A stretch of 64,000 nucleotides of DNA. Source: Opitutales bacterium UBA2995 (lineage in GTDB: Bacteria; Verrucomicrobiota; Verrucomicrobiia; Opitutales; UBA2995). Below the pieces are notes generated by a model, which saw only the letters and a list, made by a program, of their open reading frames with translations, made no database searches and had not been told where the DNA came from. Shown here piece by piece: positions 1-64,000 of the stretch (position 1 is its first letter; every line of letters starts with the position of its first letter). The DNA lies in contig DDZZ01000009.1 in assembly GCA_002346535.1 (NCBI GenBank), forward strand, positions 6,891 to 70,890. Direction: 5' to 3'. Made by a program: the position numbers and the translations under genes.

Positions 1-1676
1 ACTTCACCATCGGCAGTCACCGTGTATGTCTCGGGGTCCACATTTATGTCAGGCAGATAGTCGTTTAAGACCATGTCGTGTTTGGAGATTTTTCGAGTGT
101 TGGCTACCGGGCAAATAATTTTCTCGAGCCCCAAGTCATCGGCAACATCTGCTTCAGCAGCGGCTTGACTTACAAAGCTAATCGACGTCCGAAGATTGGC
201 TTTGCCGAATGATGCAAACTGCGGACGGTAGTACATCGGTTGAGGAGTCGGGATGGAAGCATTAGGATCGCCCATGTTGGCCAGAGCAATCATTCCACCT
301 TTCAAGACTAGCTCGGGTTTTACGCCGAAGAAGGCCGGTTTGAAGACGACTATATCGGCGAGCTTGCCAACCTCAAGGCTCCCAACATCTGCGGTTGTGC
401 CGCAGGCAATTGAAGGGTTGATGGTATATTTGGCGATATAACGTAGCACCCGGTAGTTGTCGGCTAAGGTGTGAATGGTTGATTCCAATTTCCCGAACTG
501 TTTCTTCATCTTGTCTGCCGTTTGCCAGGTGCGAACCAAAACTTCGCCTACACGGCCCATGGCCTGGCTGTCACTTGACATGATTGAAATGGCACCCCGG
601 TCATGCAGGATGTCTTCTGCCGCAATCGTTTGTGGACGAATCCGTGATTCTGCAAAGGCTATGTCTTCAGGGATTTTGGAGTCTAAATGATGGCAAACCA
701 TGAGCATATCGAGGTGCTCATCGATGGTGTTGACGGTGAAGGGACGTGTTGGGTTTGTAGAGGATGGGAGGACATTGGCTTCGCCGCAGACCTTAAGTAT
801 ATCGGGTGCGTGTCCTCCTCCGGCACCTTCCGAGTGAAAGGTGTGAATAACACGATCCTTGAAAGCCTTGATTGTTGTTTCCACGAAGCCGGATTCGTTG
901 AGAGTATCAGTATGGATAGCGACTTGGACATCCATCTCGTCCGCAACAGTAAGACAATGATCGATAGCGCTCGGTGTGGTTCCCCAATCTTCGTGTAATT
1001 TCAATCCCATGGCACCGGCGGCGACCTGTTCCCGCAGGGAGTCCAGGTTGGATGAGTTTCCTTTGCCCATGAAGCCGAGGTTCATGGGAAAGGCATCTGC
1101 CGATTCGAGCATTTTGTGTATGTTCCACGGACCCGGTGTACAGGTTGTTGCGTTGGTCCCGGTCGCAGCTCCTGTTCCACCACCCGTCATAGTTGTGATT
1201 CCACTCGCTAGCGCCTCATCAATTTGTTGTGGGCAGATGAAGTGGATGTGAGAATCAAAACCTCCGGCAGTAACGATGTGGCCTTCCGCAGCGATGACCT
1301 CTGTTCCAGCGCCGATGACCATGCCCTCTGTAATGCCGGACTGAATGAGTGGATTTCCGGCGTGACCAACACCAGCAATGCGTCCGTCTTTGACTCCGAT
1401 ATCGGCCTTAATGATGCCGAGGATGGGATCGATAATCGTTGCATTGGTCAGGACAAGGTCGAGGCTGTCCCTACTCGTGGCCAGCGGTGATTGGCCCATT
1501 CCATCGCGGATCACTTTGCCGCCACCAAATTTGACCTCATTTCCATATCCGGCTGCCTCGGCGATGAGGTCCTTCTCAACCTCAATAAAAAGGTCGGTGT
1601 CCGCGAGGCGAACCTGGTCACCCACGGTAGGACCGAACATCTCGGCGTATTGTTTGCGGGTGAAATCCAGACTCAT
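1..1676 (-). CDS. ureC: urease subunit alpha; 3' end runs off the window (about 558 codons present)
   Basis: Missing from the ORF track only because it has no stop inside the window. Hand translation from the ATG at 1676-1674 gives [36 protein letters not shown]...[14 protein letters not shown]...GLKLHEDWG...MVCHHLD, the urease alpha Ni-site motifs. The ATG overlaps the ureB stop (ATGA, 1673-1676). Confidence 0.9.
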
Positions 1677-1984
1677 AGCGCTCGATCCACTTTATTATTT
1701 AGTCCATGAACCTCGCGACTGCCGGCTAGAGCTACGAGTTCAACCTCGCGGATATCTCCTGGTTCAAATCGTACCGCAGTGCCGGCGGCAATGTTGAGGC
1801 GAAATCCGCGAGCAGCTTCCCTTTCGAATTCCAATCCTTCATTGACCTCGTAAAAATGAAAATGACTACCCACCTGTATAGGCCGGTCACCAGTGTTACT
1901 TACTTTTACGGACTTGGTTTCAAGGTTAGGGTTACCGGAAAGGATCGCATCCGGATCTGAAAATCTATATTCTCCTGGAATCAT
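1673..1984 (-). CDS. ureB: urease subunit beta
   Basis: 103-aa [11 protein letters not shown]...[19 protein letters not shown]...RFEPGD, a typical UreB. It overlaps ureA and ureC by 4 nt each. Confidence 0.9.
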
Positions 1985-2283
1985 CGTAATGGGTTGTGAA
2001 CGGTTACGAGTTTGGTTCCGTCGGGGAAGGTGCCTTCCACCTGAACTTCGTGGATCATCTCCGGTACACCTTCCATAACATCGTCTTTCGCAAGGATCGT
2101 TGCGCCATAGCTCATGAGCTCCGCGACTGACTTTCCATCCCGTATGCCCTCGAGAATTTCGTAGGTAATAATGGCGATGGCTTCGGGATAGTTGAGTTTC
2201 AGGCCACGAGCTTGACGGCGCCTGGCCAGGTCGGCGGCGACGGTGACCATGAGCTTATCCTGTTCGCGAGGACTGAGATGCAT
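1981..2283 (-). CDS. ureA: urease subunit gamma (100 aa)
   Basis: [53 protein letters not shown] is a canonical UreA N-terminus. The track ORF (to 2409) carries a 42-codon upstream extension unrelated to UreA, so I place the start at ATG 2283. Confidence 0.85.
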
Positions 2284-2323
2284 GAATATTAAGTACTTGA
2301 AGTTGAAACAGACTGATTTTTCA

Positions 2324-2346
2324 GCCCAAATTGTGCCCATTTGGGC
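2324..2346 (-). promoter_or_regulatory. perfect 8-bp inverted repeat (GCCCAAAT-N7-ATTTGGGC) 41 nt upstream of ureA; the minus strand reads GGGCAC-N5-GGGC, a weak sigma-54-like GG-N10-GC spacing
   Basis: Read directly from the sequence. Function is inferred from position only. Confidence 0.2.
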
Positions 2347-2574
2347 AATTCTAAGGTGATAGCGGTAAATAAGTGCATTCGCAAGCTGGATAGCCCGCAT
2401 AAACTGCAATTATTTTAGGGTTTTCTTCGTTTGAATAAGGAATAGCTCATTTTGATCCCTTGGATCAATGGCGGATTCTAATCCTGATCTAATCTAAACT
2501 TGCCTTTGTTCCTGATTAATTTTAAGAGTTTTCCAACTTTTTACAAAATACAAATCTTCTAAACAAAAAATCTT

Positions 2575-2892
2575 ATGAAGAACTTATTATTGATCATTGC
2601 TGCGTCTGCTTTTTCAACCGTTCTATTTGCTGGCGAAGCCAATACGGTAACCTTGGAAGGAACAGGAACTTGCGCGAAATGTTCTCTCAAAACCGCTGAC
2701 AGTTGCACCAATGTTTTGGAAGTGGCCGGCACTGATGGAAAGCCTGTAATTTTCGAGTTCACAAAGAACATCGAACACGGCGCATACTTTTGCAGATCCC
2801 GGACTCCTGGTCTGGTTGTAAAAGGTACTATCCAACAAGTGGACGGCAAACTGGTTTTGGCCGCAACTTCTGTTGAGAATAAAGATAGCTAA
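2575..2892 (+). CDS. small secreted Cys-containing protein of unknown function
   Basis: 105 aa with an N-terminal signal peptide (MKNLLLIIAASAFSTVLFA) and a CAKCSLKTADSC motif. Divergent from ureA. Confidence 0.7.
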   Translation: MKNLLLIIAASAFSTVLFAGEANTVTLEGTGTCAKCSLKTADSCTNVLEVAGTDGKPVIFEFTKNIEHGAYFCRSRTPGLVVKGTIQQVDGKLVLAATSVENKDS

Positions 2893-2920
2893 ACACAGAT
2901 CGCCTTTCAGTTACAATTTC

Positions 2921-2946
2921 AGGGCTCTGATTTTGGGCCCTTTTTT
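2921..2946 (+). terminator. weak candidate intrinsic terminator
   Basis: AGGGC/GCCCT 5-bp stem with an 11-nt loop, followed by T6, about 30 nt after the stop at 2892. Confidence 0.3.
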
Positions 2947-2990
2947 ATGCAACACTTGCCAGCCTTCACAATTTTCAACCTGAAAACTCT

Positions 2991-3674
2991 ATGAAATATT
3001 TTCTTCCCATGATCGTTTTGCTAACGCTCTCCTTGACCGGGGTTCAAGCTGCTCACCACGCTAAAAAAACCTCGGTAAAACCGCCAAAAGGTTTTGTCGC
3101 TCTTTTTGATGGGAAATCCTTTGATGGCTGGTTCACTTCTGCCGGAAACATGCGGGAGACCTGGAGTGTGGATTCCGAGTCTGGAGTCCTGGCACGTACC
3201 TTGAGGAATGTCTACATATGGACCGACAAGGCTTATCGCGATTTTATATTGGATTTAGAATACAAACTATCCAGGCGTTGCAATAGCGGGGTTTTCATCA
3301 GGTCAGATCCACAGAACCCCGTTCAAGGAGGATTTGAGATCCAGCTTTACGACGATAACCAGCCAAGTTCAGACAAGCACAGTCACGGTTCGCTTTATGA
3401 TGCGCAGGCACCTTCGAGTCAGCCGGCTAAAAAAGTGGGTGAGTGGGATAAAATGCGCATTCGCGTCAAAGGAGATCTGATTGGTGTTTGGATAAACGGT
3501 ACCCAAGTCATTCAAGCGGACTTGTCTGAGTGGACGACTGCCCAAAAAAATCCCGACGGCACCAAAAATAAATTCAAGACTGCCCTCAACGATTTACCGA
3601 AAACAGGGCATATCGGGTTTCAGGATCACGGGCGTAATGTTGCTTTCAGAAATATTTTTCTTAAACAATTGTAG
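2991..3674 (+). CDS. DUF1080 (3-keto-disaccharide hydrolase-like) domain protein, secreted
   Basis: Signal peptide, then FDGKSFDGW...NSGVFIRS...EIQLYDD...GHIGFQDHGRNVAFRNIFLKQL, the family pattern. Confidence 0.85.
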   Translation: MKYFLPMIVLLTLSLTGVQAAHHAKKTSVKPPKGFVALFDGKSFDGWFTSAGNMRETWSVDSESGVLARTLRNVYIWTDKAYRDFILDLEYKLSRRCNSGVFIRSDPQNPVQGGFEIQLYDDNQPSSDKHSHGSLYDAQAPSSQPAKKVGEWDKMRIRVKGDLIGVWINGTQVIQADLSEWTTAQKNPDGTKNKFKTALNDLPKTGHIGFQDHGRNVAFRNIFLKQL

Positions 3675-3731
3675 GGTTAATTCCCAAATGCGATATCGAC
3701 TTTCGAGGAGGTTGTTTTAAGCTCCTGACCC

Positions 3732-4931
3732 ATGTGTGCTTCGTATCCAATTGACGCGGATCTTTTTTCGGCGTCGCCTTCCATGCTTTTTGACGCCTTG
3801 CTGAAGCAGACCCAGGATCAGGTATACTTTAAGGACCGGGAAAGCCGTTTTATTCGGGTAAGCTCCGCTGTCCCTCAAAAATTCGGTCTTATTTCACCAG
3901 ATGAGATGATTGGGAAGACAGATTTTGACTTTTTTTCCGAAGAACATGCCAGGGAGGCTTTTGAAGATGAGCAGCGCCTTATTCGAAACAAAGAAAAATT
4001 GGTAAACATTACCGAGAAGGAGACATGGCCGGATGGCACCGTGACATGGGTAACTTCCACCAAAGTGCCACTCTATTTGGGTTCGGGTGAACCGGTTGGA
4101 ATCATGGGAATCACCCGTGATATCACTGCACAAGTCCGTGCACAAAAAGCGCTCGAGGAAAGCAAAGAGCAACTCCGTCAGAAAAACGAGTTGATGGAAA
4201 TCGACTTTCAAAATGCCGGGCGTGTTCAACGCAGACTCATTCCAGGATCGCTGCCGAAACATCCCAAGGTGGATATTGGAGTGCTCAATCTCAGTTACTC
4301 GGATGTGGGTGGGGATATCATTACCTTTCCCCTAGTTTCCGAAAAATACCTTTCCTTCCTGCTGGGAGACGTTAGTGGTCATGGTCTTTCTGCCGGATTG
4401 TTTACCATCTTGGTCAAACATTTGGCCGACTTTTATATGCCAGGGGAATTTTCTCATCCTGAGCAGGCGCTCATTGAGTTGGACCAGCACATGAAGGGCC
4501 TCATTCCTTCGGGGTTTGTGGCAGCCATGGTTGGCACGCTCGACCTATCGGAAATTGAATTTGCCAAGCTCACCGTGGCTAACGCGGCTCAACCGCCGCT
4601 CCTTTGGTACCGCGCGAATCTTGAAAGCATCGAAATCGTTACCTGCCCCAGCGAAAATGTAATTGGCCTGGGTATCTGCGAGAATATCCATGTGACTCAA
4701 TTTACGATTGATCCAGGTGATTGTATGCTGTTCATGACCGATGGGGTGATTGAATGCCACAACCCGCAAGGTGATGAATTGGGAACTGAAGGCCTTTTGG
4801 AGGTTTTCCAAGATTCCTCTCAACTACCGGTTCAAGAGATCGTCCAGAGAATCGATCAATTTCTAAAAGACTTTTGCGTCGATGACTATCCCCAGGATGA
4901 TACAACTTTGCTGGCATTACGGCTGAATTGA
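3732..4931 (+). CDS. PAS domain - PP2C/SpoIIE family protein phosphatase (RsbU-like)
   Basis: N-terminal PAS-like region (ITRDITAQVRAQKALE), then RVQRRLIP...GGDIITF...GDVSGHGLSAGLF...DGVIE...QDDTTLLALRL. Confidence 0.85.
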   Translation: MCASYPIDADLFSASPSMLFDALLKQTQDQVYFKDRESRFIRVSSAVPQKFGLISPDEMIGKTDFDFFSEEHAREAFEDEQRLIRNKEKLVNITEKETWPDGTVTWVTSTKVPLYLGSGEPVGIMGITRDITAQVRAQKALEESKEQLRQKNELMEIDFQNAGRVQRRLIPGSLPKHPKVDIGVLNLSYSDVGGDIITFPLVSEKYLSFLLGDVSGHGLSAGLFTILVKHLADFYMPGEFSHPEQALIELDQHMKGLIPSGFVAAMVGTLDLSEIEFAKLTVANAAQPPLLWYRANLESIEIVTCPSENVIGLGICENIHVTQFTIDPGDCMLFMTDGVIECHNPQGDELGTEGLLEVFQDSSQLPVQEIVQRIDQFLKDFCVDDYPQDDTTLLALRLN

Positions 4932-4933
4932 GC

Positions 4934-5278
4934 TCATGCTTTAGATGGGTTGATCCGACGTGTTTTAACCTTTTGTTCTTCCTCGCCACCAAACTTGAGG
5001 ATTCCGCTACTGTAGACGGTTCCATAAGAGACGCTTAAACTGGCGGTTTGGTAAATCCCCGAAAGGACTTCTCCATGGTCCAGTTAAGACAATGGGTAAA
5101 TAAAGACAGAATATAAAATGCCATTGCTTACTGCATATCTGGCATCTAGTGCGTTGGGGTCTCCAAAAACCTTCGAATACGTGACTTCCTTAATTATCTC
5201 CTTGAGATTTTCGTCGGTCATTTGTTCAGATGCGGTTTCTTTAGGAATTATTTCCCTCGATGCTTCTCTATTTGCCAT
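4934..5278 (-). pseudogene. 114-codon reading frame of unknown family interrupted by one in-frame TAA (5084-5086)
   Basis: The track ORF 5084-5278 continues in the same frame after the TAA as LDHGEVLSGIYQTASLSVSYGTVYSSGILKFGGEEEQKVK to a TGA at 4934-4936 (checked codon by codon). No family recognised. Confidence 0.25.
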
Positions 5279-5356
5279 CGTCTGGAAGCCAATAAGACTT
5301 TGGCAGATGGGAGTTAAAATTGTGAATGACTGACGTATGGGGTATTGTCGTTTTAA

Positions 5357-5754
5357 CTATAGGCATATGTCAGCGGTAAATTTCATCACATTCAGATTTG
5401 CTTTGGAAGTGGCCAGGTTTTGGCCCACGGGATATATTTTTAGGAGAATCGGTTTACTCTTGGGTGATGCGTCCGTGGCGGCATAGGGGATATTTTTTGA
5501 TTTAGCCAATTGGATTCTTTTGTCATGTAGCAGTGAATAGAGACCTATTTCTCTATGTGCTGGAAAACCAATCCACCATGGGCTTCCCAAAATCGGGATC
5601 CTTCTGGAAATTCGATCGAGCCAAACCCAACCATGGAGCCGTTATAAAATGCCCCATAAACACCGGATTTTTCGAGTAAAGGTTTCATGTAGTCAAGCAG
5701 CCAGGGCATTGCTCTTTCCCAAACTGTTTCATGGTGAATTACGGCGTCCTTCAA
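5357..5754 (-). pseudogene. possible frameshifted GNAT-like acetyltransferase remnant
   Basis: Two overlapping minus-strand ORFs (5545-5754 and 5357-5590) in different frames. Together they resemble an acetyltransferase core. Tentative. Confidence 0.3.
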
Positions 5755-6008
5755 TTTTGTTTCACCATTAAGTTTGCGAACTTTTTAGCCCTGTGGCGGA
5801 TTACGATTAGACGGTTAGTATTCTTCTTCGCCTTTTTTGCATCCGTATTCAATAAGTTGTGACATCAGATAACCAGGTTTATCAGAGTTATAGGTTTTCC
5901 ATTAAAAATTGCGATGCAGGTCAGTAAAATAATTAATTTGTTCCTCGATTTTTGACTTCACATCCGGCTCAGGGAACTCCGTAAATGCCAGCTCAGCGTC
6001 TTTCTTTT

Positions 6009-6038
6009 AAAAAGCTCTGCTCGAAAGCAGAGCTTTTT
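6009..6038 (-). terminator. intrinsic terminator, bidirectional in shape
   Basis: AAAAA-GCTCTGCT-cgaa-AGCAGAGC-TTTTT: a perfect 8-bp GC-rich stem, a UUCG tetraloop on the minus transcript and a U-run, directly after the stop at 6039-6041. Confidence 0.8.
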
Positions 6039-6701
6039 CTAGAGCTCCTTGATCATGATATTGCGCCAGCGGACTTCGTAGGGTCCTGTGCCAGCTCTTA
6101 TGCCATGAACTTGGAAGCCGATGCTGCCTGAAGGATTTTCACGATGAATGCCACGGGGTAGCTTCATTTCAGTCACCTGGTTACCATTGATGAAGGTGGT
6201 AATCGTGTCGCCTTTGGCAATGATGTGAAATTCGTTCCACTTATCGTTTTTCATGTATTTGTGGCTTCCACCTTCTTCCGGTTCTTTTGAAATCCATCCT
6301 GTGTTTAGTCCTTCACCGTAAATCCAACCGGATTGTCCCGGACTGCTTTCGATTTCAACCTGAGGACCAAAATAGCGGCGTGTGCCAAAATCTCTGGAGT
6401 GGGACCGGATTTGCACCCCTGAATTGAGACCATCGTCAACCTTGACTTCGAACTTCAATTCGAAATCGCCGTATTTGTCGTAGGTGGTTAAAAAGGTATT
6501 TGGGCTGCCATCTGCTGTACGACCCAGAATAGCACCATCCTCGACGTAGTAATTGGCAAAGCCTTGGACTACTCCGAAACCGGCGAGAGTTTTTCCGTTA
6601 AACAATTGTTTCCAGCCATGATCGCCATGGGAGGCTGAAAACAGAGAAGTAGCTGTACAACCGGCAGCTAGAAGAGCAATTAATCTTAAGGTGTTTTTCA
6701 T
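6039..6701 (-). CDS. DUF1080 domain protein, secreted
   Basis: WKQLFNGKTLAGF...NSGVQIRS...GSIGFQVHG...VRWRNIMIKEL, with a signal peptide. Confidence 0.85.
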   Translation of the reverse strand: MKNTLRLIALLAAGCTATSLFSASHGDHGWKQLFNGKTLAGFGVVQGFANYYVEDGAILGRTADGSPNTFLTTYDKYGDFELKFEVKVDDGLNSGVQIRSHSRDFGTRRYFGPQVEIESSPGQSGWIYGEGLNTGWISKEPEEGGSHKYMKNDKWNEFHIIAKGDTITTFINGNQVTEMKLPRGIHRENPSGSIGFQVHGIRAGTGPYEVRWRNIMIKEL

Positions 6702-6716
6702 AGAGTGTGATTTAAT

Positions 6717-8546
6717 CTAGTATACTCGATTCAGCATTATCAAGCGCATCTCGATCGATTGATTCCCGGCAATATCCAAGGAGGACAAGGTGAGTTTAGT
6801 GGGCCCCTTGGAAAGGTGGATGACTCCCAGATCCATAGGAACAAAGTCTTTGACGTAAGATTCACCCCTCCTCGATGAGCGGTCAAACTTTGCGCCAACC
6901 CAGGGTGGATTGCTTGCGACAGTAACTTCTTTTTTTATAGTGGATTCTCCAGCTCTGAGTTCCAAAATCGCTCCCAGATCTTCCTCTGCACAGGTGTAAT
7001 AAACACTTGCCCGATAGTTACCTTCCTCTTGTACTTCCGTATTCCAGTAAATGGTGTCTTCTTCATTCACCCAGTTCATGTAGAAGGAACAGTTGGGTGC
7101 TCTTCCCGACCTCTTGATTTCTCCCATCGGTATGGCGTCCCTGGCCGGTAGCTGAGTAAAACTCAGCTCGGAGTGGCCGATGATGAATGGACGGGTGTCT
7201 TGGCCTTCGGGTATTTCGCTTACGACGTTTTCATCAAAATCCTTTTGTGCTGCGAGCAGCTTTTGGTATACCTCCGGATGTTTTCCCCGTACGTCGGTAT
7301 GTTGTCCAGGATCCTTCAGCATATCGAAGAGCCGGCCCTGGAAACCCAAACGAAACCTCTGACTGCGAACGCTGGTCTTTTCCTTGAAGTGGTTTACATA
7401 AAGTCGTTTTGGCCACTCTTCTCCGGATTGCATCAGTAAGGGTTTCAGGCTGACTCCATCCATGGGAAGCGTACCAGTATTTTCAATACTTGCCAGATCT
7501 GTCAAAGTGGGTTTCAAATCGATGGTTCCGGCAATGATATCGGTTTTGGTTCCCGATTCAATTTTACCCGGCCACCGAATGAAGAAGGGAGAACGGACGC
7601 CGCCTTCTTCGACGCTGCCTTTACGGCCTTTCATTCCACCGTTCCACCGGTAACCATTCGGACCATTATCTGAGAAGTAGACCACAATTGTGTCTTTAGT
7701 CAGGTCGAGGTCATCCAGTTTTTTCATGAGACGACCAACGTTCCAATCGATGTTTTCACACATGGCCAGGGCTGCCTTGGAGTGGGGCATGTTTTCTTCA
7801 TGGTCTTCTCTTGCCCGCAACGGTAACTCATGGTCGGCAAACTTATTCCACCACGGTTCCGGCACTTGCATGGGTGAATGGGGCGTGCAATAAGGCAGGT
7901 AAACGAAGAACGGATCATCCTTGTTCTCCTCGATATAGTCCATCGCCCGGGTCGTGAAGTCATCGGTAACATAGCCGTTTCCCGTCACAATTTCCCCATT
8001 GTGTTCCAACATCGGTGAGTAGTAATGCCCCCAATGGCCAGAGCAAAAGCCATAGTATTCGTCAATTCCGCGAGCGTTTGGGTGATAGGGGGGTTGCATA
8101 CCATTGTGCCATTTGCCGAAGGCGGCTGTCTTGTATCCGGCAGCTTTAAAGGTTTCGAAGATGGTAGTTTCATCGAGATCCATACGCTCTTCCCCGCGAC
8201 TGGCTGATCTCACACCTGTTCTTGGGTTGTAGCGACCGGTCATGAATTCAGCTCGGGTAGGGGAGCATATTGGGCAAACATAAAAGCGTTCGAATTCCAT
8301 ACCTTGGCTGGCCAAGCGATCGATATTTGGTGTATCCAAATTGGTATTACCGTGAATGCTAAGGTCGCCCCAGCCCTGGTCGTCGGTCAGGATAACGATG
8401 ACGTTGGGCTTGTCTGCGGCCCACAGCAGGCCTGGCAGACAAATTAAAGCAAGTAGTGCCGGCTTTAGCCGCGAAAAGAAACTGAATGAAATCGCAGCTA
8501 AAGCAGCTCCTATATTTTGTCGAAGGGAGAATTTATTGATCACCAT
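6717..8546 (-). CDS. sulfatase (formylglycine-dependent, canonical CSPTR motif) with an extra C-terminal domain
   Basis: VIVILTDDQGWGDLS...CPICSPTRAEFMTGRY...GKWH. 609 aa with a signal/anchor sequence. Confidence 0.9.
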   Translation of the reverse strand: MVINKFSLRQNIGAALAAISFSFFSRLKPALLALICLPGLLWAADKPNVIVILTDDQGWGDLSIHGNTNLDTPNIDRLASQGMEFERFYVCPICSPTRAEFMTGRYNPRTGVRSASRGEERMDLDETTIFETFKAAGYKTAAFGKWHNGMQPPYHPNARGIDEYYGFCSGHWGHYYSPMLEHNGEIVTGNGYVTDDFTTRAMDYIEENKDDPFFVYLPYCTPHSPMQVPEPWWNKFADHELPLRAREDHEENMPHSKAALAMCENIDWNVGRLMKKLDDLDLTKDTIVVYFSDNGPNGYRWNGGMKGRKGSVEEGGVRSPFFIRWPGKIESGTKTDIIAGTIDLKPTLTDLASIENTGTLPMDGVSLKPLLMQSGEEWPKRLYVNHFKEKTSVRSQRFRLGFQGRLFDMLKDPGQHTDVRGKHPEVYQKLLAAQKDFDENVVSEIPEGQDTRPFIIGHSELSFTQLPARDAIPMGEIKRSGRAPNCSFYMNWVNEEDTIYWNTEVQEEGNYRASVYYTCAEEDLGAILELRAGESTIKKEVTVASNPPWVGAKFDRSSRRGESYVKDFVPMDLGVIHLSKGPTKLTLSSLDIAGNQSIEMRLIMLNRVY

Positions 8547-8627
8547 GGGTTTGTGTTTTCGGGGTATGGTATAAACGACAATTAGGCGGTATTGGAAATT
8601 TTAGAAGTAAGAGGCCAGTGAGGATAC

Positions 8628-8909
8628 TCAAGTAGTGTCGAGCGCGTCCTGAACTTTCAGTTTTGCCAGTTCTGTTTTGAGATTCTGAATTCTCGCCTCA
8701 GAGGAGAAATCATTGATTCGATTATGCATTTCAAAAGGATCTCGCTGGCAATCAAAAAACTCCCCTTCGTCCAGTTCATAAAAGTGAATCAGTTTGTAAC
8801 GCCCATCGAACACTCCTTAATGCTTGGCCACTTGATGCGCGTTATCGTCAGATTCGTAGAAGTTTTTGCTCGTTACCGTGGATTGGCCGTGCAGTGCCAC
8901 GGCTGGCAT
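8628..8909 (-). pseudogene. C-terminal remnant of a second sulfatase with an in-frame TAA (8817-8819)
   Basis: Hand translation: ...SKNFYESDDNAHQVAKH*GVFDGRYKLIHFYELDEGEFFDCQRDPFEMHNRINDF. This matches the conserved sulfatase tail (H-Y-G-V-R-T-x-R-Y-K-L-I...L-[FY]-D-L-x-x-D-P-x-E). The catalytic N-terminal ~350 aa are absent. Confidence 0.75.
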
Positions 8910-9013
8910 AAGCTATACAGAAAGAATTGAAGTGAGAAAAGGCGGATCATTTACTGATTGGAATGTACGGCAAAATAGGGGCGACCGGTTTTCGGTGTCA
9001 GGAGAAAAGCGAA

Positions 9014-9502
9014 TTACCGAATGAACTGATCCACGTATTCTTCTCCGAGTCCTACCTTGGCAAAGTGGTTTCGGCAAAGCTCGATCTTGGTGTGAACGTT
9101 ATCGAACCCAATTGTATTTTGGTCTTCATCCATATAGATTAATGTACCCGTGACATGGAATAAGGTGATCATTTCATCCACGTCTTTGTCGACGACCAGA
9201 GTGTGCATTTCGCCTGGTGGTTCATACACAAAGCTCCCTTCCGTGGCCACCCAATCATGTTCAAGATAGCTCCAGGTACCCTTGATAACATAGCCATACA
9301 CAGGGGCTGGATGTAGGTGACGGTTTAGCATGCCGGCACGGGTCACCTTGAGCAAATTTATCCAATAACCGTTCGATACGTTAAAGAGAATGGGTCTGAA
9401 AGAAACCGTGTTGGTCTGTGGTACCCAGAGCCTTTCGTCTGAAGGCATTGTCTCCAAAACGAGGTCTTCTACTTGAAATGGAGCGTGCGATGTTTCGGCC
9501 AT
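9014..9502 (-). CDS. cupin, 2,4'-dihydroxyacetophenone dioxygenase-like family
   Basis: RLWVPQ...FRPILFN...GYWINLLKV...LNRHLHPAPVYGYVIKGTWSYLEHDW...YEPPGEMHTL. The ATG at 9502 lies 1 nt after the upstream stop. The track's 21-codon extension overlaps that gene. Confidence 0.75.
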   Translation of the reverse strand: MAETSHAPFQVEDLVLETMPSDERLWVPQTNTVSFRPILFNVSNGYWINLLKVTRAGMLNRHLHPAPVYGYVIKGTWSYLEHDWVATEGSFVYEPPGEMHTLVVDKDVDEMITLFHVTGTLIYMDEDQNTIGFDNVHTKIELCRNHFAKVGLGEEYVDQFIR

Positions 9503-9503
9503 G

Positions 9504-11174
9504 TTATTGAGTATCCTTGAGTGAATCGCGTGCCTCTGCAACTCCTTCTGCTGATATAGTTGCATCTGAATTTGTAAACCGAACCTTTGAATAATTGAGG
9601 ACGGCTGAGATATCCTGATTGGAAAGATAGGAAAATTTGGTCATCACGTTTTGGTACTTTCGGTTTTCCATCCATTCACTTCCGAGAAGGGTCAGTTTAA
9701 TTAGAAAATCGTCGTCTTCTGTAAGTCTGGTTGAATTGATGAGAGATGGCTGCACATTGGGCACTCCACTGCCGTCCATTTGGTGGCATGCCAGGCAGTA
9801 TTGATTATAGATCGCTTGTCCCTCCGCATCGTAATTAGCCACGTTTTTTCTCTTTGCAAGTACCGTCTTTGGGGTTGAACTCAACGAAGTTGATGCAAGA
9901 TCCATGACCGGTTGCGAGGTGTCACCTGTGTATTCTACTTTCCAGATTCTTCCGACGACATCCTCTGTAATATAAAGTGAACCGTCGGGTCCAACCTCCA
10001 ACCCGGTCGGCCTGTATTTTGCGCTGTCCGGTGTCATCAACATGGTCACACCGGAGAATCCATTGACAAATTCCTCATGTGGTCCGGATGGTAATTTGCC
10101 GTCGAATGGGACGTATACCACATTATAGCCTTGTTGGGGCAAGGGAGCTCGGTTCCAGGAACCGTGAAAAGCTATGAATGCGCCGCCCCGGTATTTTTCT
10201 GGAAACTGCTCGTCATGGTAAAACTTGAGCCCCGTGGGTGCCCAATGGCCGGGAAAGGCGTAAATGGGTTTGGTGTAATCACCTTCCTTCGCCCTGATTT
10301 TACCGTCGCCTCCGTATTCAGGGTTGATCAAATAACCATCTTCTTCCTCGTCCCAGTAAGCATAGGGCCAGCCGTAATCGTCGCCATCTTGGATCATTTG
10401 AAACTGCTCGGAGGGATTTTCAGCACTGTCACGTGCATTATACAATGATCCCCAGAGCTGATGAAGCCCATCGCGGCCATTGGAAAGAGTGTAGAGCTGG
10501 TTTTTAACCAGGTCGAAATCGATGGCGACCGCGTTTCGAACCCCGGTTGCTACTAGTTCGCCATCTACCAATTGCATTTGGTTGAGGGTATTTGCATCGA
10601 ATTTCCAAATGCCAGCCCCCCATTCCAATTCATCGCAGGGAGACTTTCCTGGGGATCCTACGGCCCGATCGTCCTCCTGACACGAATTGCTGGGTGCTCC
10701 AGCACTTACATAGAGGTTGCCCTCATTGTCGAAGGCTATGTTTTTGCTTGGATGGCTGCGAGGTGGCGGAAAGCCTGTGACGATCACTTCGTAAAGTTCT
10801 TTGGGAAGCAGCTCAGTCGGATGAAGTTTGTAGCGAACGACCTGTGTGCTCGCACCGACATAGAGGTAGTCGTCGTATATTTTGATACTTTTGACCAGGC
10901 TGCCGACCTCTCCGAAGTATTTAATGACATCCATGGTTCCATCATTGTCGGTATCACGCATGGCGACCAAATAATTGAGGTCCTTGTCATTCAGCAGCCC
11001 TACATAAATATCTCCGTTTTCTCGTATGGCCAGCTGCCGTGCCATCCCAATGTTATCTGCGATGACCGTCGCCTTAAAACCCGGAGGCAAGTTGATGTCT
11101 CCACTATGCGCTACGCTGTGCAGAGGAAGAAGAAAGGCGAATAAAATTATCAAGAAGGGGTAGGGTGATCGCAT
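9504..11174 (-). CDS. soluble PQQ-type sugar (glucose/sorbosone) dehydrogenase beta-propeller fused to a C-terminal cytochrome c
   Basis: Signal peptide; propeller motifs (DDYGWPY, NGRDGL); C-terminal CLACHQMDGSG heme-binding site. Confidence 0.8.
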   Translation of the reverse strand: MRSPYPFLIILFAFLLPLHSVAHSGDINLPPGFKATVIADNIGMARQLAIRENGDIYVGLLNDKDLNYLVAMRDTDNDGTMDVIKYFGEVGSLVKSIKIYDDYLYVGASTQVVRYKLHPTELLPKELYEVIVTGFPPPRSHPSKNIAFDNEGNLYVSAGAPSNSCQEDDRAVGSPGKSPCDELEWGAGIWKFDANTLNQMQLVDGELVATGVRNAVAIDFDLVKNQLYTLSNGRDGLHQLWGSLYNARDSAENPSEQFQMIQDGDDYGWPYAYWDEEEDGYLINPEYGGDGKIRAKEGDYTKPIYAFPGHWAPTGLKFYHDEQFPEKYRGGAFIAFHGSWNRAPLPQQGYNVVYVPFDGKLPSGPHEEFVNGFSGVTMLMTPDSAKYRPTGLEVGPDGSLYITEDVVGRIWKVEYTGDTSQPVMDLASTSLSSTPKTVLAKRKNVANYDAEGQAIYNQYCLACHQMDGSGVPNVQPSLINSTRLTEDDDFLIKLTLLGSEWMENRKYQNVMTKFSYLSNQDISAVLNYSKVRFTNSDATISAEGVAEARDSLKDTQ

Positions 11175-11388
11175 GTCTAATGTAAGATTATCCTAGCGTA
11201 TTTCTGCAAGTGGAAATCTGGAAAATTTCTATCTCAATATGGATAAAGATTGAGGATTTTTCGTCATTTTTGCGTTGTATTTGTCTACTCTACTGTTTCA
11301 GCAAACCTTTCGTTGACCTCTTCAAAAATTCTATCGAGCATGGATTCTTTTTAGAACCTAGCTGGAAACGCAACTAACCACCCCATTC

Positions 11389-12459
11389 ATGAAAATTCCT
11401 TATTATTGTTTTATTGTTCTTATGACGATTGCTCAAGGTTGCGCAAAACACCATAGTTCAAAACAATGGCTTGTATTCGAGGGCGCAAGCGGGCCGGGAA
11501 AAGGGAAGCACATTGTTTTGGTTTCCGGTGATGAAGAATACCGCTCTGAGGAAGCTATGCCCCAATTGGCAAAGATACTCTCCATGCACCATGGGTTTAA
11601 TTGCACGGTACTTTTTGCGCAGGACCCTGCCCGTCCGGGAATTGTGGATTCCAATCACCAGACAAACATTCCCAACACGGTTGCGCTCGATGATGCCGAT
11701 CTCATGATTATAGGCACTCGTTTTCGGGCTTTGCCGGACGAGCAGATGAAACCCGTTGACGATTTTCTCAAGGCTGGAAAACCGGTGTTGGGTTTGAGGA
11801 CCGCCACCCATGCTTTCAATATGGATGAGGAAACCTCCTACCCCGAATACGATTTTAGGTATGACGGGGAAAAGAAAGCCTGGAAAAATGGTTTTGGTGA
11901 ACTGGTTCTTGGAACTACCTGGGTTTCCCATCATGGTTGGCATAAAAAAGAAGCAACTCGCGGCATTCTTGTCGGGACGAGCGACATGCACCACGGCATT
12001 GGAGAGGGCGAAATATTTGGTGAAAGCGATGTATATGGCGTAACCTGGCCTGCCGATAATGATTGTGTACCAATTGTCATGGGGCAGGTATTGGCTGGCA
12101 TGGAAAAGAACAGCCCACCCATGGGTCCCGGGCCCTACGAAAAAGTACCGAACTATGGCAAACATGAAGGGTTTCATAAAAATGATCCCATGATGCCGGT
12201 AACCTGGACCAAGTCCTACCAAGTGCCTGGTGGCAAGAAAGGGAAAGCTCTTTGTTCAACGATGGGGGCCTCTATGGAACTGCAGTATGAAGCAACCCGC
12301 CGTATGATCGTCAATGGCGTATACTGGGGCCTTGATATGACAATTCCATCCGGAGGAACCAAGGTGGATATCGTCGGGTCCTTCAATCCATCCATGTATG
12401 GATTTGAGACCGACGAGTATTGGGATAATTTAAATCTTCGCATCGAGGACCTTCAATAG
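11389..12459 (+). CDS. ThuA-like (trehalose-utilisation-like) domain lipoprotein
   Basis: Lipobox IAQGC; HIVLVSGDEEYRSEEAMPQLAKIL...GKPVLGLRTATHAF pattern. Confidence 0.6.
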   Translation: MKIPYYCFIVLMTIAQGCAKHHSSKQWLVFEGASGPGKGKHIVLVSGDEEYRSEEAMPQLAKILSMHHGFNCTVLFAQDPARPGIVDSNHQTNIPNTVALDDADLMIIGTRFRALPDEQMKPVDDFLKAGKPVLGLRTATHAFNMDEETSYPEYDFRYDGEKKAWKNGFGELVLGTTWVSHHGWHKKEATRGILVGTSDMHHGIGEGEIFGESDVYGVTWPADNDCVPIVMGQVLAGMEKNSPPMGPGPYEKVPNYGKHEGFHKNDPMMPVTWTKSYQVPGGKKGKALCSTMGASMELQYEATRRMIVNGVYWGLDMTIPSGGTKVDIVGSFNPSMYGFETDEYWDNLNLRIEDLQ

Positions 12460-12489
12460 TTTTTAATCATCCGCTAATCAGAAAAATTG

Positions 12490-15400
12490 ATGTTTAAAAA
12501 AATCCTTACCTGTAGCACCTTTTTTTCTACCATATCAATTGTAGTGGCAAATCCACTACCGCTGAATGTACAGGAGGGAGAGAGAATTGTGTTTATCGGT
12601 AACGGCCTCGGTGAGCGCATGGTTTATTTTCCGCATTTTGAAACGGAATTACAAATGCGCTATCCGGATGCAAATCTGATCGTTCGAAACATGTGTCGCC
12701 CTGGAGATACTCCCGGTTTCCGAGCTCATCCATCGCGCGAGACTCAGTGGGCATTTCCTGGAGCGGAAGCTTTCCATCCGGATAAACAGTTCCACGATGG
12801 CATCGGCCATTTCCCTTATCCGGATGAATGGCTGACTACACTGCAGGCGGATACGATCCTCGCATTCTTTGGTTACAACGAGTCATTCGATGGGATGCAT
12901 GGTATTGAAAATTTTACTAATGAACTCGATTCCTTTGCTGCCCATACACTGGCACAGAAATACAATGGCGAGTCCGCTCCTCGTTTGGTTTTGGTTTCTC
13001 CGATTGCATTTGAAGACCTTTCCAGAACACGTGATCTGCCCAATGGTAAAGAGGAAAACAAGCTGCTGAAGGCTTACGCTGAAGCCATGAAGGGTGTTGC
13101 GGCGACGCATGGTGTAGGATTCATCGATCTCTTCAGACCTACGCAATCCCTTTACAGGAAAGAAAGAGACCCACAAACGATCAATGGCTTTCTTTTGTCT
13201 TACGAAGGTTATCAAAACCTCGCTTCCATTTTGCTCAATGCACTTTATGGAAAAACCAAGGTAATTTCCGAAGTACCCGTAAATTTGGTTTACAAAGCTG
13301 TCGAAGACAAAAATTGGTTCTGGTTTAATGATTACCGGATGCTGAATGGAGTGCATGTTTACGGTCGGCGTTGGAAGCCCTTCGGTAATGTCAATTATCC
13401 AGAAGAAATAGAAAAGATTCGTCAGATGACTGAACTGCGGGATGCCAAACTGCACGAGGTGGTGCAAGGCAACGCGGAGGATCTTACAATTGATGATAAT
13501 CAGACTCGTGAGCTCAGCGCGATTGAATCCAACTTTAATTTGCCGATTGAGTTTTTGGATGTGGATCCTGCTCTGGAGCACTTTTCACTGCCAGAAGGAT
13601 ATAAAATTGACTTGTTTGCTTCGGAATCCGAATTTCCCGATTTAAAAAACCCGGTTCAGATGTCCTTTGATAATAAAGGCAGATTGTGGGTATCGGTATT
13701 GCCTTCTTATCCCCATTACAAACCTGGGGATGAACGGCCCGATGATAAAATCCTGATTTTTGAAGACACCGACAGTGACGGCCGTGCAGACAAGCAAATT
13801 GTATTTGCCGATGGACTACATTTGCCGATTGGTTTCGAAATCGCACCTGAAGGTGTTTACCTTTCTCAGGAGCCAAACTTGGCAGTCCTAATAGACGATG
13901 ACAAAGATGATAAAGCGGACCGGATGGAGCTCCTGATGCATGGTTTTGATTCACATGATACACACCATGCCATATCCGCGTATACAGCGGATGCATCCGG
14001 CGCTTTCTATATGCACGAAGGACGTTTTCTGCATTCTCAAGTGGAAACACCTTACGGTCCTGAGCGCATGACTGATGGTGGCACTTGGCGTTTTGATCCG
14101 GACTCCTATCGGCTAGACCGGCACATGCAAACCGACGTAAGTAATCCCTGGGGCATGGCCTTTGATGAATGGGGCCAAAATTATCTTTCCGATGCATCGG
14201 GTGGAGCAAATTGGTGGACCTTGCCTCTCTCTGCAAAAATTCCTCATGGAAAGGAGATTAACAAGGTCGCGCAGTTTACTACGCATCGCGTTCGGCCAAC
14301 CTCCGGAACCGAGTTTCTTTATTCGCGGCATTTCCCGGACGAAGTTCAGGGTGACTTCTTGATTGCCAATTCAATTGGTTTCCTGGGAATTAAACAGCAC
14401 AAAGTTTGGGAGGATGGCGCTGGATTCACCGGTGAGCTTCGGCAGGATTTGGTCTATTCTGTGGATCCGAATTTTCGGCCGGTAGATATCGAAATAGCAC
14501 CAGATGGTTCGCTGTATTTGGTTGATTGGCACAATCCATTGATCGGTCATATGCAGCACAGTGCCCGCGATCCTAATCGGGACCACGACCATGGTCGCAT
14601 CTACCGCATTACCTATCCTTCCCGACCGCTTGTTACACCAGCCAAGATTGATGGTGCAACTCTCGAAGAATTATTCGAAAACCTCAAAGAGCATGAATAT
14701 CGTACGCGCTATCGTACACGCCGTGAGATTCGAGGGCGTGATACCAGGGATGTTCTTCGCGGGATCAAGCGATGGGCGGCAAGACTGGATGCGGAGGATC
14801 CAAATTATGAGCGACATCTTCTCGAAGCTCTCTGGGTGACCTGGGGTAAAAACCAATTAGATGAAGGATTACTCAGGAAACTCTTGAATGGTTCAGCCGA
14901 GGAAGTGCGTTCAGCTGCCGTTCGCGTTCTCCGCCATACCTATCGCGATGTGAGGAATTATCATGATCTATTTCTCAAGGCCGCTGCGGATGAGAGTCCT
15001 CGCGTTCGGCTCGAGTCTGTGGTTGCGGCATCTTGGATCGATAATGCCGTGGGTGCGATGATCGCAATTGAGGGAATGAAGCATCCTATTACCAAATGGA
15101 TGGGACCGACTTATGAAGCCATCATGTGGACCCTGGAGGATGATATTCGGAACCTTCCGAGGCTTGACCGTTTGATTCAGGAATCGAATCCCACTCTGGA
15201 ATCTTTTCTTGGGGGAGGGCATGAGTTTTATGATCCTAAGAAACGGGCGAACAGTAATTCTGTACCACAAACCAATGTTCCTGCTGCGGCGTTGAAAGTT
15301 TTCGAATTGGGTAAAGAAGTATACAGCCGCGATGCCCATTGTGCGACCTGTCATGGAGAGAATGGAAAAGGAGCTATTCAGGGTATTTATCCACCCCTCG

Positions 15401-15717
15401 GAAACAACGAGTGGGTCATGGGGGATATTGACCGATTTATCAAAATCATCCTGAAGGGACTTTGGGGTCCGATCGAAGTTGATGGTAAAAAGTATGATCC
15501 CTCCATGGGGCTTCCTCCCATGACTGGCTTCGAAGGAATCTTGACAGATGAGGAAATCGCCGCGGTAATCACCTATACCCGATTACAGTTTGGAAACAAA
15601 AAAGCCTTATCCAAATTGATAGATCCCGAACAAGTTGCACGTGTCCGCGAAGAAGTGAAGGATAAGGCTGGGTTTTACATGGTAAATGAAATCCTGGAGC
15701 TTCACCCACACAATTAG
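12490..15717 (+). CDS. large multidomain secreted protein: SGNH-like N-domain, membrane-bound-dehydrogenase-type beta-propeller, HEAT-like repeats and a C-terminal cytochrome c (PVC-type heme-binding CxxCH protein)
   Basis: 1075 aa; LPEGYKIDLFASE...NKGRLWV propeller entry motif; CATCHGENGKG heme site. The track start at 12487 is TTG; an ATG follows at 12490. Confidence 0.85.
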   Translation: MFKKILTCSTFFSTISIVVANPLPLNVQEGERIVFIGNGLGERMVYFPHFETELQMRYPDANLIVRNMCRPGDTPGFRAHPSRETQWAFPGAEAFHPDKQFHDGIGHFPYPDEWLTTLQADTILAFFGYNESFDGMHGIENFTNELDSFAAHTLAQKYNGESAPRLVLVSPIAFEDLSRTRDLPNGKEENKLLKAYAEAMKGVAATHGVGFIDLFRPTQSLYRKERDPQTINGFLLSYEGYQNLASILLNALYGKTKVISEVPVNLVYKAVEDKNWFWFNDYRMLNGVHVYGRRWKPFGNVNYPEEIEKIRQMTELRDAKLHEVVQGNAEDLTIDDNQTRELSAIESNFNLPIEFLDVDPALEHFSLPEGYKIDLFASESEFPDLKNPVQMSFDNKGRLWVSVLPSYPHYKPGDERPDDKILIFEDTDSDGRADKQIVFADGLHLPIGFEIAPEGVYLSQEPNLAVLIDDDKDDKADRMELLMHGFDSHDTHHAISAYTADASGAFYMHEGRFLHSQVETPYGPERMTDGGTWRFDPDSYRLDRHMQTDVSNPWGMAFDEWGQNYLSDASGGANWWTLPLSAKIPHGKEINKVAQFTTHRVRPTSGTEFLYSRHFPDEVQGDFLIANSIGFLGIKQHKVWEDGAGFTGELRQDLVYSVDPNFRPVDIEIAPDGSLYLVDWHNPLIGHMQHSARDPNRDHDHGRIYRITYPSRPLVTPAKIDGATLEELFENLKEHEYRTRYRTRREIRGRDTRDVLRGIKRWAARLDAEDPNYERHLLEALWVTWGKNQLDEGLLRKLLNGSAEEVRSAAVRVLRHTYRDVRNYHDLFLKAAADESPRVRLESVVAASWIDNAVGAMIAIEGMKHPITKWMGPTYEAIMWTLEDDIRNLPRLDRLIQESNPTLESFLGGGHEFYDPKKRANSNSVPQTNVPAAALKVFELGKEVYSRDAHCATCHGENGKGAIQGIYPPLGNNEWVMGDIDRFIKIILKGLWGPIEVDGKKYDPSMGLPPMTGFEGILTDEEIAAVITYTRLQFGNKKALSKLIDPEQVARVREEVKDKAGFYMVNEILELHPHN

Positions 15718-15937
15718 CCTCAATATGCGGCTAAGTTCGCTTTTGGAGTTGATATCGTAATTATTAGAATAGGTTTTTTTACTTACGGAGTTGAGGAGGC
15801 ACATTCCAAATCCTTCCACCAATTGTGGCAGCAATTTTACTACCGACGATTATACTTCCTATCTCATTGCAACACAGACTGCACTAATGTTTACCCGCCA
15901 AAAAACATCCGGAGAATAGTGGCGGATTTTGACTATT

Positions 15938-16654
15938 ATGGAAATCGCCCTTCAATTGATTTACGCTGCGAGGAAGCTGCGAGATTCAGTCAATAAGCTT
16001 TCTTTTTCTTTACCCATCACTCACGTTTACAATCCTCTCGTTTATGCTTGGGAGGCTCACAAGCTTTATTTGGAGAACTTTGGAAAATCCACCAAAAAGG
16101 TGATTTTTTTAGGCATGAATCCTGGGCCCTTTGGAATGGCTCAGACGGGCGTCCCATTTGGAGAAATTTCTGCGGTACGTGACTGGATGAATATCGAGGT
16201 TCCGATTGCCAAGCCACCTGTCGAAAACCCTAAACGTCCGGTAGAAGGTTTTAACTGCCCACGTTCAGAAGTTTCTGGTCGCAGACTCTGGGGGCTGATG
16301 GAGAAGCGTTTCCAATCACCCAATCAGTTTTTTGAAGATCATCTTATCTTCAACTATTGCCCACTTGTATTCATGGAAGCGTCTGGCCGAAATGTTACTC
16401 CGGATAAAATACCTCTTCTCGAACGGAAACTTTTGAATGAGGCATGCGACGAACATCTCCGGCAAGTTGTCTCCTTACTTGATCCGGGGTGGTGTATTGG
16501 AGTTGGTGGATTTGCCAGGAAATGCTTTGAACGTGTGATCCCTGATCATCCGAAATTAGGAACTCTATTGCATCCCTCGCCAGCTTCTCCTGCTGCTAAC
16601 CTTGGCTGGGAGGGAAAGGCAGTCCGGCAATTGACTGAATTGGGCGTGTGGTAG
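15938..16654 (+). CDS. uracil-DNA glycosylase, SMUG1-like (family 3)
   Basis: FLGMNPGPFGMAQTGVPFGE and LLHPSPASPAAN motifs. ATG at 15938; an in-frame TTG at 15929 is an alternative start. Confidence 0.8.
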   Translation: MEIALQLIYAARKLRDSVNKLSFSLPITHVYNPLVYAWEAHKLYLENFGKSTKKVIFLGMNPGPFGMAQTGVPFGEISAVRDWMNIEVPIAKPPVENPKRPVEGFNCPRSEVSGRRLWGLMEKRFQSPNQFFEDHLIFNYCPLVFMEASGRNVTPDKIPLLERKLLNEACDEHLRQVVSLLDPGWCIGVGGFARKCFERVIPDHPKLGTLLHPSPASPAANLGWEGKAVRQLTELGVW

Positions 16655-16811
16655 CTACCGCGTTGAAGCCAGTTTGTGGTGCAGGATCCACACATTCCCA
16701 GGCCGCAGCCGAATTTGGTGCCCCGTATTTCGAGGTGATCCGTCAATACTCAGAGCAACGGTGTTTCCGATCCACATTTACCTGTTACTGTTTGCCATTA
16801 ATATTCAGTGA
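16655..16811 (-). pseudogene. N-terminal remnant of a [2Fe-2S] subunit of a molybdopterin oxidoreductase (IorA / aldehyde oxidase small subunit type)
   Basis: Hand translation: INGKQ*QVNVD, then a frameshift, then [30 protein letters not shown]. The family consensus is NGK..V.VD.DTPLLWVLRD.LGLTGTKFGCG..QCGACTV. TAA at 16785-16787; TGA at 16750-16752 in the Trp position. Similarity ends where the SMUG1-like gene ends. Confidence 0.6.
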
Positions 16812-17056
16812 CGGTTACAGGTGAAGATTGTAATGAACGCTATGTCCACGGGACAAGTAGAATCGTGAGATGAATACTCTTTACCCACTCAGATGCCTGT
16901 ATTTGCGAGCTGGCGTGTTACTCGATCTCCGCTTGCGTTTCTTATTCCCATAGGTGAATGTAGCCATGGATAGCTAACTTAAGCATTCGGGATATTGCTT
17001 GAGAATCGCCCGATGGAAGCGCCGATTTGGCCGAGCCAGAAGATCTGAAAACAATT

Positions 17057-17419
17057 TTATGCCAGCATATCCATTACTTTTTTTGGGGGGCGGCCGATGA
17101 CTGCATTTTTACCCGAAACATAGATTGGCCTCTCAAGCAGAATGGGATTCTCCGAAATGATGGTTAACCACTCGTCACGACTCAAAGGATCATTCAGTGA
17201 CAATCCCAGTTCCTGAAATCGCGGTTCCTTGTTTCGTATCAATTGTTGGGGTTCGATCCCCAGTGTCGTGCAGAGTACATCCAGCGTGGCTACACTGGGA
17301 GCGGCTTTCAAGTATTCGATAACCTCAGCTTCTACCCCGTGGTCCTGAAGAATCTTCTTGGCTGCTCGGCATTTACTGCAGCGAGGATTGTAGTAGAGTT
17401 TGTCATTAGTCGATTTCAT
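17057..17419 (-). CDS. ArsC/Spx-family thioredoxin-fold protein (ArsC/YfgD-like reductase)
   Basis: 120 aa, YYNPRCSKCRAAKKIL...LLERPI. Confidence 0.8.
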   Translation of the reverse strand: MKSTNDKLYYNPRCSKCRAAKKILQDHGVEAEVIEYLKAAPSVATLDVLCTTLGIEPQQLIRNKEPRFQELGLSLNDPLSRDEWLTIISENPILLERPIYVSGKNAVIGRPPKKVMDMLA

Positions 17420-17450
17420 GAATTTCTTTTACCTGATCCATTCTGCTTCA

Positions 17451-18254
17451 TCAGAGGCTCTTTAGTAATTCTGTTAATAGGCCTGTGATTTTGCCTTGTG
17501 CCGCTGCAGCGGTTTCGTTGACTTCTTCTGCAGTAAGAAGCTGCCCGCATAGTCTGGCGGCTTTGTTACTTATTAAGGAAATCCCGAGAACTCGGATACC
17601 GTAGCTTCGGGCCAAAATCACCTCCGGTACTGTGGACATGCCGACCGCGTCAATGCCCATGCTAGCGTAAGCACGAATTTCTGCCGGAGTCTCAAATGAG
17701 GGACCCGGGTTGGCGACGTAGACACCTTTTCGGATTTTAATTCCTTTGCTTTCTGCTGCCACCTCAGCTTTACTAATTAATTCCTGATCATAGGCTTGGG
17801 TCATGTCCGGATATCTCAGGCATCCTTCTTCCACGGGACCGATGAGCGGATTGTCTCCCATGAAATTGACATGATCGGTGATTAACATCAGATCTCCGGC
17901 ATCAAAATTTGTATTTATGGCACCGGAAGCATTGGTAACGATCAGGATTTTGATCCCGAGCTCAGCCATGACTCGCACTGTAGAGATTACTTCTTTCATA
18001 CTGTACCCCTCGTATTTATGTAAACGTCCCTGCATGCAAATGACAGGGTTATCGCCCATTCGGCCCAGGACGAGGTTTCCTTTGTGGCTTGGCACTGTAG
18101 ATTGCGGGAAACCAGGAATGTCCCTGTAAGGGACAGTCAGGGTCTCCTCGAAATTTGAATCGGGAAATTCGTTGAATCCCGATCCGAGAATCAGGCCGAT
18201 CGAAGGAGTTGCTCCTTGGACTTTTTCTCGAATGAAAGCTATCGAGTCTGTCAT
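17451..18254 (-). CDS. purine nucleoside phosphorylase (trimeric PNP/PunA type)
   Basis: GLILGSGF...PGFPQSTVPSHKGNLVLG...GRLHKYEG...GMSTVPEV. Confidence 0.9.
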   Translation of the reverse strand: MTDSIAFIREKVQGATPSIGLILGSGFNEFPDSNFEETLTVPYRDIPGFPQSTVPSHKGNLVLGRMGDNPVICMQGRLHKYEGYSMKEVISTVRVMAELGIKILIVTNASGAINTNFDAGDLMLITDHVNFMGDNPLIGPVEEGCLRYPDMTQAYDQELISKAEVAAESKGIKIRKGVYVANPGPSFETPAEIRAYASMGIDAVGMSTVPEVILARSYGIRVLGISLISNKAARLCGQLLTAEEVNETAAAAQGKITGLLTELLKSL

Positions 18255-18654
18255 GATGTCTTTGCTATAGCTTCTGAATTAACAGGTCAAACGTTCAACA
18301 ATAGGATCTTTTCATAAAGGCTCGAAGGAGGCCCGTAGTTCTAGCCATTCGACCCAGGCCCTCCGGTCTGGGCCCTTCAGTCAATTTACGGAATCGGTGA
18401 TTTTCCATAGACTTCCGTAAAATATCAAGCACTCCCTCAAACAGGGGCTCCAAAAATAAAAAAACCTATCACCTTCAAAATGAGATTCAAACCCGTCATG
18501 AACTTCAAGCTAATCAAATCAACTATTACATCCGTCACCGGTTTCCGTGGTGTCTTGGGAAGTGTTGCCTTTGGCAATGATCTTCTGAAACGATCCCTGG
18601 ACCTCAGTATAGATCAGGCCAACCGCAGATTCATTTTACCCGATGTTCCTTGGA

Positions 18655-19866
18655 TTATTGGTCGTTTCCTCTTGGAACAAAGGACTGAATTTCTGTGATC
18701 GCGCGACCGAGAACGAGTCCATGGATATCGTAGGTGCCTTCGTAAGTGTTCACGGTTTCCATATTCATCATGTGGTGGATGACACGGAAGTCGCCGGTTA
18801 TGCCGTTTCCTCCCAGCATATCTCTTGCTACTCGTGCGATATTCAATGCAGCTCCTGCATTGTTGCGTTTGGCGAGGGAAACCATTTCGGGGGTGGCGCG
18901 ATCCTTGTCCTTTAGGTCTCCGAGGCGCCAGGCAAGCAATTGCATCTGAGTAATGTCCGTCACCATATTGGCCAGCTTGGTTTGTATCAGCTGCATGGAT
19001 GCAAGTGGATAACCGAATTGGGTTCTGCCAAGGACATAGTCTCGTGCCCTCTGGTAGCAGTTTTCGGCAACCCCGACCACGCCCCATACAATGCCAAACC
19101 GCGCATTATTCAGGCAGGAAAAAGGTCCTTTGAGACCCCGAATATCGGGAAGCGCATTTTCATTTGGAATAAAACAATCCTGCATAACGATTTCCCCGGT
19201 GGGCGATGCTCGCATCGACATTTTGTTTTTCACTTTGGGAGTTGAAAGGCCTTCAGTACCCCTCTCAATCAAGAAGCCGCGAATGACACCATCCTCATCC
19301 CCACCGTCGTAAGCTTTGGCCCATACCACACAGAGATCGGCGATGGGCGAGTTGGTGATCCACGTTTTCGAGCCATTCAGCTTCCAGCCACCGTCAATTT
19401 TTTTGGCAGATGTAATCATTGACCCCGGATCCGAGCCATGGTCCGGTTCCGTTAATCCATAGCAGCCGATTATTTCGCCAGTCGCCAGCCGTGGCAAGTA
19501 TTTTTGTCTTTGTTCTTCAGTTCCAAAGACATGAATGGGATGCATAACCAGGGAAGATTGAACAGAGACAAAAGATCGGTAAGCAGAATCGACTCTATCC
19601 AACTCGCGATTTATAACTCCGTAAGCGGTATAGCTGGACCCTGCCCCCCCGTATTCTTCTGGAATAAAAACTCCCAGAAGCCCCAAGTCTCCCATTTCAC
19701 GGGCAATTCCTATATCAAATTGCTCGTCTTGGTTTCCTTCCAGGGCTCTTGGTTCCAGCTGGGTTTGTGCGTATTCCCTGGCTGCATCCATGATCATTCG
19801 GTCTTCCTGACTGATCAGTTCTTCAAAGTGATAGATGTCGTTCGAGTTGAAGGTTTTGGTACCCAT
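18655..19866 (-). CDS. gcdH: glutaryl-CoA dehydrogenase
   Basis: Collinear with GCDH along its whole length: ELDRVDSAYRSFVSVQSSLVMHPI...EEQRQKYLPRLATGE...GLTEPDHGSDP...KTWITNSPIADL...EMVSLAKRNN...NTYEGTYDIH. Confidence 0.85.
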   Translation of the reverse strand: MGTKTFNSNDIYHFEELISQEDRMIMDAAREYAQTQLEPRALEGNQDEQFDIGIAREMGDLGLLGVFIPEEYGGAGSSYTAYGVINRELDRVDSAYRSFVSVQSSLVMHPIHVFGTEEQRQKYLPRLATGEIIGCYGLTEPDHGSDPGSMITSAKKIDGGWKLNGSKTWITNSPIADLCVVWAKAYDGGDEDGVIRGFLIERGTEGLSTPKVKNKMSMRASPTGEIVMQDCFIPNENALPDIRGLKGPFSCLNNARFGIVWGVVGVAENCYQRARDYVLGRTQFGYPLASMQLIQTKLANMVTDITQMQLLAWRLGDLKDKDRATPEMVSLAKRNNAGAALNIARVARDMLGGNGITGDFRVIHHMMNMETVNTYEGTYDIHGLVLGRAITEIQSFVPRGNDQ

Positions 19867-20055
19867 ATTGCAGAGGATTGAAATGGATTCTATTGGTTAG
19901 AGAAACACAAATTTGTGTGGTTAAAGTTTTAGGCGGAAGATGTAACTGGCCATGTCAAGGTTTTAAGCCGATAAGATCAATTGATTTTCATTTTAGTAGA
20001 TAGCCTCCCCTTTCTCAGCACTGAGATTTGTGAGGCCTTTATTTGATTTGTGCAA

Positions 20056-20226
20056 CTAATCCAGTTTATCGAAATAATGGATCAAATTTCCTATGTGTTC
20101 AGGTATTTCTATTCCCAGGTGTTCGCATCCGAGTTCGATTGTTGCACGGTCCACATTTGCGCCGAATGACTTGTCCTTGATCTTCATTCGGATGGATTTT
20201 ATTATCGGCTCTAACTTTTTTTCGTT
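20056..20226 (-). pseudogene. C-terminal remnant of an HD-superfamily hydrolase
   Basis: The open frame after a TAA reads LEPIIKSIRMKIKDKSFGANVDRATIELGCEHLGIEIPEHIGNLIHYFDKLD*. It resembles the K-K-x-K-D-K-x-F-A-x-x-V-N-R tail of that family. There is no upstream catalytic part. Confidence 0.4.
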
Positions 20227-20397
20227 TTAGACCGTTAGACCTATAGTGATTTGATTTTGGGAGTCGTCATTTCAGGTATACCTTTATGCGAGAAATGAAG
20301 TGATAGTTATCAGGTAGTCCTTACATTACCTCGATTTGAATTCAATGTTTAATGGAGCATCGGTAATTGATTTTACACATTAAAAACAAACTACCTT

Positions 20398-21858
20398 TCA
20401 CATTGGCTTAAGCGGTACTAATTGCCGCACTTTTCCATCGCCTTTGGTGACCAGGAAGACTTCTCCTTTGTCATCAATTCCCAGCCGTAAGTCAGCTCGC
20501 ATACCTGGGTGGTAAGTATTCGGATAACCAACCAGATCCAACAGATCTTTTTCTTCTCCATCGAAACTCAACCTTAATTCCCGGATTTCGGCAGGATTTC
20601 CTGGTAGCAGGTCTTTGGTATCGATGTAAAAGATGCGTCCGCGGACAATATCGGCAAACAGGTATTTGCCTTTCAGAGCTTCTATTTGGTTTCCGGTGTA
20701 TGCAAATCCACTGCCGATTGCTCGTCCTTCATCATGGTCGTACTGCGCAACCGGGCCCACGAAATTGTCTGCTGGATCGGCCGGAAAATTGTATACCGGA
20801 CCTACACTTAGTTGATCGATATTTGATCCCGTGGCAAAAGTACCCTCACGAATTCGCCAACCATAATTTGCTCCCGCTTGGCCAATATTCACTTCCTCGA
20901 CTTGATTTTGGCCGATGTCATTGATGAACATGCGTCCGTTTTCATCCCAGGAGAATTGTTGCGGGTGCCTCAGACCGTATGCCCAGATCTCTGGAGCCAC
21001 GTTAGTATCAAAAACAAATGGATTATCCTCGGGGATTCCGTAGTTGCGGCTTCCAGTCCGTACCAAGGGATTTATTCTGAGAATGGCACCATGCGGGCTA
21101 TCCATGGATTGACCGTAATCCATGGGGTCAAACCCTGCCCCACCGTCTCCCAAGCAAAAATAGAGGTTTCCATAATCATCTGACCCTGGTTGGGCGGTCG
21201 GCTTGAATGCGAGCGTTCCTATGCTGTGGTTCGGGGCAAATTGACCGACCCGGAAAATTTCCCTGTAGGTGCCTTCAAAGGGAATTTTCGAGTGATCGCT
21301 TGCGCTCCATTCTAGCACCACACTTTCATGACTGGAATTGGCTTCCTTATGGTAATTCGCTTTACCGGATCCCGAAGTGACACTGATACCTGTGTAAAAT
21401 TTTCCATATCCGAGCTCTCCTTTCTTCGAAAAATCCGGATGGAAAGCAAATCCACCTAACCCTGTTTCATTCGGCATGGTCGATGTATCAGAGGACAACG
21501 GATAGGCATTAAGATCTAAATACATCCGGACAGATCCTGACTTTGGATAAAGCAGGTAGAGCTGACCGCGCAAATCGCAGACAGCCAATTTCCCACTGTC
21601 ATCTCCAACTGGCTTGATATACTGAAGCCTGGCGTAGGCCGATGTCGTTGCCGGTTTTTTAACGGGATCTGTAGTTTTTGGAAGCTGAAATCGCTCAACC
21701 ACTCCAACGACTATGTCCCCCTTTTTGATTTTCTCAGGAATTGGATCGGTCAGTGGAGGAGGCTTTTTGTTAATGCATCCAAATAGGTAGGTGCTCAGAA
21801 TGGCCGTTGCGGCAATGAGTGCGATTAATCGTAACTGGATCGTTCTAGATCGTTTCAT
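20398..21858 (-). CDS. PQQ-type sugar dehydrogenase-like beta-propeller lipoprotein (no heme domain)
   Basis: Lipobox LFGC; YGLRHPQQFSWDENGRMFINDIGQNQVEEVN...GANYGWRIREG. Confidence 0.8.
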   Translation of the reverse strand: MKRSRTIQLRLIALIAATAILSTYLFGCINKKPPPLTDPIPEKIKKGDIVVGVVERFQLPKTTDPVKKPATTSAYARLQYIKPVGDDSGKLAVCDLRGQLYLLYPKSGSVRMYLDLNAYPLSSDTSTMPNETGLGGFAFHPDFSKKGELGYGKFYTGISVTSGSGKANYHKEANSSHESVVLEWSASDHSKIPFEGTYREIFRVGQFAPNHSIGTLAFKPTAQPGSDDYGNLYFCLGDGGAGFDPMDYGQSMDSPHGAILRINPLVRTGSRNYGIPEDNPFVFDTNVAPEIWAYGLRHPQQFSWDENGRMFINDIGQNQVEEVNIGQAGANYGWRIREGTFATGSNIDQLSVGPVYNFPADPADNFVGPVAQYDHDEGRAIGSGFAYTGNQIEALKGKYLFADIVRGRIFYIDTKDLLPGNPAEIRELRLSFDGEEKDLLDLVGYPNTYHPGMRADLRLGIDDKGEVFLVTKGDGKVRQLVPLKPM

Positions 21859-22041
21859 TTTTTCAAATTCAACATGGTTACTAACAAGCTCTAGCCGAAT
21901 TGGAAAGGGGTAATTGATGAAGTATTGCCAATGTGAGAGGTCCTCAAAATTGAATCGCAGGAGTGGGTTCTGGATTGGGAATTGCTGGACACTCGCTTTG
22001 CCCTTTTCACTTTCAATTTTTCATGCAATTTTGATCCATCC

Positions 22042-22980
22042 ATGAAACGTCTCACTGCATTCACTCTTCTTCTAACAAGCCCTCTGCTTTATGCCAATCA
22101 TCATCCTCTCAACTACGATGGTATGGTTGAACTGTTTGGCATAGACTTTGAAGCCACAGAAATAAAGACCGACAAGGTCAGTCATGGCATGTACGTCTTT
22201 TCCGGGGTTGGTGGCAACTTGGCTGTATCGATCGGCGAGGACGGCGTACTTATTGTTGATGACCAGTTTCCGGAAATGATTCCGAAAATCCAAGAGGCTG
22301 TCCGGAAATTGGGAGGTGATGGTGTGGACTATGTAATCAATACCCACTTCCATTTTGACCATGCTGATGGAAATAAAGCTTTAGGGCCTACCGGAACGAA
22401 CATTATTTCCCATGAAAATGCCCGGACTGATATGGCCAGTGGCCGGATGGTAAACTTGGTAATTGCCAAATACGAACAAGGAGCCTATCCGAAAAAAGCC
22501 CTGCCACAAATCACTTACTCGGACTCCATGCACGTACATTTTAACGAGCAGCGCATTGATCTATTTCATTTTGGTCCAGCCCATACCACCGGTGATACGA
22601 TGGTGTATTTTCGAGGGAGCAATGTACTGCATACTGGCGATGTTTTTATTACTTCAGGGTATCCTTTTATCGATGTAGATAACGGGGGTGATATCGACGG
22701 TTTGATTGCATTTTGTGAAGGAATTCTCGAACAGTTGGCCCCTGATACTGTTGTCATTCCGGGCCATGGTAGCGTGACAAATGTCCAAGCCATCAGGGAT
22801 TGGGTTAATATGCTGTCCACGGTTCGTGGCCGTGTTGCTAAAATGATTGATGAGGGCAAATCCCTCGAGGAGATCACCGCCGCGAATCCAACGAAAGGAT
22901 TCGATGAAAGCTATGGCGATCCCTCAAAATCTTTAGGTTTTATAAATCGGGTTTATACAAGCCTTTCCAATAAGCGGTAA
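22042..22980 (+). CDS. MBL-fold metallo-hydrolase, secreted
   Basis: THFHFDHADGN (HxHxDH) and a signal peptide starting at MKRLTAFTLLL. The track start at 21982 is a TTG extension. Confidence 0.85.
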   Translation: MKRLTAFTLLLTSPLLYANHHPLNYDGMVELFGIDFEATEIKTDKVSHGMYVFSGVGGNLAVSIGEDGVLIVDDQFPEMIPKIQEAVRKLGGDGVDYVINTHFHFDHADGNKALGPTGTNIISHENARTDMASGRMVNLVIAKYEQGAYPKKALPQITYSDSMHVHFNEQRIDLFHFGPAHTTGDTMVYFRGSNVLHTGDVFITSGYPFIDVDNGGDIDGLIAFCEGILEQLAPDTVVIPGHGSVTNVQAIRDWVNMLSTVRGRVAKMIDEGKSLEEITAANPTKGFDESYGDPSKSLGFINRVYTSLSNKR

Positions 22981-23226
22981 CCTCCACGGCTAAAGCGTAG
23001 GATTTTTCCAAGACCATACTTGAGGCCTTGAACTGGCATGTTCCTAGATTGGTGGCTAGAGCACCAGTGCCTTGGGCCTTGACAAATTTTCTTCGGGTTA
23101 GGGGTATATTAGGGATGCTAACTGAATGACTTTGGCGGAAGATCAATTTTAGGTCTTTTCAACTGTAAACCTAATTGAGTGCTTTTCCTCTTTGACCCGA
23201 AATACTGGCCATAGAACAATTACCAG

Positions 23227-24948
23227 ATGCATACCGTAGATTATATTATCATTATATTCTACATTCTTGGAATCGTCGCCGCTGGCATGGTCTTCACTAG
23301 CAAGATGAAAAATTCCAAGGAGATGTTTGCGGCGGGTGGGAAAAGTCCTTGGTGGGTTTCTGGATTGTCAGCATTTATGACGATATTTTCCGCGGGCACG
23401 TTCGTAATTTGGGGTGGTATCGCTTACAAGTATGGGGTTGTCGCTATTGCAATTAATCTTTGCTACGGAGTTTCGGCATTGTTGGTAGGTTGGTTTCTGG
23501 CAGGAGTGTGGAGAAAGGCCGGCGTCGATTCCGCATCGGAATTTTTGCATCAGCGATTTGGTGGATCGATTGTTCAATTCTACACTTGGTTTAAAGGATC
23601 ACTCACATTATTCAGCACGGGAGGTGCGGTGTATGCCCTGTCCAAAATCATCTGTGCCTTGATCCCTCTTTCAGAAGGGAATCTTTTAGCGGATCCGGCT
23701 ACCGGGCATTTATCGGTTCCTCTGACTTCGGTTTTCATTTGTTTAGTCGTCATTATCATTGCTTTTGCAGGAGGTCTATGGGCTGTATTGATGACCGATG
23801 TATTGCAATTTGTGATACTCACTGTATCAGTTGTTTTTGTCGTTCCTCTGATACTCACGGAAGTTGGAGGGTGGGGTGCGTTTGCCGCAGCGGCGCCTGA
23901 AGGATTCTTTACTCCGGTTGCGGCTGAGTTTTCTTGGTGGTTCTTAATTGGTTGGATGACGGTTAATTTTATCAATTTTTCAGGTGATTGGGCATTTGTT
24001 CAGCGCTGGGTATGCGTCCCCACTGTCAAGGATGCCAAAAAGTCTGCCTTTCTTATCGCCGGTCTCTATCTAGCGAGTCCGATATTCTGGATGATCCCAC
24101 CCCTGGTTTTTAGGGTCATAAATCCCAATGTGGATACTGAACAGGCATACATACTTGCATGTCAGCTAGTGCTACCCGCTGGAATGGTGGGATTAATGGT
24201 GGCAGCGATGGCATCTGCAACAGCCAGTATGGCTACCACCCGACTGAACGTATATGCTGGTGCATTTACCGAAGCATATCAGCGGCTGTTCAAGCAATCC
24301 GCTTCGGAGAAACACCTGGTGTTTGTAGGGCGAATCATAACGATTACTCTTGGGCTTACAATAGTGGCGGGTGCATTGCTGATTCCCCATTATGGCTACA
24401 CAAAATTTATCATCGATATAAATACTTTGCTTTATGTGCCTTTGTTGTTGCCTACGATATGGGGGTTGTTCTCGAGAAAAATTAGTCTTACAACAGCTTG
24501 GGTAACGACCGCGGTGGGATTTGTAACCGCCTACATTGTAAAATTTGCTTTGAGAGGAGACGGATTCCTCACAGGTATTGAATTTCTTCAGTCTTTGGTA
24601 ATTTGGATAGCAGAAAATTCCCGTATAGCCGACATGTTAGCAGGCATATTATTTCCGTTTCTGATTCTTACGATTATAGAGCTACTGGGAAAGCACGAGT
24701 ATCCTGGCTGGGAGAGGACTCAAAAATTGAAACATAAGTTTCATGAGCAACCCGCCGCGGAGGTCGATACCTTGCCAGGGAAATTGGTAGCAATCTCTTT
24801 AGTCGTGGTGGCCTTGGTGATAGGCCTGCTTTCCATAATCAATCGAGGCGAAGCCCTTTTATTACTCACTATGTCGGTGGTACTCCTGTTTATAGCTGGA
24901 GTTTTCCGTCACTATTTACGCAAAGCGGATCAAGCGGTCGAAGGTTAA
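23227..24948 (+). CDS. sodium:solute symporter (SSS) family transporter
   Basis: 573 aa, many TM segments, with the SSS N-terminal pattern (FAAGGKSPWWVSGLSAFMTIFSAGTF). Confidence 0.85.
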   Translation: MHTVDYIIIIFYILGIVAAGMVFTSKMKNSKEMFAAGGKSPWWVSGLSAFMTIFSAGTFVIWGGIAYKYGVVAIAINLCYGVSALLVGWFLAGVWRKAGVDSASEFLHQRFGGSIVQFYTWFKGSLTLFSTGGAVYALSKIICALIPLSEGNLLADPATGHLSVPLTSVFICLVVIIIAFAGGLWAVLMTDVLQFVILTVSVVFVVPLILTEVGGWGAFAAAAPEGFFTPVAAEFSWWFLIGWMTVNFINFSGDWAFVQRWVCVPTVKDAKKSAFLIAGLYLASPIFWMIPPLVFRVINPNVDTEQAYILACQLVLPAGMVGLMVAAMASATASMATTRLNVYAGAFTEAYQRLFKQSASEKHLVFVGRIITITLGLTIVAGALLIPHYGYTKFIIDINTLLYVPLLLPTIWGLFSRKISLTTAWVTTAVGFVTAYIVKFALRGDGFLTGIEFLQSLVIWIAENSRIADMLAGILFPFLILTIIELLGKHEYPGWERTQKLKHKFHEQPAAEVDTLPGKLVAISLVVVALVIGLLSIINRGEALLLLTMSVVLLFIAGVFRHYLRKADQAVEG

Positions 24949-24975
24949 CAGCCGGCGCAATTCCTAGGTGAACTG

Positions 24976-26382
24976 CTATCTTGCAGTTTCACGCCAATTG
25001 GCCCAGGCTTTGCGGACCCGATCCAGCTGCGTCTTGTACTCTGGTCGACCGGCAAGATTAACCGTTTCCTCCGGATCGGCTTTTAGGTCGAACAGCTCCT
25101 CGTAACGTGCTGTTCCTTCTGCTTCTTCGCCAATGACCAGGTAGCGTCCGTATTTCCAGCGAAGATCCCGAACCCCTTCCGTTGGCATAATAAGGCCGTT
25201 CGCATTGAACCAGTGTTCGTAGAAAAAAGAGGATCTCCAGTTTGCGGGATCTTCACCGTCTGCGATAGGTTTGAGGTTTACTCCTTGCATAATATTTGGC
25301 ACCTGAATGCCGGCGTAAGCAAGTATCGTAGGAGCCATGTCGATGCTTAGGGTCATCTCCTCACGGCTCTTACCTCTCTGCGATTTTTCCAATCTGGGAT
25401 CATAAATAACCAATGGCACGCGGATGGAGACTTCGTGCGGTGTCCACTTGCCGGCGAATCCATATTCTCCAAGAAAAAATCCGTGGTCGGACGTGTAGAT
25501 AATCACCGTGTTGTCTGCCAGGTTTTGTTTCTCCAATTGCTCCCGTATCCTTCCAACCACTGAATCAATTCCGGTTACCAGCCGGAAGTAGTCTTTGACG
25601 GATCTCTGAAACTGGCCGGGTGAACGGAAGCGAATCGCCCAACGGTCCCGGTTCATGCTGTTTTGAATGAATTCCGGGAACCTGTCGTGATATTCTGCGG
25701 CTGCGGTGTGGGGCATGGGTATGGTGACACCGCTATATAGGTTTTCAAATTCGGGATCGGACGGAAATTGATCCGAATAAATGTCGCTCGAATCCTGAAC
25801 GTGTGGCGCTTTGAAACTGACGGAAAGGTGGAAGGGCGTATCCGCCTTACAACTTTTCAGAAAGCTTATGGCCTGATCGCCCAACTTGGAGGTGAGGTGT
25901 TGGCCTTTTTTTTCTTTCACATCCCCTTCAAAATAACGGCTTTGGCCTGGAAACCCCTTGTTGTAATCCAGTATTTTGTTCGCTTGCTTCGGATGGCCGA
26001 CCCCCCATTTCCCAATAAAGCCAGTTCGGTAGCCGGCTTCTTTCAGTTTGGCCAAATAAGTGTTGCTCAATTGCTCCTTGGAAAAATCCCGGTTAAATTG
26101 CCAAATTCCGTGGCGCGCGGCATATTGGCCAGTAAATACACAGGCCCTGTTTGTCATGCATATGGCCGTGGTGACAAATCCGTTTTTGAAAAGAACACCT
26201 TGAGACGCCATCGCGTCGATGTTGGGTGTGTGAATAATGGAATTTCCCATACAGCCCAAAGCGTCCGCCCGCTGGTCGTCTGCCATCAGGTAAATGATGT
26301 TCGGCCGATCTGCTCCATAGAGCATCGAGCATATCGCAAAGACCATCAGCAATAGTATTTTCAGTGATTTAAGAGAAGACAT
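24976..26382 (-). CDS. sulfatase with a non-canonical active-site motif C-M-T-N-R
   Basis: IIYLMADDQRADALGCMGN...AICMTNRACVFTGQY...GKWGVGH. Motif codons lie at 26146-26160. Confidence 0.85.
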   Translation of the reverse strand: MSSLKSLKILLLMVFAICSMLYGADRPNIIYLMADDQRADALGCMGNSIIHTPNIDAMASQGVLFKNGFVTTAICMTNRACVFTGQYAARHGIWQFNRDFSKEQLSNTYLAKLKEAGYRTGFIGKWGVGHPKQANKILDYNKGFPGQSRYFEGDVKEKKGQHLTSKLGDQAISFLKSCKADTPFHLSVSFKAPHVQDSSDIYSDQFPSDPEFENLYSGVTIPMPHTAAAEYHDRFPEFIQNSMNRDRWAIRFRSPGQFQRSVKDYFRLVTGIDSVVGRIREQLEKQNLADNTVIIYTSDHGFFLGEYGFAGKWTPHEVSIRVPLVIYDPRLEKSQRGKSREEMTLSIDMAPTILAYAGIQVPNIMQGVNLKPIADGEDPANWRSSFFYEHWFNANGLIMPTEGVRDLRWKYGRYLVIGEEAEGTARYEELFDLKADPEETVNLAGRPEYKTQLDRVRKAWANWRETAR

Positions 26383-26514
26383 ATGTATAATGTGTTACAT
26401 GATAGATGGTGGTTGCTGCCTTTATTGCGCCGGATCCCAAACCAATGCGTATGTAGCAACCTTATTGATCAATCCATGATTACCGTAATTATAGCTTATC
26501 AGGGAGCTGGAAGA

Positions 26515-27804
26515 TCAAGTCATTTCCAATCCGGTCAAAGTGCTGGTACTCGTGGCGAACTTATCTTTTTCTAGGCCGATTCGCTGGAGTGCACTGACAT
26601 AAAGATTCGGTAACGGGTAATTGTTTTCCTGATCGAAGGCTATATGCTGGCCATGTTTGAATCCACCTCCTGCGAACATCACTGGCATGTTTTTGTTATC
26701 ATGAGCACTGGCGTTACCAAGATTGGAAGTCAACAGGACCATGGTTTGATCGAGCAAATTTCCATCTCCGGCCGGGGTTTCTTTCAGCTGCCGTACGAAT
26801 CCTCCCCAAGCTTTGACCAATTCGGTTTCCACGATGGTCAATTGGTCAATCTTTCTCTCATCCAGCCCATGGTGGCTCAAGCTGTGGTAGGCTTCTTCGA
26901 CACCTGCCAGCGGAACCGGACCTCCTGATCCGTTCAGGTGCAATGTCATGAATCGGGCGGAATCGGTCTGAAGCGCGAAATACATGATATCGAGCATCGC
27001 TTGCTTTTGCAGGACGACTTCCTTGTTGTCGGTGATGTCCACCGGTTGAGGCATATCCACATTTGGTTTCGGTCGTCCCACCCAGTCTTCGGACTCGAAA
27101 AGGCGTTGCTCAAAATTTCTGACGGAAGTAAAATACTGGTCCAGCTTTTCTCTGTCCGCCTTGCTCACATCCCGTTGCAGTTTCCGTGCATCGTCGGATA
27201 CAATATCCATGATGCTTCTACCTTGGCGCAGTCTTCTCTGCTGCAGCTTCCGCTCCTTGGGCGAGTCGTTTACAAAAAGCATGTTATATAACTTTGAAGC
27301 GGAATGTTCCGCCGGGATCATACTACCCGTCTCGGTGTAAGACGGGCTATTGTTGCTGTGTGTATTCAATACCAATGACGGAAAGCGGGTGTGATGCCCC
27401 AGGTGTTTAGCCATGTATTGGTCTAGAGAAATGGTATTTCTGAAAACTCCGTTCCGGGAGTAGGGAGCTGCGGTTAAAATGCTGCCTTCAGCATTGTGGC
27501 CACCAGAGACACCAGGGTGTGAGGATCCGGATACGATAGTCATGTCCTGAAGCAAATCAGGGATTGAAGACAGGTACGTAGATGGGGTGTAGTTGAAACC
27601 AGTATTGACAGGGTTTAAATTTGGTCCGTGCAATCCCAGGGCCAGGCTGACACTCACAAAACGTTTTGGTTGAGTAGCCGCTGCTGGGGCTGCAAAAGTG
27701 GGTAGCATGGAGTCCAGCCAGGGGAGGGCCATCGTTACTCCTGCACCTTTTAGAAAAGTTCTGCGAGATACTGATTTTGAAAAATTGAAGTGTATACCTT
27801 TCAT
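26515..27804 (-). CDS. DUF1552-like protein with a Tat-type signal
   Basis: SRRTFLKGAGVTMALPWLDSMLP N-terminus; 429 aa; 11 nt downstream of its usual partner. Confidence 0.75.
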   Translation of the reverse strand: MKGIHFNFSKSVSRRTFLKGAGVTMALPWLDSMLPTFAAPAAATQPKRFVSVSLALGLHGPNLNPVNTGFNYTPSTYLSSIPDLLQDMTIVSGSSHPGVSGGHNAEGSILTAAPYSRNGVFRNTISLDQYMAKHLGHHTRFPSLVLNTHSNNSPSYTETGSMIPAEHSASKLYNMLFVNDSPKERKLQQRRLRQGRSIMDIVSDDARKLQRDVSKADREKLDQYFTSVRNFEQRLFESEDWVGRPKPNVDMPQPVDITDNKEVVLQKQAMLDIMYFALQTDSARFMTLHLNGSGGPVPLAGVEEAYHSLSHHGLDERKIDQLTIVETELVKAWGGFVRQLKETPAGDGNLLDQTMVLLTSNLGNASAHDNKNMPVMFAGGGFKHGQHIAFDQENNYPLPNLYVSALQRIGLEKDKFATSTSTLTGLEMT

Positions 27805-27815
27805 AGGGGTAGGAC

Positions 27816-30191
27816 TTATTTATTAAGAAATACCGGGCTTTGCACAACTGCGTGAATCAATGATCGGAAACCATAGTTTGAGGATTTAATTTTTTCGAGA
27901 ATAACTTCCATGTCTCTTCTATCGGCAAATTCTATACTAGCCCCAGTCGAGAATATGATGCATTTCTCAATCAGGTTATGAGCGATTTTTTCAGGATTAT
28001 TTAATAGAATCTGCTTAAATTCGTCAATATCGGCGAACGCTTGACCATCGGGAGTCACAAAGCTCGGGTCCACACTTGGTCCGTCCCACCATTTTCCTCT
28101 TTCTTTTACTGCACGGTAATTTTCGCGCCAGCCTCCAATGACATTGTAATTTTCCAGCGCGAATCCCGGCGGATCGATTTTAACGTGGCAAACTGCGCAG
28201 GATTGAATATTTCGATGTTTGTCCAGCTGATCGCGAATCGATTGGGCGCCGCGGATATCGGGTTCGATGGCAGGAATATCATCCGGGGGTGGTAAGGTTT
28301 TTTCACCCATGATGCGCTCCAGCATATACACCCCACGAATGACGGGCGATGTTGTAGTGCCATTGGCCGTAACTTTCAGGACACTACCATGGGTGATAAG
28401 ACCCCCACGCCGATATTCTGGCTTGAGAGCGACTTTTTGAAACTCGGTTCCTCGTACGCCTTTGATTCCATAGTGGTGGGCAATGCGCTCATTGAGCATT
28501 GTGAAGTCAGAATCGACTACGTTTGTCACACTCAGATCTTCATTTATCATTTCCCGTAGGAAGGCGTGCGTCTCTCCCATCATAGCGTTTTTCAGGACCT
28601 CATCAAATTCCGGGTAAAGCTTCTGGTCCGGGGTCGTGAAATCGATTTCCTTCAGGTCCAACCATTGGTCGGAAAAGCGGCGAATAAAGGATTCCGATTT
28701 AGGGTCGTTAAGCATCCGATCAATTTGGCTACTCAACGTAGAAGATCGACTGAGTCGTTTCCGACGTGCCAGATTCAGCAGCTCATCATCGGGAAATGTA
28801 CCCCAGAAAAAATAGCTAAGACGAGAAGCGATACTGTAGTCGTCCAATTTTCCAACAGGTTCGTTGAAATATAAAAAGCGTGGAGAACATAGAACGGCCC
28901 GATAACCTGCTCTAATTGCTTCCACTACTGGCAGCTTTTCTTCAATGACTTCAAATGCGACTTCCAAATAGGGACGTAATTCGGATTTACCAACGGGTTT
29001 ACGAAATGCCCTGGTCGCAAAGGTTCGCATGAGCCGTTCAACGTCCCGTTTCGGATTTTTGCTTACTAATTGGCCGTCCTCAATTTTCATTCGACCAAAG
29101 AGTAGCTGTTGGAGTTCGGTTGGGTTTGGACCTTTGTAAATGCGTTCAATTTCTATTCTCTCTAGTGCGACTTTTGCGACCTTTGGGTCCTGAATAGCTT
29201 CGATGCTATGAGACCTGGCGGAGGTGCGGAGCAACGTGTGATCCATGGGCCGTATTTCGAGCATGTGTTCTTTTTCTATCCAGGCTTCAAAGGTATGTTC
29301 CTTGGATTCGTTTTGTGCCTCAAAGCTTCCGATCCAAAACATTGTGGGAGCATTGGCGTAGCACACCCCGCTTCTGACAGACGTCCATACGCCCCTGCCT
29401 TCGGGTGGAGTTACAGCATGGGCTTTTACGTGAATACGATACCATCCACTTTCCGGCACCTTCGTTGCGTGCATTCGTCCGTGGTATGTTTGAGTACTGG
29501 AAAAGACGATGCCCGAATCATTCCAATGCCAAGGCCCGCGGTTGTTACCGATGCGTTTGTCAGGCTGATAAGCAAAATCAGCTGCGGCCAAGTTTTTGTA
29601 CATAGGTACTATCGTAGTCATTGCCCGGGTAAAAGCTTCGTCCAAGGCTGCGTCTGCTGCTTCCAAATATTTTTGTAGGAGATGATAGGATATCTGTTGA
29701 GCATCGGCTACGTTGCTGAATCCGTCTTGAACTGGATCCTTCGGGATCAATTTGCGTAATGGTATATCGACTCCCACCAATCCTTGCAATGACTTCTCAT
29801 ATTCCTCACGATTAAGGCGACGTGACCTTACTCGACCGATTTGTTTTTGCTGCCGAACAGATGCAGCAAACAAGACTTTCTCTAATTCCACTAAAAATTC
29901 TGCCCGTTCTTCTTCTTCCAGTAGCACGTCTTCTTTGGGTGGCATCTCGTAATTCATCACCCGGTCAAGCATGAGGATCCATTGATTCATGGAAGCGAGA
30001 TCTGAAGAATTGAATTTTGCGTTTACCAAATCAAGGCCACCCTCCTTGTCCACCTCGTTATGGCACTCAAAACAGTTCATGTCCATAAACTGGTGGACTG
30101 AATTCGGTATCTGGTCCTTCGCTACAATTCCAGTATTAAAAATTAGAGCACTTCCCATTAAAAGGGTGATGGAATGAAGTACCAATCTCAT
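27816..30191 (-). CDS. DUF1592/DUF1588/DUF1585-type multidomain protein with CxxCH motifs
   Basis: 791 aa; CFECHNEVDKEGGLDL near the N-terminus and CAVCHVKIDPPGFALENY near the C-terminus. Confidence 0.75.
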   Translation of the reverse strand: MRLVLHSITLLMGSALIFNTGIVAKDQIPNSVHQFMDMNCFECHNEVDKEGGLDLVNAKFNSSDLASMNQWILMLDRVMNYEMPPKEDVLLEEEERAEFLVELEKVLFAASVRQQKQIGRVRSRRLNREEYEKSLQGLVGVDIPLRKLIPKDPVQDGFSNVADAQQISYHLLQKYLEAADAALDEAFTRAMTTIVPMYKNLAAADFAYQPDKRIGNNRGPWHWNDSGIVFSSTQTYHGRMHATKVPESGWYRIHVKAHAVTPPEGRGVWTSVRSGVCYANAPTMFWIGSFEAQNESKEHTFEAWIEKEHMLEIRPMDHTLLRTSARSHSIEAIQDPKVAKVALERIEIERIYKGPNPTELQQLLFGRMKIEDGQLVSKNPKRDVERLMRTFATRAFRKPVGKSELRPYLEVAFEVIEEKLPVVEAIRAGYRAVLCSPRFLYFNEPVGKLDDYSIASRLSYFFWGTFPDDELLNLARRKRLSRSSTLSSQIDRMLNDPKSESFIRRFSDQWLDLKEIDFTTPDQKLYPEFDEVLKNAMMGETHAFLREMINEDLSVTNVVDSDFTMLNERIAHHYGIKGVRGTEFQKVALKPEYRRGGLITHGSVLKVTANGTTTSPVIRGVYMLERIMGEKTLPPPDDIPAIEPDIRGAQSIRDQLDKHRNIQSCAVCHVKIDPPGFALENYNVIGGWRENYRAVKERGKWWDGPSVDPSFVTPDGQAFADIDEFKQILLNNPEKIAHNLIEKCIIFSTGASIEFADRRDMEVILEKIKSSNYGFRSLIHAVVQSPVFLNK

Positions 30192-30478
30192 TTATAATAA
30201 TTGTCCTTTCAGGGGAAAAGTAACGGTTGAGATGCTAAAAATGGTAGAGAGAAAAGAAGAGATTGGAGCCTTTTCTTTCCTTCAGCGTTAAGAAATTTGG
30301 ATAAATTGCAATCTCCTTGTCGCTTTTTAAAGCTTTGCGGAATTCAGGTTTTATCAGTTCTAGAATTAGAAAATTAAATTTGCGAAAGCGGGTCACGACT
30401 TTTTCATTGATCTTTTGGAAACGCGGTGAAATCTCCGTCTCGACAAATCGTTGTTCTTTCGCAAACTCTTTCACCACT

Positions 30479-31966
30479 ATGTCGAACCATACTTCTTCAA
30501 AGATATCCCGCCGTACATTCGGAAAAAAGACAGCATCCGCTGCATCTGCGGCCTTTGCTTTTCAATTTATCCCTTCTAGAGCCTGGGGCAATTTAACCAA
30601 GCCAACAATGGTCGGAATCGGATCCGGTGGTAAGGGCCGTTCGGACATCGCCAACAGCGAATTGGCCGGTTTTGACATCGTCGGACTGGTTGATGTGGTA
30701 GACGTAAAAAAGTTCGGAGCAAACAAAAAAAACAACCGTCGCGAAAATGTTTTGATTGAATCGAGGGAAGCCTATCCGGATGTCCCCTTCTGGACGGATT
30801 ACCGTGAAATGTTCGCCGACATGGGCGATAAGGTCGATGCCGTCACGGTGTCTACTCCCGATCACCACCATTTTCATGCCTCAGTCATGGCGATGCAGGC
30901 AGGCAAACACGTATACTGCCAGAAGCCGTTGACTCATGGTATCTGGGAAGCACGGATGATGTCCGAGGTTGCTTCTCAAACGGGTGTAAAGACCCAGATG
31001 GGCAATCAAGCACATGCTGAAGATCATATGCGGCGATGCGTTGAACTGATTCGGTCGGGCATTATTGGTAAGGTTCGCGACGTTCATACCTGGACAAACC
31101 GTCCGATTTGGCCGCAAGGATTTGCCAATCCACCTCAAAAGCAAAAAGTCCCCAAATGGATAGATTGGAAGCAATGGGTCGGTCCAGCTGGTCACGTGGA
31201 TTACAATGAAAACATAGCACCCTTCTCCTGGCGCGGTTGGTGGGAATACGGCACTGGAGCTCTGGGTGACATGGCCTGCCACATTATGGACATGCCTTAC
31301 TGGGCTTTGATGCCAGGTGCTCCCAAAAATGTAAAAGCTGAGCAAGCCGGAGCGACTGAGTTCTCGCCTCCAATCAATTCTAAAATTGTTTGGGAATTTG
31401 GTCCAAGCGAACACACCCATAGTCGGGGTGTACGTTTTAATTGGTACGATGGCTATGTGGATGCTCATTTTGATCCTGAAATTTGGGCGCTTATAAAAGA
31501 GAGCGAAGAGTACAACCACCCGAGTCCGAGTATTTTGGATGGTCGACCATTCAATGAATACGGCTGTGTAGTCGTAGGCGAGGAGGGTAAAATGTTTTTC
31601 CACCGTCAAAATAACAATTGGGTAGTGAACCCAACCAGCATAGTTGACGGATATTCATGGCCAGCCCAGTCCCTGCCAAGAGCCAGAGGTGATGACAAAT
31701 ACAAGAATCACAATGAATGGTTCGATACAATTGCCGGGAAGCTCGTCAAAGGACAATCAAACTTTGAACTTGCCGGCCCCTTTACCGAAATGATTCTCCT
31801 AGGTGTATTGGCACAGCGGGTACCCAATGAGAATCTTGAATGGGACCATAAAAACATGGAGATCGTTGGACGTCCGGAACTCAAGAAATACATCCAGCGG
31901 GATTATACCAAGGATTGGGAGGCCGAGGTTTCCGGTGCTGGTAAAATTTCCTTCGCCGCTCTTTAG
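30479..31966 (+). CDS. Gfo/Idh/MocA-family oxidoreductase with a twin-arginine signal
   Basis: MSNHTSSKISRRTFGKKTASAASAAFAF; Rossmann region GIGSGGKG...VSTPDHHH. The track start at 30317 adds 54 unrelated codons. Confidence 0.85.
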   Translation: MSNHTSSKISRRTFGKKTASAASAAFAFQFIPSRAWGNLTKPTMVGIGSGGKGRSDIANSELAGFDIVGLVDVVDVKKFGANKKNNRRENVLIESREAYPDVPFWTDYREMFADMGDKVDAVTVSTPDHHHFHASVMAMQAGKHVYCQKPLTHGIWEARMMSEVASQTGVKTQMGNQAHAEDHMRRCVELIRSGIIGKVRDVHTWTNRPIWPQGFANPPQKQKVPKWIDWKQWVGPAGHVDYNENIAPFSWRGWWEYGTGALGDMACHIMDMPYWALMPGAPKNVKAEQAGATEFSPPINSKIVWEFGPSEHTHSRGVRFNWYDGYVDAHFDPEIWALIKESEEYNHPSPSILDGRPFNEYGCVVVGEEGKMFFHRQNNNWVVNPTSIVDGYSWPAQSLPRARGDDKYKNHNEWFDTIAGKLVKGQSNFELAGPFTEMILLGVLAQRVPNENLEWDHKNMEIVGRPELKKYIQRDYTKDWEAEVSGAGKISFAAL

Positions 31967-32009
31967 ACGTCCACCGAGTTCAATTAACGACAAATCGAAT
32001 TTTTGTAGG

Positions 32010-32036
32010 ATAGGAGCTTGCTCCTCTCCTATTTTT
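32010..32036 (+). terminator. candidate intrinsic terminator after the Gfo/Idh/MocA gene
   Basis: ATAGGAG/CTCCTAT 7-bp stem with a 9-nt loop, followed by T5. Confidence 0.5.
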
Positions 32037-32057
32037 AGGTGAACAGATCGCAGCTAA

Positions 32058-32560
32058 GTGTCCTCTGAAGCTTTTATTGCCAAACCGGGTGAGGACGCAT
32101 ACATTGGAGCTGAGTACTGCGTGATGGATAGAGTGTTGGAAATAGCTGCCAGGCAACCCTTCGAGACTCTTTTGCAATCGCGGTTAAATGAGTCATTAGG
32201 CCTGAAGCACACGACTTATTTCCCAAGCAATGAAAACGGAATATAGCAACCGGTTCTGTCAATGGAGGGATTTACAAAGCTACACCTCATTTTTCAGAAC
32301 CGTCTAAACCGCCATTGATTGTAGGAAGCGTTTATATTCAACGGCCGGAGACTGTTCAATTTCCCTTCAGGCAGCCCTAACGCAAATCTGGACAGGTAAT
32401 TCTCACGGAGGCTGAACTCTTTGCCACTTACACAACTCCTTACAGTGAAAGGAAGAACTACGCATAGGGGTGAAGTCAACTGAGAGCCCATGGAAAGGCT
32501 TTTGGTTTGACGCACTCGAGAGCTTTGGCTACTAGTCGAGCTGTCTTTTATATCAATCAT
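32058..32560 (+). pseudogene. remnant of a beta-lactamase-family serine hydrolase lacking the N-terminal SxxK part
   Basis: 32058-32246 reads FIAKPGEDAYIGAEYCVMDRVLEIAARQPFETLLQSRLNESLGLKHTTYF (family pattern PG..f.Y.n..y.lL..iiE...G.s...f....i..PLGm..T.f). Weaker similarity continues in shifted frames. Confidence 0.45.
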
Positions 32561-32696
32561 CAAAACGGAGTTTACTTGGCAATCCTGTATACATTGTGGA
32601 ATTTGTATCAAAGCTTGCCCTATGGATGTGCTCAGTTTTGACAACGATGCACGTAAGGATAAAAGCAATACAACATCTACATCTCCTTGGGGATAA
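32511..32696 (+). pseudogene. orphan 4Fe-4S ferredoxin-type motif fragment
   Basis: A 61-codon frame without an ATG reads ...KTEFTWQSCIHCGICIKACPMDVLSFDND. The CxxCxxCxxxCP motif is encoded at 32586-32621. Confidence 0.35.
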
Positions 32697-32790
32697 CATC
32701 TCATGCAGAGGCACAATGCCGCATAGACGGGGTCACTCGGGGATGGACAGATGTTTCTAAAATGCTAGGCTTTCATTAGAATCTACGCAA

Positions 32791-34185
32791 ATGAAACACA
32801 TTAGGATATTTCCAATTTTTGGGATCGGAAACCTAATTTTCCTTCTCATTTTATTAACTGCCTGTGGGGGGCAAAAATCGAACACTTCCATTTCACAGGA
32901 ATCCACTAAACCCAATATCATCTTTATTATGGCAGATGATTTGGGCTATGGTGATTTGGGCTCGTTTGGACAAAAGGTGATTCAAACGCCCAGTCTGGAT
33001 AAAATGGCAATTGAGGGGACTCGTTTTACCGATTGTTATGCGGGTTCAACGGTGTGCGCACCCTCACGTTCCGTGCTTATGACTGGGCTGCATACCGGTC
33101 ACACCACAGTACGCGGAAATTTTGGAAAGCATGGTGTAGTCGGCCTAGGTGGTGGAAATGGTCGCGTTCCTTTGGAGGCTGACGATGTAACTGTAGCCGA
33201 AGTTCTCAAATCAGTAGGCTATGTTAACGGCATGACAGGTAAATGGGGACTTGGTGAGCCAGATACGACCGGCCATCCCAATGACCAGGGCTTCGACGAG
33301 TGGTTTGGCTATCTAAACCAGCGCAAAGCCCATTCCTACTATCCGGATTTTATTTGGAGGAACAAGGAAAAGGTGGAATTTCCCGAAAATGCCGACGGAA
33401 AAAAAGTCACCTATAGCCACGATTTGTTTACCGATTTTGCCCTCGATTTTGTGACACGTCACAAAGATGAGCCCTTCTTTCTCTATATTCCTTACACCAT
33501 TCCGCATGCGCGGTATGAAATTCCAGTTACTGCTCCCTATACCGATGAGCCCTGGACAGACGACGAAAAGGTCCAGGCTGCAATGATTACACGAATGGAT
33601 CGTCATATCGGTAGTCTCTTTCAATTACTCAAGGATTTGGAAATCGATGAAAATACAATCGTGTTTTTCTGCTCGGATAATGGAGCCGCCGAACGTTGGG
33701 AAGGCCGCTTTGATGCTTCGGGCATATTGCAGGGTCGCAAACGAGATATGTATGAAGGTGGAATTCGCACACCGATGATCGTTCGTTGGCCCGGAAAGGT
33801 AGCCGCGGGAGCGACTGACGACTTGGCTTGGTATTTTGCCGATGTCTTGCCAACACTCGCTGACCTCGCCGGTGCGGAATCACAAGACAATATCGATGGG
33901 GTCAGTGTTCTGCCGACGCTTCTCGGGAAGAGCCAGGATCTCTCTGATCGGTTCATGTATTGGGAGTTTCATGAAAGAACGTTCCAGCAAGCCATTCGGC
34001 AGGGGAAGTGGAAAGCTATTTGCTCAGGTTTAGGAGCTCCGCTTCAACTCTATGATTTATCGAAGGATATCTCCGAAAGTAACAATGTTGCTGATGAGAA
34101 TCCTCAAATAGTCGCAGAGTTGGAATCCCTTCTGAAGACAGCGCGTAGCCCATCGAAAAACTGGCCTGTGGAAGGATTGGACTAG
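32791..34185 (+). CDS. arylsulfatase-type sulfatase lipoprotein (canonical CAPSR)
   Basis: Lipobox LLTACGG; IIFIMADDLGYGDLG...STVCAPSRSVLMTGLHTGH. Confidence 0.9.
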   Translation: MKHIRIFPIFGIGNLIFLLILLTACGGQKSNTSISQESTKPNIIFIMADDLGYGDLGSFGQKVIQTPSLDKMAIEGTRFTDCYAGSTVCAPSRSVLMTGLHTGHTTVRGNFGKHGVVGLGGGNGRVPLEADDVTVAEVLKSVGYVNGMTGKWGLGEPDTTGHPNDQGFDEWFGYLNQRKAHSYYPDFIWRNKEKVEFPENADGKKVTYSHDLFTDFALDFVTRHKDEPFFLYIPYTIPHARYEIPVTAPYTDEPWTDDEKVQAAMITRMDRHIGSLFQLLKDLEIDENTIVFFCSDNGAAERWEGRFDASGILQGRKRDMYEGGIRTPMIVRWPGKVAAGATDDLAWYFADVLPTLADLAGAESQDNIDGVSVLPTLLGKSQDLSDRFMYWEFHERTFQQAIRQGKWKAICSGLGAPLQLYDLSKDISESNNVADENPQIVAELESLLKTARSPSKNWPVEGLD

Positions 34186-34230
34186 ACAAAATACCTTGAG
34201 GCTAAACCAAATTATTAAAAAATTCTTCTC

Positions 34231-35913
34231 ATGATTATGACGAATAATAGGTGTCCTTGGTTTGGGATTGTGGCCGCCAGCTTACTATTTCTTGTTACCG
34301 GTACATTTGCTCAAGGCAAACCCAACATCCTTTACGTCACCTTTGATGACATGAACGATTGGGTCGGGGTCCTAGGGGGGCACCCACAGATTCAGACTCC
34401 CCATATCGATCGACTGGCCGAACGGGGTGTTCTTTTTACCAACGCCCATTGTGTGGTCCCTGCTTGTAGCGGATCACGGGCGGCTAATTGGACGGGATTA
34501 AACCCGGTGAACAATCAGGTATACGGTAACGGACAGAGAATTGAGAGAACGATGCCTGATGCGGTAATGCTGCCCAAAGACTTGGAAAACCAGGGTTATG
34601 TCACTTTCGGAACAGGAAAACTTTTTCACGGCAACAATGAGGCCAGGTTTACCGAGTATGGCCCCACCTACAACAAGTGGTGGCCGATTACCTCTAAAGA
34701 GACCAAAATTTTAAAAAGCGCAATCCAGACGGGAGGTCCCTACGTCAAACACTACATTCCCAGGTTGGGTATTACTTTGCCCCTCAACAAAATGCCTCGC
34801 GATCGCAACAAAGGCTCTACAACCATTGAGTCTTTTGATTGGGGAATTATCGATCGTCCCGATGAAGAATTTACTGATACTCTTTGCGTAAACTACACCA
34901 TTGAGAAACTCAATCAGAAATACGACAAACCTTTTTTCCTCGGACTCGGCATCTACAGGCCTCATCAGCCCCTTTGGGTGCCCAAGCGATTTCATGATCT
35001 TTATCCTTCCGAGTCTGTTCAACTACCGGAAATTTACCAGGGCGACCTGCGCGACGTTCCCGAAATTGCCCAGGGTTTCGGACGTTATGCGGTAACCAGC
35101 GGCTCTCACAAAACAACCGTTGAGTGGGGGCAATGGCGTAATGCGGTCAGTGCGTACATGGCGAGCATCAGTTATGCGGATGCGCAATTGGGAAGGGTAC
35201 TTGAAGCTCTAGATGCCTCGCCATATGCCGACAATACTTTGATTGTGGTTTGGTCGGATCACGGTTGGCATTTGGGTGAAAAAGAACACTGGGGGAAATT
35301 TACAGGTTGGGAACCGTCTACGCGGGTCCCGTTGATTATTGTTCCACCCAAAAATGCACAACCACAGGGATTTAAACCCGGTACCCGAACCAATCTACCG
35401 GTAACCTTGCTAGATGTGTATCCCACAGTCATGGATGTTTTGGGTGCTAAAAAACGTAAGGACCTCGATGGGCACTCACTAGTCCCTCTCCTTATGAATC
35501 CAAATGCAGAGTGGGATCATCCTGCTATCACCGCGATCGGTCGAGGGACTTGGTCGATTCGCGATAGTCAGTGGCGCTTCATTCAATATTTCGACGGAAC
35601 CAGGGAACTGTATGATTTGGAGAATGATCCGGAGGAGTGGAGAAATTTGGTTCAGGACAAGCAATTCATCGGTGTCGTGAAACGCTTATCGAAGCATCTA
35701 CCTGTCGACAATAACTGGAAGCACTTCGTGCGCTATGGAGAATTCAAAGCCATAGTCCCTACTGACGGATCGCCGATACTTCTCTACGGACCTGCGGAAA
35801 GTATAATCTACGAATCGAAGGACGTTTCCAAGAAGTATCCGGATGTAGTGAAAAAGATCGAAGCCTACCTAAAAGAAAACAAAATTTCCCGACAAAGGGT
35901 GAATATTAACTAA
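34231..35913 (+). CDS. sulfatase with a non-canonical motif C-S-G-S-R
   Basis: NILYVTFDDMNDW...VVPACSGSRAANWTG (motif codons 34465-34479)...WSDHGWHLGEKEHWGK...LYDLENDPEEWRNL. Confidence 0.85.
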   Translation: MIMTNNRCPWFGIVAASLLFLVTGTFAQGKPNILYVTFDDMNDWVGVLGGHPQIQTPHIDRLAERGVLFTNAHCVVPACSGSRAANWTGLNPVNNQVYGNGQRIERTMPDAVMLPKDLENQGYVTFGTGKLFHGNNEARFTEYGPTYNKWWPITSKETKILKSAIQTGGPYVKHYIPRLGITLPLNKMPRDRNKGSTTIESFDWGIIDRPDEEFTDTLCVNYTIEKLNQKYDKPFFLGLGIYRPHQPLWVPKRFHDLYPSESVQLPEIYQGDLRDVPEIAQGFGRYAVTSGSHKTTVEWGQWRNAVSAYMASISYADAQLGRVLEALDASPYADNTLIVVWSDHGWHLGEKEHWGKFTGWEPSTRVPLIIVPPKNAQPQGFKPGTRTNLPVTLLDVYPTVMDVLGAKKRKDLDGHSLVPLLMNPNAEWDHPAITAIGRGTWSIRDSQWRFIQYFDGTRELYDLENDPEEWRNLVQDKQFIGVVKRLSKHLPVDNNWKHFVRYGEFKAIVPTDGSPILLYGPAESIIYESKDVSKKYPDVVKKIEAYLKENKISRQRVNIN

Positions 35914-36911
35914 GGCTTATTTCGGCTATGGATCACGTTGGCTACGGCTTTAGCGAGTAGCTCGTGTCCAGATGCATTGGGGTGAACCCAATCTATAAAG
36001 AGTTGTTCTCCGGTTTTACTGCTGTATTCTTTAAATAGCTGGTGTGCGTTAACGTGAGCCAAGTCCCTGGTTTTGGCAACTTCCATTACGGTCGTTTGAT
36101 ACTCCTTTAATATTGGGTACTTTGTCGCTGTTGGTTCAGGCAGAGGAGGGACGATGAGCACGATACTTTTGGAGCTGGCTTGGCATAAATCGATCATTGT
36201 TTCCAAGTTTTCTCGAAATGCTACAAGAGGTACACGCGGGCCATCGGGCGCTTCACCGGCTGCGATGCGTTCAAAGTCAATCGGATTTTGCCTTTGGAGC
36301 GTATTTCTTATCAATTGTGCAATCCTGGTCTGAGCAAGGATTTTACCGCGCACGTGATCACTTTGCCTAACGGCAGGAAGGCCGTCATTCCAGGCACCAC
36401 AATACAGTATGGAAATATCCGGATTCCATTCTGAGACATGCTTTTCTATTAACAGGCGGTTTTGGTAGGTTGAGTAACCGACCATCGCCGCAAGGATGGG
36501 TTCGACTTCAAGGTCCGCATTTTCCTGCAATAATTTTTGTTTCAATTGGTGGGCGTAAGATTCTTCAAGTGAAACTCCTGCTCCAAATGTACAAGAATCA
36601 CCGATACAGACTAGTCTGACCGTGTTCTCATTCTTTTCACCTTCCGGAAGTTTGCCACGAAGGCCGAGGTAGTTGGCATCGGTCCCTGGAAACTCGGGAT
36701 CCATTTTCCAGAAAAGTTCGTTGTCTGGAATCATCTGAGCTCCAAACTCGTTAAAGACTTCGTTCACTTTGAAATCCGGAGTTACAAAACGAAACTCGTT
36801 CGGTGATGCAGGTATGTCTAGAACATTCAGGGTTGCTTCGACTGCCAGTAGAGCCGATGCTATTGCAAACCCAATCAAGGTCCATTTTGCGGGATTCTTT
36901 GGTTGCTCCAT
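35910..36911 (-). CDS. SGNH/GDSL-family hydrolase with an N-terminal membrane anchor
   Basis: TM helix (WTLIGFAIASALLAV); block I CIGDSCTFG; block V DWVHPNASGHELLA. The stop overlaps the convergent sulfatase stop. Confidence 0.8.
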   Translation of the reverse strand: MEQPKNPAKWTLIGFAIASALLAVEATLNVLDIPASPNEFRFVTPDFKVNEVFNEFGAQMIPDNELFWKMDPEFPGTDANYLGLRGKLPEGEKNENTVRLVCIGDSCTFGAGVSLEESYAHQLKQKLLQENADLEVEPILAAMVGYSTYQNRLLIEKHVSEWNPDISILYCGAWNDGLPAVRQSDHVRGKILAQTRIAQLIRNTLQRQNPIDFERIAAGEAPDGPRVPLVAFRENLETMIDLCQASSKSIVLIVPPLPEPTATKYPILKEYQTTVMEVAKTRDLAHVNAHQLFKEYSSKTGEQLFIDWVHPNASGHELLAKAVANVIHSRNKP

Positions 36912-36968
36912 TTTTACCCAAAGATTTTCAAAAAATAGTTGGTTTCTTGGGAAACAATTTCCAAGAAA

Positions 36969-38579
36969 TTATCCATCCATTTTGCCTGTCGACACCGGTT
37001 TTTCTTCTTTTCCTACCGTCGTCATAGGCTTGAGCTTGATCGCCGTTTGGCCGTTGCCCAAAGCACGCGATTTATTTCTGAGCTTAAACTTACGGCGTGT
37101 TTCCTGCAGAAAGGATTCTATCTTGGAAGTTTCCCTGCCGTGCAAAAAATTCCAGAAAATGGTGAATATGCGTTTTGGGCGGAAGAAAAAGCTGTTCAGG
37201 TAAAAAGCCGCCACTACCCGGTATTTCCAGAAGGTCAATTGCTTGGCTGTAAAGGGATCACAAAATTTCCTGTCCTCAGTGAGAAACTTGTTGTGCACGT
37301 AGATGGGCAGCTTGAGGAAATTATCGTCGTAGTTGATTTTGCCTTCGGATTCCAGCTGGGATGTTATTTCCGTGCTTGGTAGAGGAAAAAAGAATCCTGC
37401 CGATACATCATCGATTCCTGCTCGACCTAACCGAGCTGCCAATTTCACTGTGGCTTTCATATCTTCGATCTCGTCTGTTGGATAGGCTAAAACGAAAAAA
37501 GCTCCCACGTTCAGGCCCGCTTTTACGGACGCGTGCACTGCCCTGAAAAGTTTTTCATCGGTGAGCATTTTTTTCATGTGCTTACGCGTGCGCTCACTTC
37601 CTGATTCTGGCGCAAAGTTGAGTGATTTGCATCCACTGCGCACAAGCAGTTCAGCCACCTCCTCGTCAATCACTTCACTGCGGGTACCTGCAGGTAATTG
37701 CCAGGTGATATCCAGACCGCGTGTTTCAATCTCATCGCAAAAATCTACCACCCATTGGCGCTTTAAAATCGCCGTTAGATCCTGAAAGGGAAAATTGTTT
37801 GCTCCGTACTTTTCGTGATAATATTCGATTTCGTCGGCTACCTGCTTAGGTGTCCGCGCATACCAACGCGTCGTCCACATGTTGGGCGAGCTGCAGTAGG
37901 TGCATTGATAAGGGCAACCGCGTGTTGCTAATATGGGTACTGTCTTCCCGTAGTAGATTCCGCTGACCAGTCGGTTGGTAGAGTAGGCCTCTACATCGAA
38001 ATACTCCCAGGCCGGCCATGGTATTTCATCGACCTTGCGAATGCGATTGCGCCGTTCGTTCTTTTGCAGCGTGTCGTTGGTCTGACGGTATACGACTCCT
38101 GGAATACCCGAGACTTCGGTTTTGTTTTGTAAGGCTTCAAACAAGGCGATGGCGGTTTCTTCGCCTTCGCCCAAGACCAGGTAATCGATGGGCGCTTGCT
38201 CGATCGATAGTTCCGGGGCAGCCGTGAAATGTTCGCCACCGCAAACGATCGGGATCTCAGAAAAAGTCTCTTTTATGCGGTGAATCAGTTCGCGGACGAT
38301 GGGCCATGAATAAGACCACATGCTTGTCAGGCCAAACGCTTCTGTTTTCGGGTCGATCCTTTGGATGATTTCTTCTGGAGTCAGTCCTAGTCGGTAAATA
38401 TCTCCGTCTTGAATCATTTGCTCCGGCGCGCATCCCAAGGCATCCACAACCTCGATTTGGTGACCTTCATCCCTCAGAACAGAGGCTATATAAGCTAATC
38501 CGAGCGGAAGGCTGGGGCGCAAGGCAGTCAGTCCCTCTTTATTGATATAAACCGGCGGATGGATCAAAGTCACCTTCAT
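36969..38579 (-). CDS. B12-binding-domain radical SAM protein (class B)
   Basis: N-terminal B12-like Rossmann region (LPLGLAYIASVLRDEGHQIEVVD...PIVCGGEHFT); radical SAM site ATRGCPYQCTYCSSP; hydrophobic C-terminal tail. 536 aa. Confidence 0.85.
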   Translation of the reverse strand: MKVTLIHPPVYINKEGLTALRPSLPLGLAYIASVLRDEGHQIEVVDALGCAPEQMIQDGDIYRLGLTPEEIIQRIDPKTEAFGLTSMWSYSWPIVRELIHRIKETFSEIPIVCGGEHFTAAPELSIEQAPIDYLVLGEGEETAIALFEALQNKTEVSGIPGVVYRQTNDTLQKNERRNRIRKVDEIPWPAWEYFDVEAYSTNRLVSGIYYGKTVPILATRGCPYQCTYCSSPNMWTTRWYARTPKQVADEIEYYHEKYGANNFPFQDLTAILKRQWVVDFCDEIETRGLDITWQLPAGTRSEVIDEEVAELLVRSGCKSLNFAPESGSERTRKHMKKMLTDEKLFRAVHASVKAGLNVGAFFVLAYPTDEIEDMKATVKLAARLGRAGIDDVSAGFFFPLPSTEITSQLESEGKINYDDNFLKLPIYVHNKFLTEDRKFCDPFTAKQLTFWKYRVVAAFYLNSFFFRPKRIFTIFWNFLHGRETSKIESFLQETRRKFKLRNKSRALGNGQTAIKLKPMTTVGKEEKPVSTGKMDG

Positions 38580-38715
38580 ACAAACGGTTTAATGAGTGGA
38601 TTGGTTGGTTGAGTTTACATGCAGGGCGAACATGGCGCATCAAAATCACTGGCGATAACCGATGATTTGTCAAATAGGAGTTGCATCCCAAAAGAGCCTG
38701 AGAAATTGTTCCAAA

Positions 38716-41133
38716 TCAGTCCTTAAAGCGCTTGTCCTCGGGATTTCCGCCGCTGAGCACGTAAGCCACCAGGTCGTAAATTTCCTCTTTTTCTAAAAGG
38801 CTTAGCAATCCCGGAGGCATTGGCGATATCGGTGAAGGATCAATGCTTTTTACAAACTTGCGGTCGACTTGCACGCGTTGGTTCGGGTCGGTCAGGTCTG
38901 TATTGATGACAACACTGTCTCTGTTAAGGTTCACGATCACTCCATAGTGGGATGTTCCATCTATCATCGATACCTGAACAGGGACAAATTGTTCGTTGAT
39001 CTCTTTGCTTGGATTGATGATTTGGTCGAGGAAATCATAGGGTGAATACCGACCACCGGCTCCCGTCAAATCAGGTCCTTGGGCTCCTCCTTCGTTTTTG
39101 AAGCGATGGCAAGAGTAACAAGCGGTTGCCGCGAACATGTTGCGGCCTTGTTGAAAATCCCGGCCACTCATGTTATCCGCCGTATCGCTCAGGTCCTCCA
39201 AGGTCCAGTTGGTCACTTGGGTGCGTCCTGCCAAATTGGCCATGGCTGCATGAAGGGCTGACTTTACTTCCGGCTTGCGAGCTAGAACTTCTGCCAAGTC
39301 TGTTCGTTGCTGCTCGGTCAGGCTGGCTTCGGCATCTTTCCGAATATTTTCGATAAATATTTGAAAACTGGCACCGCCGCGATAATTGGCCGCCTTGAGG
39401 AACCATTCGAAATAATTGGTGCGCAACTCGTTCGTCCAACCATTTGTGAGCATACGAAGCGAGCGAGCGTATTCCAGCTGTTCTTCTTGAGTGGTCGCTT
39501 TATTCAAGAGCTCGATGGCTTTTTGAGCAGTGTTGGGAGCCTGCAAATAAACTAGGGTTTCACAAAGCAGGCGGTTGGCCTCCTGGGTTGCATCCGGAAA
39601 ATAAGGATCTAATTGGGCGATGATTCTTCTTACGAGTTTAATGGTGGGATCCCCGAATCGATTGAGCGCCACCTGAATAGTGCGAACCAGAGCCAGACGA
39701 TTTGTTTCGGACAACGAGCCATAGTCGAACTTTGAAAGAGAGCTTAGAATACGGTTTCCCAGGTTTCGGTTAACCGGCGGATCTGTTTCTTTACGATGAA
39801 AGGGGTCGATTCCTTCAACCCTTGTCAATGCCAGCAGTCCCTGAATCTTTCTTCCCGGATTTTTCTCTTTGAAGATCCGACCCATCCAGATAATAGGCGG
39901 CTGGCTTTCGATGGCAATGCGGGCTGCGTGCCGGATGAAGGGATCCTCATGATCGAGGTAGGGCCAGGCCGTAGCTACCGCATCGGAATTTTCCACGCCG
40001 TGGAACTGTTCTAGGTTCTTCCGAAGGTCGCGCGCTTTTTGCCCTCCTTGTTTATAGGCGACTGGTGAAGTGTCCTTGTCACCTACATAAGTGATTCGGT
40101 AGAGTCCGGATTGAACGCGGCGGCCACCTATGGTGAAGTACATGGCACCATCGTCGGGATAAATGATCAGGTCGGTGATTGGTAGGGGAATTCCGGATAC
40201 AAAGTTTTCCTTGTAACCCGTATAGCTGGAACCTTTCGGTTCCAAGTGGACGGTGTAAAGTTTCCCCCAGCTCCAATCCATTATGAAAAAGGCTTTTTGA
40301 TACTTGGCAGGAAACTTGGCGCCATATCCAAACAAAACGCCTGTGGGCGAACCGGGTCCGATGTCAACGCTCGCTGGCAGGCTGTCTGCATACCATTCAG
40401 CCCACTTGCCAGTTCCATTGCGCCAGCCGTAATCGGAACCGCTCACCACGTGGTTCACCCGTGTCGGTCGATACCAGGGTGTATTGAAATCCCACTCCAT
40501 GTCAGCGTCGTACGTGAAAAGTTCACCATCTGCATTAAAGTCCGCATCGAATATATTGCGGTAACCCATGGAAACGGCCTCCCAATGCGAACCGTCAGGT
40601 GAGACTTTATAGATGATTCCCGCTGGAGCCAGGCGGTGACGGTTGTGGTTACGTCCGTCCGGCATGCGTGGAAGCAAATGATCTTCTCCAAAATTGGGAT
40701 TGTATCGCGACAGGTCTACTTCGGTTGGTTCGGCGTTATTGCCACAAATGAGATAAAGGTGTTCACCATCGGGAGAGAGTTTAACCGCGTGTACGCCGTG
40801 GTCGCCGCGCGCAGGAATTTGGCGAAGCAGTTCAACATGGTCCAGCTTGTCATCGCCATTGGAATCGGTTATCCGGTAGAGGCCGGATTTTTCATTGTCG
40901 TTGTAATCATTGACTCCGACGTAGAGAGAATCAAAAGCCCAGAGCATTCCATTGACCGCTTTAATTTTGGCAGGGACTTCTTCAATGTCGGCAGGATTCA
41001 ATACTTCGCCGTTGGCCGGTGGTTTAAACCGATAAAGTCCTCCAAACTGGTCACTGGCGATAATGCGGTTTTTGCCATCAAGGCCCAAATTGATCCACGA
41101 ACCTTGAGTGGCTGCTGGAATGGAATACAGCAA
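38716..41133 (-). CDS. beta-propeller dehydrogenase - HEAT-like - cytochrome c protein, as called from a TTG. It is probably the 3' part of a longer frameshift-fused or split gene.
   Basis: CYSCHRFKNEGG heme site; propeller motifs. There is no signal peptide and no ATG/GTG. The reading frame stays open upstream to 41322 and encodes the conserved entry motif PDGFKVEL before the TTG. Confidence 0.7.
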   Translation of the reverse strand: MLYSIPAATQGSWINLGLDGKNRIIASDQFGGLYRFKPPANGEVLNPADIEEVPAKIKAVNGMLWAFDSLYVGVNDYNDNEKSGLYRITDSNGDDKLDHVELLRQIPARGDHGVHAVKLSPDGEHLYLICGNNAEPTEVDLSRYNPNFGEDHLLPRMPDGRNHNRHRLAPAGIIYKVSPDGSHWEAVSMGYRNIFDADFNADGELFTYDADMEWDFNTPWYRPTRVNHVVSGSDYGWRNGTGKWAEWYADSLPASVDIGPGSPTGVLFGYGAKFPAKYQKAFFIMDWSWGKLYTVHLEPKGSSYTGYKENFVSGIPLPITDLIIYPDDGAMYFTIGGRRVQSGLYRITYVGDKDTSPVAYKQGGQKARDLRKNLEQFHGVENSDAVATAWPYLDHEDPFIRHAARIAIESQPPIIWMGRIFKEKNPGRKIQGLLALTRVEGIDPFHRKETDPPVNRNLGNRILSSLSKFDYGSLSETNRLALVRTIQVALNRFGDPTIKLVRRIIAQLDPYFPDATQEANRLLCETLVYLQAPNTAQKAIELLNKATTQEEQLEYARSLRMLTNGWTNELRTNYFEWFLKAANYRGGASFQIFIENIRKDAEASLTEQQRTDLAEVLARKPEVKSALHAAMANLAGRTQVTNWTLEDLSDTADNMSGRDFQQGRNMFAATACYSCHRFKNEGGAQGPDLTGAGGRYSPYDFLDQIINPSKEINEQFVPVQVSMIDGTSHYGVIVNLNRDSVVINTDLTDPNQRVQVDRKFVKSIDPSPISPMPPGLLSLLEKEEIYDLVAYVLSGGNPEDKRFKD

Positions 41134-41210
41134 CTCTACTTTGAATCCGTCGGGGGCGAGAATGTCTTCTATGGGAGTGGCGCGATTTTCATTAATCGCG
41201 GTGCCTTGCT

Positions 41211-42008
41211 CTAATTCTTCAGTTTTTTTTTTAACCGAAACGTAGAGTTCTCCTCCAGCGCTTTCCTTGCATCTTGCCCACGAAGGTGCCTTATCTTCAC
41301 GTCTTTGACTCGGATGGTCATGTCAGGTCCCTGGTGCAGCTGTAATCCGATTTTGCCGTTGAGCTCTGTTGTTTCGTCCTGATCAGTCACGTCCACGGTT
41401 ACGACTCCGTTGATCAAATGAATGGACCTTCTTCCCACAGCTATAACTTCATATTCATTCCACTCGGACAGGTTGAATGGGGTACCGGGTGGGATTTCTC
41501 CGACCACCTGAATAGTGACCTTTCCCTTGTCGTTTCGTTCATTGGATACCCTGACCTCTTGCCCGCGCTGAGCGATAATTCCGCGGCCCGTTTGTTCACT
41601 ATAATACATGCCCTGATATTCGGGCTTTGGATGGATGTCCATTTGCGGACCCTTCAATCCATAAGAGACATCTTCCAGGTCCTGGGCGCGGTACATAATA
41701 CCGGAATTATTTTCACCTTCCATCCGAAGCTTTGCCTTGAGATGAAAGTTTCGCACGCGTGACCCTTCGTAAATCAGGAAGGTATTGGTTTTAATATTCT
41801 TACCTACCGTTGTGCCAACAATGGCTTCGTCTTCAATCCTCCAGAGATCAGATTGTCCTTCCCAATCATCCAGAGTTTTTCCGTCGAAAATGGATTCGAA
41901 TTGAGCCTGAGCCAAAGCTGTCAGGCAGGTACACAGCAGACTAACAGCGTAAAAGTTTTTAGATCTGCTTGTTTGCAAACAAGGCGGAGAAAAGAATCGA
42001 TTCGTCAT
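41211..42008 (-). CDS. DUF1080 domain protein with a signal peptide; ends 12 nt after an A10 tract
   Basis: FESIFDGKTLDDWEG...NSGIMYRA...GKIGLQLHQGPDMTIRVKDVKIRHL, then the linker-like tail RGQDARKALEENSTFRLKKKLKN*. Confidence 0.85.
   Translation of the reverse strand: MTNRFFSPPCLQTSRSKNFYAVSLLCTCLTALAQAQFESIFDGKTLDDWEGQSDLWRIEDEAIVGTTVGKNIKTNTFLIYEGSRVRNFHLKAKLRMEGENNSGIMYRAQDLEDVSYGLKGPQMDIHPKPEYQGMYYSEQTGRGIIAQRGQEVRVSNERNDKGKVTIQVVGEIPPGTPFNLSEWNEYEVIAVGRRSIHLINGVVTVDVTDQDETTELNGKIGLQLHQGPDMTIRVKDVKIRHLRGQDARKALEENSTFRLKKKLKN
41223..41232 (-). repeat. A10 homopolymer (T10 on the plus strand); candidate -1 frameshift, transcriptional slippage or indel site
   Basis: Counted directly. It lies in-frame as tta-aaa-aaa-aaa-ctg in the DUF1080 gene. 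Confidence 0.9.
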
Positions 42009-42156
42009 AAAAAGATGGGGTAGTCAATTGCCCGTATCGCACTGTCTAACAGTCTAAATAGGATTATAGCTATTTGATTGGAAATAAGGGCTTTCTTGCA
42101 AGAAACTTTCGGCAATTTTTGAGTATTGGCTGTTTCGTTTTCGATTTTCTTTGAAT

Positions 42157-42440
42157 TTAGTCTGCTTCTATATACGGCCAGAGCTGGGTTAACTCTGCAT
42201 TTCCCCAGGAAGGGGATGCAGCATTGTAATAACTTAAAGAACTATTTCCTTTGTTTATCAAGCCATGTTTTGCATTTGGAGGAATAAAGACACTATCGTC
42301 CAGTCCGACTTTTGCTGTCTCTTCACCCGTTGTCATATCGCCTTAATCTTGCAGTAAGAAATACCACTGTTATTGTTCATGGGAATGTTGGTGTGGAATC
42401 CTCCCGGCATGGGAATCTGGAAAATGGGAAAATGGATAAC
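42157..42440 (-). pseudogene. decayed cupin-domain gene with two in-frame TAA stops
   Basis: Hand translation: PDSHAGRIPHQHSHEQ*QWYFLLQD*GDMTTGEETAKVGLDDSVFIPPNAKHGLINKGNSSLSYYNAASPSW. The cupin pattern is H.H...E.yyiL.G.g.m.....v..gD.v.iP.n..H...N.g. TAA at 42370-42372 and 42343-42345. Confidence 0.6.
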
Positions 42441-42449
42441 GCTAGAACT

Positions 42450-44189
42450 CTATTTTTGAAATTTACTGCGCCAGATCAATGGAATGCCAAACAACACAAA
42501 GGCCATGATGATCCCGGCAATGATTTTTCCAGTTTCAATGGTCTTGATACGTTCTGATTCTACCAATCCCCAAGGAGACAATGCTACGTATAGTCCCACC
42601 ATAGTTACGACGGCCATTAAGGAAATTTTGGTGAAGTGTTTCCAGGGGGTGGTGTCAACGCCTTCCAACTCTGAAAAGCGTATACCTTCCTTGCAGTGTT
42701 TGGAAATTTTACCAATGATCAGGGCTACTGCCATGAAACTGACAAATAAAATAGCCATGTAATGCAGGTAGTGCAGGTCCGGTTGAACATACAGCATGAG
42801 GGTGCCGTAGATGAGGAGAAAAAGTATAATGCAGCAATTCATTACCTTAGTGGATACGGTTCGGGAAAAGTATCCTAACAGCATGGTCAACATAATCGGT
42901 GCGCCAAATAGACTATCCACCCGGACCATGAAATTAAAAATGCCGTCGGGAAAATACATGATGAAGGGTGCGATGGCCATGGTGGCTACAGCGATGACCA
43001 TACCGATACGCTTGCTGCGTTTGATGACTTCGTCATCGGTCAGGTTTTTTCCAAACAACGGTTTATACACATCCAGTGCAAAAATAGTTATTGAACTATT
43101 GAGCACTGAATTAAAAGTACTGAGGACTGCACCGAATATAGCCGCCGCAAAAAATCCGATGAACACCTCCGGCATGATGTCTTGAATGAGGAATGGATAG
43201 ACGGTATCCTTTCTTTCAAATGCGTTTGGTCCATAGAGGTGGAAGGCGATCACACCGGGCATTGCGATGTAGCAAATATTCAGGATTTTGAGGAATGCGG
43301 CGATCATGACGCCTTTTTGTCCTTCCTTCAGGCTACGGGCTCCCAACGTTCGTTGAACGATAAATTGATTGGTGCTCCAGAAGAAGAGGTTGTGGATGAG
43401 CATACCGGTAAAAAGCACCGAAAACGGAATGCCATCGGCCACGTCACCGACTGCGTCGAGGATTTCAGTATTTTTTGTCAGGATGGTCTCAAATCCTTGG
43501 ATGAGATTGTTTTTACCGACCTTGTAGATTCCAATAAAAAAGACCACTGCCCCTCCGATGAGTAGTCCAATGCCATTGAGCGCATCGGATATGGCTACAC
43601 CTTTAAGTCCACCAAACAAAGCGTAAAAACTGCCTGTAATGCCGAGTGACCAAACAAGGACCCAAATGACCGTTTCGTTGCTCAAACCGGTTATGTTGGA
43701 AATCTGAAACAGTTGGTCGATGACAATTGATCCTCCGTAGAGAGCCACCGGCATACCACTCAGGAGGTAGGAAAACAAAAACATTACTGCGATTATACGT
43801 CGGGTAGATCCACCAAAGCGGTTGTCCAGAAACTCCGGGATCGTCGTAAAGCCACCCTTTAGAAAAGTCGGAAGAAGAACTGCACTGTAATAAATCAGTA
43901 CCGGAATTACGGTGACGGTCCAGGCGATGGGTGAGAGGTTTCCTGTGTAAACGTTGCCGGTCATCCCTGTAAAATTTGCAGCACTAAGGTTGGTCAGTAG
44001 CAATGAGCCAGCTATGACCCAACCGTTCAAACTGTTGCCGGCCAGAAAGTAACCTTTGGAGGTTTGAAGGTTATCTTTGTGAGTACGCAGATAGGTAATA
44101 AGGCCAACCGATCCGGTGAAGAAGAGAAACGATAGCAGGGTACCCATATTGAGGGCTGAAGGATGAAAGGCGAAAGCTGAATAGGACAA
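42450..44189 (-). CDS. sodium:solute symporter (SSS) family transporter
   Basis: 579 aa, multi-TM, YFLAGNSLNGWVIAGSLLLTNLSAANFTG. The track start is TTG (44189); an ATG at 44147 is an equally good start. Confidence 0.85.
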   Translation of the reverse strand: MSYSAFAFHPSALNMGTLLSFLFFTGSVGLITYLRTHKDNLQTSKGYFLAGNSLNGWVIAGSLLLTNLSAANFTGMTGNVYTGNLSPIAWTVTVIPVLIYYSAVLLPTFLKGGFTTIPEFLDNRFGGSTRRIIAVMFLFSYLLSGMPVALYGGSIVIDQLFQISNITGLSNETVIWVLVWSLGITGSFYALFGGLKGVAISDALNGIGLLIGGAVVFFIGIYKVGKNNLIQGFETILTKNTEILDAVGDVADGIPFSVLFTGMLIHNLFFWSTNQFIVQRTLGARSLKEGQKGVMIAAFLKILNICYIAMPGVIAFHLYGPNAFERKDTVYPFLIQDIMPEVFIGFFAAAIFGAVLSTFNSVLNSSITIFALDVYKPLFGKNLTDDEVIKRSKRIGMVIAVATMAIAPFIMYFPDGIFNFMVRVDSLFGAPIMLTMLLGYFSRTVSTKVMNCCIILFLLIYGTLMLYVQPDLHYLHYMAILFVSFMAVALIIGKISKHCKEGIRFSELEGVDTTPWKHFTKISLMAVVTMVGLYVALSPWGLVESERIKTIETGKIIAGIIMAFVLFGIPLIWRSKFQK

Positions 44190-44332
44190 TCTTTATATTG
44201 GGTCGAGGGGCAAAGGGCGAGGGCCGAAGGTTTCAGGTTTTAATCCTGACCTTTCTACTTTGTCCTCTTCGTTTTTATCTTGGTCTCCTGCCGGTGGCTT
44301 TGAATCTGCGTATACGTTAATGATCGTTGATC

Positions 44333-44623
44333 TCAATTATGGTATCCCTTTTCCAGGGCATCCACCACCGCGATTACCCCAGCTACTATGGTTTCCGGTT
44401 TATCTTCGGTGAAATGAAAATTGTTTGTTCCGATCATAAGCAAAACAGCCTTGGGATCGAGTTTTCCCGTTGCTCCGTAAGTCAATCGCCAGAGCAGGTT
44501 TTGAGTCATGTCGCCCTCAATTCCGAAATTTAGAGCACGCAGGGGAGCAAAGTGTTTTTCTTAATACTTTTGCCCAGCGTGATTCCAGCCTTAGGTTATT
44601 GAGTCGCCGATAAAGACAATTTT
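44333..44623 (-). pseudogene. N-terminal remnant of a GDSL/SGNH esterase with two in-frame TAA stops
   Basis: Checked codon by codon: KIVFIGDSIT*GWNHAGQKY*EKHFAPLRALNFGIEGDMTQNLLWRL...LLMIGTNNF. SGNH blocks I-III are present and block V is missing. TAA at 44591-44593 and 44561-44563. Confidence 0.75.
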
Positions 44624-44788
44624 AATCTTGGATAGCTGACAGAATTCCTCATTAAGCCAAATGTTCAGGTGGCGGATTCGCAAAAATGTTAAGAGGAAAC
44701 TATTAGTGTTTGATACAAATCTAAATCATATATTTTATAAGATAATGAAAATCCCCCACCTCTGTGGCTTGGCCGTGCAGTCCTTTTA

Positions 44789-46891
44789 ATGCAAACGTTA
44801 CATAGACTTTATGGTTGGCCTTCCATTTTTGTACTTCTCCTTCTAACCTGGGGACTTTCGGCGCAGGTTAACACTGAACGATTGGATACAGTCGATCTGG
44901 ATACTTATGAGGTGCTTTCAGATTACCAATTTGAGGATATTCAGGTGAATTTTTCCCGATCGCTCTTGAACGAAAATGTTCTCGGCATTTACGGAGCCAA
45001 CCAGCTGCAAGACATGTCCGGCTTGGCGCCTAATCTAGCCTTTATCAACAGCGATACCCGGGGATTCGGTGACATCGTGTCCATGCGTGGTGGGGCCAAC
45101 TCGATTTTCTTTGGTTTACCCTCTGTGGGCCTTTATGTGGACGGCGTTCCTGGTGGCTCAGTTTCCACCTATCCTTCATCCTTATTTAATATAGCAAGTA
45201 TATCTCTGCTTTCAGGGCCTCAATCCACTTTTTACGGACGCAATGCATCCTCTGGAATGATCGACATCCAGACTCGGAGGCCGGGAAGCAATGCACGCCG
45301 GGCTGCCCAATTGGAGTATGGCTCTTACGATGCCAGAATTATCAGGGGATTGTTTGACGGTCCTATGAGTGATGAATCTGCCTACAGCATTTCTTTTGGA
45401 TACGATGCTCGTGACGGGTATATCGAAAACATCGCCACTAGGAAAACCGAGGATGATCGTGAGTCCATTCATGGCCGTGCAAACTTCTTCCTCAATCCAT
45501 CTGAAGACCTTGAAATTCGTTTTGGAGTGTTTGCTGAAAAAGTAGAGGACGGCGCAACGCGCCTCAGCTCTCTATTCAGCCCCGATCTCTTTGAAGTTTC
45601 ATCCAACGTGGATGGAATTACAAAGCTGGATCGACTTCAACTGCACTTTCAGCTCCGATTAGATTTAGATTCAGGTGCTTTGACGGCTACTACTTCATAT
45701 CAGGATTGGGATTTGAATCCTTCGTTGACCGATCTGGATTTGAGTACCCTGGATTTTGGATTTTCACGTGTCTTGCAGCAGGAAGAGCTACTGACTCAGG
45801 AGTTCCGTTTCGTTTCGGATCCAGCTGCTTCCGATATTCTTTGGATCGCCGGATTATTTTTCTTCGATTCAAAGACAGACGGCGATGCAACCCGCGAATT
45901 CCCTGTTCCGCCAAGTGACTTTGTACCTCCCGGGTTTATTCAAACCGAGCAAACCGTTTTCAGCATAGACCAACAAAATATTTCTGCCTATGTAAATGCT
46001 GAGACCGCCATTGGTGCCAGCACCTCGCTCAATGCGGGCGTTCGTATCCAGAATAGCGAATCCGAAATTTTCCGCACTAAGGATGCATCCAACAATTTCG
46101 GATTTCCCGGGCCACCGGAACCGGTCGTGGATGAATCTCAGAGTGAAACGGAATATGCCGGAACAGTAGGCATCGCTCACGAACTGAGCGAAATGGTGGA
46201 TCTTATTGTTAGGTCCTCCATTTCCCAAAAACCACAGGGTTATAGCGCCTTCACTTCGAACCCTGATTTTATTCAATTTTATTCGGAGCACTTGTGGTCC
46301 AACGAAGTCGGTATCAATTTCACTTCTGAAGAATCCATGATGAGCGGATCACTCATTGCGTTTTTCAACGATACGGACAATTACCAGTTCGAACGTACTG
46401 TTCCGTTTTCAACCGATTTTGTGGTCGTTAATGCCGAGAAAGTTTCCGCAGATGGTTTTGAGGGTAAACTGGTCCTGAATCCTTCACCGGGCTTGTTCCT
46501 GGATTTTCAGGCAGGGTTCGTGGATGCGACCTTTGCGAAGCATCGGAACGCCCTGGGACTTGATGTCTCCGGCAACCATGTGCCTTTTGTTCCTGAGTCG
46601 ACCTTGCGGGCCGGAATCCGCTTCGAATCGGAAAGGGGCTTTTTTGGAAGTACTTCCTATACTTCTTTCGGTAAAACTTACTACGATGAACAAAATCAGA
46701 GCAATTTTGCCCAATATAGTTTTGGTATATGGGACCTCCAGATCGGTTATCGCGATGAAAATATGACAGTTTCGGTTTATGGCCGCAATCTTTCCGACGA
46801 AATTTTTTATCAGTTTATGAATCCGGAAATTCAGGCAGGAAGTCCGGGCGCACCCAAGAGATTTGGCTTGCGCATGGATATTTTATACTAA
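44789..46891 (+). CDS. TonB-dependent outer-membrane receptor
   Basis: Signal peptide; plug region (GFGDIVSMRGG...VGLYVDGVP); long beta-barrel region; 700 aa. Confidence 0.85.
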   Translation: MQTLHRLYGWPSIFVLLLLTWGLSAQVNTERLDTVDLDTYEVLSDYQFEDIQVNFSRSLLNENVLGIYGANQLQDMSGLAPNLAFINSDTRGFGDIVSMRGGANSIFFGLPSVGLYVDGVPGGSVSTYPSSLFNIASISLLSGPQSTFYGRNASSGMIDIQTRRPGSNARRAAQLEYGSYDARIIRGLFDGPMSDESAYSISFGYDARDGYIENIATRKTEDDRESIHGRANFFLNPSEDLEIRFGVFAEKVEDGATRLSSLFSPDLFEVSSNVDGITKLDRLQLHFQLRLDLDSGALTATTSYQDWDLNPSLTDLDLSTLDFGFSRVLQQEELLTQEFRFVSDPAASDILWIAGLFFFDSKTDGDATREFPVPPSDFVPPGFIQTEQTVFSIDQQNISAYVNAETAIGASTSLNAGVRIQNSESEIFRTKDASNNFGFPGPPEPVVDESQSETEYAGTVGIAHELSEMVDLIVRSSISQKPQGYSAFTSNPDFIQFYSEHLWSNEVGINFTSEESMMSGSLIAFFNDTDNYQFERTVPFSTDFVVVNAEKVSADGFEGKLVLNPSPGLFLDFQAGFVDATFAKHRNALGLDVSGNHVPFVPESTLRAGIRFESERGFFGSTSYTSFGKTYYDEQNQSNFAQYSFGIWDLQIGYRDENMTVSVYGRNLSDEIFYQFMNPEIQAGSPGAPKRFGLRMDILY

Positions 46892-46955
46892 TTCACTTCA
46901 TTGAGGTTTTTGGGCTTTCCCTGGTTCATGTAACCTTTTTATCCGACCCTAAGTT

Positions 46956-49223
46956 ATGAAATTGCATATGCGTTATCTAAGATTCCCTATTTGTGCTCTA
47001 ATTGTCCTATTGTCAGCTGGCCAATCTTACGGAGCATCCGGCTGGTTGGGTTGGCGTGGTCCCGACCAAAACGGAAATTCACCTTACAAGGTTTCCTTGC
47101 CGGACTCGCTTGACTTGGAAGGAAAAGAGCACCGCTGGACCTATCCTGTGCGGGGTGCAGGAACGCCAGTGGCATCTGATGGCCGGATTTATGCCTTTGG
47201 GTTTTATGGAGAAATTGAAAATGTCATAGAAACTTTGATTTGCCTGGACGCTGAAACGGGTGAAAAAATTTGGGAACACAAATTTGCCGATTACATCAGT
47301 GACATTATTTATAACCGCTATGGGATCGGCGCCCCCGTCGTGGATGCGGAAACCGGTAACATTTACCTTCAATCCACCAATGGCCTCGTCCTCGCGCTTT
47401 CGCCGGAGGGTGAACTACTTTGGGAGGTTTCCACTTTGGAAGATTACGGCCGCCTTACATTCCCCAACGGACGGACCGGTGCACCGGCAGTGGATGGCGA
47501 TATCGTGGTGATCCATTGCATCACCGCCAACTGGGGAAGCAACGGTCCGGCCCGAAACCGATTTTACGGATTCGATAAACACACTGGTGATCTGGTTTGG
47601 ACTAGTACTCCCGGTGTTACTCCAATCGATTCCTCTTTCTCTACCCCTGTGTTTGGGGATCTGGGTGACCAACGAGTATTTTATGCCGGAACCGGTTGCG
47701 GTAATGTGGTGTGCGTGAATGCGCGGACTGGTGAGTCTGTTTGGCGATTCCAATTGGCCGTAGGAGGTGTCAATTCCAGTATGATCCTGGTCGGCGATGA
47801 CCTTATCGCGGTCCATGGTAAGGAAAATGTGGATACGACAGAAAAGGGACGTCTCGTGCGTCTGGATATTCCGACCGAATATCCCACCGGTGAATTGCCT
47901 ATTGTCTTGGGTGAAGAAGCTGAAATGTGGCGCAACGATGAGCACGTGGCCTTCACCAGTTCTCCTGTTTTGGTGGGTGACCGCGTTTACACGACCATCG
48001 CTATGGGTAGTCTTTTGGCTGTCGATTTAGATTCTGGCGAAACCGTTTGGGAAGAAAAGCTGGCTCCGGACCAGTTGCATGCATCTCCTGGATATGCAGA
48101 TGGCAAGTTTTACGTCCCAATGTTTGATGGGGTAGCCTACGTGTTGAAAGACAAGGGGGATTCCGCCGATGTTCTTGGGCACTATGAGATGGGAGCAAAT
48201 TGCCTTGGAGCGCCTGCTTTCTATAATAACCGGGTATACGTGTTTACCAAGCAAGGCCTTCATTGTTTTGGAGATGAGAAACTAAAGAAAGTAAAGTACC
48301 CGACACCGGCCAAAGCAAAAAAACCGGGTAAAATTTCCCAGATCCAACTGGTTCCTTCTGAATTCGTTCTCGGCCCGGATGATGAGCAAGTCTTTAAGGT
48401 TTACGGGTTGGACGCCAGCGGATTCCGGGTGAAGGAAGTGACCAATAATGCTTCTCTGACGAACTGGAATCCGCTTACGGCGACCCGAACTTCCCAGGTC
48501 GATGCCACTATAAGCGGTAACAGGCTTAGCACTGGTCGAAGCGCTGGTATTTCGACGGGCAACCTCCTGGCCTCTTACAATGGCATGACGAGTATCAGTC
48601 GTGGCAGGGTGGTAGCTGGTGTGGGTTTTATTGAAGACTTTGAATCTATGACCTTGTCCCTTAAGGACAAAGACGGAGTACCAGTTTCTCCTCCACCTGG
48701 AACCTGGTTGGGAGCTGGTCCAAAATGGCATGTCATGGAGCGGGGTGGTAACAAGGTCGTAGCCTTCCGATTGGAACGATTGCTGTGGCAGCGTTCGATG
48801 AACTTTATCGGCAAATCGGATATGTGTGAATACACTTTGGAGGCCGATGTCATGACTGATGGAACTCGAAGAGTGCTTTCAACTGTGGGACTGGTGAACC
48901 AGCGCTATCTGATAGCACTTTCGGGCAATCAGCGACTGTTGGAGGTTTCCAGCAATCACGAACGCCTGAAAGAATCGGTTCGTTTTCCCATAAAAGCCAA
49001 TACTTGGTACCGCCTCAAAACCCGAGTGGATTCCAATAAGGATGGTAGCGGCGTGATTCGTGCCAAAGCCTGGGAGAAAGGATCTGATGAACCGGAGGCC
49101 TGGACTATTGAGGTTGAACAACTAGAAATACACTCCCGTGGCGCCCCTGGCGTTTTCGCATTTGCCCCGCAAAGTTTGAAACGAGTCTTTATCGATAACC
49201 TATCCATTTCCGAAAACAATTAA
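46956..49223 (+). CDS. PQQ-like (BamB-type) beta-propeller repeat protein with a C-terminal beta-sandwich-like domain, secreted
   Basis: WLGWRGPDQNGNS; repeated A-x-D-x-x-T-G-E-x-x-W units (LDAETGEKIWE, VNARTGESVWR, VDLDSGETVWE). Confidence 0.85.
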   Translation: MKLHMRYLRFPICALIVLLSAGQSYGASGWLGWRGPDQNGNSPYKVSLPDSLDLEGKEHRWTYPVRGAGTPVASDGRIYAFGFYGEIENVIETLICLDAETGEKIWEHKFADYISDIIYNRYGIGAPVVDAETGNIYLQSTNGLVLALSPEGELLWEVSTLEDYGRLTFPNGRTGAPAVDGDIVVIHCITANWGSNGPARNRFYGFDKHTGDLVWTSTPGVTPIDSSFSTPVFGDLGDQRVFYAGTGCGNVVCVNARTGESVWRFQLAVGGVNSSMILVGDDLIAVHGKENVDTTEKGRLVRLDIPTEYPTGELPIVLGEEAEMWRNDEHVAFTSSPVLVGDRVYTTIAMGSLLAVDLDSGETVWEEKLAPDQLHASPGYADGKFYVPMFDGVAYVLKDKGDSADVLGHYEMGANCLGAPAFYNNRVYVFTKQGLHCFGDEKLKKVKYPTPAKAKKPGKISQIQLVPSEFVLGPDDEQVFKVYGLDASGFRVKEVTNNASLTNWNPLTATRTSQVDATISGNRLSTGRSAGISTGNLLASYNGMTSISRGRVVAGVGFIEDFESMTLSLKDKDGVPVSPPPGTWLGAGPKWHVMERGGNKVVAFRLERLLWQRSMNFIGKSDMCEYTLEADVMTDGTRRVLSTVGLVNQRYLIALSGNQRLLEVSSNHERLKESVRFPIKANTWYRLKTRVDSNKDGSGVIRAKAWEKGSDEPEAWTIEVEQLEIHSRGAPGVFAFAPQSLKRVFIDNLSISENN

Positions 49224-49235
49224 CTGACACTGACC

Positions 49236-50765
49236 ATGATTTTTCAGAAAAAATATCTCCTGTCCCTTGCATTAATTTTTCCCGCCGTCCTTCAGGCCGG
49301 TGACTGGCCGACCTGGGGTCGCAGTGCCGATCGCAATATGGTTGGAGAAGCGAACGAACTTCCCACAGAAATTGAGAGTGGCGACTACTTGCCGAAGAGC
49401 GAAGAAATCAACATGGAAACCACCAAGGGCGTTAAATGGGTCGCCAAGTTGGGATCACAGACCTACGGATCCCCTGTTGTTTCGGGCGGTAAGGTATATG
49501 TAGGTACGAACAACGAGTCGCCTAGGAACGCTTCTCAAAAAGGCGATCGTGGAGTCCTCATGTGCTTTGATGAAAAAACAGGAGAATTTCTCTGGCAACT
49601 TCTGATCCCAAAACTGGGAGCTGGCAAGGTGAGTGACTGGGAGTTTGTCGGTTTGTGCTCCTCTCCGGCTATTGAAGGTGACCGGGGATGGGTAGTCACC
49701 AATCGTGGCGAAGTGCTTTGCTTCGACGTCGAGGGGTTGGCTAATGGCAACGATGGCGATTACCAGGATGAAGCCAGCTTTTTTTCCATTACTCCAGATG
49801 GAAAAGTTGAGCTCTCAGACAAGGATGCGGATATTCTTTGGGTTGTGGACGCACGGGAAGAGCTCGGCGTATTTCCGCACAACGTTTCCAGTTGTTCTCC
49901 CTTGATCTATGGAGACAAGATTTTTGCTGCTACTTCTAATGGTGTGGACTGGTCCCACAAAAATATTCCTGCGCCGTTTTCGCCTGCATTGGTTGTCATG
50001 GATAAAAACACAGGCGAACTTCTTGGTGAAGAAGTGTCGGGTGTATCCGAAAGAGTCCTACACGCAAGTTGGAGTACCCCGGCGATCGGAGACATTAACG
50101 GGAAGCCAACGGTTGTCTGGGGTGGAGGAGACGGTTGGTGCTACGGTTATGAAGTGGAACCGGTCATGCATGAGGAAGGTTTTCCTGCATTGAAAGAGCT
50201 GTTTCGCTATGATGCCAATCCTTCCCATTATCGGACCAAGGACGGAGAGTCTATCAAGTATGCCACTTATGAAGGCGCGAGTGAAATCATTGCTACGACA
50301 GTATTGTACGACAACAAGGCTTACATGGTGATTGGTCAGGATCCTGAACACGGTGACGGGGTTGGAATGGTTAGTTGCATAGATCCATCGATGGAAGGTG
50401 ATATTTCGGGTAAAGCCATTTGGACGAACAAAGAGGTTGGCCGATCTATTTCTACTGCGAGCATCAAAGATGGTCTCATTTATCAGGCCGAGTATAACGG
50501 CGATATCCATTGCCTGGATGCTGAAACGGGTGAGTCCTTGTGGGTGCATGCGACCAACAGTCGCATCTGGTCATCTACGCTGGTTGCTGACGGAATGGTC
50601 TTCATTGGCAATGAAGACGGGGAACTGGTAATTTTAAAAGAAGGCCGCGAAAAGGAGCTTATTTCCTTGGTCGATTTTTATACTCCTATCTACTGTAGCC
50701 CCATCGCTGCGAACGACACACTATATGTTACTACTCAAACCCATCTTTACGCTTTAGGCGAATAG
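49236..50765 (+). CDS. PQQ-like beta-propeller repeat protein, secreted
   Basis: GDWPTWGRSADRNMV; FDEKTGEFLWQ; LDAETGESLWV. 12 nt after the previous gene. Confidence 0.85.
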   Translation: MIFQKKYLLSLALIFPAVLQAGDWPTWGRSADRNMVGEANELPTEIESGDYLPKSEEINMETTKGVKWVAKLGSQTYGSPVVSGGKVYVGTNNESPRNASQKGDRGVLMCFDEKTGEFLWQLLIPKLGAGKVSDWEFVGLCSSPAIEGDRGWVVTNRGEVLCFDVEGLANGNDGDYQDEASFFSITPDGKVELSDKDADILWVVDAREELGVFPHNVSSCSPLIYGDKIFAATSNGVDWSHKNIPAPFSPALVVMDKNTGELLGEEVSGVSERVLHASWSTPAIGDINGKPTVVWGGGDGWCYGYEVEPVMHEEGFPALKELFRYDANPSHYRTKDGESIKYATYEGASEIIATTVLYDNKAYMVIGQDPEHGDGVGMVSCIDPSMEGDISGKAIWTNKEVGRSISTASIKDGLIYQAEYNGDIHCLDAETGESLWVHATNSRIWSSTLVADGMVFIGNEDGELVILKEGREKELISLVDFYTPIYCSPIAANDTLYVTTQTHLYALGE

Positions 50766-50805
50766 GATTGGGCATCTCTCTAACTAACCCTCTTTCCGAA
50801 ATTCT

Positions 50806-51021
50806 ATGTCCAATAAATTGTTAATTTTTCTATTCCTGATAGTACTATTATTCCTACATCAGGATTTTTGGTTCAAAGACGATCCATCACTCGTCTTTGG
50901 ATTTTTACCAGTCACATTGGCCTACCATATGGTTTTTACCGTTGTTGCCGCCATCGGTTGGTTGATGGTTGTAAAATTTGCCTGGCCAAAAGGCCTGGAT
51001 GAGGAAGGCGGCGACTCATGA
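50806..51021 (+). CDS. small two-TM membrane protein (DUF3311-like), accessory to the following symporter
   Basis: 71 aa, two hydrophobic helices, with a stop/start ATGA overlap with the SSS gene. Confidence 0.7.
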   Translation: MSNKLLIFLFLIVLLFLHQDFWFKDDPSLVFGFLPVTLAYHMVFTVVAAIGWLMVVKFAWPKGLDEEGGDS

Positions 51022-52541
51022 ATGCTGGAACAACTGTAGTTGTAATAGTCGCGGTGTACCTGACCTTGCTTATCGGCTTGGGTGTACTGAGTAGTATGAA
51101 ATTCAGAGGAGGCGCGGCCGATTATTTTGTAGCCAGCCGTTCCATCGGACCCTTCATACTGTTTATGACAGTTTTTGGTACTACTATGACGGCTTTTGCC
51201 ATGGTTGGTAGTACTGCAGAATCCTTTGAAAAAGGCGTTGGTACTTATGGCAAACTGGCGTCGGCTTCAGCGCTGGTGCATTCGGCCTCCTTCTTTCTGA
51301 TTGGATTGCGTTTGTGGGCTCTGGGAAAAAAACACGGGTACATGACCCAGATTGAATTCTTTAGGGATCGGTTTGAAAGCCGATGTATGGGATACCTGTT
51401 ATTTCCTATCCTGACCGGATTGCTTATCCCCTATTTGCTGGTGGGTTTATTGGGTTCCGGATCATTTATGGCTGGGGTCACTCGCGGAGCATTTCCGGAA
51501 GCTTTTGCTTCGACAGGTGGTAGTGTTCCTCCCTGGTTAACCTCCTTGATTATTTCTGGAGTTGTTCTCTCCTACATTTTCATGGGGGGAGTCCGCTCGG
51601 CTGCCTGGGCGAATACCTTTCAAACTTTAGTATTTATGGCCATGGCTCTACTCGCCTTTGTCATTATATCAGTAAGTCTGGGAGGATTTTCCGCGGCATC
51701 GGCCATGGCAGATCCGGCGAAAGCCATTCGTGTGGGCAATATATCCGAACTCTCCTTTTTTACCTACCTGCTGATTCCGCTCTCGGTGGGAATGTTCCCT
51801 CACCTCTTTCAGAACTGCCTAACCGCCAAATCAGCCAAGAATTTTAAATTCATGCTGATTGCCCACCCGTTAGGAATCATGGTCACTTGGATTCCTTGTA
51901 TTTTGATCGGATTTTGGGCAACCGGCGCATTGATGCCCGGCACTGAGGATCCAATAGTTCCCCATTCAGCTCCGGCCAACGCTGTTTTGGGATTGATGGT
52001 AGGTAAACTGGCTACCCCCATTCTTTCGGGATTTGTCGCTGCAGGAGTACTGGCCGCCATTATGTCCTCACTCGATTCCCAGTTTGTATCGCTTGGAACC
52101 ATGTTCACCCGGGACATTGTGGTTCATTCTTTCGGTAAGGATCGTTTCAATGATACGACCATGGTGTGGTTGGCTCGAGGATTTATATCTTTTATGGTCT
52201 TGATTACCTTTTTGTTTTCACTTGCCGAACCTCGGCAGGTATTCACATTGGGCGTGTGGTGCTTTAGTGGATACGCTAGTCTTTTCCCATTGGTATTCGC
52301 TGCAATTTACTGGAAACGAGTTACCAAGGCCGGAGCTTACGCAGCTATCTTTTCAACTGCCGTGGTTTGGTTCTTACTCTTTAGAGCTTCCGGATATGGA
52401 GCTAATGGCGATTATTTGCTCTCTGGAATGATGCCGGTTACCGGTATGTTTGCGACCTGTATCTTGGTCTTAGTTGTTGTTTCGCTGATGACCAAATCAC
52501 CCTCCAACGATACCCTCGAAAAATTCTTTCCTTCCAAATAA
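51018..52541 (+). CDS. sodium:solute symporter (SSS) family transporter
   Basis: 507 aa, multi-TM, DYFVASRSIGPFILFMTVFGTTMTAFAMVG. Confidence 0.85.
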   Translation: MNAGTTVVVIVAVYLTLLIGLGVLSSMKFRGGAADYFVASRSIGPFILFMTVFGTTMTAFAMVGSTAESFEKGVGTYGKLASASALVHSASFFLIGLRLWALGKKHGYMTQIEFFRDRFESRCMGYLLFPILTGLLIPYLLVGLLGSGSFMAGVTRGAFPEAFASTGGSVPPWLTSLIISGVVLSYIFMGGVRSAAWANTFQTLVFMAMALLAFVIISVSLGGFSAASAMADPAKAIRVGNISELSFFTYLLIPLSVGMFPHLFQNCLTAKSAKNFKFMLIAHPLGIMVTWIPCILIGFWATGALMPGTEDPIVPHSAPANAVLGLMVGKLATPILSGFVAAGVLAAIMSSLDSQFVSLGTMFTRDIVVHSFGKDRFNDTTMVWLARGFISFMVLITFLFSLAEPRQVFTLGVWCFSGYASLFPLVFAAIYWKRVTKAGAYAAIFSTAVVWFLLFRASGYGANGDYLLSGMMPVTGMFATCILVLVVVSLMTKSPSNDTLEKFFPSK

Positions 52542-52544
52542 ACA

Positions 52545-53618
52545 ATGAGTTCTACGAATGATATTAATGGCGCTAATGAGGCGCGGGATGCCCGTGTAAG
52601 GGAAATTGTCAACTGGCACTTTTCTCCAGAGACCGGTTGCGATTATTGGCTCGATTGGGCCAGTAAAGCGGATTGGAATCCGGTCGAGGAAGTGAAATTC
52701 TTTGCGGATATCCTTAAGTTTGATCACTTTGATGATGAGACCTTGCGGAAAGAAATGCCGGAGCGATTTATCCCCAAGGCATACAATGGTCGGCCGTACA
52801 ACGTGTTTGAAACCGGTGGCACCACTGGAATGCCCAAACAGCGTGTAGGTTGGGACGATTACAAACATGATTATGAGGAATTCAGCGACCATTACGGCGA
52901 TGATTTTTTCCCAAAAGGAGCCAATTGGTTGATGGTAGGTCCCACTGGTCCAAGGCGGTTACGTTTGGCTATAGAACACCTGGCTGCTCACCGGGGAGGC
53001 TCTTGTTATTTTATCGATCTGGATCCACGTTGGGTGAAACGCCTGATCAAAAACGGTGAAGTTGGCCAGGCCAAGGCGTACCAGGAACACGTGGTTGATC
53101 AGGCTTCCGCGATTCTCCGCCACCGCAACATACAATGCTTGTTTACGACGCCCAAATTACTTGAAAGTCTGGCAGAGCGTATGTCGCTTGTAAAAGCTGG
53201 GATCAAGGGTGTTTTTGCAGGAGGCACCACCATGACTCCGCAGTATGTGAGGTTCATAAACGAGGAGGTTCTGGAAGGTCAGATCAATTTTGCGCCCACC
53301 TACGGCAATACACTGATGGGATTAGCCATCAGTAAGAAACTGACTCTGGAAGACAACTACAGTCTTACTTATTACGCACCCGAACCCCGTGCCGTGCTTC
53401 GAGTGGTCAATCCGGTTAATCCCGACGAACTCGTCGATTATGGAGAATACGGCCGCGTGGAACTGACAACCCTTACCAAGGAATTTTTTGTTCCAAGGTT
53501 TCTCGAAAGAGATGAAGCGATTCGTCGCCCTCCGTGTGATGAATTTGCCTGGGATGGAGTTGGCGACGTTCGCCCATTCCAGTCAGGCTCTAAAGCCGTA
53601 GTCGAGGGCGTATATTGA
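52545..53618 (+). CDS. short PaaK / coenzyme-F390-synthetase-like adenylate-forming enzyme
   Basis: FETGGTTGMPK (P-loop equivalent of SSGTTGKP), TTPKLLESLAE, YGNTLMG, GRVELTTLTKEFFVPRFLERDEA (compare GELV.T.LTKEA.P.IRYRT.D). Only 357 aa. Confidence 0.7.
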   Translation: MSSTNDINGANEARDARVREIVNWHFSPETGCDYWLDWASKADWNPVEEVKFFADILKFDHFDDETLRKEMPERFIPKAYNGRPYNVFETGGTTGMPKQRVGWDDYKHDYEEFSDHYGDDFFPKGANWLMVGPTGPRRLRLAIEHLAAHRGGSCYFIDLDPRWVKRLIKNGEVGQAKAYQEHVVDQASAILRHRNIQCLFTTPKLLESLAERMSLVKAGIKGVFAGGTTMTPQYVRFINEEVLEGQINFAPTYGNTLMGLAISKKLTLEDNYSLTYYAPEPRAVLRVVNPVNPDELVDYGEYGRVELTTLTKEFFVPRFLERDEAIRRPPCDEFAWDGVGDVRPFQSGSKAVVEGVY

Positions 53619-53648
53619 TCGCGGATCAATTACCCTTAAGAAGTTAAC

Positions 53649-54797
53649 ATGGTTGATCCCTTTTCATCCAGGCCCTCTCCGAAACTGATTTTTGGAAACG
53701 GGGTGATCAAGGAGCTACCTGGCGAGATTGTACAGTTGGGTGTTAAATCATTGTTGCTGGTGACCGATCCTGGGTTGGTTAAGGCAGGTCATGTGGAAAA
53801 AACATGTGCGCTTCTTAAAGAAGCAGGCATCGGAGTGCATGTATACGAAAATGTGAGCGAAAACCCGACTGAAAGTGATGCGGAAGACTGTTGTAATTTT
53901 GCAAAAACTAAATCCTTTGACGGGTTTGTAGCTTTGGGAGGCGGAAGCAGTATTGATACTGCCAAAGCCTGTAACTTTTTACTGACCAATGGGGGCCGGA
54001 TGAGCGATTACCATGGCTATGGAAAAGCGAAGAATCCTCTGCTCCCGTTCATGGCCATTCCGACAACAGCCGGAACGGGTAGTGAGTGTCAGTCCTATGC
54101 GTTGGTAAGCCGCGACGGTAGCCATGAAAAAATGGCTTGTGGGGATCCTAAAGCCCTTGCCAGATTGGCTATCCTCGATCCTGAGATTACGAATACTCAG
54201 CCTCGGCCGATTGCTGTCCAGACAGGAATTGATGCTTTAGCCCATGCTCTGGAATCAGCCGTCTCGTCCAAGCGGACAGAACTGTCCTCCATGTATTCAG
54301 AGGCTGCATTCCGCCACATCCTCCGAGCTATTGACGACATTGTAGATTGCAATCCTCAGGGTGATGACCGTGGGCATATGCTCTTGGGAGCGGCTCTCAG
54401 TGGATTGGCAATTGAAAATAGTATGTTGGGTGCTGCTCATGCCTCTGCCAATCCTTTAACAGCACGATACGGTGTAATTCATGGAAGGGCCGTTGCCAAA
54501 ATGTTACCCCATGTAATGCGGTTCAATGAGGGAGTTGAGGGCGCTGCAAGAATATATGAACGTTATTCCGCAATTCTAAAGGAATTTGGCATTAGTTCCA
54601 TGTCTCTCATAGATTGGGTCACTCATCTAACTGGGAGAATGCAGGAAATTGATATTACTGCGGACGATTCCGAAATCCGAGAGCTAGCCTCGGAAGCCAA
54701 AGCTCAGTGGACCGGAGATTTTAATCCAAGGCCCGTGGAAGAGTCTGATTATGTTGAATTGTATCGGGCGGCATTCGCTCTGCCTAAACCAGCTTAA
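53649..54797 (+). CDS. iron-containing (group III) alcohol dehydrogenase
   Basis: ALGGGSSIDTAKA...IPTTAGTGSE...GIDALAHALE...HG. 382 aa. Confidence 0.85.
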   Translation: MVDPFSSRPSPKLIFGNGVIKELPGEIVQLGVKSLLLVTDPGLVKAGHVEKTCALLKEAGIGVHVYENVSENPTESDAEDCCNFAKTKSFDGFVALGGGSSIDTAKACNFLLTNGGRMSDYHGYGKAKNPLLPFMAIPTTAGTGSECQSYALVSRDGSHEKMACGDPKALARLAILDPEITNTQPRPIAVQTGIDALAHALESAVSSKRTELSSMYSEAAFRHILRAIDDIVDCNPQGDDRGHMLLGAALSGLAIENSMLGAAHASANPLTARYGVIHGRAVAKMLPHVMRFNEGVEGAARIYERYSAILKEFGISSMSLIDWVTHLTGRMQEIDITADDSEIRELASEAKAQWTGDFNPRPVEESDYVELYRAAFALPKPA

Positions 54798-54803
54798 AGG
54801 ATA

Positions 54804-56006
54804 ATGACTAAAATAGATACGGGGTTGCTCCTTATCGCAGGATTGACCGCTTCCTTGATTTTACCGGGATGTCTTAATAATGCTTCCCAAACTGAAGTTC
54901 CCGTTGTTGAGGAAGTCTCGAAGCCCGTCTCAACCACTTCCTGGAGTATGTCGCGTGGTGGACCCAATCTATCCGGGAAAATTCCCGAGCCAGTGCCCGA
55001 ATCGATGGAAATCGTTTGGACTTACACGGAGGGTAAATACATTTCCGCCGAGGCGGTGATAACCGAACGTCATGTTTTTGTGGGTACGGAATACGGGGTT
55101 TTTATTTGTTTCGATCGACTTTCGGGAGTGGTTCAATGGACTTTCAAATCCGAAGATGCCATTACCGCTGCCCCGGCTGTCAGTGGAAATTTTGTCTTCA
55201 TACCATCCAACGATGGGAATCTTTATGCTCTAAACGTGGAGACCGGGGAAGAGTTGTGGGAATTCTCCGCCGACGATAAAATAAGCGCCGCTCCCATCGT
55301 GACCACGAATCCCAACGGCGGTGAAGAATGGGTATTGGTAAACGGATACGATGGAATCACCCGCTGCCTAAGCTCAATGGACGGTTCTACTCTTTGGTCC
55401 TACGAAACGGAGGACTTTATCAATGGCGCACCGGCCGTTGTCGATCGCAAGTGGGTGGTATTTGGAGGTTGCGACGCCCAATTGCACGTAGTTAATTTGG
55501 CTGACGGAAACCTGGTCCACAAAATCCCCAATGATTCGCAAATCGTAAATTCAATAGCGACGTATAAGCATATGGCTTTTTCAGGCAACTATGCGAATCA
55601 AGTTGTAGGTTTTGATGTGGAACTGGGAATGATTGCCTGGGTGTATGAGGACAGGAACCTGCCCTTTTTCAGCTCACCTGCTGTCAGCGATAAACTCTTG
55701 TTTATCGGTTCAAGAGATAAACACCTGCATGCTATCAATCAGGAGACAGGTGAGGCTGCCTGGAAATTTCCTACCGGTGCGCGGGTAGAAAGTTCGCCCA
55801 TTGTATTTAACGACGCTGTGGTTGCCGGTTCCAGTGATGGTCGGCTATATGCCTTAAATCTGGACACTGGAGAAGAAATCTGGAGGTTTGATTTAGGTGA
55901 AGGGCTTCTGGCCTCTCCGGCATACGGTTTTGGAACCCTTATCATCAGCGGTGAAGATGGAACTGTTTTTGCTCTTAGAGAGACTGCTGCATCGGCCGTT
56001 CAATAA
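54804..56006 (+). CDS. PQQ-like beta-propeller repeat lipoprotein
   Basis: Lipobox ILPGC; LNVETGEELWE, INQETGEAAWK, LNLDTGEEIWR. Confidence 0.85.
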   Translation: MTKIDTGLLLIAGLTASLILPGCLNNASQTEVPVVEEVSKPVSTTSWSMSRGGPNLSGKIPEPVPESMEIVWTYTEGKYISAEAVITERHVFVGTEYGVFICFDRLSGVVQWTFKSEDAITAAPAVSGNFVFIPSNDGNLYALNVETGEELWEFSADDKISAAPIVTTNPNGGEEWVLVNGYDGITRCLSSMDGSTLWSYETEDFINGAPAVVDRKWVVFGGCDAQLHVVNLADGNLVHKIPNDSQIVNSIATYKHMAFSGNYANQVVGFDVELGMIAWVYEDRNLPFFSSPAVSDKLLFIGSRDKHLHAINQETGEAAWKFPTGARVESSPIVFNDAVVAGSSDGRLYALNLDTGEEIWRFDLGEGLLASPAYGFGTLIISGEDGTVFALRETAASAVQ

Positions 56007-56023
56007 AAGATTCCCCTGAAACC

Positions 56024-57358
56024 ATGGAAAGCGATTCATCAAAAATTACCAAGACTGTCAAGACCTCCACGAGGGCAGGTAATTACTTTATTTCCAATTA
56101 TCCACCGTTTTCATTCTGGTCCGAAGATCATGCGGTGGAGGTGGAGCTTGCGCTTAATTCTGAGCCAAATCCGGAGGCCAAGCTCGGCTTGTACCACCAT
56201 ATCCCTTTCTGCCGCAAGCGTTGCCATTTTTGTTACTTTCGCGTCTATACCGACAAAAATGCCAAGCAGATCCAGGAATACTTGGATGGAACGATAACCG
56301 AACTCGAAGCGATGGCTGCGCAACCTTTGATTCAAGGCCGCAAACCATACTTCATATATTTCGGGGGCGGTACTCCTTCCTATCTTTCGGCCAAGCAGCT
56401 CAGTAGCCTCACCGATTCCATGAAAGCTATTCTTCCTTGGGATGAAGCTGAAGAAGTGGCCTTCGAATGTGAGCCGGGAACCTTAAATCCCAGCAAAATG
56501 ACCGCGGTGAAGGATATTGGTGTGACACGGCTCAGCCTGGGAGTTGAAAACTTCGACGATCACATTTTGCAAATCAACGGACGCGCCCACCGAGCTCCGG
56601 AAGTTTACCGTGCATACGAGCGTGCTCAGGCAGAAAACTTTGACCAGATTAACATCGATCTGATTGCAGGTATGCTCGAGGAGACGGAGGAAAACTGGCA
56701 GAGGAATATCGAAAAGACCATCGAACTGTCCCCCGACAGCGTGACCATTTACCAGATGGAAATTCCATATAATACTGGAATTTACAAAGAGATGAAGGCC
56801 AGCGGCCAGTTGGTGGCCCCCGTCGCGGATTGGGAAACCAAACGGCGCTGGGTTAGAGAAGCTTTCGAGGCTCTGGAAGGTGCCGGCTACTCCATTGCCA
56901 GTGGATATACTGCCGTAAAGAACCTTGAGAGAACCAAATTTATTTACCGCGATGAGCTATGGAGTGGGGCGGACCTCATTGGATTGGGGGTTGCATCTTT
57001 TTCGCATGCAGCCGGTGTGCACTTTCAAAACCTGACGGAAATCGAACCTTACATCGAAGCAATTAGTGCCGGTGAGCTACCCGTCAAACGGGCCTTTCGG
57101 ACGACCGAAGAGGAGCGAATGATTCGGGAGTTTATTCTACAGATGAAACTTGGTCATGTAGACCTGAACTATTTTGCTGAAAAATTCGGGGCAAATCTGC
57201 AAGAGCGATTTGAAGACCAGTTTTCCGGCCTGGCTGATGAAGGTCTTCTTCATTTGGAGGCTGGTGAGGTAAAGCTGACACGGGATGGCCTTCTTTGTGT
57301 CGATAACCTCCTACACGGCTTTTTTTTACAGCAGCACCGTGACTCTAAAATAGTATAA
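56024..57358 (+). CDS. HemN-family (class C-like) radical SAM protein; role uncertain
   Basis: HIPFCRKRCHFCYF (CxxxCxxC), FGGGTPS, and a HemN_C-like tail. 444 aa. Confidence 0.8.
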   Translation: MESDSSKITKTVKTSTRAGNYFISNYPPFSFWSEDHAVEVELALNSEPNPEAKLGLYHHIPFCRKRCHFCYFRVYTDKNAKQIQEYLDGTITELEAMAAQPLIQGRKPYFIYFGGGTPSYLSAKQLSSLTDSMKAILPWDEAEEVAFECEPGTLNPSKMTAVKDIGVTRLSLGVENFDDHILQINGRAHRAPEVYRAYERAQAENFDQINIDLIAGMLEETEENWQRNIEKTIELSPDSVTIYQMEIPYNTGIYKEMKASGQLVAPVADWETKRRWVREAFEALEGAGYSIASGYTAVKNLERTKFIYRDELWSGADLIGLGVASFSHAAGVHFQNLTEIEPYIEAISAGELPVKRAFRTTEEERMIREFILQMKLGHVDLNYFAEKFGANLQERFEDQFSGLADEGLLHLEAGEVKLTRDGLLCVDNLLHGFFLQQHRDSKIV

Positions 57359-57391
57359 GCCATAACGTTTCCACTCTCACCTAATTCTAGT

Positions 57392-57787
57392 ATGGAACAA
57401 GTTATTACCGAGGGTATTCCTGAATCCCTTCGCCACTTTGTCACTGAAAACTGTCTAATCTCTGCAAAATCCTTTGAAATATTTTTTGGGACTGACTTAC
57501 AGGAGCCGGTAAGAAGCCTTCCTCATCACGATCAGGATATGACATCGACCTTGGCTGATTTTTAAGAGAGCAGCCTGATTGTGGATTGCCAAAAGGAGGG
57601 TGGAGCATGATGGAACCTGCTTCAGGGAGGTCTTTTTGCGGGCCAGAAATTCTCATAAAGTTGTCGAGTCGGGATGATAGGCATAGTCTTGGATAGCTTT
57701 ACGGAAGATCAATGGCCGATAATCCGCACAAACAAGGAGCCTCTTGAAGGACTTTTGTACAAGTTTCGGATCAATTTTGAGAGGTGA
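57392..57787 (+). pseudogene. 131-codon frame with three in-frame stops; tentatively a chorismate-lyase-fold (UbiC/DUF98-like) gene remnant
   Basis: The single frame reads MEQVITEG...LPHHDQDMTSTLADF*ESSLIVDCQKEGGA*WNLLQGGLFAGQKFS*SCRVGMIGIVLDSF...EPLEGLLYKFRINFER*. Stops lie at 57563, 57608 and 57656. The D-x-S/D-M-T-x-x-L and P-L-G-x-x-L elements recall that fold. Confidence 0.4.
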
Positions 57788-57964
57788 CCTGTTTGCTTTT
57801 TATCCATTTCTTATGAACATCTTTTCGCTACATCGTTAATAGATTTTCATGGTGACGAGTTTTATGGAATATTTAATCTGTTTTCCAGAAAGTCGGGTGA
57901 ACGATTGCTTGGATCATGGAAATTTTTCCTTAAGCTTGGTCATCTTTCCTTAAATTAAATTTTG

Positions 57965-59239
57965 ATGACTTATCCGAATTCATACGACGCAATCATTATC
58001 GGTGGTGGACCAGCCGGATCTACTGGTGGTGCCATCTTGGCTGAAAAAGGTTGGAACGTACTCATTTTGGAGAAGGAAAAGTTTCCCCGCTACCATGTGG
58101 GAGAGTCTCTCATGCCTTATTGTTATTTCACTTTCGATCGGCTTGGGGTGGTCGATAAGATTAATGAAATGGCATGGACGGAAAAACACAGCGTTCAGTT
58201 TGTTGGGCAAGACGGAAAAGTCTCCACACCCTTTTATTTTTTCCAGCACTTCGATCACCCCGCGGCTAAGACCTGGCAAGTGAAACGGGCAGAGTTTGAC
58301 GAAATGCTCCTCAATAATGCCCGCGAGAAAGGGGCAATTGTTTGGGAGGAAACAGAAGTTACGGAATTTATCATGAATGGGGAAGGCGCGATCTCGGGTG
58401 TCGTGGCACAACCCAAGGAGGGAGATGCAATTCATCTGAATGCCAGGGTCGTTTTGGATGGATCCGGACGCGAGGCGGTTTACCATCGAAAGCACCATAC
58501 AAGAAAACGAGACCCGTATCTTAACAAGATTGCTATCTGGACTCTTTACAAGGGAGCCAAGCGTGATCCGGGACTGGACGAAGGCTCGACGACGGTTGCC
58601 TATGTGGGGAACAAAGGTTGGTTCTGGAATATTCCTATGGCTAACGATATTGTCAGTTCGGGTGTCGTTGCAGAGCGGGATTACCTGTTTAAGGACACGC
58701 GTGTTCCCAAAGAAATATACGAGCGCGAAATCAAAAACAACAAATGGATCGAAGATCATTTGACTGAAGGCGAACAATTTGGTGAGTACTGGGTTACTGG
58801 AGAGTATTCCTATCGTGGTGAACATTGCGCTACCGATGGGCTGGTCATGATTGGCGATGCATTCGCATTTCTGGATCCGATTTTTTCTTCTGGGGTGTTC
58901 TTGGCTTTAAAAAGCGCAGAGATGGCAGCAGATGCAGCTGATTTGGCTTTGCAAAAAGAAGGTCCGGTAACCGCGAAGGCTTTTGAGGAATACGGAGAAA
59001 GATTGTGTTCGGCTATCGAAACGATGCGTACTGTTGTCTATGCATTTTATGATAAGGATTTTAGTTTTGCCAGTTTGCTGAAAGCCAACATGCACTTGCA
59101 GGGAACTCTTACCGATTGCCTGATCGGAGATCTGATGGATCGAGATTATTCGGACTTATTCAGTGCCATGAAAGATTTTGCAAAATTGCCTGAACCTCTT
59201 TCTCATGGTCGTGCGAATCTGAATAAAAACTCCGTCTGA
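57965..59239 (+). CDS. FAD-dependent enzyme with flavin-dependent halogenase signature motifs
   Basis: GGGPAGS (GxGxxG); FPRYHVGESLMP; GWFWNIP (WxWxIP, codons 58619-58636); GDAFAFLDPIFSSGV. Confidence 0.7.
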   Translation: MTYPNSYDAIIIGGGPAGSTGGAILAEKGWNVLILEKEKFPRYHVGESLMPYCYFTFDRLGVVDKINEMAWTEKHSVQFVGQDGKVSTPFYFFQHFDHPAAKTWQVKRAEFDEMLLNNAREKGAIVWEETEVTEFIMNGEGAISGVVAQPKEGDAIHLNARVVLDGSGREAVYHRKHHTRKRDPYLNKIAIWTLYKGAKRDPGLDEGSTTVAYVGNKGWFWNIPMANDIVSSGVVAERDYLFKDTRVPKEIYEREIKNNKWIEDHLTEGEQFGEYWVTGEYSYRGEHCATDGLVMIGDAFAFLDPIFSSGVFLALKSAEMAADAADLALQKEGPVTAKAFEEYGERLCSAIETMRTVVYAFYDKDFSFASLLKANMHLQGTLTDCLIGDLMDRDYSDLFSAMKDFAKLPEPLSHGRANLNKNSV

Positions 59240-59245
59240 TCCGAT

Positions 59246-60577
59246 TTGGAGAGGACTCTTTTCAGCCTACATCCTTTGAAATTCACTTTCTTAACGCCCG
59301 GCACTGGCAGTTACTATTGTGGCGCATGTATGCGCGACAACGCTTTGGCTATCGAACTCCATAAAGCTGGAGAGGATGTGACCATTCTGCCCATGTACTT
59401 GCCATTGATTCTCGATGAAAAGCCACTCGAGGGTTTGAAGGATACCCCTATTTTTTTCGGAGGTATCAACGTTTTTCTGCAGTCTAAATTATCTCTCTTT
59501 CGAAAGACTCCGGCCTTCCTGGATAAGCTTTTCAATTCCACAGGATTACTGCGCTTTGCCGCGCGAAACAGTCATATGACATCCGCTAGGACGCATGGTG
59601 AAATGTGTCTCGACATGCTCAACGTCGAAGAAAGCGGTTTCAAAAAGGAATTTGAAAAGCTTTTGGATTGGCTTGAGGAAGTAGGAAAACCAGATGTGGT
59701 TTGCCTGTCCACCGCCCTTCAAGCCGGACTGGCTGATGAAATTAAAAAGCGATTGGGAGTCCAGATCATACTTTTTTTTCAGGGAGAAGATTCTTTCTTA
59801 GATGGACTGCCAGAACCATTCAAAACACAGTGCTGGGAACGGATGGGTGAAAGGCTTTCCTCGTCCGACATACTGGTCTCGCCGAGCCATTTTTATTCGA
59901 AGTATATGGAGCAACGGCTTGGTTTTTCTATCGGCGAAATTGCGGTTATGCCAAATGGCATAAAACTGGAAGGATTTGCTAAATCTGACCGGCCACCTGA
60001 GTATCCAACTGTCGGGTACCTCGCTCGCATGTGCCGTGATAAGGGTCTGGATGTTATGGTGGATGCATTTATTCATCTGCGCACCGAGCTTGGAAACTCA
60101 GATGCACGGTTGAAAGTTGCAGGAGCCATGACTGCCGGGGATGCAGCACTGGTAAACGAACTCAAAAAGAAAATCAAAGCGGTTGGTTTGGACGATGATG
60201 TTCATTGGTTCCCCAATATTTCACGTGAAGATAAGATTTCATTTTTGCAAAGCCTTACCCTGTTTTCTGTCCCTGTAGCTTATCCTGAAGCTTTCGGGCT
60301 CTACTTGATTGAGGCGATTGCTTGTGGCGTTCCTGTGGTTCAACCCAATAAGGCATCCTTCATTGAGATCGTGAATACTACCGGTGGGGGTGTTTGTTAT
60401 CCCGAAACTGGTCCTAACGCGTTAGCGGATTCTTGGCACAGTTTGCTAAGCGATCCAGCTCGGCGAATTACGATGAGTGAAACAGGAAGAAAACAGGTGG
60501 AAGCTCACTATACTTCCAGTCAAATGAGCCAAAATTTCCTCCACCTGAGCCGTGGTCTCGCGCTTCCTACTTCTTAA
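59246..60577 (+). CDS. GT4-family glycosyltransferase (GT-B fold) with an N-terminal CxxC element
   Basis: YYCGACMRDNA; EAFGLYLIEAIACGVPVV (E-x7-E). Both candidate starts are TTG (59246 or 59276). Confidence 0.8.
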   Translation: MERTLFSLHPLKFTFLTPGTGSYYCGACMRDNALAIELHKAGEDVTILPMYLPLILDEKPLEGLKDTPIFFGGINVFLQSKLSLFRKTPAFLDKLFNSTGLLRFAARNSHMTSARTHGEMCLDMLNVEESGFKKEFEKLLDWLEEVGKPDVVCLSTALQAGLADEIKKRLGVQIILFFQGEDSFLDGLPEPFKTQCWERMGERLSSSDILVSPSHFYSKYMEQRLGFSIGEIAVMPNGIKLEGFAKSDRPPEYPTVGYLARMCRDKGLDVMVDAFIHLRTELGNSDARLKVAGAMTAGDAALVNELKKKIKAVGLDDDVHWFPNISREDKISFLQSLTLFSVPVAYPEAFGLYLIEAIACGVPVVQPNKASFIEIVNTTGGGVCYPETGPNALADSWHSLLSDPARRITMSETGRKQVEAHYTSSQMSQNFLHLSRGLALPTS

Positions 60578-60588
60578 TTTCCTATGGT

Positions 60589-61033
60589 ATGGAACTTCCA
60601 AAATTCTTTCATTTTATTCACAACCGTCGAGTCGAGCCGAGTGGACCGATACTGACAGGGCTGGCATCGTGCATTTTACTGCATTCTGCGGTATGCCGAT
60701 GAGCCTGAACATGCTTTTTGGCGCTCTTTAGGTCTGCCTTTTCATTCGAGAGATGAGGAGGACAAAACCGGTTAACTCAGACTCAATGTAAGTTACAACT
60801 TTTCCAAGCTGGTTAGCTTGGAGCAGGTGCTTACGATTGAAATTCGAATTCTTAGGGTCAGTAATACCACATTGCGCTGCGGTTTTTGGATATTCGATGA
60901 CGAAGGAACTGAAAACGGTATGTTAGCTGTTGGTGAACTGGTGATTATCCATGTTGATCTTGGCCCGGTAGCGCAACACATGCCTAATGCATTATCGGCC
61001 ACAACCGATATAGGTGATTTGGCTTTCGATTGA
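60589..61033 (+). pseudogene. decayed 4HBT/YbgC-type acyl-CoA thioesterase
   Basis: MELPKFFHFIHNRRVE, then a shift, then WTDTDRAGIVHFTAF, then a shift, then RYADEPEHAFWRSLGLPF...TG*LRLNVSYNF...LTIEIRILRVSNTTLRCGFWIFDDEG...AVGELVIIHVD. Removing the 5 nt CCGAG (637-641) restores RRVEWTDTD. Confidence 0.6.
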
Positions 61034-61178
61034 TCTTTACTTCGGTTAGGGGATGCCTTTTACGAGATCCGAAATAGTTTTTGGCAACCTTCATTTATCG
61101 AGAATAAACCCGATAGCAGTTTTATTCGATTTTATGGACCCTTCTGATACCCGCCTCACTTTAGCAGTGCCGAAGTGA

Positions 61179-61715
61179 CTAAGCAGGTTCCATTTTGGAT
61201 TTGATCAAATCCGGATACCATTCACTCAAAAAGCTCAGCATGGCCCGTAAGGAAATGATTCCTTCCAATTGTCCGTTCTTCGTTATCGGAAGATGCCGAA
61301 AATCGCCAATCGACATCCTGTTAAGCGCGTATGCAATGGGAGTGTTAATATCTAGCATTTCCGGATTGAGGGTCATGAACTCGGATATCGGCAAATTGAT
61401 GGATTCCTCGTAGCGGTCAGCCAGACGAATCAGCACGTCTCGTTCACTAAAAATGCCTACTATATTGCTCACATCACCCACCAGTGCACATCCGAACTTT
61501 CGTTCCTGAAGAATTGCCACCACTTCACCCACTTTAGTGTCGGGTGTCACGATACAGGTCGGTTTGAGGTTAAGTTTGGCCAGTGTGCTTTCCATCATAC
61601 TAGCTTCTACCTTTGAACTGGCTTGAGGATGGTCCAATTCCGCAAGGTCCTGTCGACAATTCTCGCAGGTATCAGCCCCGGGGATGTTCCAGTGGTTACA
61701 GTAAGGACAATTCAT
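61179..61715 (-). CDS. zinc-ribbon + CBS-pair protein
   Basis: MNCPYCNHWNIPGADTCENCRQDL followed by two CBS motifs. Confidence 0.8.
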   Translation of the reverse strand: MNCPYCNHWNIPGADTCENCRQDLAELDHPQASSKVEASMMESTLAKLNLKPTCIVTPDTKVGEVVAILQERKFGCALVGDVSNIVGIFSERDVLIRLADRYEESINLPISEFMTLNPEMLDINTPIAYALNRMSIGDFRHLPITKNGQLEGIISLRAMLSFLSEWYPDLIKSKMEPA

Positions 61716-61730
61716 AGAAATTCTTTTTAA

Positions 61731-62198
61731 TTATCCTCCGTCACGGGCTGCGGGAATGGTTTCGGGCTCTGGTGGAAGATTGTACACGGTAGTGGGATGG
61801 TAATCAGCCAAGAAATTTACGGCGCGTTTGACCGAAATGGTCCCTACAGGTCTGTGTTGATCATCAATTAGTGGCAAATGCCGTATACCATTTTTATGTA
61901 AAAGGTTGAGTGCCTCGTGAATGTAAATATCTTCAATGGCAATGGTGGGCTTTGAGGTCATGACATCGGAGATGGGGCGATCGTTCAGGTTCTCTTTTCC
62001 TAAAACTCGGTTCAGGAAATCTCGTTCTGTAAAAATGCCGCAGAATTTTTCTCCTTCGAGAATGAGAATGCACCCATATTTTTCCCGCCGCATGCGTGCG
62101 ACGGTTGATTGAATGGTCTCGTCTTTTTGAACAGTTGCCGGCGGCTGATAGCCGACATCGGCTACCGTTTCGTTTTCTAGTGCAAAGCGCAGATCCAT
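61731..62198 (-). CDS. CBS-pair domain protein
   Basis: Two CBS motifs (GIFTERDFLNRV...; NGIRHLPLIDD...). I prefer the ATG at 62198 over the track's TTG at 62375. Confidence 0.75.
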   Translation of the reverse strand: MDLRFALENETVADVGYQPPATVQKDETIQSTVARMRREKYGCILILEGEKFCGIFTERDFLNRVLGKENLNDRPISDVMTSKPTIAIEDIYIHEALNLLHKNGIRHLPLIDDQHRPVGTISVKRAVNFLADYHPTTVYNLPPEPETIPAARDGG

Positions 62199-62578
62199 GG
62201 CGGTCTGATAGTTAAATTCGGATTGACTGATAATCGCTTTCCCTCCGCAGAGAGAAAGAAGATCTATTGTTGAACCTATGGTTATGATTTTTAAAGTCAA
62301 CGACCGAGGGTTCTTAAAAGGCCTTTGGGAATTTAACTTGGAATAGACTGACAAATTAGATTTTGAGCCTTCCAATTATCCAGTGAAAACAGCCTTGAAA
62401 GGGTGTTATCCCCCTTTATAAGGGTTTGTTTAATAAATTTGAATTAGTGTTTTTCTTTTTTTGGCGCTGTAATTTTGATTCGTATTCCGAAATACCTTGT
62501 AAATGAGGTAAATAAATTTATTATAATATTTCCGTGCTTTTACTTAGGTCAGCTAATTTTTTGCAGCCTTTATTTTTT

Positions 62579-64000
62579 ATGAATCTTTGTGCCACCCGCG
62601 TTCGTTTGGTTTCTTGTTTGTTATTCTTAGGAGCATTCATCGGTCAGCTGTGTGCTGAAAATACCGCTACGAGTCTGACGTACGAAGTCAGTTTTCATGA
62701 GCATGTGAGGCCTATTTTTCAGGCAAAATGCCACGGATGTCACCAGCCAGCTCGTTCAAGAGCGGAATATGTTATGACAGATGTCCAGAGCCTGATCGCC
62801 GGCGGCGAAGGTGGTGAACCGGTTGTGATTCCCGGCAAGCCGGAGGAAAGTTACTTGATAGACTTGGTCACTTTACATGAGGGCGATGAACGTCCGGAAA
62901 TGCCCGAGCGAGACGAACCGCTTACCCCGTACGAACTGACATTGGTGACGAAGTGGATTCAGGACGGTGCTACCGACGATACTCCGGAAAACGCCCGACA
63001 ATTGTATTCAAGTGACAATCCACCCCAATATGCAGTGCCTCCCGTCGTCACTTCCCTCGATTATTCTCCCGATGGTGAACTTCTCGCAGTAGCTGGATTC
63101 TATGAGGTTTTAATCCACAAAGCGGATGGTTCTGGATTGGTTTCGAGGTTGATTGGATTGTCTGAACGGATCGAAAGCGCCCGCTTTTCTCCTGATGGCA
63201 AATTACTCGCAGTTGCCGGCGGGCTTCCTGGTCGCATGGGAGAAATTCAAATTTGGGACGTAGCCAAGGAGCGATTGATCCTATCAAAGCCAGTAGGTTA
63301 CGATACAGCTTACGGGGCCAGTTGGTCGCCGGATGGAAAATATGTTTCTTTTGGAATGCCGGACAACACCGTTCGTGCTATCGAAATCGAAGAGGGCGAT
63401 CAGGTCTTCTTCATGGGTGGGCACAATGATTGGGTCTTAGATACTGCCTGGTCACCTAAAGGCAACCACCTCGTTTCGGTGAGCCGGGACATGAGCGCCA
63501 AATTGACGGAAGTTGAAACGGAACGCCTGATCGACAATATCACTTCTATCACACCGGGGGCCCTTAAAGGCGGCGTGAACGCCATTGACACTCATCCTGA
63601 TTGGGATCACGTGCTGATCGGCGGTTCGGATGGTGTCCCTCAGATTTATCGCATGCACCGCGAGACTGAGCGCAAGATTGGCGACAATGCCAATCTGATT
63701 CGGAAATATCCCGCCATGAACGGTCGTATCTGGAGTGCTGCATTTGCTCCGGATGGAAAATCATTTGCTGCGGTTTCGAGTTTGGATGGAAAAGGCCAAA
63801 TAAACTATTACGCGTCGGATTATGATGCTACCATTTCCCCGGAGTTGAAGAAACTGTTTGAGACGGCCCGAAGAAATCCGGACGAAGAAAAAAATATCGA
63901 ACCTGAGATTGAAGCCTTCCATACGGATGGTGCCATTCTGCTGAATTCAATCGACGTGGACTCACCTGCATTTTCGGTTGCCTTTGCTCCGGGCGGCAAG
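62579..64000 (+). CDS. planctomycete-type cytochrome c domain + WD40/beta-propeller repeat protein; 3' end off the window
   Basis: Not in the ORF track (no stop in the window). Hand translation: MNLCATRVRLVSCLLFLGAF...HVRPIFQAKCHGCHQP...SPDGELLAVAG...SPDGKLLAVAGG...SPDGKYVSFG. Confidence 0.8.
   Translation, partial: MNLCATRVRLVSCLLFLGAFIGQLCAENTATSLTYEVSFHEHVRPIFQAKCHGCHQPARSRAEYVMTDVQSLIAGGEGGEPVVIPGKPEESYLIDLVTLHEGDERPEMPERDEPLTPYELTLVTKWIQDGATDDTPENARQLYSSDNPPQYAVPPVVTSLDYSPDGELLAVAGFYEVLIHKADGSGLVSRLIGLSERIESARFSPDGKLLAVAGGLPGRMGEIQIWDVAKERLILSKPVGYDTAYGASWSPDGKYVSFGMPDNTVRAIEIEEGDQVFFMGGHNDWVLDTAWSPKGNHLVSVSRDMSAKLTEVETERLIDNITSITPGALKGGVNAIDTHPDWDHVLIGGSDGVPQIYRMHRETERKIGDNANLIRKYPAMNGRIWSAAFAPDGKSFAAVSSLDGKGQINYYASDYDATISPELKKLFETARRNPDEEKNIEPEIEAFHTDGAILLNSIDVDSPAFSVAFAPGGK

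Follow-up and report, generated by a model that had tools for sequence, protein, structure and literature searches.

Nine genes in the 64-kb window (the whole stretch of DNA analysed here) are the front two-thirds of a 13–15 gene cluster common to Verrucomicrobiota and Planctomycetota, whose signature gene is predicted from its sequence to encode the subunit that activates the acid in a two-component aryl-carboxylate reductase. We give about an even chance to the reading that the cluster obtains a 4-hydroxybenzoate-type aromatic acid, by uptake or by synthesis, and that the acid group is then reduced and the molecule decorated.

Layout and extent of the cluster

In the ORF list of the window, nine plus-strand ORFs lie within 44789–57358 with intergenic gaps of 64, 12, 40, −4, 3, 30, 6 and 17 nt, reproducing exactly the values of an earlier sequence-only reading. 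Profile searches against Pfam and NCBIfam, which that reading had proposed, upheld all nine of its family calls at the domain level, and these identities bear out the envelope-to-cytoplasm layout it described. The unit does not, however, end at 57358 as supposed, but runs on to approximately 60973: the 603-nt 'gap' 3′ of the radical SAM gene holds a decayed gene, downstream of which lie a halogenase gene, a glycosyltransferase gene and a second pseudogene.

The canonical order starts with a divergent MarR-type regulator, a TonB-dependent receptor (TBDR, not always present), two secreted propellers (propeller755 and propeller509), a DUF3311 protein with a sodium:solute symporter family (SSS) transporter (likewise not always present) and an EhpF/GriC-like adenylating enzyme. 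It continues with a GriD/EhpG-like aldehyde dehydrogenase (Aldedh), an iron-containing alcohol dehydrogenase (Fe-ADH), a propeller lipoprotein and a HemN-like radical SAM enzyme (rSAM), and ends with a UbiC-like chorismate lyase, a flavin halogenase, a GT4 glycosyltransferase, a 4HBT thioesterase and a small, conserved multi-TM protein that closes the cluster. Since the same genes recur in the same order in two phyla, the arrangement is far beyond chance. A consensus scan for promoter- and terminator-like sites gave counts not above those of shuffled sequence, so the probable co-transcription of these genes is suggested by spacing and synteny.

The adenylating enzyme and its reductase partner

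The signature gene (52545–53618, plus strand) encodes 357 aa, for which 'adenylation/CoA activation' had been proposed. This proved wrong in kind: residues 18–357 align to residues 24–366 of the 366 of EhpF (PDB 3l2k/3hgu, E = 1.6e-51), and the ANL C-terminal domain for CoA or carrier thioesterification is missing. A RefSeq 'arylcarboxylate reductase' matched at 36% identity (E = 7e-57), the match to Pfam AMP-binding was weak (20.4 bits, under the cut-off of 29.9), and the P-loop T90-GGTTG-x-PK98 is invariant among orthologs that share 63–89% identity across Verrucomicrobiota and Planctomycetota. PaaK phenylacetate-CoA ligase and coenzyme F390 synthetase have the ANL N-terminal domain and P-loop in common with this enzyme, and JGI labels its homologs 'PaaK-like adenylate-forming protein'; nevertheless, a PaaK-like CoA ligase was rejected on the missing C-terminal domain and the full-length EhpF match, which beats the PaaK/F390-type match by more than 40 orders of magnitude in E-value (F390 synthetase model: 20.5 < 458.7).

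GriC/GriD of grixazone synthesis in Streptomyces griseus and EhpF/EhpG of D-alanylgriseoluteic acid synthesis in Pantoea agglomerans are two-component aryl carboxylate reductases, and GriC/GriD forms first an acyl-AMP and then an aldehyde (PMC10179220). The PVC adenylating subunit resembles GriC and EhpF in its length (~360 aa) and domain content, and in most PVC loci a divergent EhpG-type Aldedh comes immediately after it, as in those systems. This Aldedh aligns end to end with an EhpG-type protein (E = 8e-32) and retains the region of the catalytic Cys; no standard ALDH model gave it more than 31 bits. The pairing of EhpF-like and EhpG/GriD-type genes was also found in a phenazine cluster, in Streptomyces Mg1 beside DAHP synthase and PabB, and on two unrelated metagenome contigs; natural fusions join EhpF-like domains to partners that would consume an aldehyde, namely a Zn-ADH (P0395) and a class-III aminotransferase. 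Known GriC/EhpF-type members act on aromatic carboxylates of specialised metabolism. On the other hand, the PVC proteins share only ~35% identity with EhpF-type proteins and form a tight clade of their own, this clade is widespread whereas GriC and EhpF belong to scattered antibiotic clusters, and its context of secreted propellers, symporter, HemN-like rSAM and GT4 differs from that of GriCD and EhpFG. In addition, no reductase subunit gene adjoins the adenylating-enzyme gene in the window or in related Opitutales. As no GriD-like reductase was found beside the EhpF-like gene or anywhere in the 64-kb window, the step from adenylate to aldehyde has no assigned enzyme in this genome.

Conservation of the neighbourhood and the secreted propellers

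Conservation of the neighbourhood in PVC genomes, a check raised in the sequence-only reading, was borne out: the EhpF-like gene is present in no fewer than 597 species genomes, almost all of them from Verrucomicrobiota or Planctomycetota. Neighbour frequencies were taken from 80 sampled loci around this gene, and from the 46 loci with enough flank for the TBDR. The EhpF-like gene is adjoined by propeller755 in 85% of loci, by propeller509 in 83% and by the GriD/EhpG-like Aldedh in 68%, followed by Fe-ADH (59%), SSS (53%) and DUF3311 with SSS (51%), whereas each gene of the second half of the cluster neighbours it in 18–40% (propeller lipoprotein 40%, lyase 28%, GT4 28%, 4HBT 22%, halogenase 18%, with rSAM in the same range). 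The TBDR heads the cluster in 9 of 46 loci (20%), all from Opitutales and Haloferula, and is an optional, lineage-restricted member; the DUF3311/SSS pair (~52%) is also optional. The two secreted propellers, by contrast, come close to being obligate, so 'periplasmic binding for import' falls short as an account of them.

Propeller755 (46956–49223, plus strand) is a PQQ_2/BamB-like protein of 755 aa with a signal peptide (Pfam PQQ_2, 94 bits) and a conserved C-terminal domain of ~200 aa, with many invariant positions in residues 551–748. Its PDB sequence matches were BamB and designed 'Cake' propellers only; it scored 49.7 bits against a PQQ-dehydrogenase model (cut-off 480), and no relation to DUF1080 was detected. 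Propeller509 (49236–50765, plus strand; 509 aa, signal peptide, Pfam PQQ_2) is predicted to be 8-bladed (AF2 pLDDT 78.7, pTM 0.84), and Foldseek, another of the proposed checks, matched the model to BamB and quinoprotein dehydrogenases at 12–19% identity. Its invariant residues include T91 N92 N93, K126, K131, D134, E136, H215 N216, S234 N235 D238 H241, H276 and Q368–H372, many of them polar and in loops. The third propeller (54804–56006, plus strand) is a BamB-like lipoprotein of 400 aa (lipobox LILPGC; Beta-prop_ACSF4 198.8 bits, cut-off 133; PQQ_2 138 bits) that falls below the BamB equivalog (149.6 < 285 bits) and, where present, always sits between the Fe-ADH gene and the rSAM or GT4 gene.

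The secreted propellers are the centre of an alternative that we consider unlikely, namely that a small molecule derived from 4-hydroxybenzoate, such as a quinone-like or benzyl-alcohol-type compound, is made by the cytoplasmic enzymes for export, serves the PQQ-like propellers either as bound cofactor or as diffusible substrate, and returns in spent form through the SSS. The EhpF-like gene is most faithfully tied to these two propellers, reciprocal look-ups from propeller509 lead to the same cluster, and the link holds in loci that lack the transporter, Aldedh and Fe-ADH genes (L035, L056, L077). The modelled fold of propeller509 is the 8-blade one of quinoproteins, many of its invariant polar residues fall in low-confidence loops of the model, as if a ligand were missing, and the 63–82% identity of the cytoplasmic enzymes between the two phyla is more typical of cofactor or primary metabolism. 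The multi-TM protein at the cluster end could be an exporter; however, a homology search found none. Both propellers also score far under PQQ-dehydrogenase models, with non-enzymatic BamB as the closest likeness, and the lineage of the window keeps them despite having lost the genes for de novo supply.

Predicted uptake, supply and tailoring genes

The TBDR gene (44789–46891, plus strand; 700 aa with signal peptide; Plug and TonB_dep_Rec_b-barrel) reached no NCBIfam equivalog (siderophore subfamily 110 < 223.5 bits; PqqU 49.5 < 1200). A small membrane protein of 71 aa (50806–51021, plus strand; Pfam DUF3311 32.6 bits, cut-off 30) is encoded by a gene overlapping by 4 nt that of the SSS transporter (51018–52541, plus strand; 507 aa; Pfam SSF 106.6 bits). 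The transporter lies below all equivalog cut-offs (PutP 107 < 515, PanF 90 < 328, MctP 42 < 625) and would import the aromatic acid.

The decayed gene 3′ of the rSAM gene (57392–57931, plus strand) is a UbiC-like chorismate pyruvate-lyase pseudogene. By tblastn, the intact orthologs of L005 and L093 match it at 28% and 39% identity, respectively, along ~176 aa of a single frame that is interrupted by four in-frame stops and carries a frameshift at its end; the truncation is identical in independent assemblies. Canonical loci have the lyase gene directly at this point, then the halogenase gene. Models of intact orthologs (AF2 pLDDT 92) were matched by Foldseek to DUF98 (2nwi) and to E. coli UbiC with bound product, R76 and E155 of UbiC align with their invariant R78 and E177, and JGI names three members of the family 'chorismate-pyruvate lyase'. 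Next comes a CndH/CmlS/Bmp2/PltA-type flavin-dependent halogenase (57962–59239, plus strand; 425 aa from TTG, likely ATG start 57965), whose PDB matches were CndH (3e1t, 4.4e-51), ChlB4, CmlS, Bmp2 and PltA. Its invariants are GxGxxG, FPRYxxGES, K75 and W220-x-W222-x-I224-P225; it stays below the CmlS equivalog (197 < 900), and Opitutaceae loci lack it. The GT4-family glycosyltransferase (59246–60577, plus strand; 443 aa from TTG, gene callers ~59330; Glycos_transf_1 98.8 bits) reached no NCBIfam equivalog, and it turns up in clusters of both phyla, the rearranged loci L046 and L069 among them. The last element (approximately 60589–60973, plus strand) is a 4HBT-family (YbgC/4-hydroxybenzoyl-CoA-type) thioesterase pseudogene with 57% identity to the intact ortholog of L093 by tblastn, broken over three frames with one in-frame stop. 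The thioesterase gene is intact in L093, L001, L023, L025 and L027; in L093, the nearest relative, both lyase and thioesterase are intact. The decay in the window was seen again in independent assemblies.

Because the canonical cluster carries lyase, halogenase, glycosyltransferase and thioesterase genes, a biosynthetic or tailoring logic is indicated that goes beyond capture, import and catabolism. A scheme close to the one originally proposed, with capture of an exogenous carboxylate by TBDR and propellers, import through the SSS, and degradation or detoxification in the cytoplasm, has only a small chance in our judgement. It would fit the TBDR, the DUF3311/SSS pair and the divergent MarR-type regulator, related to aromatic-acid sensors, found in many loci, as well as the intact uptake genes of a window without a working lyase, and turning toxic aromatic acids and aldehydes into alcohols is a recognised means of detoxification. 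However, a canonical cluster would supply the aromatic acid itself and also encodes a halogenase and a glycosyltransferase, neither TBDR nor SSS is a constant member, reduction of a carboxylate at the expense of ATP and NAD(P)H gives neither energy nor carbon, and the cluster contains no ring-cleavage or beta-oxidation genes.

It is also quite unlikely that two or three unrelated operons, for envelope/transport, reductase and tailoring, simply lie side by side. Adjacency of the second half is as low as given above, many Verrucomicrobiales loci end after the Fe-ADH gene, and in the window the decayed region parts the rSAM and halogenase genes. Against this, each of the two phyla has loci with the complete gene set (L001, L027 and L032 versus L023, L025, L093 and L096), the set remains together after rearrangement (L046, L069), and its units are typically separated by less than 200 nt.

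Fe-ADH and the radical SAM enzyme

The Fe-ADH (53649–54797, plus strand; 382 aa; Fe-ADH and ADH_Fe_C) had ErcA as its best NCBIfam match (225 < 550 bits), and its GGGS97–100 and metal ligands D195, H199, H264 and H278 are invariant in 46 orthologs. It would act as an aldehyde-to-alcohol reductase.

The HemN-like, class C-like rSAM (56024–57358, plus strand; 444 aa; Radical_SAM and HemN_C) matched HemN (2e-34) and the class C methyltransferase NocN (5.5e-29) in the PDB. C63/C67/C70 and GGGTP114–118 are invariant, and its median identity across phyla is 72%. It shares domains, CxxxCxxC and GGGTP with HemN/HemW/ChuW and with the class C methyltransferases NosN, NocN and TbtI, but its PVC clade stands apart from them, is highly conserved and lies in surroundings unrelated to heme. 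Its scores lie under every curated equivalog cut-off (HutW 197 < 400, HemN 193 < 325, STM4012 186 < 380, HemW 176 < 205), on which hemN, hemW and chuW identities were rejected; the earlier view that the gene is not hemN, made from the lack of heme neighbours, agrees with this. A function in uptake and anaerobic breakdown of heme or tetrapyrroles, in which the TBDR at the head of the operon would be the heme receptor and the rSAM would act as ChuW/HutW, its best NCBIfam match, is extremely improbable: that match reaches half of the family cut-off and about equals those to HemN, HemW and STM4012, ChuX/ChuY, heme ABC transporter and heme biosynthesis genes are absent nearby, the TBDR is optional, and the SSS is not a heme transporter. 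As class C-like radical SAM chemistries are diverse, methylation by this enzyme is only a guess.

Proposed pathway and comparison with known systems

In the pathway of aromatic acid reduction and decoration that we favour, chorismate would be converted to a 4-hydroxybenzoate-type acid by the lyase, with the thioesterase possibly freeing the aromatic acid from a CoA thioester, or the acid would be supplied by uptake via TBDR and the Na+-coupled symporter. Its carboxyl group would then be adenylated by the EhpF-like enzyme. Two reductions would follow, of the acyl-adenylate to the aldehyde (GriD-like dehydrogenase) and of the aldehyde to a benzyl-type alcohol (Fe-ADH), after which halogenase, rSAM and glycosyltransferase might decorate ring and phenol. 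Here we infer the step order, redox direction, transporter role and product, and take the substrate class from the neighbouring genes alone. Speaking against this pathway, it accounts for none of the three periplasmic propellers, although the two secreted ones are the tightest partners; the window lacks the GriD-like reductase; lyase, halogenase, GT4 and 4HBT genes adjoin in a minority of loci, so tailoring may be an add-on that can be separated from the rest; a thioesterase would need a thioester of CoA or a carrier as its substrate, and this is not the expected product of an EhpF-type enzyme; and the 63–82% identity of the cytoplasmic enzymes between phyla is unusually high for secondary metabolism.

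In the mycobacterial p-HBAD/PGL pathway, which involves the chorismate lyase Rv2949c, FadD22 and glycosyltransferases, a DUF98/UbiC-fold lyase gives 4-hydroxybenzoate, followed by adenylation and phenol glycosylation, a likeness to the PVC cluster by description. However, FadD22 is a full ANL enzyme that includes a carrier domain, the pathway esterifies or extends the carboxyl group and does not reduce it, and propellers, rSAM and halogenase are absent. The engineered or plant-type route from chorismate via 4-hydroxybenzoate and 4-hydroxybenzaldehyde to 4-hydroxybenzyl alcohol, whose glucoside, formed in the glycosyltransferase step, is gastrodin, has the same order of enzyme classes as our scheme (UbiC, carboxylic acid reductase, alcohol dehydrogenase, glycosyltransferase). 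In its engineered form, UbiC and a carboxylic acid reductase lead to 4-hydroxybenzaldehyde, which endogenous activity readily reduces to the alcohol (PMC12125101); that route is a synthetic assembly with a single-polypeptide phosphopantetheine-dependent CAR, whereas the PVC cluster is natural.

A lyase and flavin halogenase pair as in the canonical cluster is found in Bmp6/Bmp5 of marine gammaproteobacterial bromophenol synthesis. In Planctomycetales strain 10988, of the same phylum as part of the carriers, BaaA/BaaB, the pair associated with 3,5-dibromo-p-anisic acid, are a chorismate lyase beside a halogenase for which halogenation of 4-hydroxybenzoate to 3,5-dibromo-4-hydroxybenzoate was proposed (bioRxiv 10.1101/723874). 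The PVC halogenase is CndH/CmlS-like with WxWxIP, which sets it apart by description from the Bmp5-like BaaB; carboxylate reduction, rSAM and GT do not figure in the baa model as they do in the PVC scheme, and unlike both pairs, the window has its lyase as a pseudogene.

The sequence-only reading could name no characterised pathway of this composition, and in the literature consulted we likewise found no published description of the whole cluster; its components, on the other hand, are not all absent from described clusters, as sub-modules map to GriCD/EhpFG, Bmp6/Bmp5 and BaaA/BaaB. The cluster is, in a combination for which we found no such description, known enzymology. In the marine Opitutales lineage of the window, where the Aldedh gene is absent and the lyase and thioesterase genes for supply have decayed while those for uptake and processing are intact, the cluster copy probably depends on imported acid.

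RESULTS

The nine plus-strand ORFs and the gaps of 64, 12, 40, −4, 3, 30, 6 and 17 nt between them, as described in a sequence-only reading, were reproduced from our ORF list, and each of the nine family calls was upheld at the domain level by Pfam and NCBIfam. The run encodes a TonB-dependent receptor (TBDR, 44789–46891), two PQQ_2 propellers with signal peptides (propeller755, 46956–49223, and propeller509, 49236–50765, named after their lengths in residues), a DUF3311 peptide (50806–51021) whose gene overlaps that of an SSF symporter (SSS, 51018–52541), a weakly matching AMP-binding protein of 357 aa that is EhpF-like (52545–53618), an Fe-ADH (53649–54797), a lipoprotein propeller (54804–56006) and a Radical_SAM plus HemN_C protein (56024–57358). 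None of the nine products attained a curated equivalog cut-off in NCBIfam, and assignments of the symporter as PutP, PanF or MctP and of the Fe-ADH as FucO or ErcA were rejected on these cut-offs. Since a consensus scan for promoters and terminators gave no excess over shuffled sequence, and the Rfam search returned no riboswitch or known RNA element upstream, operon status was judged by spacing and synteny. The sole Rfam match in the window, at 1214–1509 (+; 5_ureB_sRNA, 79 bits, full-length model), most likely stems from conservation of the ureB coding sequence rather than from an sRNA.

Close homologs of the EhpF-like protein number more than 8000; the top 120 show 66–89% identity and belong almost exclusively to Verrucomicrobiota and Planctomycetota. 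When one genome was scanned for each species, relatives turned up in at least 597 genomes. The neighbours of the EhpF-like gene were mapped by tblastn of 20 query proteins against 80 loci, with shares calculated only from loci with enough flank. The EhpF-like, Fe-ADH, radical SAM, symporter and propeller genes recurred together in PVC genomes, as the co-occurrence check suggested by the sequence-only reading had asked (near the EhpF-like gene: propeller755, 85% of loci; propeller509, 83%; Fe-ADH, 59%; SSS, 53%; DUF3311, 51%; propeller lipoprotein, 40%; HemN-like radical SAM, 31%; TBDR, 20%). The same map revealed a divergent aldehyde dehydrogenase of the GriD/EhpG type (Aldedh), adjoining the EhpF-like gene in 51 of 75 related loci (68%), as well as a divergent MarR gene (34%), a family that we call 'unk193' (28%), a GT4 glycosyltransferase (28%), a 4HBT thioesterase (22%) and a halogenase-like flavoprotein (18%). 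Full-length clusters were found in both phyla (loci L001, L027 and L032 in one; L023, L025, L093 and L096 in the other), two loci carried the same gene set in a changed order (L046 and L069), and reciprocal look-ups starting from propeller509 homologs recovered the same cluster, indicating that the gene set is a conserved functional neighbourhood. Thus, the unit described earlier stands as a conserved neighbourhood, but its limit of nine genes does not, as the gene set is larger. ORF clustering of 85 loci, which was noisier than the tblastn map because of shadow ORFs, added only a BamB-like propeller, a small membrane protein and an ABC ATPase as further widely conserved families; neither the MarR gene nor the small membrane protein occurs in the window. 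Median identities to the window proteins across the phyla were 67%, 72% and 66% for the EhpF-like, radical SAM and halogenase proteins, respectively, a level of cross-phylum enzyme conservation that is seen more often in cofactor or primary metabolism than in secondary metabolism.

The EhpF-like protein matched the sequence of the EhpF crystal structure over its full length in a phmmer search (E = 1.6e-51), with residues 18–357 aligning to 24–366 of the 366-aa EhpF chain. The residues of the ANL P-loop TGGTTGxPK (T90, G91, G92, T93, T94, G95, P97 and K98) were invariant among 24 sequences. No AMP-binding_C match was found in the protein by Pfam, and because its end coincides with that of EhpF, the C-terminal ANL domain responsible for CoA or carrier thioesterification is missing. 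The proposal that this enzyme is PaaK-like and activates its substrate with CoA was therefore abandoned, its scores being below the cut-offs of the AMP-binding model (20.4 versus 29.9) and of the NCBIfam models for F390 synthetase (20.5 versus 458.7) and DVU_1553 (19.9 versus 300). Instead, the protein has the sequence features of an EhpF/GriC-type adenylating subunit of two-component aryl carboxylate reductases, for which ATP-dependent activation of an aromatic carboxylate is predicted. In RefSeq, some homologs are named "arylcarboxylate reductase" (E = 7e-57 and 36% identity against the window protein). The superfamily is a small one: 1.84 billion representative proteins yielded 224 clusters at E ≤ 1e-30. 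In EhpF itself, EhpF and EhpG were reportedly proposed in the structure paper to convert phenazine-1,6-dicarboxylate into the 6-formyl compound via an adenylate. The grixazone pair GriC/GriD, analogous to EhpF/EhpG, forms an acyl-AMP that is then reduced to the aldehyde (PMC10179220).

Consistent with such a pairing, the Aldedh of PVC loci aligned end-to-end with the EhpG-type dehydrogenase of a phenazine cluster (25% identity, E = 8e-32) and scored at most 31 bits on standard ALDH family models. ALDH-family genes also lie directly beside EhpF-like genes in a plasmid-borne phenazine cluster of E. coli, on a Streptomyces plasmid next to DAHP synthase and PabB genes, and on two unrelated metagenome contigs. 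No Aldedh was found in the 64 kb of the window, where 30 nt separate the EhpF-like and Fe-ADH genes. The same layout, with the Fe-ADH gene straight after the EhpF-like gene, is common to L093 (the nearest relative found), L094, L005 and L006; the lack of Aldedh is a stable variant of this subclade, as opposed to decay. Two natural fusions of an EhpF-like domain, with a Zn-dependent alcohol dehydrogenase (P0395, 725 aa) and with a class-III aminotransferase (P0354, 824 aa), both have aldehyde-consuming partners, and their domain composition suggests that one polypeptide could take a carboxylate to an alcohol or to an amine, respectively, without a GriD-like domain. Two further arrangements were observed. 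In L086 (Streptomyces angustmyceticus plasmid p1), an EhpF-like 'arylcarboxylate reductase' gene (6938–8020) without adjacent Aldedh lies amid mqnD-, mqnE-, mqnC- and mqnA-like genes of the futalosine pathway, a context suggesting that 1,4-dihydroxy-6-naphthoate is reduced there as part of a natural-product cluster. In L001, from a Planctomycetes genome, the EhpF-like gene is separated from the Aldedh gene by an inserted gene of the 23S_rRNA_IVP family (four-helix bundle; 11138–11545), probably a selfish or accessory element.

Downstream of the nine genes, the ORF at 57962–59239 was identified as a flavin-dependent halogenase of the CndH/CmlS/Bmp2/PltA type (CndH, E = 4.4e-51). Its GxGxxG motif, catalytic Lys and WxWxIP motif were aligned and invariant in 14 orthologs, with K75 aligning to the Lys of CndH and GWFWNIP to GWFWYIP, so that on sequence criteria it falls among the CndH/CmlS/PltA-type enzymes and halogenation is predicted; assignment as the CmlS equivalog was rejected (197 versus 900). 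A GT4 glycosyltransferase gene follows (59246–60577). The 'unk193' family had no sequence match in Pfam, NCBIfam or PDB and was identified through structure prediction. The predicted model of one member (pLDDT 92) matched the DUF98 protein AF1396 (2nwi; E = 3.4e-7, TM 0.64–0.74) and E. coli chorismate lyase (UbiC) with bound product (E = 4.5e-5) in Foldseek. In a profile alignment of intact orthologs, the catalytic Arg76 and Glu155 of UbiC fall on invariant R78 and E177 of 'unk193', and the DMT, PLG and GR..L motifs are in register, with a weak hhalign score (E = 0.018). Three members have also been named chorismate-pyruvate lyase by JGI. The family is thus probably a UbiC/DUF98-type chorismate lyase, as judged mainly from fold and motif register.

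In the window, the 603-nt "gap" after the radical SAM gene contains a pseudogene of this lyase (57392–57931), which aligns in one frame at 28–39% identity to intact orthologs and carries four in-frame stops and a terminal frameshift. Gene calls in two independent Tara Oceans assemblies of this species, L087 and L088, contain the same 57-aa ORF, and the pseudogene region is 99.4–100% identical in L087–L089; the truncation is therefore not an assembly artefact. After the GT4 gene, a 4HBT thioesterase pseudogene (60589–60973; split over three frames, with an in-frame stop) shows 57% identity to its ortholog in L093. Since lyase and thioesterase are both intact in L093, whose EhpF-like protein is 89% identical to that of the window, the comparison suggests that the putative genes for 4-hydroxybenzoate supply were lost recently, and specifically in this lineage. 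All other cluster genes in the window keep the invariant residues of their families, including C63/C67/C70 and GGGTP of the radical SAM protein, GGGS and the Asp/His metal ligands of the Fe-ADH, and the family-invariant residues of the EhpF-like protein. A strain-level pN/pS comparison of genes and pseudogenes had only 0–5 SNPs per gene.

The three propellers share with PQQ dehydrogenases the fold alone (TIGR03075: 49.7, 28.4 and 82.6 versus a cut-off of 480), and none is BamB (TIGR03300/PRK11138), the best score being that of the lipoprotein (149.6 versus 285.2). Propeller509 is predicted to be 8-bladed with a BamB/quinoprotein fold, has only generic matches in structure searches and has numerous loop positions with invariant polar residues. 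The EhpF-like gene has no more faithful partners than propeller509 and propeller755, which accompany it even where transporters and reductases are missing (L035, L056 and L077). For the C-terminal domain of propeller755, a DUF1080/3-keto-disaccharide-hydrolase-like identity was rejected (hhalign probability 0.3%; no Pfam match). The lipoprotein propeller exceeded the Pfam gathering score for Beta-prop_ACSF4 (198.8 versus 133), a propeller that in eukaryotic ACSF4/AASDH is fused to an ANL adenylation domain. This fusion parallels the ANL–propeller association seen here, but the propellers of the cluster carry export signals. Further BamB-like propeller genes of about 440 aa lie just outside the cluster in L019, L027, L036, L078 and L093–L095, which brings the number of propeller genes at the locus to four or five in some lineages.

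As for the HemN-like protein, the radical SAM core motifs are present, and the view that it is not hemN was borne out (TIGR00538, 193.1 versus 324.95; heme genes absent both from the flanks and from related loci). It is not ChuW/HutW either (TIGR04107, 197.1 versus 400; no ChuX/ChuY-type neighbours), and it scored below the cut-offs for HemW and STM4012.

On the other side of the cluster, a second SSF-family transporter of 579 aa (42450–44189, −) is divergent from it across a 600-nt intergenic region and is conserved in same-species contigs only (L087–L089). Beyond it are a protein of 805 aa that carries a cytochrome c domain at its C-terminus (38716–41133, −) beside a DUF1080/3-keto-disaccharide hydrolase (41211–42008, −), a pair that we take to resemble the 'PSCyt'-type pairing common in PVC bacteria, PSCyt being absent from its Pfam matches, and a B12-binding radical SAM protein of 536 aa (36969–38579, −) beside a GDSL lipase/acylhydrolase (35910–36911, −).

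DISCUSSION

The sequence-only reading could name no characterised pathway for this gene set, and no description of the whole cluster was found in the literature that we searched. The enzymology of its parts is known, and together they would constitute a cluster for aryl-acid reduction and tailoring with an unusual periplasmic component, very broadly distributed in PVC bacteria. In the pathway that we propose, a 4-hydroxybenzoate-type aromatic acid would be either made from chorismate or imported. The EhpF-like enzyme would adenylate it, a GriD-like dehydrogenase, where present, would reduce the adenylate to the aldehyde, and the Fe-ADH would reduce the aldehyde to the alcohol, while the halogenase, radical SAM enzyme and GT4 may decorate the product. 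Each of the two genes decayed in the window might provide free 4-hydroxybenzoate: the lyase would form it from chorismate, and the putative thioesterase belongs to a family, 4HBT, that takes its name from 4-hydroxybenzoyl-CoA thioesterase. Because the TBDR and DUF3311/SSS genes are intact there while the putative supply genes are decayed, we infer that the window lineage runs on imported acid. A strict complementarity of symporter and lyase, import versus synthesis, was rejected, since most full loci carry both.

There are precedents for this scheme, the GriCD and EhpFG reductases among them. In engineered routes, UbiC followed by a carboxylic acid reductase gave 4-hydroxybenzaldehyde, which was then readily reduced to the alcohol (PMC12125101). 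A lyase–halogenase pair, BaaA/BaaB of Planctomycetales strain 10988, has been put forward, so far unproven by genetics, as the source of 3,5-dibromo-p-anisic acid (bioRxiv 10.1101/723874); in a comparison made by description, lyase–halogenase adjacency was the only feature shared with our cluster.

What the propellers contribute is addressed by a more speculative idea, that, in a PVC-wide system, a 4-hydroxybenzoate-derived molecule serves these periplasmic quinoprotein-fold proteins, either as a new organic cofactor or as a symporter-recycled aryl-alcohol/aryl-acid redox shuttle. The reductase, radical SAM, halogenase and GT enzymes would then build the small molecule of the propellers. We consider this improbable and keep it alive because of the very high conservation of the cytoplasmic enzymes between phyla; if true, it would explain why a cytoplasmic enzyme that activates aryl carboxylates hardly ever occurs in the absence of two secreted propellers. 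The case for a purely catabolic import pathway suffers from the presence of lyase, halogenase and GT genes in the cluster, from the optional nature of the TBDR and SSS, and from the energy cost of carboxylate reduction. Unrelated operons lying side by side are an unlikely explanation for a set that is conserved between phyla and has stayed together through rearrangement. We found no support for a heme-related role.

Oceans, soils and lakes harbour abundant Verrucomicrobiota and Planctomycetota, few of whose small-molecule pathways are known; a 2025 review lists five compounds or compound classes reported for Planctomycetota. The combination of reductase, UbiC-like lyase and halogenase bears on the production of aromatic and halogenated metabolites in both phyla, and the cluster may extend the unverified baaAB model. 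Given its occurrence in at least 597 species-level genomes and its unusually conserved enzymes, what the cluster produces or processes is likely a common trait of these bacteria and not a strain-specific antibiotic. The window lineage, having lost the supply genes and kept uptake, suggests reliance on aromatic acids from other organisms, for instance algae.
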